Origin: Longimicrobiaceae bacterium
GTDB lineage: Bacteria; Gemmatimonadota; Gemmatimonadetes; Longimicrobiales; Longimicrobiaceae
NCBI GenBank assembly: GCA_051005515.1
Contig: JBPCJG010000106.1
Location: forward strand, 1 to 33,920
Length of the DNA: 33,920 nucleotides
Direction of reading: 5' to 3'
Shown: positions 1 to 33,920 of the stretch, in pieces
How positions within the stretch are numbered: position 1 is the first letter of the stretch
Layout: every line of letters begins with the position of its first letter
The notes under the pieces: model-generated
The model's database searches: none
The model's input: the letters and a program-made list of their open reading frames with translations, nothing else
What the model was told of the DNA's origin: nothing
Program-made: the position numbers and the translations under genes

Positions 1-85
1 GATCGGGCGGCCGGCGCAGGATGCGTCGGCCGCCGTTCTTATGGGCGTCGGTGAAAAGCTGCCCATCGGATCCACGGCGGGCCCT

Positions 86-295
86 TCAGCCGCTGTGCTC
101 TCCGTCCCGCTCTCCCCACTTCAGATACTCGAACCCCGTCCGGCAGCGCCGGCACCAGTACTGCGCCACCGAAAGGGCGCCGCCGAAGGGGCTGACCAGC
201 TCGCTTTCGCTCGCGTCGCAGAAGGGGCAGGGGGGGGAATCCGGGAGGGGAGCCCCCCCCTCCTCTTTTTCCGTCTCTCGCGGAGGTCGCGCCAT
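86..295 (-). CDS. Stand-alone zinc-ribbon protein equivalent to the C-terminal domain of PaaD (phenylacetyl-CoA epoxidase accessory subunit)
   Basis: 69-aa ORF (track ORF 86..298; ATG at 295..293 preferred over the TTG at 298). Four-Cys pattern 'CPFC...CRRC' within 'CPFCDASESELVSPFGGALSVAQYWCRRCRTGFEYLK', as in PaaD C-termini. The start overlaps the paaC stop by 1 nt. It is the last gene of the paa string. Confidence 0.6.
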   Translation of the reverse strand: MARPPRETEKEEGGAPLPDSPPCPFCDASESELVSPFGGALSVAQYWCRRCRTGFEYLKWGERDGEHSG

Positions 296-1143
296 CAATC
301 CAGCAGCATCTCGCGGTTCTTGTCGCCGCGCGCGCGGCCGATGGTTTCGGCGTCGGGGGCGCCGCCGCCGGCCCGGCGCCGGACGGTGTCCCAGTCGTCC
401 CAGTCGAGCGGCTGGACGCCCGAGACCGCATCCGCTTCCGTGTCGAAATCGGCGCCCAAGGCCGCTGCGAGCACCGGCACCACCCGCTCCAGGAAGTGCT
501 GCCGGAGATCGTCCGGGCCCGTGCGGACTACCCCTTCCTCGAGCAGCGCCCGGCTCGCCGCCGCGTCGGCCGGCCCGAACCAGCGCAGGGCCTCCGGGAG
601 CAGCGCATCGACCGCCCGCTTCAGCCCCTCACGCGCCTCTTCCGAGCGGCCGATCCGCCGCGCCCACCCCGCCGCGTATTGGAAGTGGAACGCCTCCTCG
701 TCGAGCAATTTCTGCACCCGGTTGCGGACCGGCGCGTAGCGGCTTTCGACCAGCGCTGCGTACTGCGTGGTGAGGGCCGTGTCGAGCAGCAAGGCCACCG
801 CGATCAGCTCGCTCCATGACTCCGGCTTGCGGTCGAGCGGCTGCATGGAGCGGTACTCCTCCGGCTGCCGCTCGTGCTCCAGCGCTTTGGGGTCGTCGCC
901 GAAGTCGGCAAGCAGCGCGTAAGTGAGCCGGCCGTGCCCCCACTCGTCCTGCGCCATCGAAGAAGCGGAGATGCCCGCCTCCAGCGACGGCGCGCCGAGC
1001 ATCCAGTCCGCGTAGCGGAGCCCCAGCAGGCGCTTGCTGTCGGCGAGCGCGAGGAGCAGGTCGCGGAGGGCGCTCCGGGCCGCCTCCGGCAGGGCGTCGG
1101 CGCTCTCGACCGGAACGTCGGCCACGGCGGTCGGCGGGGTCAT
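295..1143 (-). CDS. paaC: 1,2-phenylacetyl-CoA epoxidase subunit PaaC
   Basis: Internal ATG at 1143 of track ORF 295..1287 gives 282 aa (MTPPTAVADV...). Ferritin-like PaaC signature region 'LLLALADSKRLLGLRYADWMLGAPSLEAGISASSMAQDEWGHGRLTYALL'. ATGA overlap with the paaB stop. Confidence 0.85.
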   Translation of the reverse strand: MTPPTAVADVPVESADALPEAARSALRDLLLALADSKRLLGLRYADWMLGAPSLEAGISASSMAQDEWGHGRLTYALLADFGDDPKALEHERQPEEYRSMQPLDRKPESWSELIAVALLLDTALTTQYAALVESRYAPVRNRVQKLLDEEAFHFQYAAGWARRIGRSEEAREGLKRAVDALLPEALRWFGPADAAASRALLEEGVVRTGPDDLRQHFLERVVPVLAAALGADFDTEADAVSGVQPLDWDDWDTVRRRAGGGAPDAETIGRARGDKNREMLLD

Positions 1144-1430
1144 GGCTGCTCCTCGATGACCACTTCGTCGCCCCCGTACGATCCCACGCCCGCGGTGTCG
1201 GCGACCAGCGAGGTAGCCGCCGGCACGGCCTCGGCGGCGTGCTCCTCCCGGTTCACCGACAGGAGCGCGTCGCGCGCCACCACACACATCTCGAACCAGT
1301 TCTGCTCGTCGTACGTCTGCCAGGCGTAGACACGGGCGAGCTCGTCGTCGCCCGCGTTCAGGAAGCCGACGTGCTGCAGCGGATCCTCGCGGTTCTTGCG
1401 GGCGAAGACCTCGTAAACCGGCTCCTTCAT
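1140..1430 (-). CDS. paaB: 1,2-phenylacetyl-CoA epoxidase subunit PaaB
   Basis: 96 aa starting 'MKEPVYEVFARKNREDPLQHVGFLNAGDDELARVYAWQTYDEQNWFEM', a typical PaaB sequence. ATGA overlaps on both sides. Confidence 0.85.
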   Translation of the reverse strand: MKEPVYEVFARKNREDPLQHVGFLNAGDDELARVYAWQTYDEQNWFEMCVVARDALLSVNREEHAAEAVPAATSLVADTAGVGSYGGDEVVIEEQP

Positions 1431-1834
1431 ACGCTCACCCCCATCGCCCGCATCCCGTGTTTGCCGGCCTCCGAGATGCGCGACTTGCTCCAGGGCGGGT
1501 TCCACACCTCGTGGATCGCGACGTCCTCGACTCCGTCCTCCCGCCCCAGCCGTTCCGCGATGTCGTAGCGGATGAAGCCCGTGCAGGGGCAGCCGATCGC
1601 CGTGTAGGTGAGGTCCACGTGCGCGGTCCCGTCCTTCAAGCGAACGTCGTAGATCAGCCCCATGTCCACCAGGGAGATGGGGATCTCCGGGTCCACCACC
1701 TCGCGCAGCGCATCCCAGAGGGGGCCGGTCCGCTCCGCGGGGGGAACGGGATAGTCGCCGGAAGAAATTTCCCCTCCGTACCGCGTACCGCGTACCGCGT
1801 ACTCCGTATTCCGTACGGCCGCGCCAGGCGCCAT
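1427..1834 (-). CDS. DUF59 (MIP18/SufT-like) metal-sulfur cluster assembly domain protein, equivalent to the N-terminal domain of PaaD
   Basis: 135 aa from the ATG at 1834. DUF59 core 'LWDALREVVDPEIPISLVDMGLIYDVRL...VDLTYTAIGCPC'. Located between paaA and paaB. The start overlaps the paaA stop by 1 nt. Confidence 0.75.
   Translation of the reverse strand: MAPGAAVRNTEYAVRGTRYGGEISSGDYPVPPAERTGPLWDALREVVDPEIPISLVDMGLIYDVRLKDGTAHVDLTYTAIGCPCTGFIRYDIAERLGREDGVEDVAIHEVWNPPWSKSRISEAGKHGMRAMGVSV
1778..1819. repeat. Six tandem heptanucleotide units (GTACCGC x3, GTACTCC, GTATTCC, GTACGGC) inside the 5' end of the DUF59 gene
   Basis: Read directly: gtaccgc gtaccgc gtaccgc gtactcc gtattcc gtacggc. The 42 nt are 14 codons (codons 6-19 of the minus-strand CDS). 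Confidence 0.9.
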
Positions 1835-2772
1835 CAAGCCGCCTCCAGCATATGCCGGAACCCGCGACCCTCCTGGATCGCTTCGACATAGTCTCGATTC
1901 TTGGGGCCGCGCCCCTTCCAGCGCTCGAACACCTGCTCCCAGGAGATCTGCTCGTCGAAGAGCCAGCGCTTCTCGTCCTCGTCGTACTCGCAGGGGAAGG
2001 GGTATTCGAGCACGTACTCGTCGCGCTCCTCGTCCCAGTGCGCCGGCACGTCGACGCCGATCTTTTCGCAGAGCGGCACGGTGGCCCCCATCCAGGTCTG
2101 GCGGAGCTGGTCGTTGGTGAGCCCCTTGAGCTTGTAGTCGAGCTGTCCGGAGTGGCGCTTCATGTCGTCCGGAAGGCCGAACCACTCCACGGCCATCGGG
2201 AACATCCAGTCCGCCCCGCGCTGCACCTTGGCCTTGGCCTCGCCTCCGGCCGCGGCCAAGCGCTTCATCCACATCTCCCCGTGGCGCAGGTGAAAGGTCT
2301 CCTCCTGGTCCACCTTGACCAGCGCGCGCTTGAGCGGTCCGTACGAGGTGTTTTCGAAGACGTCGCCGAGCAGCGTGATCCCCGCGCGGTCGTAGAAGCC
2401 GTTCGCCACCACCAGCTCCGCCCAGTTCTCGAGCGGATGGTCGAAGCCGTAGGGGTGCTTGAACTCGTGCGGCTCGCGCCCGTAGACGAGGTGCTCCTTG
2501 TCCATCCCCAGATCCTCGAGCAGCCGGTACGCGATGTTGGCGTGGGCGAGCTCGTCCTGGATAATTGCGGTGGCCGACACCATGGTGTTGGTCGAGGGCG
2601 CATCGCGCGCGGCGCCGTGATACGCGGGGGCCGAGATCAGCTCGGTGTCCGCCTGCACCAGGAGCTGGACGATGAGGGCCTTGCGGTACCCCTCCGTCAT
2701 CTCTTCCGGATACTCGACGATGAAGCCGTTCTGTACCTTTTCCTTCAGTTCCGCGTCGCTGTATTTCTGCAT
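1834..2772 (-). CDS. paaA: 1,2-phenylacetyl-CoA epoxidase catalytic subunit PaaA
   Basis: 312-aa ORF with di-iron ferritin-like oxygenase motifs ('IIQDELAHANIAYRLLEDLG', 'VDQEETFHLRHGEMW'). It heads the paaA-paaB-paaC gene string. Confidence 0.9.
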   Translation of the reverse strand: MQKYSDAELKEKVQNGFIVEYPEEMTEGYRKALIVQLLVQADTELISAPAYHGAARDAPSTNTMVSATAIIQDELAHANIAYRLLEDLGMDKEHLVYGREPHEFKHPYGFDHPLENWAELVVANGFYDRAGITLLGDVFENTSYGPLKRALVKVDQEETFHLRHGEMWMKRLAAAGGEAKAKVQRGADWMFPMAVEWFGLPDDMKRHSGQLDYKLKGLTNDQLRQTWMGATVPLCEKIGVDVPAHWDEERDEYVLEYPFPCEYDEDEKRWLFDEQISWEQVFERWKGRGPKNRDYVEAIQEGRGFRHMLEAA

Positions 2773-2805
2773 TTCGGGTCTGCGTAGAGGCGCCCTCCGA
2801 AGCTC

Positions 2806-2821
2806 TCGAACAAGCGTTCGA
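2806..2821. promoter_or_regulatory. Candidate TetR/PaaR-type operator upstream of paaA
   Basis: Perfect 6+6 inverted repeat TCGAAC-aagc-GTTCGA, 34-49 nt upstream of the paaA ATG. The core CGAACAAGCGTTCG differs at one position from the Thermus PaaR consensus CNAACGNNCGTTNG, which I am quoting from memory. Confidence 0.35.
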
Positions 2822-2861
2822 AACTACGCCCTCGGGCCACTCTCGTCAAGGTGGGTGCGGG

Positions 2862-3644
2862 TTACACTTTGCTGAAATCGGTGGTGATCGTCTCGCTCCC
2901 GTCGTCCTGTTTCTCCGTCTTCAGGTCGTCGAAGATGTGCGGCGCTTCGCCCTGCAGGAGCCGCAGCACGGCCAAGGCGAGGCGTCGGATCTCCACGTCC
3001 GCGCCCCCGCTCCCCCGCATCTCGACGAAGTGGCGCCAGGCGCGGGCGTTGCCGGTCACCACGATCTTGGTTTCCGCGCAGTTCGGCAGCACCGAGCGCG
3101 CCGCCTGGCGGGCGCGCTTGCGGCGCATGGTGGCGGAGGCGTCGTCGGCCACCTGCTCGCCCACCTCCGCGAGCAATTCCCGGTACGCGGCCAGCGCCGC
3201 CTCGCACGCGGCGCTCCACGCCGCGAAGCCGCGGGTCCCCTCCGCAATCTCCGGGGGGAGCACGAAGCCGATCTCCGACTCGTCTACGTAGCGTTGGCTC
3301 AATTGGGAAAAACCGAAGCCGGCTCTGTGCCGCACCAGCTCGTGGGTGAGGCTGCGGCTCACCCCTTCCAGCAGCAGCGTCCAGACGGCGTGCTCCAGCA
3401 CGCTGCCGTGCTTGACCTTGAGGATGTTGGCCAGATACGATTCGTTCGTCGTGCGGCCGCGGATCGAGCGGTGGCCGCCACCGACGCCCGCGTCTTCCCC
3501 GAAGCTGAGATAGCACAGCCGTCCCGCGAACTCGGTGAGCGCCTGGCCCGGAACGTCGCTGTCGCTTTCCCAGCGAATGTGCTCCGGCGGCAGCCATTCC
3601 TGGCGCGCCAGCAGGGTGATTCGGGGTTCACGGAGGATCTGCAT
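2862..3644 (-). CDS. thyX: FAD-dependent thymidylate synthase ThyX
   Basis: ATG at 3644 inside track ORF 2862..4514 gives 260 aa (MQILREPRITLL...). ThyX signature 'ELVRHRAGFGFSQLSQRYV'. The upstream 290 aa of the track ORF are Arg/Pro-rich shadow sequence. Confidence 0.85.
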   Translation of the reverse strand: MQILREPRITLLARQEWLPPEHIRWESDSDVPGQALTEFAGRLCYLSFGEDAGVGGGHRSIRGRTTNESYLANILKVKHGSVLEHAVWTLLLEGVSRSLTHELVRHRAGFGFSQLSQRYVDESEIGFVLPPEIAEGTRGFAAWSAACEAALAAYRELLAEVGEQVADDASATMRRKRARQAARSVLPNCAETKIVVTGNARAWRHFVEMRGSGGADVEIRRLALAVLRLLQGEAPHIFDDLKTEKQDDGSETITTDFSKV

Positions 3645-3751
3645 CGAGCTCGGGTAACGGGGCGGGGGAAGGCGAAGCCGCAAGGTAGAGGCACTCCGGC
3701 GAGGCGACAAGACGGCGCTTTCTTCCCGTCCCCCACATTCACGCAAGGCCC

Positions 3752-4648
3752 GTGAGGATCGTCTCCTTTCTATCCAGCGCCACCGAAATCGTGGCCGCCC
3801 TGGGGCTCGCCGACCGCCTGGTGGGGATCTCCCACGAGTGCGACTTTCCCGCGCATGTCCTGGATCTTCCCGTGGTTTCCCGTTCCCGCTTCGATCCGCA
3901 GGGATTGACGAGCGGGGAGGTGGACGCCGCGGTCCGCCGCAGCATGGAGGAGTTCGGGAGCGTGTACACCGTAGACGAAGGGCTGCTGCGGGAATTGCAT
4001 CCCGACCTGATCCTGACGCAGGCGGTGTGCGAGGTGTGCGCGGTGCCCACCGGGGCGGTGGAGCGCGCGGCGGAAGGGCTGCCGGATCCGGTGGAAACGC
4101 TTTCCCTCGACGCGCACACGCTCGAGGGGATGCTCGGGACGATCTCGCGGGTAGCCGACGCCGCGGGGGTGCCGGAGCGCGGCGAAGCGGTGGTCGCGCG
4201 GCTGCGCGGCAGGCTGAACGCCGTGGCGGAGCGGGTCGGCGGCCGGCGTCGACCGCGCACGCTGGCCCTCGAGTGGCTCGATCCGCCGTTCGCACCCGGC
4301 CACTGGCTCCCGGAGATGGTGGTCGTCGCGGGCGGAGCAAACCTGCTGGGAAGCGCCGGAGCCCCGTCGCGCGAGGCGGAGTGGGCGGAGCTGCACGGCC
4401 TTGATCCCGAGATCCTTTGTCTGCTCCCCTGCGGGTGGGGGATCGAAGCGGCGCGTGCCGACGCCGATCGGCACCGCGAGCGCGTCCGTTCGGTCGCCCC
4501 CGGGGCCCGGGCATGGGTAGGGGCGGGGAGCTTCTTCAGCCGTTCCGGACCGCGGCTGGTGGACGGGACCGAAGCGCTCGCCGCGGCTCTGCACCCCGAA
4601 GTGTTCGAACAGGGCCCCCCGGCAGGCGTGCTCGAGCCGTGGAGCTAG
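3752..4648 (+). CDS. Periplasmic-binding-protein fold protein (BtuF/FecB-like, 'cobalamin-binding protein' type) without a signal peptide
   Basis: 298 aa with a GTG start. Begins 'MRIVSFLSSATEIVAALGLADRLVGISHECDFP', typical of Peripla_BP_2 proteins. No hydrophobic leader. No cognate permease or ATPase is adjacent. Confidence 0.65.
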   Translation: MRIVSFLSSATEIVAALGLADRLVGISHECDFPAHVLDLPVVSRSRFDPQGLTSGEVDAAVRRSMEEFGSVYTVDEGLLRELHPDLILTQAVCEVCAVPTGAVERAAEGLPDPVETLSLDAHTLEGMLGTISRVADAAGVPERGEAVVARLRGRLNAVAERVGGRRRPRTLALEWLDPPFAPGHWLPEMVVVAGGANLLGSAGAPSREAEWAELHGLDPEILCLLPCGWGIEAARADADRHRERVRSVAPGARAWVGAGSFFSRSGPRLVDGTEALAAALHPEVFEQGPPAGVLEPWS

Positions 4649-4732
4649 CCATTCCCGACGCCTCTGCCGCGGACGGCGCGACGCTTGCACTCGTGCGCCG
4701 CCGGACCTGTTTCCCTCATCCAGCACCACAGA

Positions 4733-5101
4733 ATGGTCTCCTTCAGCACCCGCACGCACGCCATCGTCGACTACCTGGTGGCGGTCGTGCTGGTCACCTC
4801 TCCCTGGTTGCTCGGCTTCGACCGCGGCGGCGCCGAACGGTGGATTCCCGTGACCGTTGGAGGGGCGATAACCCTCTACAGCCTGTTCACCGACTACGAA
4901 TTCGGCGTCCTACGCAGGATACAGATGCCCGCCCACCTCTGGTTCGACGCCTTCGCGGGCGTGTTTCTGATCGCGTCTCCCTGGCTGTGGGGATTCGACA
5001 GCAGGGTGTGGATCCCGCACGTCGTGCTGGGCGCGCTGATGGCGCTCGTGGCCACGGTGTCCCAGACGATTCCGGGGTACGAAAGGCGCAGGACCCGATA
5101 A
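4733..5101 (+). CDS. SPW-repeat membrane protein
   Basis: ATG at 4733 within track ORF 4685..5101 (the latter begins at a TTG). Two 'SPW' motifs ('VTSPWLLGFD', 'IASPWLWGFD') separated by hydrophobic helices. Confidence 0.7.
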   Translation: MVSFSTRTHAIVDYLVAVVLVTSPWLLGFDRGGAERWIPVTVGGAITLYSLFTDYEFGVLRRIQMPAHLWFDAFAGVFLIASPWLWGFDSRVWIPHVVLGALMALVATVSQTIPGYERRRTR

Positions 5102-5159
5102 GGCCGAGTCGAGAACGGATATTGCAACCCGCCTCGATCGCCGGATCGAATCACGCGAC

Positions 5160-5201
5160 GCTGCTCCGCGAGCCCGCGGGGCTGCTCCGCGAGCCCGCGG
5201 G
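5160..5201. repeat. Perfect 21-bp tandem duplication (GCTGCTCCGCGAGCCCGCGGG x2)
   Basis: Read directly at 5160-5180 and 5181-5201. It ends 7 nt before the ATG at 5209 and runs into its GGAGG ribosome-binding site. Confidence 0.95.
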
Positions 5202-5208
5202 AGGAATC

Positions 5209-5490
5209 ATGAACCGAATCCGTCAGAGCGAAGACGGGCTGCCTCAGCCGAAAGGGCCGTTCTCGGACGCCGAGTCACTCGAGCTGCTGCTCGCGTATCG
5301 ACGCGATCCGTCGAACGTCCCCTGCCCGCGGTGCGGACCCGGCAACATCGAGGTGCTGGCGTTCATCGAGCCCGAGATCGACCCCAACGGCTTCGCTTCG
5401 GTGACGGAACCGGAAGGGGAGTACGCTGCCGCGCTATACTGTCACGTGTGCGAGCGAGCCGTCGGCATCCTCGCCTCCGCCACAACCTGA
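5209..5490 (+). CDS. Small hypothetical 4-Cys (zinc-ribbon-like) protein
   Basis: 93 aa from an ATG preceded by GGGAGGAATC. 'CPRC' and 'CHVC' pairs about 45 residues apart. High third-position GC. I recognise no family. Confidence 0.5.
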   Translation: MNRIRQSEDGLPQPKGPFSDAESLELLLAYRRDPSNVPCPRCGPGNIEVLAFIEPEIDPNGFASVTEPEGEYAAALYCHVCERAVGILASATT

Positions 5491-5579
5491 CTTCCTGCCC
5501 GGGAACGTTCCATGCGTCACGGCTTCGCGACACCGGCGGCCGTGAGGCCGCCAGCGAACTCCGAACCCCACGCAGGACC

Positions 5580-6257
5580 ATGAACCAGAACAAAATCCAG
5601 TACACCGTCGCCCGCGCCGCCCTCGCCGTCTGCGTCCCTCTGGCGCTGGCCGCCTGCCAGCGGGGGGTGCAGGTGAGCTCGACCCCCGAGCCCGCTGCCG
5701 GCGGAATACAGCCGGTGGTGGTGGCGACTACCGGAGCGGCGGTGCCCACCGGCACCACGCTGCGGGCGCGGCTCAACAGCGAGATCAGCACGAGCAGCAG
5801 CCGGATCGGCGATCGCTTCACCGCGACCCTGCAAACCCCCATCCTGAACGCGCAGCGTGAAACGGTGATTCCCGCGGGGGCGCGCATCAACGGGACGGTG
5901 ACCGCGCTGCGCAAGTCCATCGACGTTGCGTCTCCTGCGATCGTGAAGCTCGATTTCCAGACCATCAACTGGAGCAATCGTTCGGTTCCGCTGAGCGCGG
6001 CGATCACCTCGACCCAGGCCGAGACGCGCGGCGGAGGCATCACCGAAGCGCTGCGGGGCACTGCTGTCGGCGCGGCCGCGGGGGCCGCCATCGGAGCGGT
6101 GATCGGGCGAGACGTGGAGGGCGCGCTGACCGGCGCCGCGATCGGCGCGGCGGCCGGCACGGCGATCTCGCTGGGGACGCAGGATGAGGCGGGCGTGCTT
6201 CCGGCCGGCACGTCGATGACGCTGCGGCTGACGGAGCCGCTCCCGCTCGGCCGCTGA
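5580..6257 (+). CDS. Lipoprotein with a C-terminal glycine-zipper region
   Basis: 225 aa from ATG 5580 in track ORF 5331..6257. Lipobox 'LALAAC'. C-terminal 'GTAVGAAAGAAIGAVIG...GAAIGAAAGTAISLG' glycine zipper. Confidence 0.7.
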   Translation: MNQNKIQYTVARAALAVCVPLALAACQRGVQVSSTPEPAAGGIQPVVVATTGAAVPTGTTLRARLNSEISTSSSRIGDRFTATLQTPILNAQRETVIPAGARINGTVTALRKSIDVASPAIVKLDFQTINWSNRSVPLSAAITSTQAETRGGGITEALRGTAVGAAAGAAIGAVIGRDVEGALTGAAIGAAAGTAISLGTQDEAGVLPAGTSMTLRLTEPLPLGR

Positions 6258-6258
6258 G

Positions 6259-7071
6259 ATGACGCCGGCGTCTTCCGCACTGGGCGAAGCGAGCGCGACG
6301 CACGGTCGGGTGGTGGAGTCGCTGAACGATCTGCTGCAGATCGATCACGACGCCATCGCGGCGTACGATGTCGCCTCGGAGAAGCTCGAGGACGAGGCCG
6401 CGGCCGAGCAGATCCGCCGGTTCCGGCAGGATCACGAGCGACACGTTTCCCAACTGAACGAGGTGGTGCGCTCCCTGGGTGGCACGGCCCGCAATGAGCC
6501 GCACCCGAGCGGTCCATTCCGGGAAGCTCTGCAAAGCCTGGGCGGGCTCGCCGGAGACAAGGGCGTGCTGATGGCGTGGCGTACCAACGAGCTGCAGGTC
6601 CGCAACCGCTATCGAGGCTATCTGACCCGGGCTGTCGAGTGGCCCGCCGAGGCCCGCCGCGTCCTGGAGCGGAGTGCAGCGGACGAGGAACGCCACTACC
6701 GCTGGGTAGTGGACGAGCTCGAACGGCTGGGGGTGACCTCCCGCGAGGGTGCCCGTCCTCCCGGCACGGACGACGAGGGGGCTGCCGACAAGCTGCGGGA
6801 CACGCTCGGAACGACGACCCGCCACATGCAGGACCGCGCCTCCAGGGCCGGCGCGCGCCTCCGCGAGCAGCTCCCCTCGGGCGACACGGGGGAGCGGCTC
6901 CGCCAGAAGGTGGACGGCGTGACACAGCACCTCCGCGACTCCGCTGAAGGGGCCAACCAGCAGTTTCACCAGGTCAGCGAAGACCTGGAAGGCAGAGTGC
7001 GGCGGCACCCGGCCCGCACCCTGCTGACGGCGGCGGTGGCGGGCTTCGTGGTCGGCAGGCTGATCCGGTGA
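6259..7071 (+). CDS. Ferritin-like four-helix-bundle (DUF2383/PA2169-like) domain fused to a DUF883 (ElaB/YqjD-type) C-terminal membrane anchor
   Basis: 270 aa. N-terminal 'LNDLLQIDHDAIAAYDVASEKLEDE...ERSAADEERHYRWVVDELERLG'. C-terminal 'VRRHPARTLLTAAVAGFVVGRLIR', resembling the ElaB/YqjD tail anchor. Confidence 0.6.
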   Translation: MTPASSALGEASATHGRVVESLNDLLQIDHDAIAAYDVASEKLEDEAAAEQIRRFRQDHERHVSQLNEVVRSLGGTARNEPHPSGPFREALQSLGGLAGDKGVLMAWRTNELQVRNRYRGYLTRAVEWPAEARRVLERSAADEERHYRWVVDELERLGVTSREGARPPGTDDEGAADKLRDTLGTTTRHMQDRASRAGARLREQLPSGDTGERLRQKVDGVTQHLRDSAEGANQQFHQVSEDLEGRVRRHPARTLLTAAVAGFVVGRLIR

Positions 7072-7077
7072 CCCGGC

Positions 7078-7605
7078 ATGGCTGAGATCGAGATCGCCCG
7101 CCGGGATGGGGCTGACGAACCCGTCGCCGCTGCGCGGGCGGAGATCGAGCAGACCCGCGCCCGCATGTCGGAAACCATCGAGGAGATCGAGCGGGTCCTG
7201 CTGCACAGGAAGGAGCGGGTCCGGGAACGGCTAGACGTGCTGGCGCCGGTGCGCGAGCGCCCGCTGGCGAGTCTGGGCGCCGCGTTCGGAGTCGCTCTGC
7301 TGCTCGGGCTGCTCACCGGCGGCGACGACGGCGGGTCCGAGCCGAACGATCGCGGCTGGAAGGAGCGCAGCGACACCTGGGAGGCCCGTTCCCGGCGTCT
7401 GCTGGACATCGCCAAAGCCCAGTCGGAGGAAATCCGCGAGTTGCGCGAAGACGTGGGGGAGCTGCGGTCGGAGGCGCTCGAGGAGCGGCACGCCCGAGAG
7501 CGATCGGAGCGGGAGTCCGCCGGGCCGTCCTGGCGCGATCGTCTCGCGGAAACCCTCACCGGCTTCATCGGCGACACGCTCCAGCAGCTCGCGCGGCGGC
7601 TCTGA
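7078..7605 (+). CDS. DUF3618-like coiled-coil protein with one central TM segment
   Basis: 175 aa. 'AEIEQTRARMSETIEEIERVL' resembles the DUF3618 N-terminal motif. Hydrophobic 'LGAAFGVALLLGLLTG'. Charged coiled-coil C-terminus. Confidence 0.55.
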   Translation: MAEIEIARRDGADEPVAAARAEIEQTRARMSETIEEIERVLLHRKERVRERLDVLAPVRERPLASLGAAFGVALLLGLLTGGDDGGSEPNDRGWKERSDTWEARSRRLLDIAKAQSEEIRELREDVGELRSEALEERHARERSERESAGPSWRDRLAETLTGFIGDTLQQLARRL

Positions 7606-7615
7606 CGCTCCGCCG

Positions 7616-8335
7616 GTGAACCGGCGCCTCCGCTCGCTGCTGGTGGTGCTGCTGGGATGCAGCGTCGCCGCGGTCTGCGTGGCGTTGGGTTTCTGGCAGC
7701 TCGACCGCCTGGCGCAGCGGCGCGCCCGCAATGCGGCAGCGCGCAGCGCGCTTGCCCTCCCCCCGCTCGTCCTCGATTCCGCCGCGCTCGCGGCCGTCGC
7801 AGCGGGCGGCAACCCGCTCGTCGGCCGGCGCGTGACCGTCACCGGGAGCTACGCTCCCGCCGCCGAGGTGATCCTCCGCGGCCGCTCGCGCGACGGCTGG
7901 CCCGGCGTACACCTCGTTACCCCGTTCCGGGTGACCGGCACCCGCTGGACCCTCTGGGTCGACCGCGGCTGGGTACCCGCCGCCGACGGAGCCAACCCCG
8001 AATCGCCGCACCCTCCGCCCTCCGGCCGCGTCCGGCTCGCCGGACTGCTGGGCACCCTGTCCGGTGCGGGAGGGGCGGAACCGCTGCGTCCGTCGGCCGA
8101 TGCAACCGTGAGCGTTCGCCGACTCGATGTGGCGGACCTCGCGCCGAGGACGCCCGGCGTGCTCGTTCCCCTGGTCGTGGAGCGCCTCGGGGATACCCTC
8201 GGGGCTTCCCCCCTCCCCGCGCGCCTGCCCGACCTGGGGAACGGTCCCCATCTCGGCTACGCCGTGCAGTGGTTCGCCTTCGCCTCCATCGCCCTGGGAG
8301 GGAGCGTGCTCCTGGCCCGCCAACGTCCGCGCTAA
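7616..8335 (+). CDS. SURF1 family protein (cytochrome oxidase assembly)
   Basis: 239 aa with a GTG start. N-terminal TM plus 'LGFWQLDRLAQRRARNA', and C-terminal 'HLGYAVQWFAFASIAL', both characteristic of SURF1/Shy1. Confidence 0.75.
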   Translation: MNRRLRSLLVVLLGCSVAAVCVALGFWQLDRLAQRRARNAAARSALALPPLVLDSAALAAVAAGGNPLVGRRVTVTGSYAPAAEVILRGRSRDGWPGVHLVTPFRVTGTRWTLWVDRGWVPAADGANPESPHPPPSGRVRLAGLLGTLSGAGGAEPLRPSADATVSVRRLDVADLAPRTPGVLVPLVVERLGDTLGASPLPARLPDLGNGPHLGYAVQWFAFASIALGGSVLLARQRPR

Positions 8336-8447
8336 ATGTTTATCGCCCGGTGTACATCTTGCACCGTCCCGCTGCCATGAGCCGGCGACGGCGCGGCGCG
8401 CCCGTGGTCGGTGTCAGATCAACCCGAAAGCAAAGGAGGAACGGCAG

Positions 8448-9347
8448 ATGGCACGCAACTACGGAGAGGACTACGACCGGGGCGGGTACGGCGGACGCGG
8501 CGACTACGGAGGCGACTACAGCGGAGGGATGTCGCGCGGGTATCGCTCCAGCGGCGGCGACGTATACGGCGGCAGTGGCGGGTACGGCTCTTACGGCGGC
8601 TTGGGCAGCTCGAGCGGGTACGGCGGCGGCGGCGGCATGTACGGCCGCGGCTACGGCTACGAGGGTGGTGGCTACGGCGGCGGCCGGTACGGTGAAGGCG
8701 ACTACGGCGCCCGGTACGGCGGCGGCCGCGGATACGGCGGGTACGGGTACGGAGCCGGCGGAGGTTCCATGGAAGGCCGCGGCAGCTACGGCGGGTATCC
8801 GGAACGGTACCGCTCGGGGTACGGGGTGGACTACGGCTTCGGCGGCTGGCAGGAAGAAGACGGCGGAGAAAACGAGCGGGTGCGAGTGTCCGGCCTGATG
8901 ACCTCCGATCCGGAAACCGTCACCGGCGACGCGACCCTCGCGGAAGCCGCGCAGAAGATGCGCGACCTGAACGTGGGGATCATCCCGGTGGTGGAAAGCG
9001 CCAAGAACAAGCGCCTCAAGGGTGTGATCACCGACCGCGACATCGCGGTGCGGGCGGTCGCCGAAGGCAAGGACGGCAACACCAAGGTGTCCGAATGCAT
9101 GACGAGCGACGTCAGCACCTGCAACCAGAACGATTCGGTGGGCGACGTGCTGCGGGTGATGCAGGAAGAGCAGGTTCGCCGCGTCCCGATCACCGACCGC
9201 GAGAACCGGCTGGTCGGCATCGTCGCGCAGGCGGACGTCGCGGCAGACTGGGGCGGGGGGGACGACAACGGACGCGACCAGCGCGTGGCCGAAACTCTGG
9301 AAGACATCTCCGAGCCGGCGCGGCCGTCGCGCGGGCGTCGCGGCTAG
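8448..9347 (+). CDS. CBS-pair domain protein with a roughly 140-aa Gly/Tyr/Arg-rich low-complexity N-terminal region
   Basis: ATG 8448 preceded by AAGGAGGA. Residues 1 to about 140 are GY/GGY/RGY repeats. The C-terminal half 'LMTSDPETVTGDATLAEAAQKMRDLNVGIIPVV...GVITDRDIAVR...RRVPITDRENRLVGIVAQADV' is a canonical CBS pair. Confidence 0.8.
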   Translation: MARNYGEDYDRGGYGGRGDYGGDYSGGMSRGYRSSGGDVYGGSGGYGSYGGLGSSSGYGGGGGMYGRGYGYEGGGYGGGRYGEGDYGARYGGGRGYGGYGYGAGGGSMEGRGSYGGYPERYRSGYGVDYGFGGWQEEDGGENERVRVSGLMTSDPETVTGDATLAEAAQKMRDLNVGIIPVVESAKNKRLKGVITDRDIAVRAVAEGKDGNTKVSECMTSDVSTCNQNDSVGDVLRVMQEEQVRRVPITDRENRLVGIVAQADVAADWGGGDDNGRDQRVAETLEDISEPARPSRGRRG

Positions 9348-9359
9348 TTTCCGCGATTT

Positions 9360-9389
9360 CCGCTCAGGGAGCGGGCGCTCCCTGAGCGG
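9360..9389. terminator. Bidirectional stem-loop between the convergent CBS and ccdA genes
   Basis: CCGCTCAGGGAGCG-gg-CGCTCCCTGAGCGG, 14 complementary positions. It starts 13 nt after the CBS stop and ends 11 nt from the ccdA stop. No U-tract follows. Confidence 0.5.
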
Positions 9390-9399
9390 AGCCGCTCAC

Positions 9400-10146
9400 T
9401 CAGAGCCGCTGTAGCAGCGCCTCCGGCGTCATCCGCACCAGGACCGCCGTGAGGGCGCTGAACGCCCCCGTCAGCATCAGCGCTCCCACCCCGATCAGCA
9501 GGACCCCGCTCGCACGGCTCACCCAGGGCAGATAGCGGCGCACCCTGCCGAAGCCGCTCAGGAAGCGTCCCAGCAGCAGCGTGGCTAGCAGGAAGGGGAC
9601 GGCCAGCCCGGCGGAGTACGCCGCGAGCAGGCCTACTCCTTCCGCCACCCCGCCGCGCGTCGCGGCGAGGGTGAGGATCCCTCCCAGCACCGGTCCGATG
9701 CAAGGCGTCCAGCCGGCGCCGAACGCCACGCCCACCACGAAGCTCCCCACGATCCCCAGCGGTTTCTCCGCCAGGTGGACGCGCCATTCGCGGCTCGCGC
9801 CGGGGATGCGGAAGACGCCGAGCAGGGAAAGTCCGAGGAGGATCAGAAGCACGCCCCCGATCCGTTCCAGGACGCCGCTCGCGAAGGCGAAGAGGGATCC
9901 CAGAAACGTCACCGAAGCGCCCAGCACGATGAAGACGGCGGAGAAGCCGAGCACGAACGCCATTCCGTGAGCAGCGACCGCGCGGCGCGTCCGCGCCCGG
10001 GGCCGCTCCTCCGCGGTGAGCTGCCCGACCGTCATCCCGGTGAGAAAGGTGGCGTAGCTCGGCACCAGCGGGAGCACGCAGGGGGAGAGAAAGCTCAGCA
10101 CCCCTGCCGAGAACGCCACCAGCCACCCCAGAGATTCGCCTTGCAT
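9400..10146 (-). CDS. ccdA: Cytochrome c biogenesis thiol-disulfide transporter CcdA (DsbD family)
   Basis: 248-aa polytopic membrane ORF with 'FLSPCVLPLVPSY' and 'GWTPCIGPVLG' motifs. Confidence 0.85.
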   Translation of the reverse strand: MQGESLGWLVAFSAGVLSFLSPCVLPLVPSYATFLTGMTVGQLTAEERPRARTRRAVAAHGMAFVLGFSAVFIVLGASVTFLGSLFAFASGVLERIGGVLLILLGLSLLGVFRIPGASREWRVHLAEKPLGIVGSFVVGVAFGAGWTPCIGPVLGGILTLAATRGGVAEGVGLLAAYSAGLAVPFLLATLLLGRFLSGFGRVRRYLPWVSRASGVLLIGVGALMLTGAFSALTAVLVRMTPEALLQRL

Positions 10147-10153
10147 GGTGCTT

Positions 10154-10185
10154 CCGGAACCCGGTCGCGCCCGCGCGGGTTCCGG
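10154..10185 (-). terminator. Stem-loop after the nitronate monooxygenase gene
   Basis: CCGGAACCCG...(12 nt)...CGGGTTCCGG, a 10-bp stem lying between the stop at 10190 and the ccdA start at 10146. Confidence 0.4.
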
Positions 10186-10189
10186 CGTC

Positions 10190-11671
10190 TCAGCTCGCGG
10201 AGGAAACCTCGAGCAGGGGCTCGGCCGCGGCGGGCTCCGCGATCCCGGAGAGCAGGTAGTCGATCACGTCGCCGGCGGAGTACTCCGTGCGCTCACCCAG
10301 AAAGCGGCGGATGCGCACGAGGTCGTCGCCGCTGGTGAGCAGTGGCTTTTCCGCTTCGCCGTCGGCGCGGATCTGTCCGTATCCGAGGTCGGCCATGAGC
10401 GCATTGCACAGGCATTTGCGGCCCGCCGTCTCGGCGATGTCGCCCCCCTTCTTGCCGTAGGTGTCCACCGGTTCGGCGGGGCAGCGGTACGACACTCGAC
10501 CGGTATCCGCCTTGTACGCCGTGCGCAGGTAACCGAGGTCGCAGATCCGCTCCCGCCGCTGGTAGACGGCGTCTTCGGAAATCGTGCCGCCGAGCTGGAC
10601 CACCTTGAAGGGGAAGCCCGTGGGCGAGGCGCGGTTGTCGGTGAGGACGTCGAGCTCGCCTCCGGAGTGGGCGATCTCGACCACCCGCTCCTTGTGTTCG
10701 TCGCGCAGGCCCGATTCGCGGGAGTAGGCGAAGAGGGTGCCGACCTGCACGCCCGCCGCACCGGCCTCCAGCACCTCGCGGAGCCGTTCGGGCGCTCCCG
10801 CTCCCCCCGCGATCCAGAAGGGGAGGCCGAGCTCCGCCAGCTTATCCAGGTCCACCACGTCGCGCTGGCCGTAGACCGGCTCTCCGCGCTCGTTGAGCTC
10901 GAGGTCGCCCCGGGGAGGAGCGTTGTGGCCGCCGGCGGTCGGCCCTTCGATTACGAAGCCGTCGACCCGCCCATTTGCCTTGCGCGACAGCATCGTGGCG
11001 AGCGAGTTGGACGCGACGATGGGGAAGAAGAAGGGCCGCTTCAGCGGCGGCGGAGTCCCCTCCCAATGGATGCGCGGGTCGAAGCGGAGGTACTCCGCCT
11101 CACCCCGCTCCAGGCCCTCTACCTCGAACTTGAGCGAAGCCGGCTCCTGGCGCGAAAACCGGTCGAGCACGCCGGGGATCTCCTTGGGGATTCCGGCGCC
11201 CATGAGCACGTAGTCGACCCCGGCGAGCATGGCGCCGTAGAGTGAATCGAGGTTGGGCATCTGGACCTTGGTCAGCAGGTTGATGCCGACGAGTCCGTCG
11301 TGCCCTTCCTTGGCGAGCCACACCTCGACGAAGTTGGCGGCCATGGTGAGCTGCTGCCGCACCTTGCCCACGACCTGCTTGTACATCGGAACCGGTCTGT
11401 AGGGCGTCCCTTCCGGCCTCCCTTCGGGCAGGAAGTAGCGCTTCAGGATCTCTGCGGCGGCGTCCGGGATGGGAAACTCCGCGAGCGCGCGGCGCAGGTG
11501 TCCGCCGACGTCGCCGTCCTGTAACCGGCGGACGAAGAGCGAATCGAGTGCGGTTCCCGACACCACGCCGAGCTGGCCGCGCATGGCGACGGCCTTGGCC
11601 AGAACCCAGTCTGAGACGCCGACTCCCATCCCGCCCTGGATGATCGTCGGATGTTCGCTGCTGGTGGTCAT
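10190..11671 (-). CDS. Nitronate monooxygenase (2-nitropropane dioxygenase/NPD) family FMN oxidoreductase, long form
   Basis: ATG at 11671 in track ORF 10190..11929 gives 493 aa ('MTTSSEHPTIIQGGMGVGVS...'). TIM-barrel NMO motifs ('IAGGAGAPERL', 'GAAGVQVGTLF'). Confidence 0.75.
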   Translation of the reverse strand: MTTSSEHPTIIQGGMGVGVSDWVLAKAVAMRGQLGVVSGTALDSLFVRRLQDGDVGGHLRRALAEFPIPDAAAEILKRYFLPEGRPEGTPYRPVPMYKQVVGKVRQQLTMAANFVEVWLAKEGHDGLVGINLLTKVQMPNLDSLYGAMLAGVDYVLMGAGIPKEIPGVLDRFSRQEPASLKFEVEGLERGEAEYLRFDPRIHWEGTPPPLKRPFFFPIVASNSLATMLSRKANGRVDGFVIEGPTAGGHNAPPRGDLELNERGEPVYGQRDVVDLDKLAELGLPFWIAGGAGAPERLREVLEAGAAGVQVGTLFAYSRESGLRDEHKERVVEIAHSGGELDVLTDNRASPTGFPFKVVQLGGTISEDAVYQRRERICDLGYLRTAYKADTGRVSYRCPAEPVDTYGKKGGDIAETAGRKCLCNALMADLGYGQIRADGEAEKPLLTSGDDLVRIRRFLGERTEYSAGDVIDYLLSGIAEPAAAEPLLEVSSAS

Positions 11672-11856
11672 AACGGTATGTGGTGGAACGGGGCAGGAGA
11701 GAAAAGGGCAATAAACGGACCTCGCAGGGGGCAACGCCTTGCGCGGGACCGGGTTGGTCTCCGGCACGGTTGCTTGCCGCCGCGCGGCACCGGCGGGTAT
11801 CTTGGCGGCGCGGTTCCGCCCGTCTCCATACCGACTCCGCGCAGAAACGTTTCCCG

Positions 11857-12666
11857 ATGCCCGAGCTCGCGCCCGCCACCCTCGAAGGGTGGTACGCGCT
11901 CCATCAGGCGTTCGACACGGACCGGACACGCGTCCGCTCCGGAGCCGACCTCGCCGCCTCCACCCGCGCTCTCTGGCAGCGGCTCGCCGCCCCCGCGGAC
12001 GGCGGCTGGAGCGCGGCGTTCCGGCTGGTGGGGGGAGGGGCCGAGTGGCTCTTCCTCCACTTCCGCCCCACCCTCGAGCAGCTCGCGGAGGTGCAGCGCT
12101 CGCTGCGCTGCTCCGATCTGGGGAGCGTGCTCATCCCCCGCTTCGACTACCTTTCGGTGACGGAGGCGGGGTTGTACCATGCCACCGCCGAAGTCGCCGC
12201 GCGCCACGCCCCCGACTCCGCGGAGTACGCGGACGAAATCGCCGAGCGGAGGGCGGCGGAGGGGGCGAGCGACCACGTCCGCAGCCGGCTCTATCCGCGG
12301 GTCCCGGATGACATGCGCTACGTTTCCTTCTACCCCATGAGCAAGCGGCGGACGGGTGCCGACAACTGGTACACGCTGCCGGTCGCGGAGCGCTCCCGGC
12401 TGATGCGCGGTCACGGCCTGACCGGCCGCCGCTACGCGGGAAGGATCTTCCAGGTCATCACGGGCTCGGTCGGTTTCGACGACTGGGAGTGGGGAGTGAC
12501 GCTCTTCGCCCGAGACCCGCTGGAGTTCAAGCGCATCGTCACCGAAATGCGCTACGACGACGCCAGCGCCCGCTACGGCGAGTTCGGCCGCTTCTTCACC
12601 GGGATCAGGATCGAGCCGCGGGAGTGGACGCGCCTGCTCGCGGCTCCCGGCGCGGCTGGCCGCTGA
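11857..12666 (+). CDS. Chlorite dismutase family protein, probably coproheme decarboxylase (HemQ/ChdC)
   Basis: ATG 11857 in track ORF 11680..12666. 'SFYPMSKRRTGADNWYTLPVAERSRLMRGHG...ITGSVGFDDWEWGVTLFARDPLEFKRIVTEMRYDDASARY' is characteristic of the Cld/HemQ family. I cannot separate Cld from HemQ by eye. Confidence 0.7.
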   Translation: MPELAPATLEGWYALHQAFDTDRTRVRSGADLAASTRALWQRLAAPADGGWSAAFRLVGGGAEWLFLHFRPTLEQLAEVQRSLRCSDLGSVLIPRFDYLSVTEAGLYHATAEVAARHAPDSAEYADEIAERRAAEGASDHVRSRLYPRVPDDMRYVSFYPMSKRRTGADNWYTLPVAERSRLMRGHGLTGRRYAGRIFQVITGSVGFDDWEWGVTLFARDPLEFKRIVTEMRYDDASARYGEFGRFFTGIRIEPREWTRLLAAPGAAGR

Positions 12667-12692
12667 GACCGGCGGGGGATACCTTGCGCGCC

Positions 12693-13478
12693 ATGCATCC
12701 CAGCCTGAGGCAGCCGTTCGCAGCAGTGGGGGGCGCCACACTCGGCGCTTTCGCCGCGATGGGGCGCTTCGGCCACTTCGTGGGGCAGAGTGGCAAGGCG
12801 CTGCTGGACGTCCCCACCTGGGCGCCGCTGCTGATCACGCAGATGCGGCGGCTGGGGGTGAACTCCATTCCCATCGCGCTCTTCATCGCTGCCTTCACCG
12901 GCATCGTGCTCGCCCTGCAGGCGTCGTACACCTTCACCGGCGCGGTGCCGCTCTACTTCGTGGGCACCCTGGTCGGCAAGACCATGATCCTGGAGCTGGG
13001 CCCGGTGCTCACCGGGCTCGCCCTTTCCGGGCGGGTCGGCGCCAACATCGCGGCGGAGCTCGGCACCATGCGCGTTTCCGAGCAGATCGACGCCCTCGAG
13101 ACGATGGCGTACAACCCGGTTTCCTACCTCGTGGTCCCGCGCATCCTCGCCGGCACTCTGATGTTCCCGCTGGTGGTGGCCTTTTCCGACGTGATCGGAG
13201 TCATCGCCGGGTGGATCACGGCGCTCAACCTGCTGGGCATGTCGAGCACGCAGTTCCTCTACGGGCTGCGCCTCTTCTACGACCCCTTCGACGTCACCTA
13301 CTCGCTCATCAAGGCCACCTCGTTCGGCTTTCTCGTCACGCTGATCGGCTGCCACCAGGGCTTCACCACCACCGGGGGAGCGGAGGGCGTCGGAATCGCG
13401 ACCACGCGGGCGGTGGTCATCGCGAGCATGCTCATCCTGGTGTTCGACGCGTTCTGGGCGGCGGTGCTGCTGAAGTGA
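12693..13478 (+). CDS. mlaE: MlaE-family ABC transporter permease
   Basis: ATG 12693 in track ORF 12489..13478. 'GPVLTGLALSGRVGANIAAELGTMRVSEQIDALETMAYNP' is the conserved MlaE/Ttg2B core. Confidence 0.85.
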   Translation: MHPSLRQPFAAVGGATLGAFAAMGRFGHFVGQSGKALLDVPTWAPLLITQMRRLGVNSIPIALFIAAFTGIVLALQASYTFTGAVPLYFVGTLVGKTMILELGPVLTGLALSGRVGANIAAELGTMRVSEQIDALETMAYNPVSYLVVPRILAGTLMFPLVVAFSDVIGVIAGWITALNLLGMSSTQFLYGLRLFYDPFDVTYSLIKATSFGFLVTLIGCHQGFTTTGGAEGVGIATTRAVVIASMLILVFDAFWAAVLLK

Positions 13479-14248
13479 GCATCGAGCTCAAGGACGTGCA
13501 CAAATCCTTTGGCGAAAAGGAGGTGCTGCGCGGCGTCTCCCTGGAGGTCGGGGACGGACAGACCTTTTCGATCATCGGCTTCAGCGGCGCCGGGAAGTCG
13601 ATGACGCTGAAACACATTGCCGGCCTGGTAGAGCCGGACTCCGGGAGCGTGATGGTGGACGGGATGGACGTCCCGCGCCTCGCCCGCGAAAAATTGTACG
13701 AGCTGCGCCGCCAGATGGGGTACGTCTTCCAGTTCGCGGCGCTCTTCGACTCCATGACGATCTTTGAAAACATCGCCATGGGGCTGCGCAAACAGGGCGG
13801 CTTCTCGGAGGAGCAGATCCGCGAGCGGGTTGCGGATTCACTGGGTCGCGTCGATCTCGACGGCTACGAGGACCGGCTGCCGTCGGAACTGTCGGGGGGT
13901 CAGCAGAAGCGGGCCGGCCTGGCGCGGGCGGTGGCCTTCCGCCCCCGCTACCTGCTCTACGACGAGCCCACCAGCGGACTGGATCCGGTCACCACCACCA
14001 CCATCGACCGGCTGATCCGGAAGATGCAGGAGGATCTAGGCGCCACCTCGCTCGTGGTCACGCACGACATGGAGAGCGCCTACCGCATCAGCGACCGGAT
14101 CGGGATGCTGTACGAGGGGAGGATCGTGGAAGCGGGCACACCCGAGGAGATCCAGCAGACGGAGAACCCGATAGTCCGCGGCTTCATCGACGGCAAACCG
14201 GAGCTGGTAGAGCAGGCGGAGAAAGAGCACGCCGGGGCGGGAGCGTGA
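13475..14248 (+). CDS. mlaF: MlaF-like ABC transporter ATP-binding protein
   Basis: GTG 13475 overlaps the mlaE stop (GTGA). Walker A 'GFSGAGKSM', signature 'LSGGQQKR', Walker B 'LLYDEPTSGLD'. Confidence 0.85.
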   Translation: MSIELKDVHKSFGEKEVLRGVSLEVGDGQTFSIIGFSGAGKSMTLKHIAGLVEPDSGSVMVDGMDVPRLAREKLYELRRQMGYVFQFAALFDSMTIFENIAMGLRKQGGFSEEQIRERVADSLGRVDLDGYEDRLPSELSGGQQKRAGLARAVAFRPRYLLYDEPTSGLDPVTTTTIDRLIRKMQEDLGATSLVVTHDMESAYRISDRIGMLYEGRIVEAGTPEEIQQTENPIVRGFIDGKPELVEQAEKEHAGAGA

Positions 14249-14301
14249 CGCGCCGGATCCACCTCACACGCATGAACGAGTCACCGCAATGAGGTTTGCC
14301 C

Positions 14302-15399
14302 ATGAAGTATAAGAATGAAGTGGTGGTCGGCGTAGTGGTGGTCCTCGGCATCATCATCGTCGCCGTCGGGGCGTACTGGCTGACGGGCCGCGCCTGGGGC
14401 GGACAGCAGCGGGAGATCGTGGCCAGCTTCCGCCAGGTGGGGCTGCTCACCGAGGGCAACCCCGTCAACTATCGCGGCGTGCAGGTAGGACGCATCGAAA
14501 AGATCCAGCTCGGGCCGCGCGGCGACGGCGTCTTCGTGACCATGTCGGTGCAGCCGGACCTGGTCTTCCCCGGCGACCCCGCCGTGTTGCTTTCCGCGCA
14601 GACGTTTTTCGGCGACTGGCAGGCGGAGCTCGTCTCGGAGGCGCAGTATCCCGAGCAGCAGTTCACCGTCACCACGTCTCGAGGGGTGCTTCCGGGCGCC
14701 GCCCTCCCCGACATCACCCAGCTCACGGCGGTTGCAGCCCGTATCGCGGGTGACCTCGAAATCCTCTCCAGCCGCGTGCAGATCGCCTTCACAGAGGAAA
14801 CCGCGGTCAAGATCCGCGAGGCGGTCGAGAACTTCGCGGAAGCCAGCCAGCAGATCGGCGGTTTCGTCGACCAGCAGACCGGGACGTACGCGCAGGTGTC
14901 GCGCAACGTGCTCGCGGCTTCGGACAACTTCCGCCGCACCACCGAAAGCGCGAACCAAGTGATGAACGAGCTGGGCCAGACCGTTTCGGGAGGCGAGGTC
15001 AAGCAGATCCTCGCGAACGCACAGCAGGCGAGCGCGAACCTCGAGCAGTTGAGCGCGCAGCTCAACTCGCCCACCACCGGCGTTCCCACCCTGATGGCCC
15101 GCGCCGACACCACGCTCGCCGCGTTCGGGCAGACGGCGCAGGTAGCGGGCGGGGTGCTGCAGAACCTCAGCACCCAGACGGACCAGCTCGGCCCGACCCT
15201 GGTGGAGGCGCGGCAGGCGATGGCGACGCTGAACCGCATCGGCACGCAGCTGGAGCAGGGGGACGGCACCCTCGGCCGCCTGATCGAGGATCCCGCGATC
15301 TACGAGGAGATGCAGCGTTCCATCACGACGCTGCGCCGGCTGATGGCGGACATCCAGGCCAACCCCGGCAAGTACGTGGGCGCTCTGCAGGTGTTCTGA
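14302..15399 (+). CDS. mlaD: MCE/MlaD-family protein with a long helical C-terminal extension
   Basis: ATG 14302 (GAGG 8 nt upstream) in track ORF 14296..15399. N-terminal TM plus MCE domain ('[24 protein letters not shown]'), followed by about 200 aa of Q/A/L-rich helical sequence. Confidence 0.8.
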
Positions 15400-15421
15400 G
15401 CCGCGGGCCGGGTCGAGCCGC

Positions 15422-16675
15422 GTGCTGGTCGTCCAGAAGTACGGCGGCAGCTCGGTGGGGACCCCCGAGCGCCTCCGCGCCGTGGCGCGGGAGGTGGTGG
15501 CGACGCGAGCGCGGGGGTGCGAGCTGGTGGTGGTGGTTTCGGCGATGGGCGACGCCACCGACGAGTTGCTGGCCCTGGCGGCGCGGGTGGCCGGCGGCGA
15601 GAGTGGAGCGCGCTGCCACCCGCGCGAGCTGGACATGCTGCTGACCGCGGGCGAGCGGATCTCGATGGCGCTGCTGGCGATCGGGATCCGCGAGGCGGGG
15701 GCGGAGGCGGTTTCGTTCACCGGGAGCCAGGCGGCGATCGTCACCGACGAAGCGCACACCGACGCCCGCATCCGCGAGATCCGGGCGGAACGTGTGCGGG
15801 AGGCGCTCGCCGCGGGGCAGATCCCCATCGTCGCGGGCTTCCAGGGCGTGAGCCGGGCCCGCGAGGTGACCACCCTCGGACGGGGAGGCTCGGACACCAC
15901 CGCCGTCGCGCTCGCCGTGGCGCTGGACGCGGATCGGTGCGAGATCCGCACCGACGTGCCGGGCGTATACACGGCGGATCCCCGCACCGTCCCTGGCGCA
16001 CGGCTGATTGACCAGATCTCGCACGAGGAAATGCTGGAGCTCGCGACCGCCGGCGCGCGCGTCGTGCATCCGCGGGCCGTCGAGATCGGCGCCCGCTTCG
16101 GGGTGGACGTCCAGGTCCGCTCCGCGCTCCCGGAAGACGCCGTGGGCGACGGCACCCTGATCACCCACACCCCCGCCCGCATGGAAGACACCCTGGTCAC
16201 GGGAATCGCGGCCTCCCCCGGCTACGCCAAGCTCGTCCAGCGCGGTTTGCCTGGTGGAATCCAGACGTTGGCGGCGCTGCTCTCGGCCCTGGCCGACGCC
16301 GGGATCAGCGTGGACATGATCACCGAATCACCCGAGCCCGGGGGAAGCGCCCAGCTCCAGTTCACGGTCGAGCAGGGGGCGCTGGAGCGGGGGCGTCAGG
16401 TCGCGTCGCAGGTCGCGGCGGGGCTGGGCGCGGGCGATCCCGAGGTGCAGGGCGGCCTTTCCCGCATCGCCCTCGTCGGCAGCGGGATGACCGGCAGGCC
16501 GGGGGTCTACGCCCGCGCCTTCGGAGCGCTTTGCGACGTGGGCGTAGAGGTGTACGGGATCTCGACCTCTTCCATCTCCATCACCCTGCTCGTCGCGGGC
16601 GACGACGAGCAGCGGGCGGTCGAGGCGCTGCACGGCGCCTTTTTCGCCGAGATCGCGCGTTCCACGGAGGGCTGA
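15422..16675 (+). CDS. lysC: Aspartate kinase
   Basis: 417 aa with a GTG start. '[11 protein letters not shown]' kinase motif and C-terminal ACT domains. Confidence 0.9.
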
Positions 16676-17656
16676 ATGCACGTCGCGGTGCTCGGCGCGA
16701 CCGGCGCGGTGGGGCGGACGATGCTGCGGGTGCTCGAAGAACGGGCGCTGCCGGTGGAGCGGCTGACGCTGCTCGCCTCGCCCCGCTCCGCGGGGACGCA
16801 CCTCGCCTTCGGCGGGCGGGAGTGGGAGGTGTCCGCGCCGCGGGAAGGCTCCTTCCGCGGCGTCGACGTGGCGCTCTTTTCCGCCGGCGCCGATCGCTCG
16901 CGCGAGTGGGCGCCGCGGGCGGCAGAGGAAGGAGCGCTCGTGGTCGACAACTCCTCCGCCTGGCGCATGGATCCGGAGGTCCCGCTGGTGGTCCCCGAGG
17001 TGAACGGCGCGGCGGCGCTGAACCGCCCGAAGGGGATCGTCGCCAACCCCAACTGCTCCACCATCCAGATGGTGGTTGCGCTGGACGCGCTGCACCGCGT
17101 CGCCGGCCTGGAGCGGGTGGTCGCCACCACGCTGCAGTCGGTGAGCGGAGCCGGAGAGCGGGGACGAGCCGCGCTCCTCCGGCAGCGCGAAACGCCCTGT
17201 GACGACTGCACCCCCTTCCTCCGGGCGATCCACGGCAACGTGGTCCCCTGGATCGGTGAGGCCGACGGACAGGGGTGGACGGAGGAAGAGCGCAAGATGA
17301 CGGCGGAGACGCGCAAGATCCTCGCGCTCCCCGAGCTACCGGTCGCGAGCACCTGCGTGCGCGTGCCGGTGGAGGTGGGCCACGCGGTGCAGCTCGCGGT
17401 GGAAACCTCGCGCCCGCTCTCCGCGGCGGAGGCTTGCGCCGCGCTCGCGGCGCGGCCGGGGATCCGCGTGGCCCACGCCGCGGCGGACTTCCCGACGCCG
17501 CTCGAGGTGGCGGGGCGCGACGAGGTGTTCGTCGGCAGGGTGCGCGCCGATCCGCACCTGCCGCGGACGCTGCACCTCTGGGTGGTCGCCGACAACCTGC
17601 GCAAGGGAGCGGCTACGAACGCGGTGCAGATCGTCGAGGAGGAGCTCGGGAAATGA
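16676..17656 (+). CDS. asd: Aspartate-semialdehyde dehydrogenase
   Basis: 326 aa. 'VAVLGATGAVG' Rossmann motif and active-site 'ANPNCSTIQM'. Directly abuts the lysC stop. Confidence 0.9.
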   Translation: MHVAVLGATGAVGRTMLRVLEERALPVERLTLLASPRSAGTHLAFGGREWEVSAPREGSFRGVDVALFSAGADRSREWAPRAAEEGALVVDNSSAWRMDPEVPLVVPEVNGAAALNRPKGIVANPNCSTIQMVVALDALHRVAGLERVVATTLQSVSGAGERGRAALLRQRETPCDDCTPFLRAIHGNVVPWIGEADGQGWTEEERKMTAETRKILALPELPVASTCVRVPVEVGHAVQLAVETSRPLSAAEACAALAARPGIRVAHAAADFPTPLEVAGRDEVFVGRVRADPHLPRTLHLWVVADNLRKGAATNAVQIVEEELGK

Positions 17657-18138
17657 CCCCGCGCCGCACCGTCCGGACGCGCCCGCCCAGCCGCATCGAA
17701 ACCAGCGCCGGCGGAGTCGTTTTCCGCTGCCGCGGCGGGATCGTCCGCGTGCTGTTGGTGCGCGATCGGTACGGACATTGGGGTCTCCCGAAGGGACATG
17801 TAGAAGCGGGCGAAACCGCCTCCGAGGCGGCGCTCCGGGAGGTCCGCGAGGAAACCGGCCTTTCCGAGCTGGCCATGGGTCGCGAACTCGACACCATCGA
17901 CTGGTTCTTTCGCTTCGGCGGGCAGACGATCCACAAGTACTGCCACTTCTTTCTCGTGGAGGCCCTCCGCGGAGAGGCGGTACCCCAGCCGGAGGAAGGC
18001 GTCTCGGAGTGCGTCTGGCTGTCGATCCCGGAGGCGATCGAAGCCATCGCGTACGAAAACGCCCGGGAGGTCCTCCGCCTGGCGGCGGAGGACCTCCCGG
18101 GTGTGTCAGCTTCGGCCGGACCGGGCCCTGCTCAGTAG
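17653..18138 (+). CDS. NUDIX hydrolase
   Basis: ATG 17653 overlaps the asd stop (ATGA). Nudix box 'GHVEAGETASEAALREVREETGL'. Confidence 0.8.
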   Translation: MTPRRTVRTRPPSRIETSAGGVVFRCRGGIVRVLLVRDRYGHWGLPKGHVEAGETASEAALREVREETGLSELAMGRELDTIDWFFRFGGQTIHKYCHFFLVEALRGEAVPQPEEGVSECVWLSIPEAIEAIAYENAREVLRLAAEDLPGVSASAGPGPAQ

Positions 18139-18389
18139 TTCTCCGCTTCGGATCCTTCCCCGCCGAGCACCTTCTTTCCCAGCCAGATCCCCGCCGGAAT
18201 GGCGACCGCTGCGGCCGCCAGACCCTTGGCGGCAGTGCGCAGTGGCGAGCGCCTGCGGCGCGGCCTGCCGACCATCTCCGCCGCCCAGTCGATCCCCTTG
18301 ATCACCGCCGCCTTTTTCGGATTCGTGATCGCGAACATGGCCTTGGGCGCCTTCAGCCACGCAGCCGTCTTCAGTGCGCGTTTCAGCAT
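18132..18389 (-). CDS. Small basic hypothetical protein with one C-terminal hydrophobic segment
   Basis: 85-aa ORF with high third-position GC, Lys/Arg-rich, 'GLAAAAVAIPAGIWLG' segment. Its 3' end overlaps the NUDIX gene by 7 nt (convergent). No family recognised. Confidence 0.4.
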   Translation of the reverse strand: MLKRALKTAAWLKAPKAMFAITNPKKAAVIKGIDWAAEMVGRPRRRRSPLRTAAKGLAAAAVAIPAGIWLGKKVLGGEGSEAENY

Positions 18390-18584
18390 CCTGTCCTCTC
18401 CTCGTGTAAGCGTCGTCTAAAAGTATCCGGTTCGATACGCAGGAAGCGTGCGCGCAGGCGGCTGATCGCGGCGCGCATTTTGTTTCGACCGGCATGAAGG
18501 TTGCTCCTCCACCACCACCCCGACCGGCTCCCCTCCGCGGGGGCTTCCGCAGCAGCTCTCAGGCGCTCACCAGAACCGGGAGAG

Positions 18585-18857
18585 ATGACAGAGATCACGG
18601 CGGAACTCGAGGCGGTCGAGACATGGCGCGGGGAGTGCTTTTCACGCCTGGATCGCCTGGCGTTCGCGCTCGAAATGGAAGCGGCGGAGCTGGTGTCGGC
18701 GGAGCGTCTGGCCGACGCGGAGTCACTCCAGGCGACGCGGCTGGGCGTGCGCCTCGCGCAGCGGCTGGTTTCCGGCGTTCCCTCCCCCGAGGTGGACGGC
18801 CGGCTTGGTCGGTGGGAAGAGGCCTATCTGAGCCGTCTCGCTCCGGCCGCTTCGTGA
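18585..18857 (+). CDS. Hypothetical 90-aa helical protein, translationally coupled to the methyltransferase
   Basis: ATG 18585 (GGGAGAG upstream) in track ORF 18501..18857. Its stop overlaps the GTG start of the next gene (GTGA). Glu/Ala/Leu-rich. No family recognised. Confidence 0.45.
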   Translation: MTEITAELEAVETWRGECFSRLDRLAFALEMEAAELVSAERLADAESLQATRLGVRLAQRLVSGVPSPEVDGRLGRWEEAYLSRLAPAAS

Positions 18858-19567
18858 ACGCCCCCACCATCGCCCGGCGCATCTCGGAGCTGGGTCCGTG
18901 GTTCCACGACCTGGAAGTGCGGGGGGTCCGCACGGCCCCCGATCATCCGCTCGGCGACTTCCTGCGCGACCTCTGGCGGCAGGTCGCAACCGCGTTTCCC
19001 GCGGACATGACCGGGCTGACGGCGCTCGACATCGGCTGCAACGCGGGCTTCTATTCGCAGCAGCTCTCCCGCCGCGGCGCCACCGTCACGGCGATCGATC
19101 ACGATCCGCACTACCTGGCGCAGGCGCGTTTCGCGGCCAGCGCGGCGGGGGCGGAGATCGAGTTTCTGGAGCTCGACGTCTACGACGTCGGCTCGCTCGG
19201 CCGGCGCTTCGACTACGTGCTCTTCATGGGGGTGTTCTACCACCTTCGCCATCCGCTCCTCGCGCTCGACCGGGTGGCGGCGCTGCCGCGGCGCCGGCTC
19301 GTCTTCCAGAGCATGCTGCGCGGCTGCGGCGGGACGCTGCCGCTGGAATCCGACTACCCCTTCGAGGAGCGGGCGATCTTCGAGCACCCCCGCTTCCCCG
19401 CGATGTACTTCGTGGAAGGAGAGTACGCGAATGATCCCACCAACTGGTGGATCCCCAACCAGGCGGGGATGGAGGCGATGCTCCGCTCCGCCGGCTTGCG
19501 GATCGATGAACGCATCGGCGGAGAAGTCTACATCTGCTCCCCCGCAGACATGGAGGTGGCGGCATAG
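18854..19567 (+). CDS. Class I SAM-dependent methyltransferase, DUF1698/CmoB-like (resembles the TIGR04290 family from memory)
   Basis: GTG 18854 in track ORF 18494..19567 gives 237 aa. 'GPWFHDLEVRG' N-terminal motif, SAM motif I 'ALDIGCNAGFYS', 'YVLFMGVFYHLRHPL', and C-terminal 'NWWIPN...MLRSAGL'. Confidence 0.75.
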   Translation: MNAPTIARRISELGPWFHDLEVRGVRTAPDHPLGDFLRDLWRQVATAFPADMTGLTALDIGCNAGFYSQQLSRRGATVTAIDHDPHYLAQARFAASAAGAEIEFLELDVYDVGSLGRRFDYVLFMGVFYHLRHPLLALDRVAALPRRRLVFQSMLRGCGGTLPLESDYPFEERAIFEHPRFPAMYFVEGEYANDPTNWWIPNQAGMEAMLRSAGLRIDERIGGEVYICSPADMEVAA

Positions 19568-20430
19568 CGCTCCACCACCCGGCTCGCGAACCAGACGAAC
19601 TCTTCGAGCGCTACCGGTGGGCTGGTATGGTCGGCCCGGACCCCCAGCGAGGGCGGCGTGAAGCAGAGGGTCACGCACACCTCGAAGGGTTCGAGAGCCG
19701 CCATGATCGTGTCGAACCATTCCCATGCGCCGGGCAGGTAGCTTTCCGCCCAGCTCAGGCCGGTCCGCACCCGGCGCACGCCCAGCCGCTGCAGCCAGTC
19801 GGCGGCCAGGGTGAGCGACGCTTCGTCTCGCCACTGAAACCACTGGCAGATCCCGAATTCGGGGGAGAACTCCTCGACGGCACGCTTCGGAGTACCGTCC
19901 CAGCGCAGCAACCCGAAGTGGAAGTGCCGGAAGTAGGAGCTTCCCTCCGCCTGCTTGTGGCGGGTGGTGGCTTCGTGCGCGGGGGCGAGGTCGAGAAGGG
20001 AATACCAGAAGACCTCTTCATCGCCCAGGATCCGGAGACTTTCGCGCAGCCCCCACGCCGCGAACTCCTCGTTCGCGAAGGAGGAGACGCCGGTCTCGGT
20101 GATCCATACCGGCATCCCGAATTCGGCGCGGATCGCGGCCAGCTTATGCGGCCACTCCCGCAGCGGCCAGAGATTCCAGTCGAGCGGGAAGCCGTGAACG
20201 GCGAGCACGTCCACCGCCTCGAGCACTCCCATGACCCGCATGCGGCGCAGAAAGCTCGGGTCGATGGGAGAGATGCCGCCGAGCACGAGCGGCAGCTCGG
20301 TACCCGACTCACGCAGGGCGGCGGCGGTTTCGCGCACCAGCGCGGCGTACCGGTCCCAGCCCGGATCGAGGGTAAAGTCCCAGTGAGAAAGGTTGTTCGG
20401 TTCGTTCCAGAGCTTTACGGAAGTGATCAC
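19528..20430 (-). CDS. Clan GH-A-like glycoside hydrolase (TIM barrel) with its motifs in circularly permuted order
   Basis: 300-aa ORF with a GTG start. 'LWNEPN' (strand-4 acid/base motif) at residues 7-12 and 'WITETG' (strand-7 nucleophile motif) near residue 110. A C-terminal-type 'FGLLRWDGTPKRAVEEF' sits near residue 180. It is followed by N-terminal-type sequence 'FGICQW...LQRLGVRRVRTGLSWAE...FEVCVTLCFTPP...FASRVVERY'. Confidence 0.65.
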   Translation of the reverse strand: MITSVKLWNEPNNLSHWDFTLDPGWDRYAALVRETAAALRESGTELPLVLGGISPIDPSFLRRMRVMGVLEAVDVLAVHGFPLDWNLWPLREWPHKLAAIRAEFGMPVWITETGVSSFANEEFAAWGLRESLRILGDEEVFWYSLLDLAPAHEATTRHKQAEGSSYFRHFHFGLLRWDGTPKRAVEEFSPEFGICQWFQWRDEASLTLAADWLQRLGVRRVRTGLSWAESYLPGAWEWFDTIMAALEPFEVCVTLCFTPPSLGVRADHTSPPVALEEFVWFASRVVERYAATSMSAGEQM

Positions 20431-20447
20431 TTCGGCGGAGGTGCGGC

Positions 20448-21575
20448 TTGAGCGGACGGAGCGTCCTGGTGACCGGCGGAGCGGGGTTCGTGGGGAGCCA
20501 CCTGGTCGACGCCCTGCTCACGCGGGGAGACCGGGTGCGGATCCTCGACAACCTCGACCCGCAAGTTCACGGCCCCCAGCGGCGGGAGCCGGCCTGGCTC
20601 CCGGACGAGGCGGAGCTGCTGCGGGGCGACGTGCGCGACCCCGACGCAGTGGATCGCGCGGTGCGCGACGTGGACGTGATCTTTCATCTGGCGGCGGCGG
20701 TCGGCGTGGGGCAGTCGATGTACCGCATCGCCGAGTACACCGCGGTCAACACCCTGGGGACGGCGAATCTGCTCCAGGCCCTGGTGGATCGGGAGATCGA
20801 ACCCGAGCGTCTGGTCGTAGCCAGCTCCATGTCGATCTACGGCGAAGGCCGCTACGCGCGTCCCGACGGTAGAAATCCATCGGTCGCGCGACGCTCGCCC
20901 GAACAGCTACGGGCGCACGACTGGGAAGTGCGCGACCGCGATGGCACACCGTTGGAGCCGCTCCCCACCGACGAGGCGAAGCCGCTGGAGCCCGCTTCGA
21001 TCTACGCCCTCACCAAGGCAGACCAGGAGAAGATGGTGCTGCAGATCGGCGACGCGTACGGGATCCCGTCCGTGGCGCTGCGCTTCTTCAACATCTACGG
21101 GCCCCGGCAGTCGCTTTCCAACCCGTACACCGGCGTGGCGGCGATCTTCAGCTCCCGTCTGCTCAACGGCCAGCCGCCGCTGATCTTCGAGGATGGGGAA
21201 CAGCGGCGGGACTTCGTCTCCGTCCACGACGTGGTGAGCGCTCTGCTGCTGGCGGGTGAAGAGGGCGGTGCGGTGGGGGAGGCGCTGAACGTCGGGTCCG
21301 GGAGCGCGGTTTCCGTGCGTCAGGTAGCCGAAACGCTCGCGGAGGTGCTGGGCGCGGCTTTGCAGCCGGAGGTGACGGGCCGCTACCGGGTGGGCGACAT
21401 CCGCAACTGCTTTGCCGACATCACCCGGGCGCGCGAGCGGATCGGGTATGCACCCAGGGTCTCCTTCCCCGCCGGGATGGCGGAGCTGGTGGAGTGGCTA
21501 CAGGAGCAGGAACGGCCGCAGGATGGCCTCAGGGAACACGCCGCGGAGCTGGCCGCCCGCGGTCTCACCATCTAA
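20448..21575 (+). CDS. NAD-dependent epimerase/dehydratase (extended SDR) with an insertion before the catalytic YxxxK
   Basis: 375 aa. TTG start with GGAGG 6 nt upstream. 'VLVTGGAGFVGSHL' and catalytic 'YALTK'. About 40-aa insert 'GEGRYARPDGRNPSVARRSPEQLRAHDWEVRDRDGTPLEPLP'. Confidence 0.8.
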   Translation: MSGRSVLVTGGAGFVGSHLVDALLTRGDRVRILDNLDPQVHGPQRREPAWLPDEAELLRGDVRDPDAVDRAVRDVDVIFHLAAAVGVGQSMYRIAEYTAVNTLGTANLLQALVDREIEPERLVVASSMSIYGEGRYARPDGRNPSVARRSPEQLRAHDWEVRDRDGTPLEPLPTDEAKPLEPASIYALTKADQEKMVLQIGDAYGIPSVALRFFNIYGPRQSLSNPYTGVAAIFSSRLLNGQPPLIFEDGEQRRDFVSVHDVVSALLLAGEEGGAVGEALNVGSGSAVSVRQVAETLAEVLGAALQPEVTGRYRVGDIRNCFADITRARERIGYAPRVSFPAGMAELVEWLQEQERPQDGLREHAAELAARGLTI

Positions 21576-21597
21576 TCGTCTTAAACGGGGAGTGGAG

Positions 21598-22674
21598 ATG
21601 AGGGGGGGTTACACGCTGATCACGGGAGGCGCCGGCTTCATCGGCTGCAACCTCGCCGACGCCATCCTTGCGGACGGCGGAGCGGTGGTGGTCGCCGACA
21701 ACTTCTCGCGGCCGGGAGTGCGCAGCAACGCCGCCTGGCTGCGGAACCGGCACGGAGGCCGGGTGCGCATCGAGAACGCGGACGTGCGCGACGCCGCGCG
21801 AGTAGCCCAGCTCGTCGCCGGGGCGCGCGAGATCTTTCATCTGGCCGCGCAGGTCGCCGTGACCACTTCGTTCGAAGATCCCGTGCTCGACCTGCACACC
21901 AACCTGCTCGGCACCTTCAACCTGCTCGAAGCCGCGCGCGCCCTGCCGTCCCCACCGCCCCTGCTCTTCACCTCTACCAACAAGGTGTACGGCGAGCTTT
22001 CCGACCTCCCCGTCCAAAAGAATGGCGGGGCGTACGAGTACGCCGACGGCGGCGACGGAGTTTCCGAGTCGGCCCCGCTCGACTTCCACTCCCCCTACGG
22101 CTGCTCCAAGGGCGCCGCCGACCAGTACGTCCGCGACTACGCGCGCGTCTTCGGCCTGCGCACCCTGGTCTTCCGCATGAGCTGCATCTACGGAACGCGT
22201 CAGCTCGGGACCGAAGACCAGGGGTGGGTAGCGCACTTCGCCCGCTCGCTCCTCGTGGGGCGGCCGATCACCGTGTACGGAGACGGCTGTCAGGTGCGGG
22301 ACATTCTGTGGATCGGCGACCTGGTCGCCGCGCTGCGCACCGCCATGGCCAATGTCGAGCGGCTTTCCGGAAGCGTCTTCAACATCGGTGGCGGGAGCGG
22401 GAACGCGGTTTCGGTGCGGCGCGTGATCGACCGCTTGCAGGAGATCACCGGCCGTGAGGTGCCGGTGGAAGCGGACGCCTGGCGGCCGGGCGACCAGCGC
22501 ATCTACGTGTCCGACACCTCCCACGCCCGGGACGCGTTCGGCTGGCGCCCTCGGATGCCGTGGGAGAAGGGGCTGGAGCGGCTGGTGGAATGGTTGAACG
22601 AGACGGAGCTGCCGGCACTCCACTCCCCCGCGCCCGCGCGGCGGGAGTCGCGTCCGGTCCTGGCGGTGGGATGA
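21598..22674 (+). CDS. NAD-dependent epimerase, CDP-paratose/tyvelose 2-epimerase-like extended SDR
   Basis: ATG 21598 (GGGGAGTGGAG upstream) in track ORF 21412..22674. 'LITGGAGFIGCNL', 'SPYGCSKGAADQYVRDYARVFGL' and 'RMSCIYGTRQLGTEDQGWVAHF' resemble RfbE-type 2-epimerases. Confidence 0.75.
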   Translation: MRGGYTLITGGAGFIGCNLADAILADGGAVVVADNFSRPGVRSNAAWLRNRHGGRVRIENADVRDAARVAQLVAGAREIFHLAAQVAVTTSFEDPVLDLHTNLLGTFNLLEAARALPSPPPLLFTSTNKVYGELSDLPVQKNGGAYEYADGGDGVSESAPLDFHSPYGCSKGAADQYVRDYARVFGLRTLVFRMSCIYGTRQLGTEDQGWVAHFARSLLVGRPITVYGDGCQVRDILWIGDLVAALRTAMANVERLSGSVFNIGGGSGNAVSVRRVIDRLQEITGREVPVEADAWRPGDQRIYVSDTSHARDAFGWRPRMPWEKGLERLVEWLNETELPALHSPAPARRESRPVLAVG

Positions 22675-23654
22675 GCGCGAGGGGGGTCGCACAGCGGACG
22701 ATGCGGGCCGCGGTCCTCGCCTCCCCTGGCTGCCTGGAGCTGCGGGAGCGGCCGATCCCCGCGCCGACGTCCGGCGAGGTGCTCGTGCGGTTGGAGGGAT
22801 CGGGGGTGTGCGCGTCGAACCTGGCCGTGTGGGCGGGGCAGCCGTGGTTCGACTACCCGCTCCCGGCCGGCGCCCCGGGGCACGAGGGGTGGGGTGTCGT
22901 GGACGCCGTCGGATCCGCGGTGGCGGAAGTGGCGGAAGGGGACCGCGTGGCGCTCCTTTCGCAGAGCGCGTATGCCGAATACGACATGGTGTCGGCCGAC
23001 CAGATCGTGCCGCTGCCTCCCGGGCTCGACGGCGCCGCCTTTCCGGGAGAGCCGCTCGGCTGCGCGATGAACATCTTCCGCCGCAGCGGCGTCGCCGCGG
23101 GACAGACCATCGCCGTCGTCGGGATCGGCTTTCTAGGCGCGCTGCTCACGCAGCTCGCCAGTGGCGTCGGTGCGCGCGTGATCGCCGTCTCCCGGCGCGA
23201 CTTATCGCTTTCGGTAGGCACCGCGATGGGCGCTGCAGCGGCAGTACCGCTCCAGGATCCCTCGTCGACCGTGGACGAGGTGCGCGAGCTCACGGGCGGA
23301 GAGCTCTGCGACGTGGTCATCGAGGCGACCGGCAAGCAATCGCCGCTCGACCTGGCTGCGAAATTGACCCGCGTCCGCGGTCGGCTGGTCATCGCCGGCT
23401 ACCACCAGGACGGGCCGCGGCAGGTGGACATGCAGCTCTGGAACTGGCGGGGTCTGGACGTGATCAACGCGCACGAACGCGACCCGGCAGTCTACCGGCA
23501 GGGGATGCGCGAAGCCGTCGAAGCCATCGTATCCGGACGGCTCGACCCGGCGCTGCTCTATACGCACCGCTACCCCCTCGAACGGCTGGACGAGGCGCTC
23601 GACGCGACCCGCGACCGCCCCGACGGCTTTCTCAAGGCGCTGGTGACGGTGTGA
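22671..23654 (+). CDS. Zinc-type alcohol dehydrogenase / MDR-family oxidoreductase
   Basis: ATG 22671 overlaps the previous stop (ATGA). 'GSGVCASN', 'GHEGWGVV', and Rossmann 'VVGIGFLGALL'. Confidence 0.8.
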   Translation: MSARGVAQRTMRAAVLASPGCLELRERPIPAPTSGEVLVRLEGSGVCASNLAVWAGQPWFDYPLPAGAPGHEGWGVVDAVGSAVAEVAEGDRVALLSQSAYAEYDMVSADQIVPLPPGLDGAAFPGEPLGCAMNIFRRSGVAAGQTIAVVGIGFLGALLTQLASGVGARVIAVSRRDLSLSVGTAMGAAAAVPLQDPSSTVDEVRELTGGELCDVVIEATGKQSPLDLAAKLTRVRGRLVIAGYHQDGPRQVDMQLWNWRGLDVINAHERDPAVYRQGMREAVEAIVSGRLDPALLYTHRYPLERLDEALDATRDRPDGFLKALVTV

Positions 23655-24688
23655 ACGCCGGGGCGGCTGCGCCCGCGTCCGCGGCAGGAACCGCCACCCC
23701 GCCCACCCGTCCCCGCCTGGCGTTCCTCGGCGTCGGGTGGATCGGGCGCCACCGCCTGCAAGCGGTGGCGGAGAGCGGGGTCGCCGAGATCGTGGCGATC
23801 GCCGACCCGGACGCAGCCGCGGCCGCCGCGGCGAGCGACGTCGCCCCCGACGCCGCACCCTGCGAGAACCTCGAGGCGTTGCTCGCCACGGAGCCGGACG
23901 GCGTGGTGATCGCGACGCCGAACGCGCTGCACGCCGGGCAGGCGCTGCGGGCGCTCGCAGCGGGAGCCGCGGTCTTCTGCCAGAAGCCGCTCGGGCGCAG
24001 CGCCGCGGAGACGCGCGGCGTCGTGGACGCCGCGCGCGCCGCGGACCGCCTGCTCGAGGTGGACCTGTCGTACCGGCACACCGGGGCGGCGCGGGCGGTC
24101 CGCGAGTTGGTCGCGGACGGCGCGATCGGCCGTGTCTACGCCGCGCGGCTGGTCTTCCATAACGCCTACGGCCCCGACAAGGCGTGGTTCCGCCACCCGC
24201 GTCTGGCCGGCGGAGGGTGCGTCATGGACCTGGGGGTGCACCTGGTGGACCTGGCGCTCTGGACCCTCGGCTTCCCCCCAGTTGTCGGCGTCTCCAGCCG
24301 CCGCTTCGCCGGGGGCGAGCGGCTGGCACACGGCGACGGGCGCGCCGAGGACTTCGCCACCGCGCGGCTCGATCTGGACACGGGTGCCGTGGTAGAGGTC
24401 GCCTGCTCCTGGGATCTGCACGCGGGAAGGGACGCGACCATCGCCGCGGATTTCCACGGGTCGGAGGGCGGCGCATCCCTCCACAATCTGCGCGGCTCGT
24501 TCTACGACTTCGCCGCGGAGCGCTTCCGCGGCACCTCCGCCGAGCCGCTCGCCGAGCCGCCCGACGACTGGGGAGGACGCGCGATCGTCCGCTGGGTCGA
24601 GCGCGTCGCCGCGGGCGCGGCTTTCGATGCAGCGGCGACGGAGCTGGTGGCGGTCGCCGAGGTGCTGGACGCCATTCTGGGGAGATGA
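23651..24688 (+). CDS. Gfo/Idh/MocA-family NAD(P)-dependent oxidoreductase
   Basis: GTG 23651 overlaps the previous stop (GTGA). 'LAFLGVGWIGRHR' Rossmann motif and 'VFCQKPL' (EKP-type motif). 345 aa. Confidence 0.75.
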   Translation: MNAGAAAPASAAGTATPPTRPRLAFLGVGWIGRHRLQAVAESGVAEIVAIADPDAAAAAAASDVAPDAAPCENLEALLATEPDGVVIATPNALHAGQALRALAAGAAVFCQKPLGRSAAETRGVVDAARAADRLLEVDLSYRHTGAARAVRELVADGAIGRVYAARLVFHNAYGPDKAWFRHPRLAGGGCVMDLGVHLVDLALWTLGFPPVVGVSSRRFAGGERLAHGDGRAEDFATARLDLDTGAVVEVACSWDLHAGRDATIAADFHGSEGGASLHNLRGSFYDFAAERFRGTSAEPLAEPPDDWGGRAIVRWVERVAAGAAFDAAATELVAVAEVLDAILGR

Positions 24689-25800
24689 GGGTCTTCCTTA
24701 CGGCGGACACGGTAGGCGGCGTCTGGGACCACGTCGCGACGCTCGCCGGCGAGCTGCGCTCCGCCGGCGACGAGGTGCTGGTCGCCGTAGTGGGCGAGCG
24801 GCGCGACGACCGCTTGGCGGCGCTGGCGCCGGGGGTGGAGGTCACCTCCCGCTCCTACCGGCTGGAGTGGATGCAGGGGGCCGCGGCGGATGTCGCCGCC
24901 GCCGGGGAGTGGCTCGCCCACACCGCCCGGCTCTGGTGCGCCGACCTCGTGCACCTCAACCAGTACGCGTACGCGGTGCACGACTTCGGTGCACCCGTGC
25001 TGGTCGCGGGGCACAGCGACGTGCTTTCCTGGTGGCGCGAAACGCTGGGTCGGGCCGCTCCCGCGGAGTGGCGGGAGTACGGCGGCTGGGTGCGGGCGGG
25101 GCTCGCCGCCGCCGACTCTGTCGTCACGCCGACGTTGTATCAGTCGCGTCTGCTCCTGCGGGAGTACGGGCGCGCCGCCGACCAGGTGATCCACAACGGC
25201 ATCCTGCCCGTCGAGGGGGCCGGTCCTGCCGCCGACGGAAGCGACGGGGTGCTGGTGGTGTGCGCGTGCCGGGCCTGGGACCGCGCCAAGGGCGCGGAGG
25301 TGCTCGACCGCGCCGTCGGCCGCCTCGGCGGCGCCGGCGTGGAGGCGCACCTGCTTGGCGCCACCGTGGCGCCGTCCGGCGAGCGCTACGAGCCGCTGCA
25401 CCTGACGTCGCACGACCGCGTCGAGCGCGCCGAGGTGGACGCGTGGCTGTCGCGGGCGAGCGTGTACGTAGCTCCCTCGCTCTACGAGCCGTTCGGGCTG
25501 GCGCCGCTGGAGGCGGCGTTCGCCGGCTGCGCGCTGCTGCTCTCGGACATCGGCTCCTTTCGGGAGCTATGGGACGGCTGCGCGCGCTTCTTCCCCGCCG
25601 GCAGTGACGCGGCGCTGGCCGCCGCGCTCACCGAGCTGCACGAAGACCCGTCGTCGCGCGACCGGATGGCCGGCTCGGCCCGGCGCCGTGCCGAGCGCCG
25701 CTACACCGCCGACCGTATGGCCGCAGACTACCGTGTGCTGTACGCCGAGCTGGCGGTGAGCGGATCGCCCGCCGCCAGCGCCACCGACGTGCGCGCGTGA
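24685..25800 (+). CDS. GT4-family (GT-B, retaining-type) glycosyltransferase
   Basis: ATG 24685 overlaps the previous stop (ATGA). 'VYVAPSLYEPFGLAPLEAAFAGCALL' E-x7-E motif. No TM segment. Confidence 0.8.
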   Translation: MRVFLTADTVGGVWDHVATLAGELRSAGDEVLVAVVGERRDDRLAALAPGVEVTSRSYRLEWMQGAAADVAAAGEWLAHTARLWCADLVHLNQYAYAVHDFGAPVLVAGHSDVLSWWRETLGRAAPAEWREYGGWVRAGLAAADSVVTPTLYQSRLLLREYGRAADQVIHNGILPVEGAGPAADGSDGVLVVCACRAWDRAKGAEVLDRAVGRLGGAGVEAHLLGATVAPSGERYEPLHLTSHDRVERAEVDAWLSRASVYVAPSLYEPFGLAPLEAAFAGCALLLSDIGSFRELWDGCARFFPAGSDAALAAALTELHEDPSSRDRMAGSARRRAERRYTADRMAADYRVLYAELAVSGSPAASATDVRA

Positions 25801-26939
25801 ACTTCGCCTGCTTCGTCCACAGCGCCGTTTCTGACTGGAACCACGGCAACGCGCACTTCCTGCGCGGGCTGCTCAGCGCGCTCGCCGCGCGCGGCCACAC
25901 CGTCACCGCCTGGGAGCCGCGCCTCCCCTGGTCCGCCCGCAACCTGGTCAAGGAGCACGGCTTCGCGCCGGTGGTGGAGTTCGCCCGCGCCTACCCCGAG
26001 ATCGGCGTGCGCAGCTACGACCCCGCCGACGAGGAATTGCTGGAGCGGCTGGAGGACGCCACCCGGACTGCAAACGTGGTGCTGGTCCACGAGTGGAACT
26101 CCCCCCGGCTGGTCGGCGCCCTCGGTCATCTCCGCCGGCGCGGCGCCGGCTGGACGCTGCTCTTCCACGACACCCACCACCGTCCCTGGAGCGATCCGGC
26201 GGCGATCGCGCGATTCAACCTGTCCGCCTACGACGGGGTGCTCGCCTTCGGCGAGGTGCTGCGGCGGATCTACCTCGAGCGCTTCGGAACACACCGGGCC
26301 TGGACGCTGCACGAGGCAGCGGACACGCGCCGCTTCCGGCCGCTGGAGCGCCCCGAGAGCGACGACGTGGTGTGGATCGGCAATTGGGGGGATGCGGAGC
26401 GATCGGTCGAGCTGGAGCGCTTCTGGCTCGCCGCCGCGCGCGCCCACCCGGAGCTGCGCTGGGCCGCGTACGGCGTGCGCTACCCCGGGGAAGCGGTCGA
26501 GGCGCTGGCAAAGGCGGGAGTAGACTACCGCGGCTGGGCCGCCTCACTGGAGGTCCCGGAGATCTTTGCCCGGAGTCGAGTCACCCTGCACATTCCCCGG
26601 CAGGCGTACGTGGAAGGGCTCCCGGGGATCCCGACGATCCGGGTCTTCGAGGCACTCGCCTGCGGCATCCCACTGGTGTCGGCGCCCTGGTCCGACGCCG
26701 AGGATCTGTTCCGCCCGGGCGACTACGCGGTCGGGGAAACACCGGCCGAGCTGCGCAGCGAGATCCTCCGTTTGTTGGGTGACAGGGAAGCAGCCGCAGA
26801 GCAGGCGGCGCGGGGGCTCGAATCCGTGCTCGCCCGACACACCTGCGACCACCGCGCCGGCGAGCTGCTGGACATCGTCGCCGAGCTGGGGACTTGCGAC
26901 AGCAGCGCACCCCCCGAGCGCGTCGCGGCATGGAGCTGA
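25797..26939 (+). CDS. CgeB-like glycosyltransferase-family protein, paralogue 1
   Basis: 380 aa. GTG start overlaps the previous stop (GTGA). N-terminal 'SAVSDWNHGNAHFLRGLLSALAARGHTVT'. C-terminal 'TIRVFEALACGIPLVSAPWSDAEDLF'. Confidence 0.65.
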   Translation: MNFACFVHSAVSDWNHGNAHFLRGLLSALAARGHTVTAWEPRLPWSARNLVKEHGFAPVVEFARAYPEIGVRSYDPADEELLERLEDATRTANVVLVHEWNSPRLVGALGHLRRRGAGWTLLFHDTHHRPWSDPAAIARFNLSAYDGVLAFGEVLRRIYLERFGTHRAWTLHEAADTRRFRPLERPESDDVVWIGNWGDAERSVELERFWLAAARAHPELRWAAYGVRYPGEAVEALAKAGVDYRGWAASLEVPEIFARSRVTLHIPRQAYVEGLPGIPTIRVFEALACGIPLVSAPWSDAEDLFRPGDYAVGETPAELRSEILRLLGDREAAAEQAARGLESVLARHTCDHRAGELLDIVAELGTCDSSAPPERVAAWS

Positions 26940-28009
26940 CGTTCTTTGGATCCTCGCTGGTCTCCGCGTACTGGAACGGCGCGGCTACCTACTACCGCGG
27001 GCTGCTGCGCGCGCTCCACCAACGCGGGCACCGGATCACCTTCTGCGAGCCCGACGCGTACGGCCGGCAGCAGCATCGCGATCTCGCCGAAGACCCGCCC
27101 TACGCGCGCGTCCGCGTCTATTCCGACGCAGGCGAACGCGATGAGTTGGTGCGCGAGGCATTTGCGGACAGCGACTGGGTCTTCAAGTGCAGCGGCGTCG
27201 GGATCTGGGACGGGGAACTGGAGGCCGCCGTCGCCGCGGGGAGCGGCGGCGAGGTGCGGACGGCGTTTTTGGACGTCGACGCCCCGGCCACGCTGCAGCG
27301 GCTCGCGGACGATCCCGCCGATCCGTTCCACGCCTGCGTCCCCCGTTTCAACCACGTTTTCACCTACGGCGGCGGGCCCCCCATCGTCGAGCGCTACCTG
27401 CGGGCGGGGGCGCGGGCGTGCACGCCCGTCTACAACGCGGTCGATCCCGAGGCGCACGCCCCGCCGCCCGATGTGGAGCGGCGCTGGGAGCTGCTCTTCA
27501 TGGGCAACCGGCTCCCGGACCGCGAGCGGCGCGTGGAGGAGTTCTTTGTCAGGGCGGCGGAGCTGGTCCCCGACGCCCGCTTCGCCCTCGGCGGCGAAGG
27601 TTGGTCGGACCGCCCCCTGCCGGCCAACGTCGAGCTCCTCGGCCACGTTCCTACCGCGCGCCACAACGCCGTCAACGCCGCCGCGCGCCTGGTTCTCAAC
27701 GTCCACCGCGACTCGATGGTGGAGAACGGCTGGTCGCCCGCGACCCGCATGTTCGAGGCGGCGGGGGCCGCAGCGTGCCAGATCACCGATGCGTGGCGCG
27801 GGATCGAGGAGTTCTTTCAACCGGATGCCGAGATCCTCGTCGCCGACGGCGCGGAGGCGGTAGCGGATTACGTCGTCCGGGTCGACGATGCGCGCGCCCG
27901 GGAGATCGGTGCGGCTGCGCGACGGCGGGCGCTGCGCGACCACGGCTACGCGCAGCGCGCCGCGCTCCTCGATCCGCTGTTGCGAACGCCCGCGGAGGCA
28001 GCCGCGTGA
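26930..28009 (+). CDS. CgeB-like glycosyltransferase-family protein, paralogue 2
   Basis: ATG 26930 (10-nt overlap with paralogue 1). 359 aa. 'SLVSAYWNGAATYYRGLLRALHQRGHRIT' and 'ATRMFEAAGAAACQITDAWRGIEEFF'. Confidence 0.65.
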   Translation: MELTFFGSSLVSAYWNGAATYYRGLLRALHQRGHRITFCEPDAYGRQQHRDLAEDPPYARVRVYSDAGERDELVREAFADSDWVFKCSGVGIWDGELEAAVAAGSGGEVRTAFLDVDAPATLQRLADDPADPFHACVPRFNHVFTYGGGPPIVERYLRAGARACTPVYNAVDPEAHAPPPDVERRWELLFMGNRLPDRERRVEEFFVRAAELVPDARFALGGEGWSDRPLPANVELLGHVPTARHNAVNAAARLVLNVHRDSMVENGWSPATRMFEAAGAAACQITDAWRGIEEFFQPDAEILVADGAEAVADYVVRVDDARAREIGAAARRRALRDHGYAQRAALLDPLLRTPAEAAA

Positions 28010-29097
28010 AGCTGGTAGTGTTCGGACTCGCCGTCTCCTCGAGCTGGGGGAACGGCCACGCCACCACCTATCGGGCGCTGCTCGGAGCCTTCGCGGCGCG
28101 CGGCCACGAGATCGTCTTCTACGAGTGGAACGCCCCCTGGTACGGCGGCGGACACCGGGATCTCCCCGACCCGCCGTTCTGCCGGCTCGAGCTGTACGAT
28201 CGCTGGGAGCGGGTGCGCGAGCGCGCCACCGCAGAGACCCGGGATGCGGATGCGACTCTGGTGGGCTCCTACGTCCACCGCGGCAGGGAAGTCATCGACG
28301 CGCTCGCGGGCGCCTGCGTCGAGCCGCTCTTCTTCTACGACATCGACACGCCGGTCACCGTCGGGCTCCTGCGCCGCGGGGAAGCGGAGTACCTGCGCCG
28401 CGACCAGGTCCCCGTCTTCACCCGCTACCTGTCGTTCACCGGCGGTCCTTTCCTGCAGGCCGTGGTCGAGGGCGAGCTGGGAGCCCGCGAGGCGGTGCCG
28501 CTCTACTGCTCGGTGGATGAACGGGTCTACGGCGAGACTTCTCCGCAGGCGGAGTTCGCGGCCGACCTCGCGTACATGGGCACCTACGCCGAGGACCGTC
28601 AGCCGACGCTCGACCGCCTGCTGCTGGAGCCGGCGCGCAGGGCTGGTGACCGCACCTTCCTGGTTGCTGGCCCGCAGTACCCGCAAGCGATCCGCTGGCC
28701 CACCAACGTGCGCCGGCTGCCCCACGTCCCCCCGAGCCGGCACCCCGCGTTCTACTCCAGCGCCGCGTGGCAACTGAACGTGACGCGGGCCGAGATGCGG
28801 GCGGCCGGCTGGTCACCGTCGGTGCGCTTCTTCGAGGCGGCCGCCTGCGGCGCGGCGCTGCTCTCCGACCGCTGGCCGGGGATCGAGCATTTCCTGCGCC
28901 CGGGCGAGGAGATCCTGCTCCCCGACAGCACGGAGGAGGTGCTCGGTATCCTGGCGGAGACGCACCCCGACGAGCGCCGGGCGATCGGCGCAGCCGCCCG
29001 CTCCCGCATCCTCGCGGAGCACACCGCCGAGCGGCGTGCAGGCGAGCTGGAAACGCTGCTGGCTGTGTCCGCTTCCGCGCCGCCGATGCCGGTGTAA
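28006..29097 (+). CDS. CgeB-like glycosyltransferase-family protein, paralogue 3
   Basis: GTG 28006 overlaps the previous stop (GTGA). 363 aa. 'AVSSSWGNGHATTYRALLGAFAARGHEIV' and 'SVRFFEAAACGAALLSDRWPGIEHFL'. Confidence 0.65.
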   Translation: MKLVVFGLAVSSSWGNGHATTYRALLGAFAARGHEIVFYEWNAPWYGGGHRDLPDPPFCRLELYDRWERVRERATAETRDADATLVGSYVHRGREVIDALAGACVEPLFFYDIDTPVTVGLLRRGEAEYLRRDQVPVFTRYLSFTGGPFLQAVVEGELGAREAVPLYCSVDERVYGETSPQAEFAADLAYMGTYAEDRQPTLDRLLLEPARRAGDRTFLVAGPQYPQAIRWPTNVRRLPHVPPSRHPAFYSSAAWQLNVTRAEMRAAGWSPSVRFFEAAACGAALLSDRWPGIEHFLRPGEEILLPDSTEEVLGILAETHPDERRAIGAAARSRILAEHTAERRAGELETLLAVSASAPPMPV

Positions 29098-29125
29098 CGC
29101 CGCCGCTTCCGCGCGTCAGCCCGGC

Positions 29126-29527
29126 ATGGCGCAGCGGCGGTATGCCTCCTATGCTTCAAGCGTGTCCCTTCTCTTGTTTCTGCTCGCGCTGCTGGGGCTG
29201 GCGGCGCTGCTCGTCCGGCTCGGGCGCAGCCTACTCCGCCTGCTCCTGGCGAGCGCCCGCAGCACGACGGCCGACGGCATGGCCGACCTCAGCGCGCGCC
29301 GCGGTGATTTGACGCTGCTGGCGGAGCGGGACGAGCAGGCGCGGCTCCTCGCCAGCGCGCGCCGCCTCGAGTGGTCTCGCGCGGCGCTCTGGGCAGCGCT
29401 GCTGATCCTGCCGCCGCTGTTCGGCGCCGCGCTCTACGTCTACCCTGCGGCGGTCCTCCTCTGGCTGCTCCCGCGAAACCGGCGCACGAACGGAACACCC
29501 CGGCAACCTCCCCCTCACCTCCCATGA
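29126..29527 (+). CDS. Hypothetical small membrane protein (2-3 TM segments)
   Basis: ATG 29126 in track ORF 29036..29527 gives 133 aa. 'VSLLLFLLALLGLAALLV' and 'AALWAALLILPPLFGAALYVYPAAVLLWLL'. Its stop overlaps the transporter ATG (ATGA). Confidence 0.5.
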   Translation: MAQRRYASYASSVSLLLFLLALLGLAALLVRLGRSLLRLLLASARSTTADGMADLSARRGDLTLLAERDEQARLLASARRLEWSRAALWAALLILPPLFGAALYVYPAAVLLWLLPRNRRTNGTPRQPPPHLP

Positions 29528-31788
29528 GCGAACCGTCTCCTCCTTCGGCCACCCGGCTCGATCCACCCGGTGGGCAAGGAGCCACCGTGCTGCCGAAGGG
29601 GCCCAAGCTCTTCGGCACCTTCGCCGGCGTTTTCACCCCGACGCTGCTGACGATTCTCGGGGTGATCATGTACCTCCGGCTCGGCTGGGTCGTGGGCAAC
29701 GCCGGCCTGCTCGGGGGGCTGCTCATCATCGCGCTGACCAACGGGATCACGCTTTGCACGGCCCTGTCGCTGTCGAGCATCGCCACCAACACGCGGCTGG
29801 GGGCGGGCGGACCGTACGCGATCATCTCCAAGTCGCTCGGCTTCGAGATCGGGGGCAGCGTGGGCGTGCCGCTCTACCTGTCGCAGGCGCTCGCCGTGGC
29901 GATGTACGTGTTCGGCTTTCGCGAAGGATGGAAGTGGGTCTTTCCGGAGCACCCGGCGATCCTCGTGGACCTCGCGATCTTCGGCGTGGTCTTCGTGATC
30001 GCCTATCTTTCGGCGAGCCTCGCCTTCAAGATCCAGTACGTGGTGATGGCGGTGATCGGGATCTCCCTCGTGTCGATCTTCGCAGCTCCGGAATTCATCC
30101 AGGGCACCGGCGGTGGGATCCAGCTCTGGGGGAGCTACCCCGGCGCCCCCGAGAACGGCTTCGCGGGCACCAATTTCTGGCTCGTTTTCGCCGTCTTCTT
30201 TCCGGCAGCCACCGGCATCATGGCCGGCGCGAACATGTCGGGCGAGCTGAAGAGCCCCAGGCGGAGCATCCCCGCCGGAACGCTTTCGGCCATCGCCGTT
30301 TCGCTGGTGATCTACGTCGCCCTCGCCGTGTGGACGGCGCGCGTCGCGACACCCGAGGAGCTGGTTTCGAATTACACCGTGATGATCGACAAGGCGGTCT
30401 GGGGGCCGGCCGTGCTCGGCGGACTGCTCGGGGCCACCTTCTCGTCGGCGCTGACCTCGCTGGTCGGCGCGCCGCGCATCATCCAGGCGCTCGGCAAGGA
30501 TCGGCTGGTACCGGCCGGGCGATGGCTGGAGAAGACCAGCGGCGGAGAGCCGCGCCGCGCCATGCTCGTCACCGGCGTGATCGTGCTGGCGGCACTCCTG
30601 CTGCGCGACCTGAACGTGATCGCCCCGATGATCACGATGTTCTTTCTGATCACGTACGCCGTGATCAATGTCGTGATGCTGGCGGAGGCGAGCCTCGGGT
30701 TGATGAGCTTCCGGCCCACCTTGCGACTGCCGCGCATCGTGCCCCTCCTGGGTGCGCTCGGATGCGTCTTCGCCATGTTCATCGTGAACCCTACCGTAGG
30801 GCTCCTGGCGGTGGGCGTGGTGGGCGGAATCTACTTCTGGATCACCTGGCGCGGAGTCGCTCCCCGCACCGGCACCGTGCGCAGCGGCATCTTCGCCGCC
30901 TTCGCGGAATGGGCGGCGGGCAAGGTGATCGCCCTCGAGATGAGCGCGAGCCGGGCGTGGAAGCCGAGCCTGCTCGTACCCGTGCTCGACCCGGCCGCGC
31001 TGCGCGGCGAGCTGCGACTGCTCATCGACGTGTGCAGGCCGGAAGGGTCGGTGAAGCTGCTGGGCGTGGCGACCACGGAAACGATTGCCGACCTCACGCC
31101 ACGGATCGAAGGGCTGGCCCGGACTCTACGCAAGAACGACGTTCTGACCACCAGCGCGGTGATCGACTCGGCCGGCTTCGCCGAGGGGATCGTCACGGGA
31201 GTGCAGGCGTTGAGGAGCGCGTTCTTCGCGCCGAACGTGCTCTTTCTGAACCTTCCGCACCACCCCGAACGCCACGACGAACTGCGCGAGATCGTCAAGG
31301 AAACCTGCCGCCTCGAGGTGGGCGTGATGCTGCTGGCGATGCACGAGCAGGCGGGCCTGGGAATGAGCAAGACCGTCAACCTCTGGGTCCGCCCCCGGCC
31401 CCGTCGCCTTTCCCTCGAGGAGTACCTCGGCCGCTCCGACCTGAACCTCGGCATCCTCACCGCGCTCCGCCTGGCGCGGGCCTGGAGGGCCGATCTCAAC
31501 CTGCTCACGGTCGTGCCCGACGAGGGAGAGATCGCGGATGCGTACGTGCACCTCGCGGAGCTACGTGATCTGGTCCGCATCCCGGAGGCCGCCCGTTCGC
31601 AGGTGATCGCGGGAAGCTTCAGGGAGTGCGTGCCGCGCGCCCCGCAGTCCGACATCGACGTGATGGGGCTGCGGCGCGAGGACGACGGTCGTGCGCCGGA
31701 CCTGCAATTCGTCGCGGAGATGGTGAGGATCACGCGGAGCGCCTGCCTGTTCTGCGGCGCGTCCGGCCGCGAAAACGCCCTGGCGTAG
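29524..31788 (+). CDS. Cation-chloride cotransporter (SLC12/CCC) homologue, APC superfamily, with a cytoplasmic C-terminal domain
   Basis: ATG 29524 in track ORF 29371..31788 gives 754 aa. 'FGTFAGVFTPTLLTILGVIMYLRLGWVVGNAGL' is the hallmark SLC12 TM1-TM2 sequence. About 12 TM segments are followed by a soluble domain of about 270 aa. Confidence 0.8.
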   Translation: MSEPSPPSATRLDPPGGQGATVLPKGPKLFGTFAGVFTPTLLTILGVIMYLRLGWVVGNAGLLGGLLIIALTNGITLCTALSLSSIATNTRLGAGGPYAIISKSLGFEIGGSVGVPLYLSQALAVAMYVFGFREGWKWVFPEHPAILVDLAIFGVVFVIAYLSASLAFKIQYVVMAVIGISLVSIFAAPEFIQGTGGGIQLWGSYPGAPENGFAGTNFWLVFAVFFPAATGIMAGANMSGELKSPRRSIPAGTLSAIAVSLVIYVALAVWTARVATPEELVSNYTVMIDKAVWGPAVLGGLLGATFSSALTSLVGAPRIIQALGKDRLVPAGRWLEKTSGGEPRRAMLVTGVIVLAALLLRDLNVIAPMITMFFLITYAVINVVMLAEASLGLMSFRPTLRLPRIVPLLGALGCVFAMFIVNPTVGLLAVGVVGGIYFWITWRGVAPRTGTVRSGIFAAFAEWAAGKVIALEMSASRAWKPSLLVPVLDPAALRGELRLLIDVCRPEGSVKLLGVATTETIADLTPRIEGLARTLRKNDVLTTSAVIDSAGFAEGIVTGVQALRSAFFAPNVLFLNLPHHPERHDELREIVKETCRLEVGVMLLAMHEQAGLGMSKTVNLWVRPRPRRLSLEEYLGRSDLNLGILTALRLARAWRADLNLLTVVPDEGEIADAYVHLAELRDLVRIPEAARSQVIAGSFRECVPRAPQSDIDVMGLRREDDGRAPDLQFVAEMVRITRSACLFCGASGRENALA

Positions 31789-31790
31789 CG

Positions 31791-32294
31791 TCAGCGTTCT
31801 ACCCGCAGCGTCCCCCGCAGCAGGGTATTCGGTCCAAAGGTCGGTCGCCCCAGCGGACCGGCGTCCACGCCGAAGCGGCCGACGAGCTGATACTCGACCT
31901 CCTGGTTGGTCACGGCCCGGCCGAGCACCGTGGCGATCCGGGGCACGTCGGCGAAGCCGATGCCGATGTCGAGTGGGATCACGGTGCTTTGTCCTGCGGC
32001 GAGCGGCAGACCGAGCGGCAGATCGACGTCCGCCGCCTGGACGCCGTCGAGGGCGAGCTGCCCCTCGACCGTCGAAAGGGTGAGGCCGAACGCGTTCGGG
32101 TTCGCGACGTCAGCCCAGAGGCGGACCGCGGCGCCGCCGAGCGGTCGCGAGGGCGACGGCCCGAGCAGCCGCAGCTCCGCCTGGCGGCCGGACGCGACGT
32201 CAAAGGTGGGGGGTTGGATGATCTGGCCGAGCGTGGCGCAGGAGGCGAGCACGAGGGCGAGCGCTAACAGGCGAAGCTTGCGGTGGAGTTGCAT
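31791..32294 (-). CDS. LEA type 2 (LEA14/WHy-like) lipoprotein
   Basis: ATG 32294 in track ORF 31791..32666 gives 167 aa. Lipobox 'LVLASC'. All-beta LEA_2-type pattern 'ADVANPNAFGLTLSTVEGQLALDGVQAADVDL...STVIPLDIGIGF'. Its stop lies 2 nt from the transporter stop (convergent). Confidence 0.65.
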   Translation of the reverse strand: MQLHRKLRLLALALVLASCATLGQIIQPPTFDVASGRQAELRLLGPSPSRPLGGAAVRLWADVANPNAFGLTLSTVEGQLALDGVQAADVDLPLGLPLAAGQSTVIPLDIGIGFADVPRIATVLGRAVTNQEVEYQLVGRFGVDAGPLGRPTFGPNTLLRGTLRVER

Positions 32295-32335
32295 CGGGGT
32301 TGTCTTTGGTAGTGGGGGCGAGAGAGAGTACCGGG

Positions 32336-32430
32336 CGACGGGATGAAACCCCCTGCAATGTACTGCTCGCCCTCCGGGCGCGCCGGGGGTATGAAATCCC
32401 CGGCAAGGTACGTCCCGCCCTCGCGGGCGG
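32336..32430. repeat. Imperfect tandem direct repeat of about 45 nt (two copies) in the LEA/GNAT intergenic region
   Basis: Copy A is CGACGGGATGAAACCCCCTGCAATGTACTGCTCGCCCTCCGGGCG. Copy B is CGCCGGGGGTATGAAATCCCCGGCAAGGTACGTCCCGCCCTCGCGGGCGG. They are roughly 80% identical by eye. Confidence 0.8.
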
Positions 32431-32618
32431 AACGCCGCTCGGGGGGGTGCGTCCGTGAGGACGCGCGGTTGCCTGCCGGGTCCTTTATGGGCCCGGTAGG
32501 GGCGGGGCGGGTTAGAAACCGGCGCGCACACGCCGCAGATAACGCAGAGACTCTGCGGTGAGGCACACAGCCGGGAACTCAGATCAGTCCTCTTCGCGGA
32601 AGCGGATCGCAAGGGCAC

Positions 32619-33218
32619 GTGAGACAACGCGCCAACACAGGGGGTGCAGTGGGCCTGCAGGGCCAATCCTCATACCACATCCGCCTCGCCACCCCCGCCG
32701 ACATTCCGGCGCTCGACCGGCTGATCCCCGCTTCGATCCGGGTGCTCGGCGCGGGCTTCTACACCGAACGGCAGATCGAAGCGGCCGTGATGCACGTCTT
32801 TGGGGTGGACACGCAGCTCATCGAGGACGGCACGTACTACGTAGCCGGAGCCGACGGCGAGATCGTCGGCTGCGGCGGGTGGAGCCGGCGAGCCACGCTG
32901 TACGGGAGCGACCGGGCGAAGGGAGGGAGTCCGGATCCGCTCCTGGATCCGGGCCGCGACGCAGCGCGCATTCGCGCTTTCTTCGTCGCTCCGGCATGGG
33001 CGCGGCGGGGGATCGGTTCGGCGATCATCCGGCGCTGCGAGGCGGAGGCAGCGGCGGCGGGATTCCGCGCTCTGGAGCTGGTGGCGACGCTCCCGGGGGA
33101 ACGGCTCTACGCCAGGCACGGCTACGCGGCGGAGGAGCGGCTTGAGGTGGAGGTGCCGGGGGTGGAGCCGCTCCCCGGAGTGAGGATGTCGAAGCGGGTG
33201 GCAGGGGGCGCGCAGTAA
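32619..33218 (+). CDS. GNAT-family N-acetyltransferase
   Basis: 199-aa ORF with a GTG start. An alternative GTG at 32649 would give a more typical N-terminus. Acetyl-CoA motif 'FFVAPAWARRGIGSAIIRRCEAEA'. Confidence 0.75.
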   Translation: MRQRANTGGAVGLQGQSSYHIRLATPADIPALDRLIPASIRVLGAGFYTERQIEAAVMHVFGVDTQLIEDGTYYVAGADGEIVGCGGWSRRATLYGSDRAKGGSPDPLLDPGRDAARIRAFFVAPAWARRGIGSAIIRRCEAEAAAAGFRALELVATLPGERLYARHGYAAEERLEVEVPGVEPLPGVRMSKRVAGGAQ

Positions 33219-33245
33219 GTACGCCGCCCGGTACCAAATGATCGG

Positions 33246-33499
33246 TCAGGAGGGGCGCGGAGCGGGTTCCGACACGACCGACAGCAACGCCACGGCCGCG
33301 GAATCAGGTTTGGGGCATACCACGATTCGCAAATCCTGACCCAGCGCGGTGAGATGGCGCAGCAGGCGGTCCAGGGTATAGCCGGCGAGCTGCCCGCGCG
33401 TGATCGAGCTGATGTCGGGCGGCTCGGCGCCTATCAGATGTCAAAGGGGATTCCGGTCGGAGATAGGCCAAACGCGATGACAACCGGTCGGTACGCCAT
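33246..33499 (-). pseudogene. Frameshifted XRE-family HTH (antitoxin-like) gene remnant
   Basis: The minus-strand frame 33440..33246 reads 'LIGAEPPDISSITRGQLAGYTLDRLLRHLTALGQDLRIVV...' (HTH helix 3 plus a HigA2-like C-terminal motif) but has no start codon. The neighbouring frame from ATG 33499 reads 'MAYRPVVIAFGLSPTGIPFDI*'. A single indel near 33437-33443 would join the two. Confidence 0.4.
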
Positions 33500-33554
33500 G
33501 TGCGGAGCGGAGCTGTCCGTACGCCACTCTCCAACTCCGCTCCAGGAGCACCCC

Positions 33555-33920
33555 GTGCAGCGCGATCCCCACGCCGGCCCCACGCCGGCCGATGACGTAC
33601 CCGAGCAGCAGCCGCCCGGAACGGAGGGCGAGCTGAAGCCCCGCGCCGACCACGGGGAGGACAGCTACCGCGGCTGCGGCAAGCTCGAGGGGTTGGCGGC
33701 GATCATCACCGGCGGCGACAGCGGCATTGGCAGGGCGGTGGCGATCGCTTTCGCCCGGGAGGGAGCCGATGTCGCCGTCGGCTACGAAGCCGACAAGGAA
33801 GACGCGGACGCGCGGGAGACGGAGCGATGGGTCGAGAAGGCGGGGCGCAGGTGCCTGCTGCACCGCTTCGATGTGCGCGAGCCGGAGCAGTGCCGGGACT
33901 TCGTGGAGCGCGCGCGGAAG
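33555..33920 (+). CDS. SDR-family oxidoreductase, YghA/YhdF (general-stress glucose-dehydrogenase-like) type, 3'-truncated by the window end
   Basis: Open frame running to the window end: '...EQQPPGTEGELKPRADHGEDSYRGCGKLEGLAAIITGGDSGIGRAVAIAFAREGADVAVGY...'. Matches the YghA-type N-terminus and the TGGDSGIG motif. Start is GTG 33555 or ATG 33498. Not in the ORF track because it has no stop. Confidence 0.7.
   Translation, partial: MQRDPHAGPTPADDVPEQQPPGTEGELKPRADHGEDSYRGCGKLEGLAAIITGGDSGIGRAVAIAFAREGADVAVGYEADKEDADARETERWVEKAGRRCLLHRFDVREPEQCRDFVERARK

Follow-up and report, generated by a model that had tools for sequence, protein, structure and literature searches.

A widespread cassette of soluble glycosyltransferases, epimerases and a TIGR04290 methyltransferase, with a possible inositol-linked product

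Introduction

What does a bacterium assemble with a set of sugar-modifying enzymes, glycosyltransferases, a methyltransferase and a glycosidase that is accompanied by no exporter? This question is raised by a stretch of 33,920 nucleotides from a Longimicrobiaceae bacterium (contig JBPCJG010000106.1, positions 1 to 33,920), which is called the window in the following. An earlier note, made from these letters alone, had proposed a pathway for an intracellular, possibly methylated glycan or glycoside and did not recognise the gene combination as characterised. The locus represents a very widespread cassette, marked in NCBIfam by two function-unknown 'hypothetical equivalog' models. In agreement with the note, a full-text literature search found no published function for this cassette.

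Organization of the locus

A GC3-based gene model and the translations reproduced all eleven open reading frames claimed in the note together with their families and start/stop overlaps. Pfam searches confirmed the families, except for the GH-like product, which stays below the GH thresholds. The features and the evidence for each are listed below.

18585-18857, + strand: orf90, 90-aa helical protein; Pfam search gave no match
18854-19567, + strand: MT, TIGR04290-family SAM-dependent methyltransferase (CmoB/DUF1698-related); NCBIfam, Pfam
19528-20430, - strand: GH-like, enzyme with a predicted TIM barrel of GH-A type in circularly permuted order, annotation 'beta-xylosidase'; motifs, AF2, BLASTP
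20448-21575, + strand: SDR1, extended SDR; Pfam, PDB matches
21592-22674, + strand: SDR2, extended SDR; Pfam, PDB matches
22671-23654, + strand: Zn-ADH/MDR oxidoreductase (ADH); Pfam ADH_N, ADH_zinc_N
23651-24688, + strand: Gfo/Idh/MocA oxidoreductase (GFO); Pfam GFO_IDH_MocA, PDB matches
24685-25800, + strand: GT4-family GT-B glycosyltransferase; Pfam Glyco_trans_1_4, Glycos_transf_1, Glyco_transf_4
25797-26939, + strand: CgeB-like GT-B glycosyltransferase 1; PF13524, 1.6e-33
26930-28009, + strand: CgeB-like GT-B glycosyltransferase 2; PF13524, 1.5e-36
28006-29097, + strand: CgeB-like GT-B glycosyltransferase 3 (Cge3); PF13524, 1.5e-41
29162-29527, + strand: small membrane ORF, 121-128 aa, directly downstream of the cluster; hydrophobic N-terminus

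The start/stop overlaps mark the eight genes from SDR1 to Cge3 as a translationally coupled operon, with ATGA/GTGA overlaps at 22671, 23651, 24685, 25797 and 28006 and a 10-nt overlap between CgeB-like 1 and 2 (26930-26939). orf90 and the methyltransferase gene are likewise translationally coupled, through a GTGA overlap. Among the related loci, tblastn found homologues of orf90 (52-63% identity) in Gemmatimonadota only; in Longimicrobium terrae the homologue sits before SDR1 instead. Whether the small membrane ORF belongs to the cluster is uncertain. It is called as a gene in locus L088, family searches gave no match, and within the related loci a homologue at the equivalent position (53% identical) occurs in L001 only. 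The neighbours outside the cluster are MlaEFD, aspartate kinase, ASD, NUDIX, a cation-chloride cotransporter, LEA_2, GNAT and an SDR.

Epimerases and oxidoreductases

SDR1 and SDR2 match the Pfam Epimerase family at 7e-53 and 8e-47, respectively. SDR1 carries an insertion of ~40 residues, and its PDB matches (6wjb, 6wj9, MoeE5, 6dnt and GalE, 1e-45 to 1e-41) fall in two stretches; by sequence it resembles UDP-hexose/UDP-GlcNAc 4-epimerases. SDR2 is matched over its full length by 9rl0 (8.5e-82) and 1orr (2.6e-79). It resembles CDP-tyvelose 2-epimerase and is a probable nucleotide-sugar C2-epimerase.

The top NCBIfam match of the Zn-ADH is IolM, scyllo-inosose 3-dehydrogenase (96.8 bits, far below the cut-off), and that of the Gfo/Idh/MocA protein is IolG, inositol 2-dehydrogenase (90 bits, below the cut-off). 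Among the related loci, the ADH and GFO genes are present in 18 and a B12-radical-SAM gene in 14, at the equivalent position and never together. Judged by this pattern, the pair is replaced in other genomes by one predicted B12-radical-SAM enzyme; related loci with this variant match TIGR04295 at 721 bits.

Genes for glycoside hydrolases, Gfo/Idh/MocA proteins and Zn-ADHs are common in sugar catabolism, and the hydrolase, oxidoreductases and epimerases could be imagined to degrade an imported glycoside. This reading is disfavoured and seems extremely improbable: the cluster is dominated by its methyltransferase and four GT-B glycosyltransferases, it has no linked transporter, kinase or regulator, and in other genomes it is joined to a biosynthetic enzyme, inositol-3-phosphate synthase (MIPS).

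Methyltransferase and permuted glycosidase

The methyltransferase passes the TIGR04290 model (323 bits against a cut-off of 300, E 8.7e-97) and also matches PF08003/CmoB. Its closest PDB entry is EvdMO1 (1e-10), an oligosaccharide sugar O-methyltransferase of everninomicin biosynthesis. The protein is a probable carbohydrate O-methyltransferase.

The GH-like protein had been described in the note as a GH-A-like hydrolase. The GH-A barrel with its conserved glutamates stands; the order of its elements is permuted. The sequence carries WNEPN and WITETG motifs, reaches no Pfam GH model at cut-off (GH53, 13-17 bits against 24) and shows weak matches to PslG and GH53. The AF2 model (pLDDT 82.5) contains eight beta/alpha units; the chain begins at strand beta4 (WNEPN), harbors the nucleophile in WITETG and places beta1-beta3 last. 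BLASTP against the canonical-order relative P0166 aligned query residues 4-185 with 111-310 (4e-27) and residues 192-289 with 8-105 (6e-22). The canonical beta1-to-beta8 order is thus not found, and relative to both P0166 and PslG the protein is, on sequence grounds, a circular permutant of the GH-A barrel. In the model, N9-E10-P11 lies just after strand 2-7 and E112 within strand 108-113; across 84 sequences the conservation of these residues is 97% or higher. The clan features, a barrel with the acid/base glutamate after beta4 (NEP) and the nucleophile glutamate after beta7, are present. Both predicted catalytic glutamates are intact and a hydrolase role is predicted. With PslG, a GH39-like enzyme of the Pseudomonas Psl operon, and the GH-A clan it shares the NEP acid/base, the TE(T)G nucleophile and the (beta/alpha)8 fold; however, the similarity to PslG is marginal (E 0.04), the barrel order differs, and neither signal peptide nor anchor was found in the GH-like product. 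The gene is present in the genomes of at least 595 species from more than 10 phyla.

Glycosyltransferases

Positional orthologues of the GT4 enzyme occur in 27 loci. It does not score as MshA (26 bits against the TIGR03449 cut-off of 462) and reaches 33 bits against the BshA model (cut-off 274). CgeB-like 1 shares 27% identity with its paralogues but 45-58% with orthologues at the matching position in other phyla; the three CgeB-like GT-B enzymes are anciently diverged. All three share the C-terminal PF13524 domain with Bacillus subtilis CgeB, a spore-crust maturation glycosyltransferase, but the cassette has no cgeA/cgeCDE or sporulation context and its carriers are non-sporulating diderms. 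The 'CgeB' label names a domain rather than a function. Homologues carry the source annotation 'spore maturation protein CgeB'.

The AF2 model of Cge3 (pLDDT 93.3) was compared with known structures using Foldseek. The top fold matches are MshA, BshA, the mannosyltransferase 7qsg of methylmannose-polysaccharide (MMP) synthesis and sucrose-phosphate synthase (TM ~0.7-0.76). The Mycobacterium hassiacum enzyme 7qsg is the fourth-best structural match, at 14% identity. E-values differ little among GT4 structures, and the LPS/EPS enzymes PglA and HepE are also listed. The model suggests a GT-B enzyme whose nearest structures, among them the inositol-phosphate-using MshA, work on soluble acceptors of the cytoplasm.

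A cassette conserved across phyla

The same genes were found colinear in Gemmatimonadota, Bacteroidota, Proteobacteria and other phyla, in the order SDR1, SDR2, ADH-GFO or B12-radical-SAM, GT4, three CgeB-like, MT and GH. Co-occurrence of the note's genes across genomes held. Colinear examples include loci from Flavisolibacter (L080), Ramlibacter (L052) and Variovorax (L070) as well as L031, L054 and L055; colinear versions also occur on pSymB of Sinorhizobium meliloti, in Azospirillum and Bradyrhizobium, and in the cultured Longimicrobium terrae. Dozens of genomes, spread over different phyla, have these genes in identical order, which shows that the arrangement is not due to chance.

A census of 48 full-length related loci (18 kb or longer) found the methyltransferase in 40 (83%), any CgeB-like gene in 75%, SDR1 in 60%, MIPS in 56%, a histidine phosphatase in 38% and a nucleotidyltransferase in 35%. 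Outside Gemmatimonadota, MIPS (1.3e-158 against TIGR03450) and the histidine phosphatase (family TIGR03848) are usually part of the cassette, often with an RmlA-like nucleotidyltransferase. This linkage is absent from the window and from all Gemmatimonadota loci examined, in a MIPS search that took in the window plus ~10 kb to its left. In A. lipoferum, a compact unit of 11 genes with unrelated genes on either side and without a transporter has two SDRs, the radical-SAM enzyme, GT4 and three glycosyltransferases diverging from MIPS, histidine phosphatase, MT and GH. RefSeq neighbours of TIGR04290/TIGR04295 loci bear generic names (glycosyltransferase, SDR, beta-xylosidase, inositol-3-phosphate synthase, histidine phosphatase). 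The window shares with these loci a methyltransferase above the TIGR04290 cut-off and the conserved SDR/GT4/CgeB-like/'beta-xylosidase' neighbourhood; it differs as the ADH-GFO variant without radical-SAM enzyme, MIPS, phosphatase and nucleotidyltransferase.

A soluble set of enzymes

The note had seen neither signal peptides nor transmembrane stretches. A hydrophobicity scan over 19 residues gave no segment typical of a TM helix for any of the 11 proteins, and its sole value above 1.6 came from the ADH, at the GxGxxG motif of the Rossmann fold. Among the genes flanking the cluster in the window, no Wzx/Wzy, ABC-polysaccharide or OPX component, priming transferase or nucleotidyltransferase was found. 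No Pfam family of polyprenyl-phosphate priming transferases (WbaP/WecA type) was detected in the ORFs scanned at 5331-33920; positions 1-5330 were covered through precomputed Pfam matches in locus L087. The window contains no flippase or exporter (Wzx, Wzm/Wzt, OPX/PCP) and no membrane synthase, the only transporters near the cluster being MlaEFD and the cation-chloride cotransporter. Across 83 related loci, no priming-transferase family is recurrent, and no family of membrane proteins turns up in more than three of them. The note's claim of a missing exporter and priming enzyme is hence sustained. Its claim of a missing sugar nucleotidyltransferase is true of the window and fails for the cassette, since an RmlA-like enzyme is a member in 22 of the 83 loci.

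These observations bear on two alternatives. A conventional exopolysaccharide, capsule or O-antigen locus, with priming and export genes elsewhere in the genome, might look similar: epimerases, several glycosyltransferases and a PslG-like hydrolase recall EPS operons, and the window spans only 33.9 kb. We consider this very improbable, as the comparison of 83 loci from many phyla showed no recurrent Wzx/Wzy/ABC/OPX/PCP or polyprenyl-phosphate transferase family and as the Azospirillum cassette is bordered by unrelated genes. Furthermore, PslG-type EPS hydrolases work outside the cytoplasm, unlike the signal-less hydrolase encoded here.

Alternatively, the soluble enzymes could build a glycan at the inner membrane face on an envelope acceptor (LPS/LOS core, a protein, or a glycolipid such as an inositol lipid), which would reach the surface via housekeeping machinery (MsbA/Lpt or similar) and need no dedicated exporter. 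LOS/LPS-core glycans likewise require none, so a missing exporter is no proof of retention. PF13524 glycosyltransferases are reported from Acinetobacter LOS outer-core loci, GT9 (heptosyltransferase-like) genes are found beside the minimal and some of the full variants of the cassette, and its carriers, judged by the GH-like gene, are nearly all diderms. In addition, the phosphatidylinositol-mannoside enzyme PimB' stands with PglA and HepE among the structural neighbours of Cge3, and the S. meliloti version has an extra polysaccharide pyruvyl-transferase pair, typical of surface glycans. Nonetheless, this reading appears rather unlikely: recurrent genes for lipid A/core, acyltransferases, CDP-alcohol phosphatidyltransferases or flippases are lacking among the related loci, the compact Azospirillum unit comprises soluble enzymes, MIPS and phosphatase only, the top structural matches of Cge3 use soluble acceptors, and within the window the cluster is not part of any recognisable LPS locus.

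Proposed pathway

The best explanation, to which we assign about an even chance, is that the soluble cassette assembles, on the cytoplasmic side, a short, decorated or methylated oligosaccharide or glycoside whose acceptor most probably derives from myo-inositol. The association of MIPS and histidine phosphatase with the cassette elsewhere points to such an acceptor. For the organism of the window an inositol-derived acceptor is a candidate by extrapolation from other phyla, no Gemmatimonadota locus with MIPS being in reach. That the top NCBIfam matches of ADH and GFO are both inositol or inosose dehydrogenases speaks for a soluble inositol-linked product; their scores far below the family cut-offs speak against it, as do the low MshA score of the GT4 enzyme, the small spread of E-values in a Foldseek list that includes PglA and HepE, and GT9 genes, which in some variants hint at envelope acceptors.

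Beyond the family and fold assignments, we infer all steps of the pathway. SDR1 (4-epimerase-like) and SDR2 (2-epimerase-like) would convert housekeeping nucleotide-sugars into donor sugars. Zn-ADH and the Gfo/Idh/MocA enzyme would carry out an oxidation/reduction at a hydroxyl group of a sugar or cyclitol (an epimerisation, for instance, or a keto step), and in other genomes the single B12-binding radical-SAM enzyme may perform this step. GT4 and the three CgeB-like enzymes would each add one residue; four distinct glycosyltransferases suggest a defined hetero-oligosaccharide and not a homopolymer. The TIGR04290 enzyme would O-methylate the product and the permuted GH-A enzyme could trim, transglycosylate or recycle it. 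In most other phyla, MIPS and histidine phosphatase would supply the acceptor from their own cluster; in the Longimicrobiaceae-like organism such genes, if used, would lie elsewhere in the genome. The product may be retained in the cytoplasm and may have an osmoprotective or storage role, as the note proposed.

The same enzymes also resemble a cyclitol natural-product toolkit (MIPS, dehydrogenases, a radical-SAM alternative, glycosyltransferases and an O-methyltransferase), and the product might be a specialised metabolite, a signalling or antibiotic-like pseudo-oligosaccharide, in place of a physiological protectant. In 2-deoxystreptamine pathways, one cyclitol oxidation is performed by either the Zn-ADH-type NeoA or the radical-SAM dehydrogenase BtrN, an alternation that parallels the one seen here. 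The everninomicin origin of the methyltransferase's closest solved relative and the PIG-L deacetylase and GNAT genes of some variants fit as well. We regard this as improbable, given that aminotransferase, resistance and efflux genes are all absent, that a very broad distribution with high conservation and fixed order over more than 10 phyla is atypical for specialised clusters, and that a general-stress-type promoter motif lies upstream of the cassette in Bradyrhizobium.

Relation to known systems

The first steps of mycothiol and bacillithiol synthesis (Ino1, GT4 enzyme MshA or BshA, phosphatase, PIG-L deacetylase, GNAT) likewise rely on a soluble, retaining GT-B glycosyltransferase that acts on a small acceptor in the cytoplasm; the related loci link MIPS and a phosphatase, and some of them PIG-L and GNAT as well. 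MshA and BshA head the matches of Cge3, a resemblance that is structural only. In contrast, the cassette has no cysteine ligase, its GT4 enzyme is far below the MshA/BshA cut-offs, it contains four to five glycosyltransferases, two epimerases and a methyltransferase, and its carriers are mostly non-actinobacterial.

The mycobacterial polymethylated polysaccharide systems MMP (ManT, MeT1, MeT3, MmpH) and MGLP (GpgS, GpgP, Rv3032, Rv3030) share with the cassette, at the level of architecture only, an exporter-free combination of soluble GT-B enzyme, SAM-methyltransferase and glycoside hydrolase. The histidine-phosphatase family, of which GpgP is a member, is represented in related loci. The cassette differs in its permuted GH-A barrel, in the additional epimerases and oxidoreductase pair and in the MIPS link, and the likeness to 7qsg is by fold only. 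The note's analogy to such systems receives some support from the fold matches of Cge3 (MshA, BshA, 7qsg) and from EvdMO1.

Conclusion

The reading made from the window is supported in part: it was right about gene content and about the missing exporter and priming enzyme; the inositol link and the wide spread of the cassette could not be seen from there. A product that the literature found does not describe is encoded by this cassette in hundreds of bacterial species, model rhizobia included.

Organization of the locus

The glycan locus of the window belongs to a widespread, uncharacterized gene cassette, of which it represents one case. Open reading frames were selected by third-position GC bias (the window has a G+C content of ~70%), and the resulting gene model matches exactly the coordinates proposed in the earlier note:

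18585-18857, + strand: orf90
18854-19567, + strand: methyltransferase (MT), GTGA overlap with orf90
19528-20430, - strand: GH-like ORF of 300 aa
20448-29097, + strand: eight genes, SDR1 to Cge3

The start/stop overlaps were also recovered, namely 4 nt at 22671, 23651, 24685, 25797 and 28006, and 10 nt at 26930. Pfam and NCBIfam searches assign the eight genes to the families first suggested for them: two extended SDRs (SDR1, SDR2), a Zn-ADH/MDR enzyme (ADH), a Gfo/Idh/MocA oxidoreductase (GFO), a GT4 glycosyltransferase and three PF13524 (CgeB-like) proteins (Cge1 to Cge3). The methyltransferase exceeds the cut-off of the NCBIfam model TIGR04290.

The MT and GH-like genes are convergent and overlap by 40 nt (19528-19567). 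The GH-like and SDR1 genes are divergent, their start codons separated by just 17 nt (20431-20447), and the divergent promoters must therefore sit within coding sequence. In the syntenic genome L001, the divergent spacing is also 17 nt and the convergent overlap 25 nt; there, a TREH_N/GH15 enzyme adjoins the operon. A sigma-70/terminator scan returned nothing inside the operon, and an Rfam scan of the window found no RNA element. On the minus strand, a perfect GC-rich hairpin of 18 bp with a T-run behind it (18062-18101) looks like the terminator of a conserved 85-aa minus-strand ORF (18132-18389); it lies within the NUDIX gene of the plus strand, at the 3′ end.

Distribution of the cassette and absence of an exporter

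Conservation of the neighborhood was assessed by tblastn of the window proteins against 83 fetched loci, together with an all-against-all census of ORF families. The same genes recur across phyla, often in the same order, in Gemmatimonadota, Bacteroidota, Verrucomicrobiota, Acidobacteriota, Armatimonadota, Bdellovibrionota and Beta-, Alpha-, Gamma- and Deltaproteobacteria. Flavisolibacter, for example, shows the order SDR1-SDR2-ADH-GFO-GT4-Cge1-Cge2-Cge3-MT-GH, and cultured Longimicrobium terrae harbors orf90 and the eight-gene operon at 59-71% identity to the window, which places the window in a Longimicrobiaceae-like organism. Contigs of the Logan run SRR22405850 overlap the window. The GH-like protein alone has more than 7,500 close metagenome homologues; among species genomes, at least 595, spread over more than 10 phyla, contain a match. 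Sibling CgeB-like paralogues share only 27-36% identity; the positional orthologue of each in other phyla is closer, at about 43-59%. The three enzymes thus diverged long ago and are not redundant.

None of the products of the window cassette contains a TM-like segment, and a polysaccharide exporter, a priming transferase and a sugar nucleotidyltransferase are all absent from the window, as the first reading of the sequence had indicated. No membrane-protein family occurs in more than three of the 83 loci, and those which recur are lineage-specific neighbors; the absence of an exporter thus extends to the whole cassette. The glycan is most likely assembled in the cytoplasm. The earlier note had proposed a possibly methylated glycan or glycoside, assembled and perhaps retained in the cytoplasm by a gene combination not recognized as a characterized pathway. 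This proposal is partly supported: assembly without an exporter and the lack of a description in the literature searched both agree with it; retention is not proven and does not follow from the lack of a recurring membrane family. The main rival reading is a glycan built on an envelope acceptor and exported by housekeeping machinery.

Sugar-modifying enzymes and the CgeB-like fold

SDR2 is closely homologous over its full length to CDP-tyvelose 2-epimerase (E 1e-79 to 1e-82). SDR1 resembles UDP-hexose/UDP-GlcNAc/UDP-GlcA 4-epimerases and carries an insertion of ~40 residues. For the methyltransferase, the nearest solved relative is EvdMO1, an oligosaccharide sugar O-methyltransferase (E 1e-10).

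By sequence, the CgeB-like family has no relative among solved structures. The AF2 model of Cge3 (pLDDT 93.3) is that of a GT-B enzyme, and its top fold matches (TM ~0.7-0.76) are MshA, BshA, the methylmannose-polysaccharide mannosyltransferase of M. hassiacum, sucrose-phosphate synthase and tetrahydrobiopterin glucosyltransferase. Every one of these is a retaining GT4 enzyme with a soluble acceptor in the cytoplasm, in the case of MshA an inositol-phosphate. The differences between the GT4 matches are small and the list also includes LPS/EPS enzymes, as would suit an envelope acceptor; the modeled fold is supportive of a soluble acceptor, not decisive. The placement of CgeB-like proteins beside MshA, BshA and ManT is of value in itself, being their first structural one.

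A proposed interchangeable redox step

The interval between SDR2 and GT4 contains either the Zn-ADH and Gfo/Idh/MocA pair (18 loci) or a single B12-binding radical-SAM enzyme of the TIGR04295 family (721 bits; 14 loci). The two versions never occur together in one locus. In NCBIfam, the two enzymes of the pair score best against scyllo-inosose 3-dehydrogenase IolM and inositol 2-dehydrogenase IolG, in each case well short of the cut-off. We infer that this step is a redox reaction or an epimerization on a cyclitol or sugar hydroxyl. Aminoglycoside biosynthesis provides a precedent: 2-deoxy-scyllo-inosamine is oxidized by a Zn-ADH-type enzyme in some pathways and by a radical-SAM dehydrogenase in others. 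The exchange of a dehydrogenase pair for a B12-radical-SAM enzyme is a clean non-orthologous replacement, and of interest in its own right.

A circularly permuted GH-A barrel

Judged from alignments, the 'hydrolase' of the window is a circularly permuted GH-A barrel, the permutation being established through a canonical-order relative. The protein begins with ...KLWNEPNN and carries WITETG at residues 109-114 of 300, and its final 110 residues look like β/α units 1-3 of a GH-A barrel. PslG aligns in swapped order (query 4-57 to PslG 133-184; query 192-228 to PslG 21-57). An exhaustive search of 1.84 billion representatives retrieved relatives of ~310-330 aa with the canonical order. Against one of these, P0166, BLASTP aligns residues 4-185 to 111-310 (E 4e-27) and 192-289 to 8-105 (E 6e-22). 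The AF2 model (pLDDT 82.5, pTM 0.84) comprises eight β/α units. Of the 300 positions, 82 are at least 97% conserved, among them N9-E10-P11 and E112, in a set of 84 sequences that covers more than 10 phyla. Re-permuting the sequence by hand and repeating the PDB and Pfam searches brought no real gain (PslG 0.047 vs 0.041; GH53 0.0034 vs 0.05), and Foldseek with the model returned only weak TIM-barrel/GH5/GH10/GH53 matches, as expected of a permutant.

The canonical-order sister family is also found fused to an extended SDR epimerase/dehydratase domain, in P0145 (678 aa) and in Rhizobium plasmid proteins (hits H46-H60) which RefSeq labels simply 'NAD-dependent epimerase/dehydratase'. Because such fusions occur, the barrel is functionally tied to SDR sugar chemistry. 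A natural circular permutation of the GH-A barrel, alongside a sister family of canonical order that is in some cases SDR-fused, merits attention in itself.

Inositol partners and cassette variants

Inositol-3-phosphate synthase (MIPS; E 1.3e-158 to TIGR03450) is present in 35+5 of the 83 loci, and in 56% of the 48 that span 18 kb or more. The census further revealed a histidine phosphatase (23 loci), an RmlA-like nucleotidyltransferase (22 loci) and a fourth or fifth CgeB-like glycosyltransferase; GT9-like, PIG-L, GNAT, UGDH and phosphopentomutase-like genes are rarer. A protein family of ~584 aa (F10/FAM10) occurs in 16 loci, including L026, L030, L045, L047, L049 and the S. meliloti locus L085 (9330-11078). 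It has no match in Pfam, NCBIfam or the PDB; by eye, a PRTase-like segment and an HGDxH kinase-like motif can be discerned.

In Azospirillum lipoferum 4B (AZOLI_RS28650-28700) the cassette is a compact 11-gene unit between unrelated genes. One arm encodes two SDRs, the TIGR04295 radical-SAM enzyme, GT4 and three glycosyltransferases, and diverges from a second arm with inositol-3-phosphate synthase, histidine phosphatase, the TIGR04290 methyltransferase and a 'beta-xylosidase'. On pSymB of Sinorhizobium meliloti 1021, the cassette lies at about 242-258 kb and is of the ADH-GFO type; it includes MIPS, the phosphatase, the 582-aa member of the F10 family, an MT homologue and an extra pyruvyl-transferase pair: a FrhB-like protein and a polysaccharide pyruvyl transferase follow the GH gene. 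The idea that the pyruvyl transferase replaces the methyltransferase in this species was dropped, as tblastn located the TIGR04290-like homologue at the distal end of the glycosyltransferase operon. These pyruvyl-transferase and methyltransferase genes lie within L085 13876-16351 and L086 2497-3171, and the S. meliloti product may carry both methyl and pyruvyl decorations.

A minimal version, MIPS-GH-phosphatase-MT-GT9-like-MT2, is found in Gammaproteobacterial and Desulfuromonadales loci. The constant core thus consists of GH and MT with MIPS and the phosphatase, and the set of glycosyltransferases varies. In Bradyrhizobium and Hyphomicrobiaceae (loci L036, L059, L066 and L075), a phosphopentomutase-like (DeoB-type) gene lies between GH and SDR1; together with the nucleotidyltransferase, it hints at a pentose-derived nucleotide sugar as donor in those loci. 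MIPS is not near the cassette in any Gemmatimonadota locus examined, nor in L087, the extension reaching ~10 kb to the left of the window, and the inositol link is therefore extrapolated for the window organism.

Stress-related leads

In five Bradyrhizobium species and two other alphaproteobacterial MAGs (L036, L059, L066, L067, L069, L075 and L062), MIPS is preceded at a distance of 59-129 nt by GGAAC-N16-17-CGTT, a motif of the EcfG/RpoE2 type; an estimated ~0.008 matches per locus would be expected by chance. L075 has a second such motif toward the divergent SDR operon. The motif is absent in Azospirillum, Brevundimonas and Sinorhizobium.

The window flanks encode MlaEFD, aspartate kinase, ASD, NUDIX, a cation-chloride cotransporter, LEA_2, GNAT and SDR proteins, as well as small stress-type proteins. 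The possibly stress-related genes around the glycan operon are:

5331-7605: YMGG glycine-zipper, DUF2383 ferritin-like and DUF883-like proteins, upstream of the glycan operon
29587-31788: cation-chloride cotransporter, directly downstream of the glycan operon
31791-32294, - strand: LEA_2 protein, likewise downstream

This suggests a desiccation/osmotic-stress neighborhood. The promoter motif and the flanks are weak leads, consistent with a stress-related product; they are not evidence of function. PaaA/B/C/D-like oxygenase genes extend across the 5′ end of the window (295-2772, - strand), and further left L087 encodes a Cu/Zn superoxide dismutase, a GH77 amylomaltase and a large truncated gene.

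The product and its significance

A full-text literature search yielded no description of this gene set. In a paper on Bacteroides inositol lipids, the MIPS neighborhood is unlike that of the cassette, and an Ensifer aridi paper concerns inositol catabolism and a different cluster. The only documented prior recognition of the cassette is in the function-unknown NCBIfam models TIGR04290 and TIGR04295. The presence of the cassette in photosynthetic Bradyrhizobium strains suggested a connection with bradyrhizose, a bicyclic sugar with a fused inositol-like ring. This connection was rejected as a general explanation since the distribution of the cassette is far wider.

The product is most likely a short oligosaccharide that carries decorations and is built on an inositol-derived acceptor, made by a route that includes the permuted GH-A enzyme. 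A fuller and distinctly tentative proposal, which we consider possible rather than probable, is an undescribed cytoplasmic class of inositol-anchored oligosaccharides of ~4 residues, methyl-decorated (in rhizobia also pyruvylated), which would be under general-stress control and serve as desiccation/osmotic protectants or in a chaperone-like role. The permuted GH-A enzyme would then perform a dedicated processing or transglycosylating step, and the redox/epimerization step would be swappable between the dehydrogenase pair and the B12-radical-SAM enzyme.

Conservation this strong, in the sequence of the GH-like enzyme and in a fixed gene order, points to a common bacterial metabolite so far undescribed. 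The cassette is found in genetically tractable hosts, namely S. meliloti 1021 (pSymB), Azospirillum, Bradyrhizobium and cultured L. terrae. Should the product protect soil and rhizosphere bacteria against stress, it would bear on desiccation survival and on inoculant performance.

Follow-up and report, generated by a model that had tools for sequence, protein, structure and literature searches.

Probable natural circular permutation in a family of GH-A-like (beta/alpha)8 proteins linked to a widespread gene cassette

A 300-amino-acid protein encoded by a Longimicrobiaceae bacterium is very probably a natural circular permutant of the clan GH-A (beta/alpha)8 barrel, and the same high confidence extends to the view that the permuted order is family-wide and kept under selection. 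The gene lies in a window of 33,920 nucleotides (positions 1 to 33,920 of contig JBPCJG010000106.1, assembly GCA_051005515.1), by which we mean the whole stretch of DNA that was analysed. The homologues of the protein indicate that the permutation is a trait of a large, old family and not an event in this genome.

The gene and its coding signal

The open reading frame starts with GTG at 20430 and ends with a stop codon at 19528-19530 (Table 1). Its GC content by codon position (0.65/0.49/0.85, in a window of 70% GC) is that of a real gene. The initial annotation of this DNA, which did not state the strand, had quoted several strings from the translation, and all of them were recovered at the places given there, on the minus strand: MITSVKLWNEPNNLSHWDF (residues 1-19), WITETG (residues 109-114, with E112 at nt 20095-20097), FGLLRWDGTPKRAVEEF (residues 172-188), FGICQW (residues 192-197), LGVRRVRTGLSWAE (residues 216-229), FEVCVTLCFTPP (residues 249-260) and FASRVVERYA (residues 281-290). 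Its estimate of the junction, at about 19860-19880, agrees with the position of residues 187-191 at nt 19858-19872. Neither a hydrophobic segment nor a signal peptide was found in the 300-aa protein, so it is presumably cytoplasmic.

Table 1. Features of the permuted gene and of the surrounding cassette (positions in the window)
Feature	Position	Strand	Basis
Whole gene, 300-aa circularly permuted GH-A-like (beta/alpha)8 protein (probable)	19528..20430	minus	ORF listing
N9-E10-P11, predicted acid/base Glu, end of first strand (canonical beta4)	20398..20406	minus	alignment
T111-E112-T113-G114, predicted nucleophile Glu, end of fourth strand (canonical beta7)	20089..20100	minus	alignment
Module equivalent to beta4-alpha4 ... 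beta8-alpha8, residues 1-187	19870..20430	minus	BLAST, profile, hhalign, model
Linker FSPE, residues 188-191, from ancestral C-terminus (after alpha8) to ancestral N-terminus (before beta1)	19858..19869	minus	BLAST
Module equivalent to beta1-alpha1-beta2-alpha2-beta3-alpha3, residues 192-291	19558..19857	minus	BLAST, model
Variable C-terminal tail after alpha3 (new C-terminus), residues 292-300	19531..19557	minus	pLDDT, alignment
TIGR04290-family SAM methyltransferase, convergent, start approximate	18869..19567	plus	NCBIfam
Rest of cassette, divergent from the permuted gene	20448..29097	plus	Pfam and NCBIfam scans
SDR1	20448-21575	plus	Pfam/NCBIfam
SDR2	about 21607-22674	plus	Pfam/NCBIfam
Zn-dehydrogenase	about 22560-23654	plus	Pfam/NCBIfam
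Gfo/Idh/MocA	about 23711-24688	plus	Pfam/NCBIfam
GT4	about 24700-25800	plus	Pfam/NCBIfam
Three Glyco_trans_1_2 glycosyltransferases	25797-26939, 26894-28009, 27994-29097	plus	Pfam/NCBIfam

Swapped order of the two modules

It had been proposed from the letters of the sequence that strands 4-8 are encoded ahead of strands 1-3, and this proposal is borne out by swapped-order homology to canonical relatives and by an eight-stranded, single-domain model. When the native protein was compared by BLAST with the canonical protein P0134, residues 2-176 aligned with subject residues 138-322 (E 3e-32) and residues 191-292 with subject residues 31-137 (E 1e-18). The two HSPs abut between P0134 residues 137 and 138, i.e., at the alpha3/beta4 boundary. 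A de-permuted sequence, with residues 188-300 moved to the front, gave a single collinear HSP against the same protein (4-289 to 31-322, 169 bits, E 1e-54). The C-terminal match of the canonical homologue stops at query residue 176-187 and the N-terminal match starts at 191, which leaves residues 188-191 as the linker and residues 292-300 and 1-2 as the termini of the query. This is the arrangement of a natural circular permutant: two contiguous segments, swapped with respect to the reference, abut in the interior of the reference and are joined at its termini.

Taken singly, the module of residues 1-187 matched the canonical family in hhalign (probability 100%, E 7e-50), and that of residues 192-291 matched the N-terminal parts of 42 canonical representatives at 35-89 bits. 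Judged by these alignments, the resemblance in swapped order is far beyond chance. Strand order was then surveyed with the two modules in the 150 best representatives of clusters at 50% identity. The order beta4-8 then beta1-3 was found in 51 of the 150 and the order beta1-3 then beta4-8 in 42, both modules being significant in each; single-module matches comprised 6 representatives with beta1-3 only and 46 with beta4-8 only, most of which look like contig-end fragments.

Membership of clan GH-A and catalytic residues

All matching Pfam GH-A models place residues ~3-140 on their C-terminal halves (GH53 134-247 of 340, GH5 124-261 of 272), as the initial annotation had expected of a permutant. 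The de-permuted single sequence gave no full-length Pfam match, the beta1-3 module being too diverged from the curated models for the matches to extend. De-permutation was informative only with profiles and with the close canonical family. For the window protein and most other family members, the scores of Pfam GH models stay under the gathering cut-offs, and single-sequence Pfam/NCBIfam scans returned sub-threshold GH53 and Glyco_hydro_cc matches or none, results that are consistent with permutation and too weak on their own. No model in Pfam or NCBIfam covers the permuted family.

Profiles gave a clearer picture. The best solved-structure match of both the permuted family and its canonical sister is PslG from Pseudomonas aeruginosa (GH39, clan GH-A; PDB 5BX9/4ZN2). 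The permuted-family profile aligned with it in two swapped stretches (profile 4-153 to PslG 133-303, E ~1e-7, 35 bits), the beta1-3 module ending at PslG residue 130, just before beta4 at 133, and the de-permuted profile aligned in one stretch (5-266 to 21-302). A search for non-permuted relatives, which had been suggested as a check, uncovered the canonical sister family, whose profile is collinear with PslG (15-303 to 29-327, E 5.9e-17) and also matches GH39 xylosidases, GH1 and GH53.

N9-E10-P11, invariant in 41 members, aligns with the WNEPN motif of PslG and with the NEP of the GH53 and GH5 models. It follows model strand 4-7, which is beta4 by homology though first in the chain. E112, within the invariant TETG, ends model strand 108-113 and aligns with 'STEWG' of PslG, the Glu of which is chain residue 250, counted as E276. 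The E165Q/E276Q variant of PslG is inactive (PMC4928890). The predicted fold of the window protein thus combines a (beta/alpha)8 barrel, NEP after strand 4 and a Glu ending strand 7 with a chain order of beta4-8 then beta1-3 in place of the canonical beta1 to beta8; the permuted order would alter connectivity, not fold or active-site geometry. A family uniformly in this order and not GH-A had been put forward as the outcome that would speak against permutation; the order is indeed uniform, whereas the family is GH-A-like.

The GH39 model PF01229 did not match the window protein and matched one of the 41 members (E 0.0036). Its threshold is not reached, and assignment of the protein to GH39 is not warranted. 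GH39 structures carry an accessory beta-sandwich or C-terminal domain beside the barrel. Such a domain is missing from the model of the window protein, in which the barrel takes up all 300 aa. An Amidohydro_2 (PF04909) fold, matched by 22 of the 41 members, was also considered and set aside: the match is local (residues ~194-273 to profile 80-161), near or below the cut-off, and spans two generic beta-alpha units only.

Predicted structure

The alignment behind the AlphaFold2 model (pLDDT 81.7, pTM 0.84) consisted of fairly close sequences (65-98% identity). In the model, eight strands alternate with helices within a single domain. Strands of the first module lie at residues 4-7, 48-53, 75-78, 108-113 and 139-143, and those of the second at 193-195, 220-226 and 250-256, followed by a helix at 275-289. 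Structure prediction, another check that had been asked for, thus returns a single eight-stranded domain in the order beta4-8, then beta1-3, and closure into one eight-stranded barrel is predicted. The tail (residues 292-300) has pLDDT <50 and varies in length in the family alignment. The invariant loops 11-20 and 154-167 were modelled at low confidence, so the surroundings of the active site may differ from those of known GH-A enzymes.

Foldseek searches against the PDB returned TIM barrels only. Full-length matches were generic (TM 0.35-0.48, poor rmsd), and the order-dependent alignments to GH-A structures covered ~154-190 columns, about half of the model. Such partial coverage of a predicted structure is expected for a permutant and is not proof of one.

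Spread and conservation of the permuted family

More than 7550 homologues were found, and the best 120 are all ~300 aa long with query coverage of at least 91%. The permuted order and the start position recur in at least 595 species genomes from many phyla, complete genomes such as those of Sorangium and Archangium included; residues 1 to ~290 are matched at 52-74% identity across these genomes and at 52-59% across phyla. The permuted gene was also found on 146 plasmids, among them S. meliloti pSymB. The pSymB records of S. meliloti 1021 and 2011 stand in the plasmid collection without annotation. Of the confirmed genome loci (at least 595), 80 were kept, giving 82 permuted loci with two plasmid records, and the frame across the junction is uninterrupted in all 82.

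The alignment of 41 members (65-98% identity) contains 84 invariant columns, including N9-E10-P11, H79, T111-E112-T113-G114, W142-Y143 and R222. Also invariant in the permuted family is a basic loop (T155-T156-R157-H158-K159 ... R168-H169-F170-H171). The earlier view that the gene encodes a permutant and is neither debris nor a misjoin gains support from the fact that strand order, the position of the start codon and the two catalytic Glu are conserved throughout the family. Permuted and canonical forms split at a single branch in 195 of 200 neighbour-joining bootstraps, and the permutation seems to have a single origin, in a sister family with the normal order.

This sister family is exemplified by P0134, P0151, P0143 and the N-terminal domain of WP_011427519.1 from R. 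etli CFN42 p42b. It shares ~33% identity with the permuted family over both modules, a series of motifs (GICQWFH, LRTGxSWA, TPPS, WNEPNN, HGFP, WITExG, YWY, HxGL) and its partners (SDR1, SDR2, GT4, three GTs and the TIGR04290 methyltransferase). It differs in its strand order (beta1-8), in frequent fusion to SDR2, giving proteins of 590-690 aa, and in the invariant loop TTRHK...RHFHF of the permuted family, which was not found in alignments of the canonical family or of PslG. The GH-SDR2 fusion occurs in P0155 and R. etli, and RefSeq labels the latter only as 'NAD-dependent epimerase/dehydratase'; as the fusion is named by its SDR only, the GH domain has gone unnoticed. Linkage to the cassette is not universal among canonical members, as P0151 sits outside it. 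In R. etli and others the same cassette slot is taken by the canonical form, joined there to the N-terminal end of SDR2, an arrangement that suggests that both forms do the same job.

Conserved cassette

The window gene sits tightly between its neighbours, with 17 nt to the start of the divergent SDR1 and a 40-nt overlap with the 3' end of the methyltransferase gene. The methyltransferase scores 323 bits against NCBIfam TIGR04290 (cut-off 300), and its family adjoins the permuted gene in 59 of the 80 genome loci. In genome loci from different phyla the permuted gene keeps company with the same cassette genes, which in R. etli p42b accompany the canonical form. Elsewhere the cassette also carries an inositol-phosphate synthase, a phosphatase and a B12-radical-SAM enzyme. 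The inositol-phosphate genes are absent from the version in the window, and no TIGR04295 B12-binding radical SAM gene was found there, its position being occupied by the Zn-dehydrogenase and Gfo/Idh/MocA genes. The TIGR04295 gene is present in the version of A. brasilense, and the variant that carries it is presumably the one called 'rhizo-twelve'. Our literature search found nothing relevant on TIGR04290, on TIGR04295 or 'rhizo-twelve', or on pSymB with inositol-phosphate synthase.

Proposed architecture and function

We propose that the protein is a genuine, functional, naturally permuted member of clan GH-A (the '4/7' superfamily), with PslG (GH39) as its nearest solved relative. The chain would run N-beta4-alpha4-...-beta8-alpha8-[4-residue linker]-beta1-alpha1-beta2-alpha2-beta3-alpha3-C and would close as one ordinary eight-stranded barrel. 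Its new termini would lie in the alpha3/beta4 loop, so that the acid/base E10 would be the tenth residue of the chain and the nucleophile E112 would fall on the fourth strand. By homology, the usual double displacement may operate in the protein, making it a retaining glycosidase or transglycosidase. Its substrate could be a glycoside that the co-inherited cassette makes or modifies, in which two SDR sugar-nucleotide enzymes, two oxidoreductases, four glycosyltransferases and the TIGR04290 methyltransferase would be the partners. We regard an active glycosidase or transglycosidase as somewhat more likely than not.

RefSeq and IMG name the permuted family 'beta-xylosidase' (COG3664-type) in thousands of entries, e.g., A. 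brasilense WP_137142491.1. This name, a homology transfer from GH39 xylosidases, is unsupported; no experimental support for beta-xyloside hydrolysis by the permuted family was found in the literature, and none of the product names that we met for the family mentions permutation.

Alternative explanations

The unusual order could in principle have been produced by an assembly misjoin or a local rearrangement in which fragments of one or two tandem GH genes were wrongly joined, and the tight fit of the gene (17 nt to SDR1, 40-nt overlap with the methyltransferase) could resemble a rearranged spot. The initial annotation had allowed for such a misjoin at about 19860-19880. The same junction recurs in independent assemblies: order, start and unbroken frame are the same in all 80 genome loci (82 with the plasmid records), including finished chromosomes and plasmids of unrelated phyla, and a 98% identical copy was independently assembled on three contigs. 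A misjoin is thereby refuted, and we give it practically no weight. No more credible is a decaying remnant of a tandem duplication, i.e., a functionless pseudogene made of the C-terminal part of one copy and the N-terminal part of the next. It would be the expected intermediate of the duplication model, and beta4-8 followed by beta1-3 is the order that it predicts. Against it stand the 84 columns invariant among members of 65-98% identity, both catalytic Glu among them, whole-length identity of 52-59% across phyla, the coding GC3 signature and a length kept at ~300 aa. Flanking remnants of the deleted halves occur in none of the 82 loci, and the conservation pattern excludes a dN/dS of ~1.

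Two further alternatives accept the permuted fold and deserve more weight, each being improbable in our view and neither negligible. In one, the GH-like site would serve a new purpose and the protein would not be a hydrolase. It could then be a transglycosylase, a subunit that binds sugars or acts as a scaffold, or an enzyme that works with SDR2 on a nucleotide-sugar or inositol-phosphate intermediate. The covalent fusion of the canonical form to an SDR in many bacteria, the constant company of biosynthetic and not degradative enzymes and the predicted cytoplasmic location would all suit such a role, and the invariant basic loop of the permuted family would suit a phosphorylated ligand. The invariant pair of catalytic Glu and other GH-A signature residues argue instead for retained glycosyl-transfer chemistry, and glycoside hydrolases, PslG included, are normal in polysaccharide biosynthesis clusters (PMC9075953). 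As to origin, an ancestral gene could have split and its parts re-joined the other way round, or some other recombination could have produced the permuted gene, in place of the tandem duplication with end-trimming that the initial annotation had proposed. No duplicated intermediate (beta1-3/beta4-8/beta1-3) was seen among the 150 best representatives and no remnants beside the gene in the 82 permuted loci, and single-module matches do exist (6 beta1-3-only and 46 beta4-8-only), most of them resembling contig-end fragments. Duplication and trimming is, however, the accepted route for GH70 (PMC4919382) and involves no non-functional stage, and if the event is old, both models predict that intermediates would no longer be seen.

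Comparison with known systems

Few TIM-barrel enzymes are known to be naturally circularly permuted, and the textbook example among glycoside hydrolases is GH70 versus GH13. This classic case, which also concerns a (beta/alpha)8 barrel, is the closest precedent for the window family. GH70 enzymes have the order alpha3-beta4-...-beta8-alpha8-beta1-...-beta3 (PMC4919382), so that the break falls between beta3 and beta4 in both cases, before alpha3 in GH70 and after alpha3 in the window family. Non-permuted members (GtfC) coexist with permuted ones in GH70, as do the permuted and canonical forms here. GH70 differs in its clan (GH-H), its catalytic residues and its chemistry (alpha-glucan synthesis), and its enzymes are large, secreted and multidomain, unlike the window protein. 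The two permutations are independent events.

PslG resembles the permuted family in its aligned NEP acid/base and TE(x)G nucleophile motifs and in being a glycoside hydrolase encoded within a polysaccharide-biosynthesis cluster (PMC9075953). It differs in that its strands follow the normal order and that it has ~440 aa, a further C-terminal domain and an anchor in the membrane. The window protein is permuted, has one domain in 300 aa and lacks both signal and anchor; the similarity is remote.

No published natural circular permutation in clan GH-A was found in the literature. We consider the chances slightly better than even that this is the first one recognised there, with a break in the beta3/beta4 region like that of the independent GH70 permutation (clan GH-H), and that permuted and canonical forms are interchangeable in one widespread cytoplasmic glycosylation cassette.

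Implications

The family would provide a second independent glycoside-hydrolase case, in the largest clan, with a break at almost the same place. Both forms are extant and apparently do the same job in the same cassette, which makes them a clean comparative system, useful for folding, for evolution by duplication and trimming and for enzyme engineering. There are also consequences for annotation: the grounds for naming thousands of entries 'beta-xylosidase' are weak, tools that depend on chain order (Pfam, Foldseek) detect only half of the permuted domain, and the SDR-fused canonical form is listed in RefSeq without its hydrolase domain. The finding further flags a conserved, uncharacterised cassette of 10-12 genes in plant-associated and soil bacteria. 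The cassette is present in model rhizobia (S. meliloti pSymB, R. etli p42b) and in Azospirillum. If the proposal is true, the permuted/canonical pair would therefore be open to genetic study of the reasons for which TIM barrels tolerate or prefer that break, and the pair could also offer a handle on the product of the cassette.

Order of the barrel strands

The ORF that carries the permuted glycoside hydrolase (GH) runs on the minus strand from a GTG start and encodes 300 residues (ORF listing). The initial annotation had its coordinates right and left the strand unsaid, and every motif string that it quoted was recovered in place when residues were mapped to nucleotides. Codon-position GC of 0.65/0.49/0.85 gives the ORF the coding signature of the 70% GC window.

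The claim that strands 4-8 are encoded before strands 1-3 is borne out by pairwise BLAST against P0134, a representative of the normally ordered ("canonical") sister family. The native protein gave two HSPs in swapped order (query 2-176 to P0134 138-322, E 3e-32; query 191-292 to 31-137, E 1e-18), whereas the de-permuted query gave one (4-289 to 31-322, 169 bits, E 1e-54), which is the textbook signature of circular permutation. We regard as decisive the canonical relatives themselves. An exhaustive search of database representatives retrieved permuted relatives together with many proteins of ~310-350 aa with both modules in normal order, and when HMMs of the two modules were mapped onto the best 150 representatives, 51 had beta4-8 before beta1-3 and 42 had beta1-3 before beta4-8, each module being significant on its own in both groups. 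For the first module, the initial annotation's expectation for curated models also held: single-sequence matches were weak, but those to the GH53 (model positions 133-247 of 340), GH5 (124-261 of 272), GH113 (176-248 of 289) and Glyco_hydro_cc (135-178 of 237) models all aligned residues ~3-140 with the C-terminal half of the GH-A model.

A profile built from 41 family members (A1) aligned with PslG, the Pseudomonas aeruginosa GH39 enzyme (PDB 5BX9), in two stretches of reversed order, with profile 4-153 matching PslG 133-303 and profile 190-291 matching, weakly, PslG 19-130; they join at the alpha3/beta4 boundary of PslG, between residues 130 and 133. When residues 187-300 were transferred to the front in 24 members, which were then re-aligned (A2), a single collinear stretch resulted (5-266 to 21-302), and GH39 xylosidases matched across the artificial junction. 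The AlphaFold2 model from A1 (pLDDT 81.7, pTM 0.84) forms a single domain, its strands lying at 4-7, 48-53, 75-78, 108-113, 139-143, 193-195, 220-226 and 250-256 and its final helix at 275-289, positions from which the chain reads beta4...beta8, short linker, beta1...beta3, alpha3. Foldseek, which aligns in sequence order, returned only generic TIM barrels with poor rmsd as full-length matches and aligned just 154-190 columns with GH-A structures (GH10, GH2); such partial coverage of the predicted model is as expected of a permutant.

Clan placement and precedents

The canonical family is collinear with PslG (15-303 to 29-327, E 5.9e-17) and also matches GH39 beta-xylosidases, GH1 and GH53, which anchors both families in clan GH-A. 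PslG is the closest solved relative of the permuted family. Because the latter falls below the Pfam GH39 threshold and has no accessory domain, it is placed in the clan without a family; the database name 'beta-xylosidase' is unsupported. An Amidohydro_2 match on the beta1-beta3 module recurs in 22 of the 41 members (residues ~194-273 in P0025, P0064 and P0089, scoring at most 27.9 bits where the cut-off is 26.4); being local and borderline, it was judged generic TIM-barrel beta-alpha similarity and rejected as an identity.

The closest precedent for the permutation comes from clan GH-H, in which GH70 is permuted relative to GH13. GH70 is ordered alpha3-beta4...beta8-alpha8-beta1...beta3 (PMC4919382), whereas the break in the permuted family falls after alpha3, one helix later.

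Distribution and origin

That the gene is an artefact or debris is ruled out by its wide distribution and its conservation. It is encoded in at least 595 species-representative genomes, in which residues 1 to ~290 are matched at 52-74% identity. These span Gemmatimonadota, Alpha-, Beta-, Gamma- and Deltaproteobacteria, Verrucomicrobiota, Chloroflexota, Acidobacteriota, Armatimonadota and Bacteroidota, and include finished Sorangium and Archangium chromosomes. The best 120 of >7550 homologues are almost all ~300 aa long, with a few reaching 389 aa, and have at least 91% query coverage. Matches occur on 146 plasmids, most of them, including S. meliloti pSymB, with the permuted form at 50-56% identity; those of ~30% identity on Rhizobium, Agrobacterium and Tistrella plasmids are a canonical SDR-fused form. 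The start 'M/L/V-ITSxKxWNEPNN' is kept across the family (A1), and in A. brasilense it overlaps the upstream methyltransferase by 4 nt. Invariant columns in A1 number 84, including N9-E10-P11, H79, T111-E112-T113-G114, W142-Y143 and R222, and this family-wide conservation sustains the earlier view of a functional permutant rather than debris. No leftover fragments of a duplicated copy were found at any locus examined. The database proteins P0123 (468 aa) and P0168 (505 aa) arise where reading enters the permuted gene from the methyltransferase upstream of it or from shifted frames, and their sequence degenerates past the junction; they have the look of metagenome genes with a frameshift or a wrong gene call, not of true fusions.

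In a simple, unrooted neighbour-joining tree of de-permuted and canonical proteins, the two orders split at one branch (195/200 bootstraps), and mean identity within the permuted group (53%) and within the canonical group (42%) exceeds that between the two (33%). This fits one permutation event, after which the permuted form spread widely. No tandem-duplicated or split intermediates were detected among the 150 best representatives or the loci examined, and the duplication-and-trimming put forward in the initial annotation stays a putative origin, the default by analogy with GH70 (PMC4919382).

The conserved cassette

The cassette in which the gene sits is conserved across phyla, and its conserved core consists of three Glyco_trans_1_2 paralogues and a GT4 glycosyltransferase. 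The paralogues share 28-36% identity, carry the PF13524 domain C-terminally and have no NCBIfam model.

Features of the window in and around the cassette
Feature	Position (nt)	Strand	Remark
Permuted GH ORF	19528-20430	minus	
NEP	20398-20406	minus	residues 9-11; residue-to-nt mapping
Glu of TETG	20095-20097	minus	residue 112; residue-to-nt mapping
Basic loop	19918-19983		residues 150-171
Junction 'AVEE-FSPE-FGICQW'	19858-19872	minus	residue-to-nt mapping
Gap, GH GTG (20430) to divergent SDR1 TTG (20448)	20431-20447		17 nt
GGAGG Shine-Dalgarno	~20436-20440		serves SDR1
Convergent 3' overlap, GH and methyltransferase	19528-19567		40 nt
TIGR04290 methyltransferase			323 bits, cut-off 300
SDR1, SDR2			two SDR genes
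Zn-dehydrogenase, Gfo/Idh/MocA oxidoreductase			
GT4 glycosyltransferase			
Three Glyco_trans_1_2 (PF13524) glycosyltransferases	25797-29097		paralogous, consecutive
Upstream extension of methyltransferase ORF	18494-18868		~125 codons beyond TIGR04290-matched region
ORF without family hit	17778-18497		239 aa
Left housekeeping flank	10190-17656		nitronate-monooxygenase-like, chlorite-dismutase-family, MlaE, MlaD, aspartokinase, aspartate-semialdehyde dehydrogenase
Right housekeeping flank	29371-31788		prokaryotic cation-chloride cotransporter

The cassette forms an island between housekeeping flanks. No Shine-Dalgarno-like motif precedes the GH start in the gap to SDR1, so the gene may be leaderless or have its promoter inside SDR1. 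Most other phyla have the two genes on one strand, the methyltransferase immediately upstream and its stop codon often overlapping the start codon of the permuted gene; the convergent Gemmatimonadota pair is therefore read as a local inversion. The Pro/Arg/Gly-rich extension of the methyltransferase ORF is probably not translated, and the ORF preceding it may not be a gene.

Accessory genes vary: on plasmid p2 of A. brasilense the cassette also encodes myo-inositol-1-phosphate synthase, a histidine phosphatase and a TIGR04295 B12/radical-SAM enzyme, and pSymB adds inositol-3-phosphate synthase and a phosphatase without the radical-SAM enzyme. A 580-aa protein without Pfam hits, absent from the window, is present in 25 of 88 loci, including both plasmids (L081:11972-13726 on p2); its C-terminal part looks kinase-like by eye only ('HxDxHxxN...D').

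On R. etli p42b (CFN42), SDR2 of the same cassette carries a canonical GH domain as an N-terminal fusion (WP_011427519.1; L087:9983-12022), a layout shared by the metagenomic P0155, and the two topologies thus fill the same functional slot. RefSeq annotates WP_011427519.1 as epimerase/dehydratase only; likewise, an unannotated N-terminal canonical GH-A domain of ~310 aa occurs in other 'NAD-dependent epimerase/dehydratase' proteins of 590-690 aa (P0155, P0157, P0160, P0166, P0167). The stand-alone canonical member P0136 bears the IMG name 'CDP-paratose 2-epimerase', presumably transferred from SDR fusions.

Proposed activity

The permuted protein has no hydrophobic segment, from which we infer a cytoplasmic location. 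Its best mechanistic reading is a predicted retaining glycosidase or transglycosidase, with E10 as putative acid/base and E112 as putative nucleophile. These would be the equivalents of PslG E165 and E276, the double mutant of which is inactive (PMC4928890), and the invariant A1 residues listed above would, from established GH-A knowledge, constitute the usual active-site set. A serious rival is that the protein has been re-purposed for a non-hydrolytic role, to which points a basic loop, 'P-x-x-E-A-T-T-R-H-K-x-A-E-G-S-S-Y-x-R-H-F-H-F', almost invariant in the permuted family, with its TTRHK...RHFHF residues invariant, and lacking from the canonical family and PslG. The loop is of low confidence in the model (pLDDT <50) and may serve as a flexible lid or bind phosphate. 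As a glycosidase or transglycosidase, the enzyme would process a glycoside made by the cassette, and the accessory genes suggest, speculatively, an inositol-glycoside as one candidate substrate.

In the full-text literature searched, with most subscription journals outside its coverage, neither a naturally permuted clan GH-A enzyme nor the cassette was found described. The observation in the initial annotation is confirmed and its interpretation supported: circular permutation as it occurs naturally in glycoside-hydrolase TIM barrels extends to clan GH-A. The permutation is family-wide, ancient and under selection, and its canonical counterpart survives in the same cassette.
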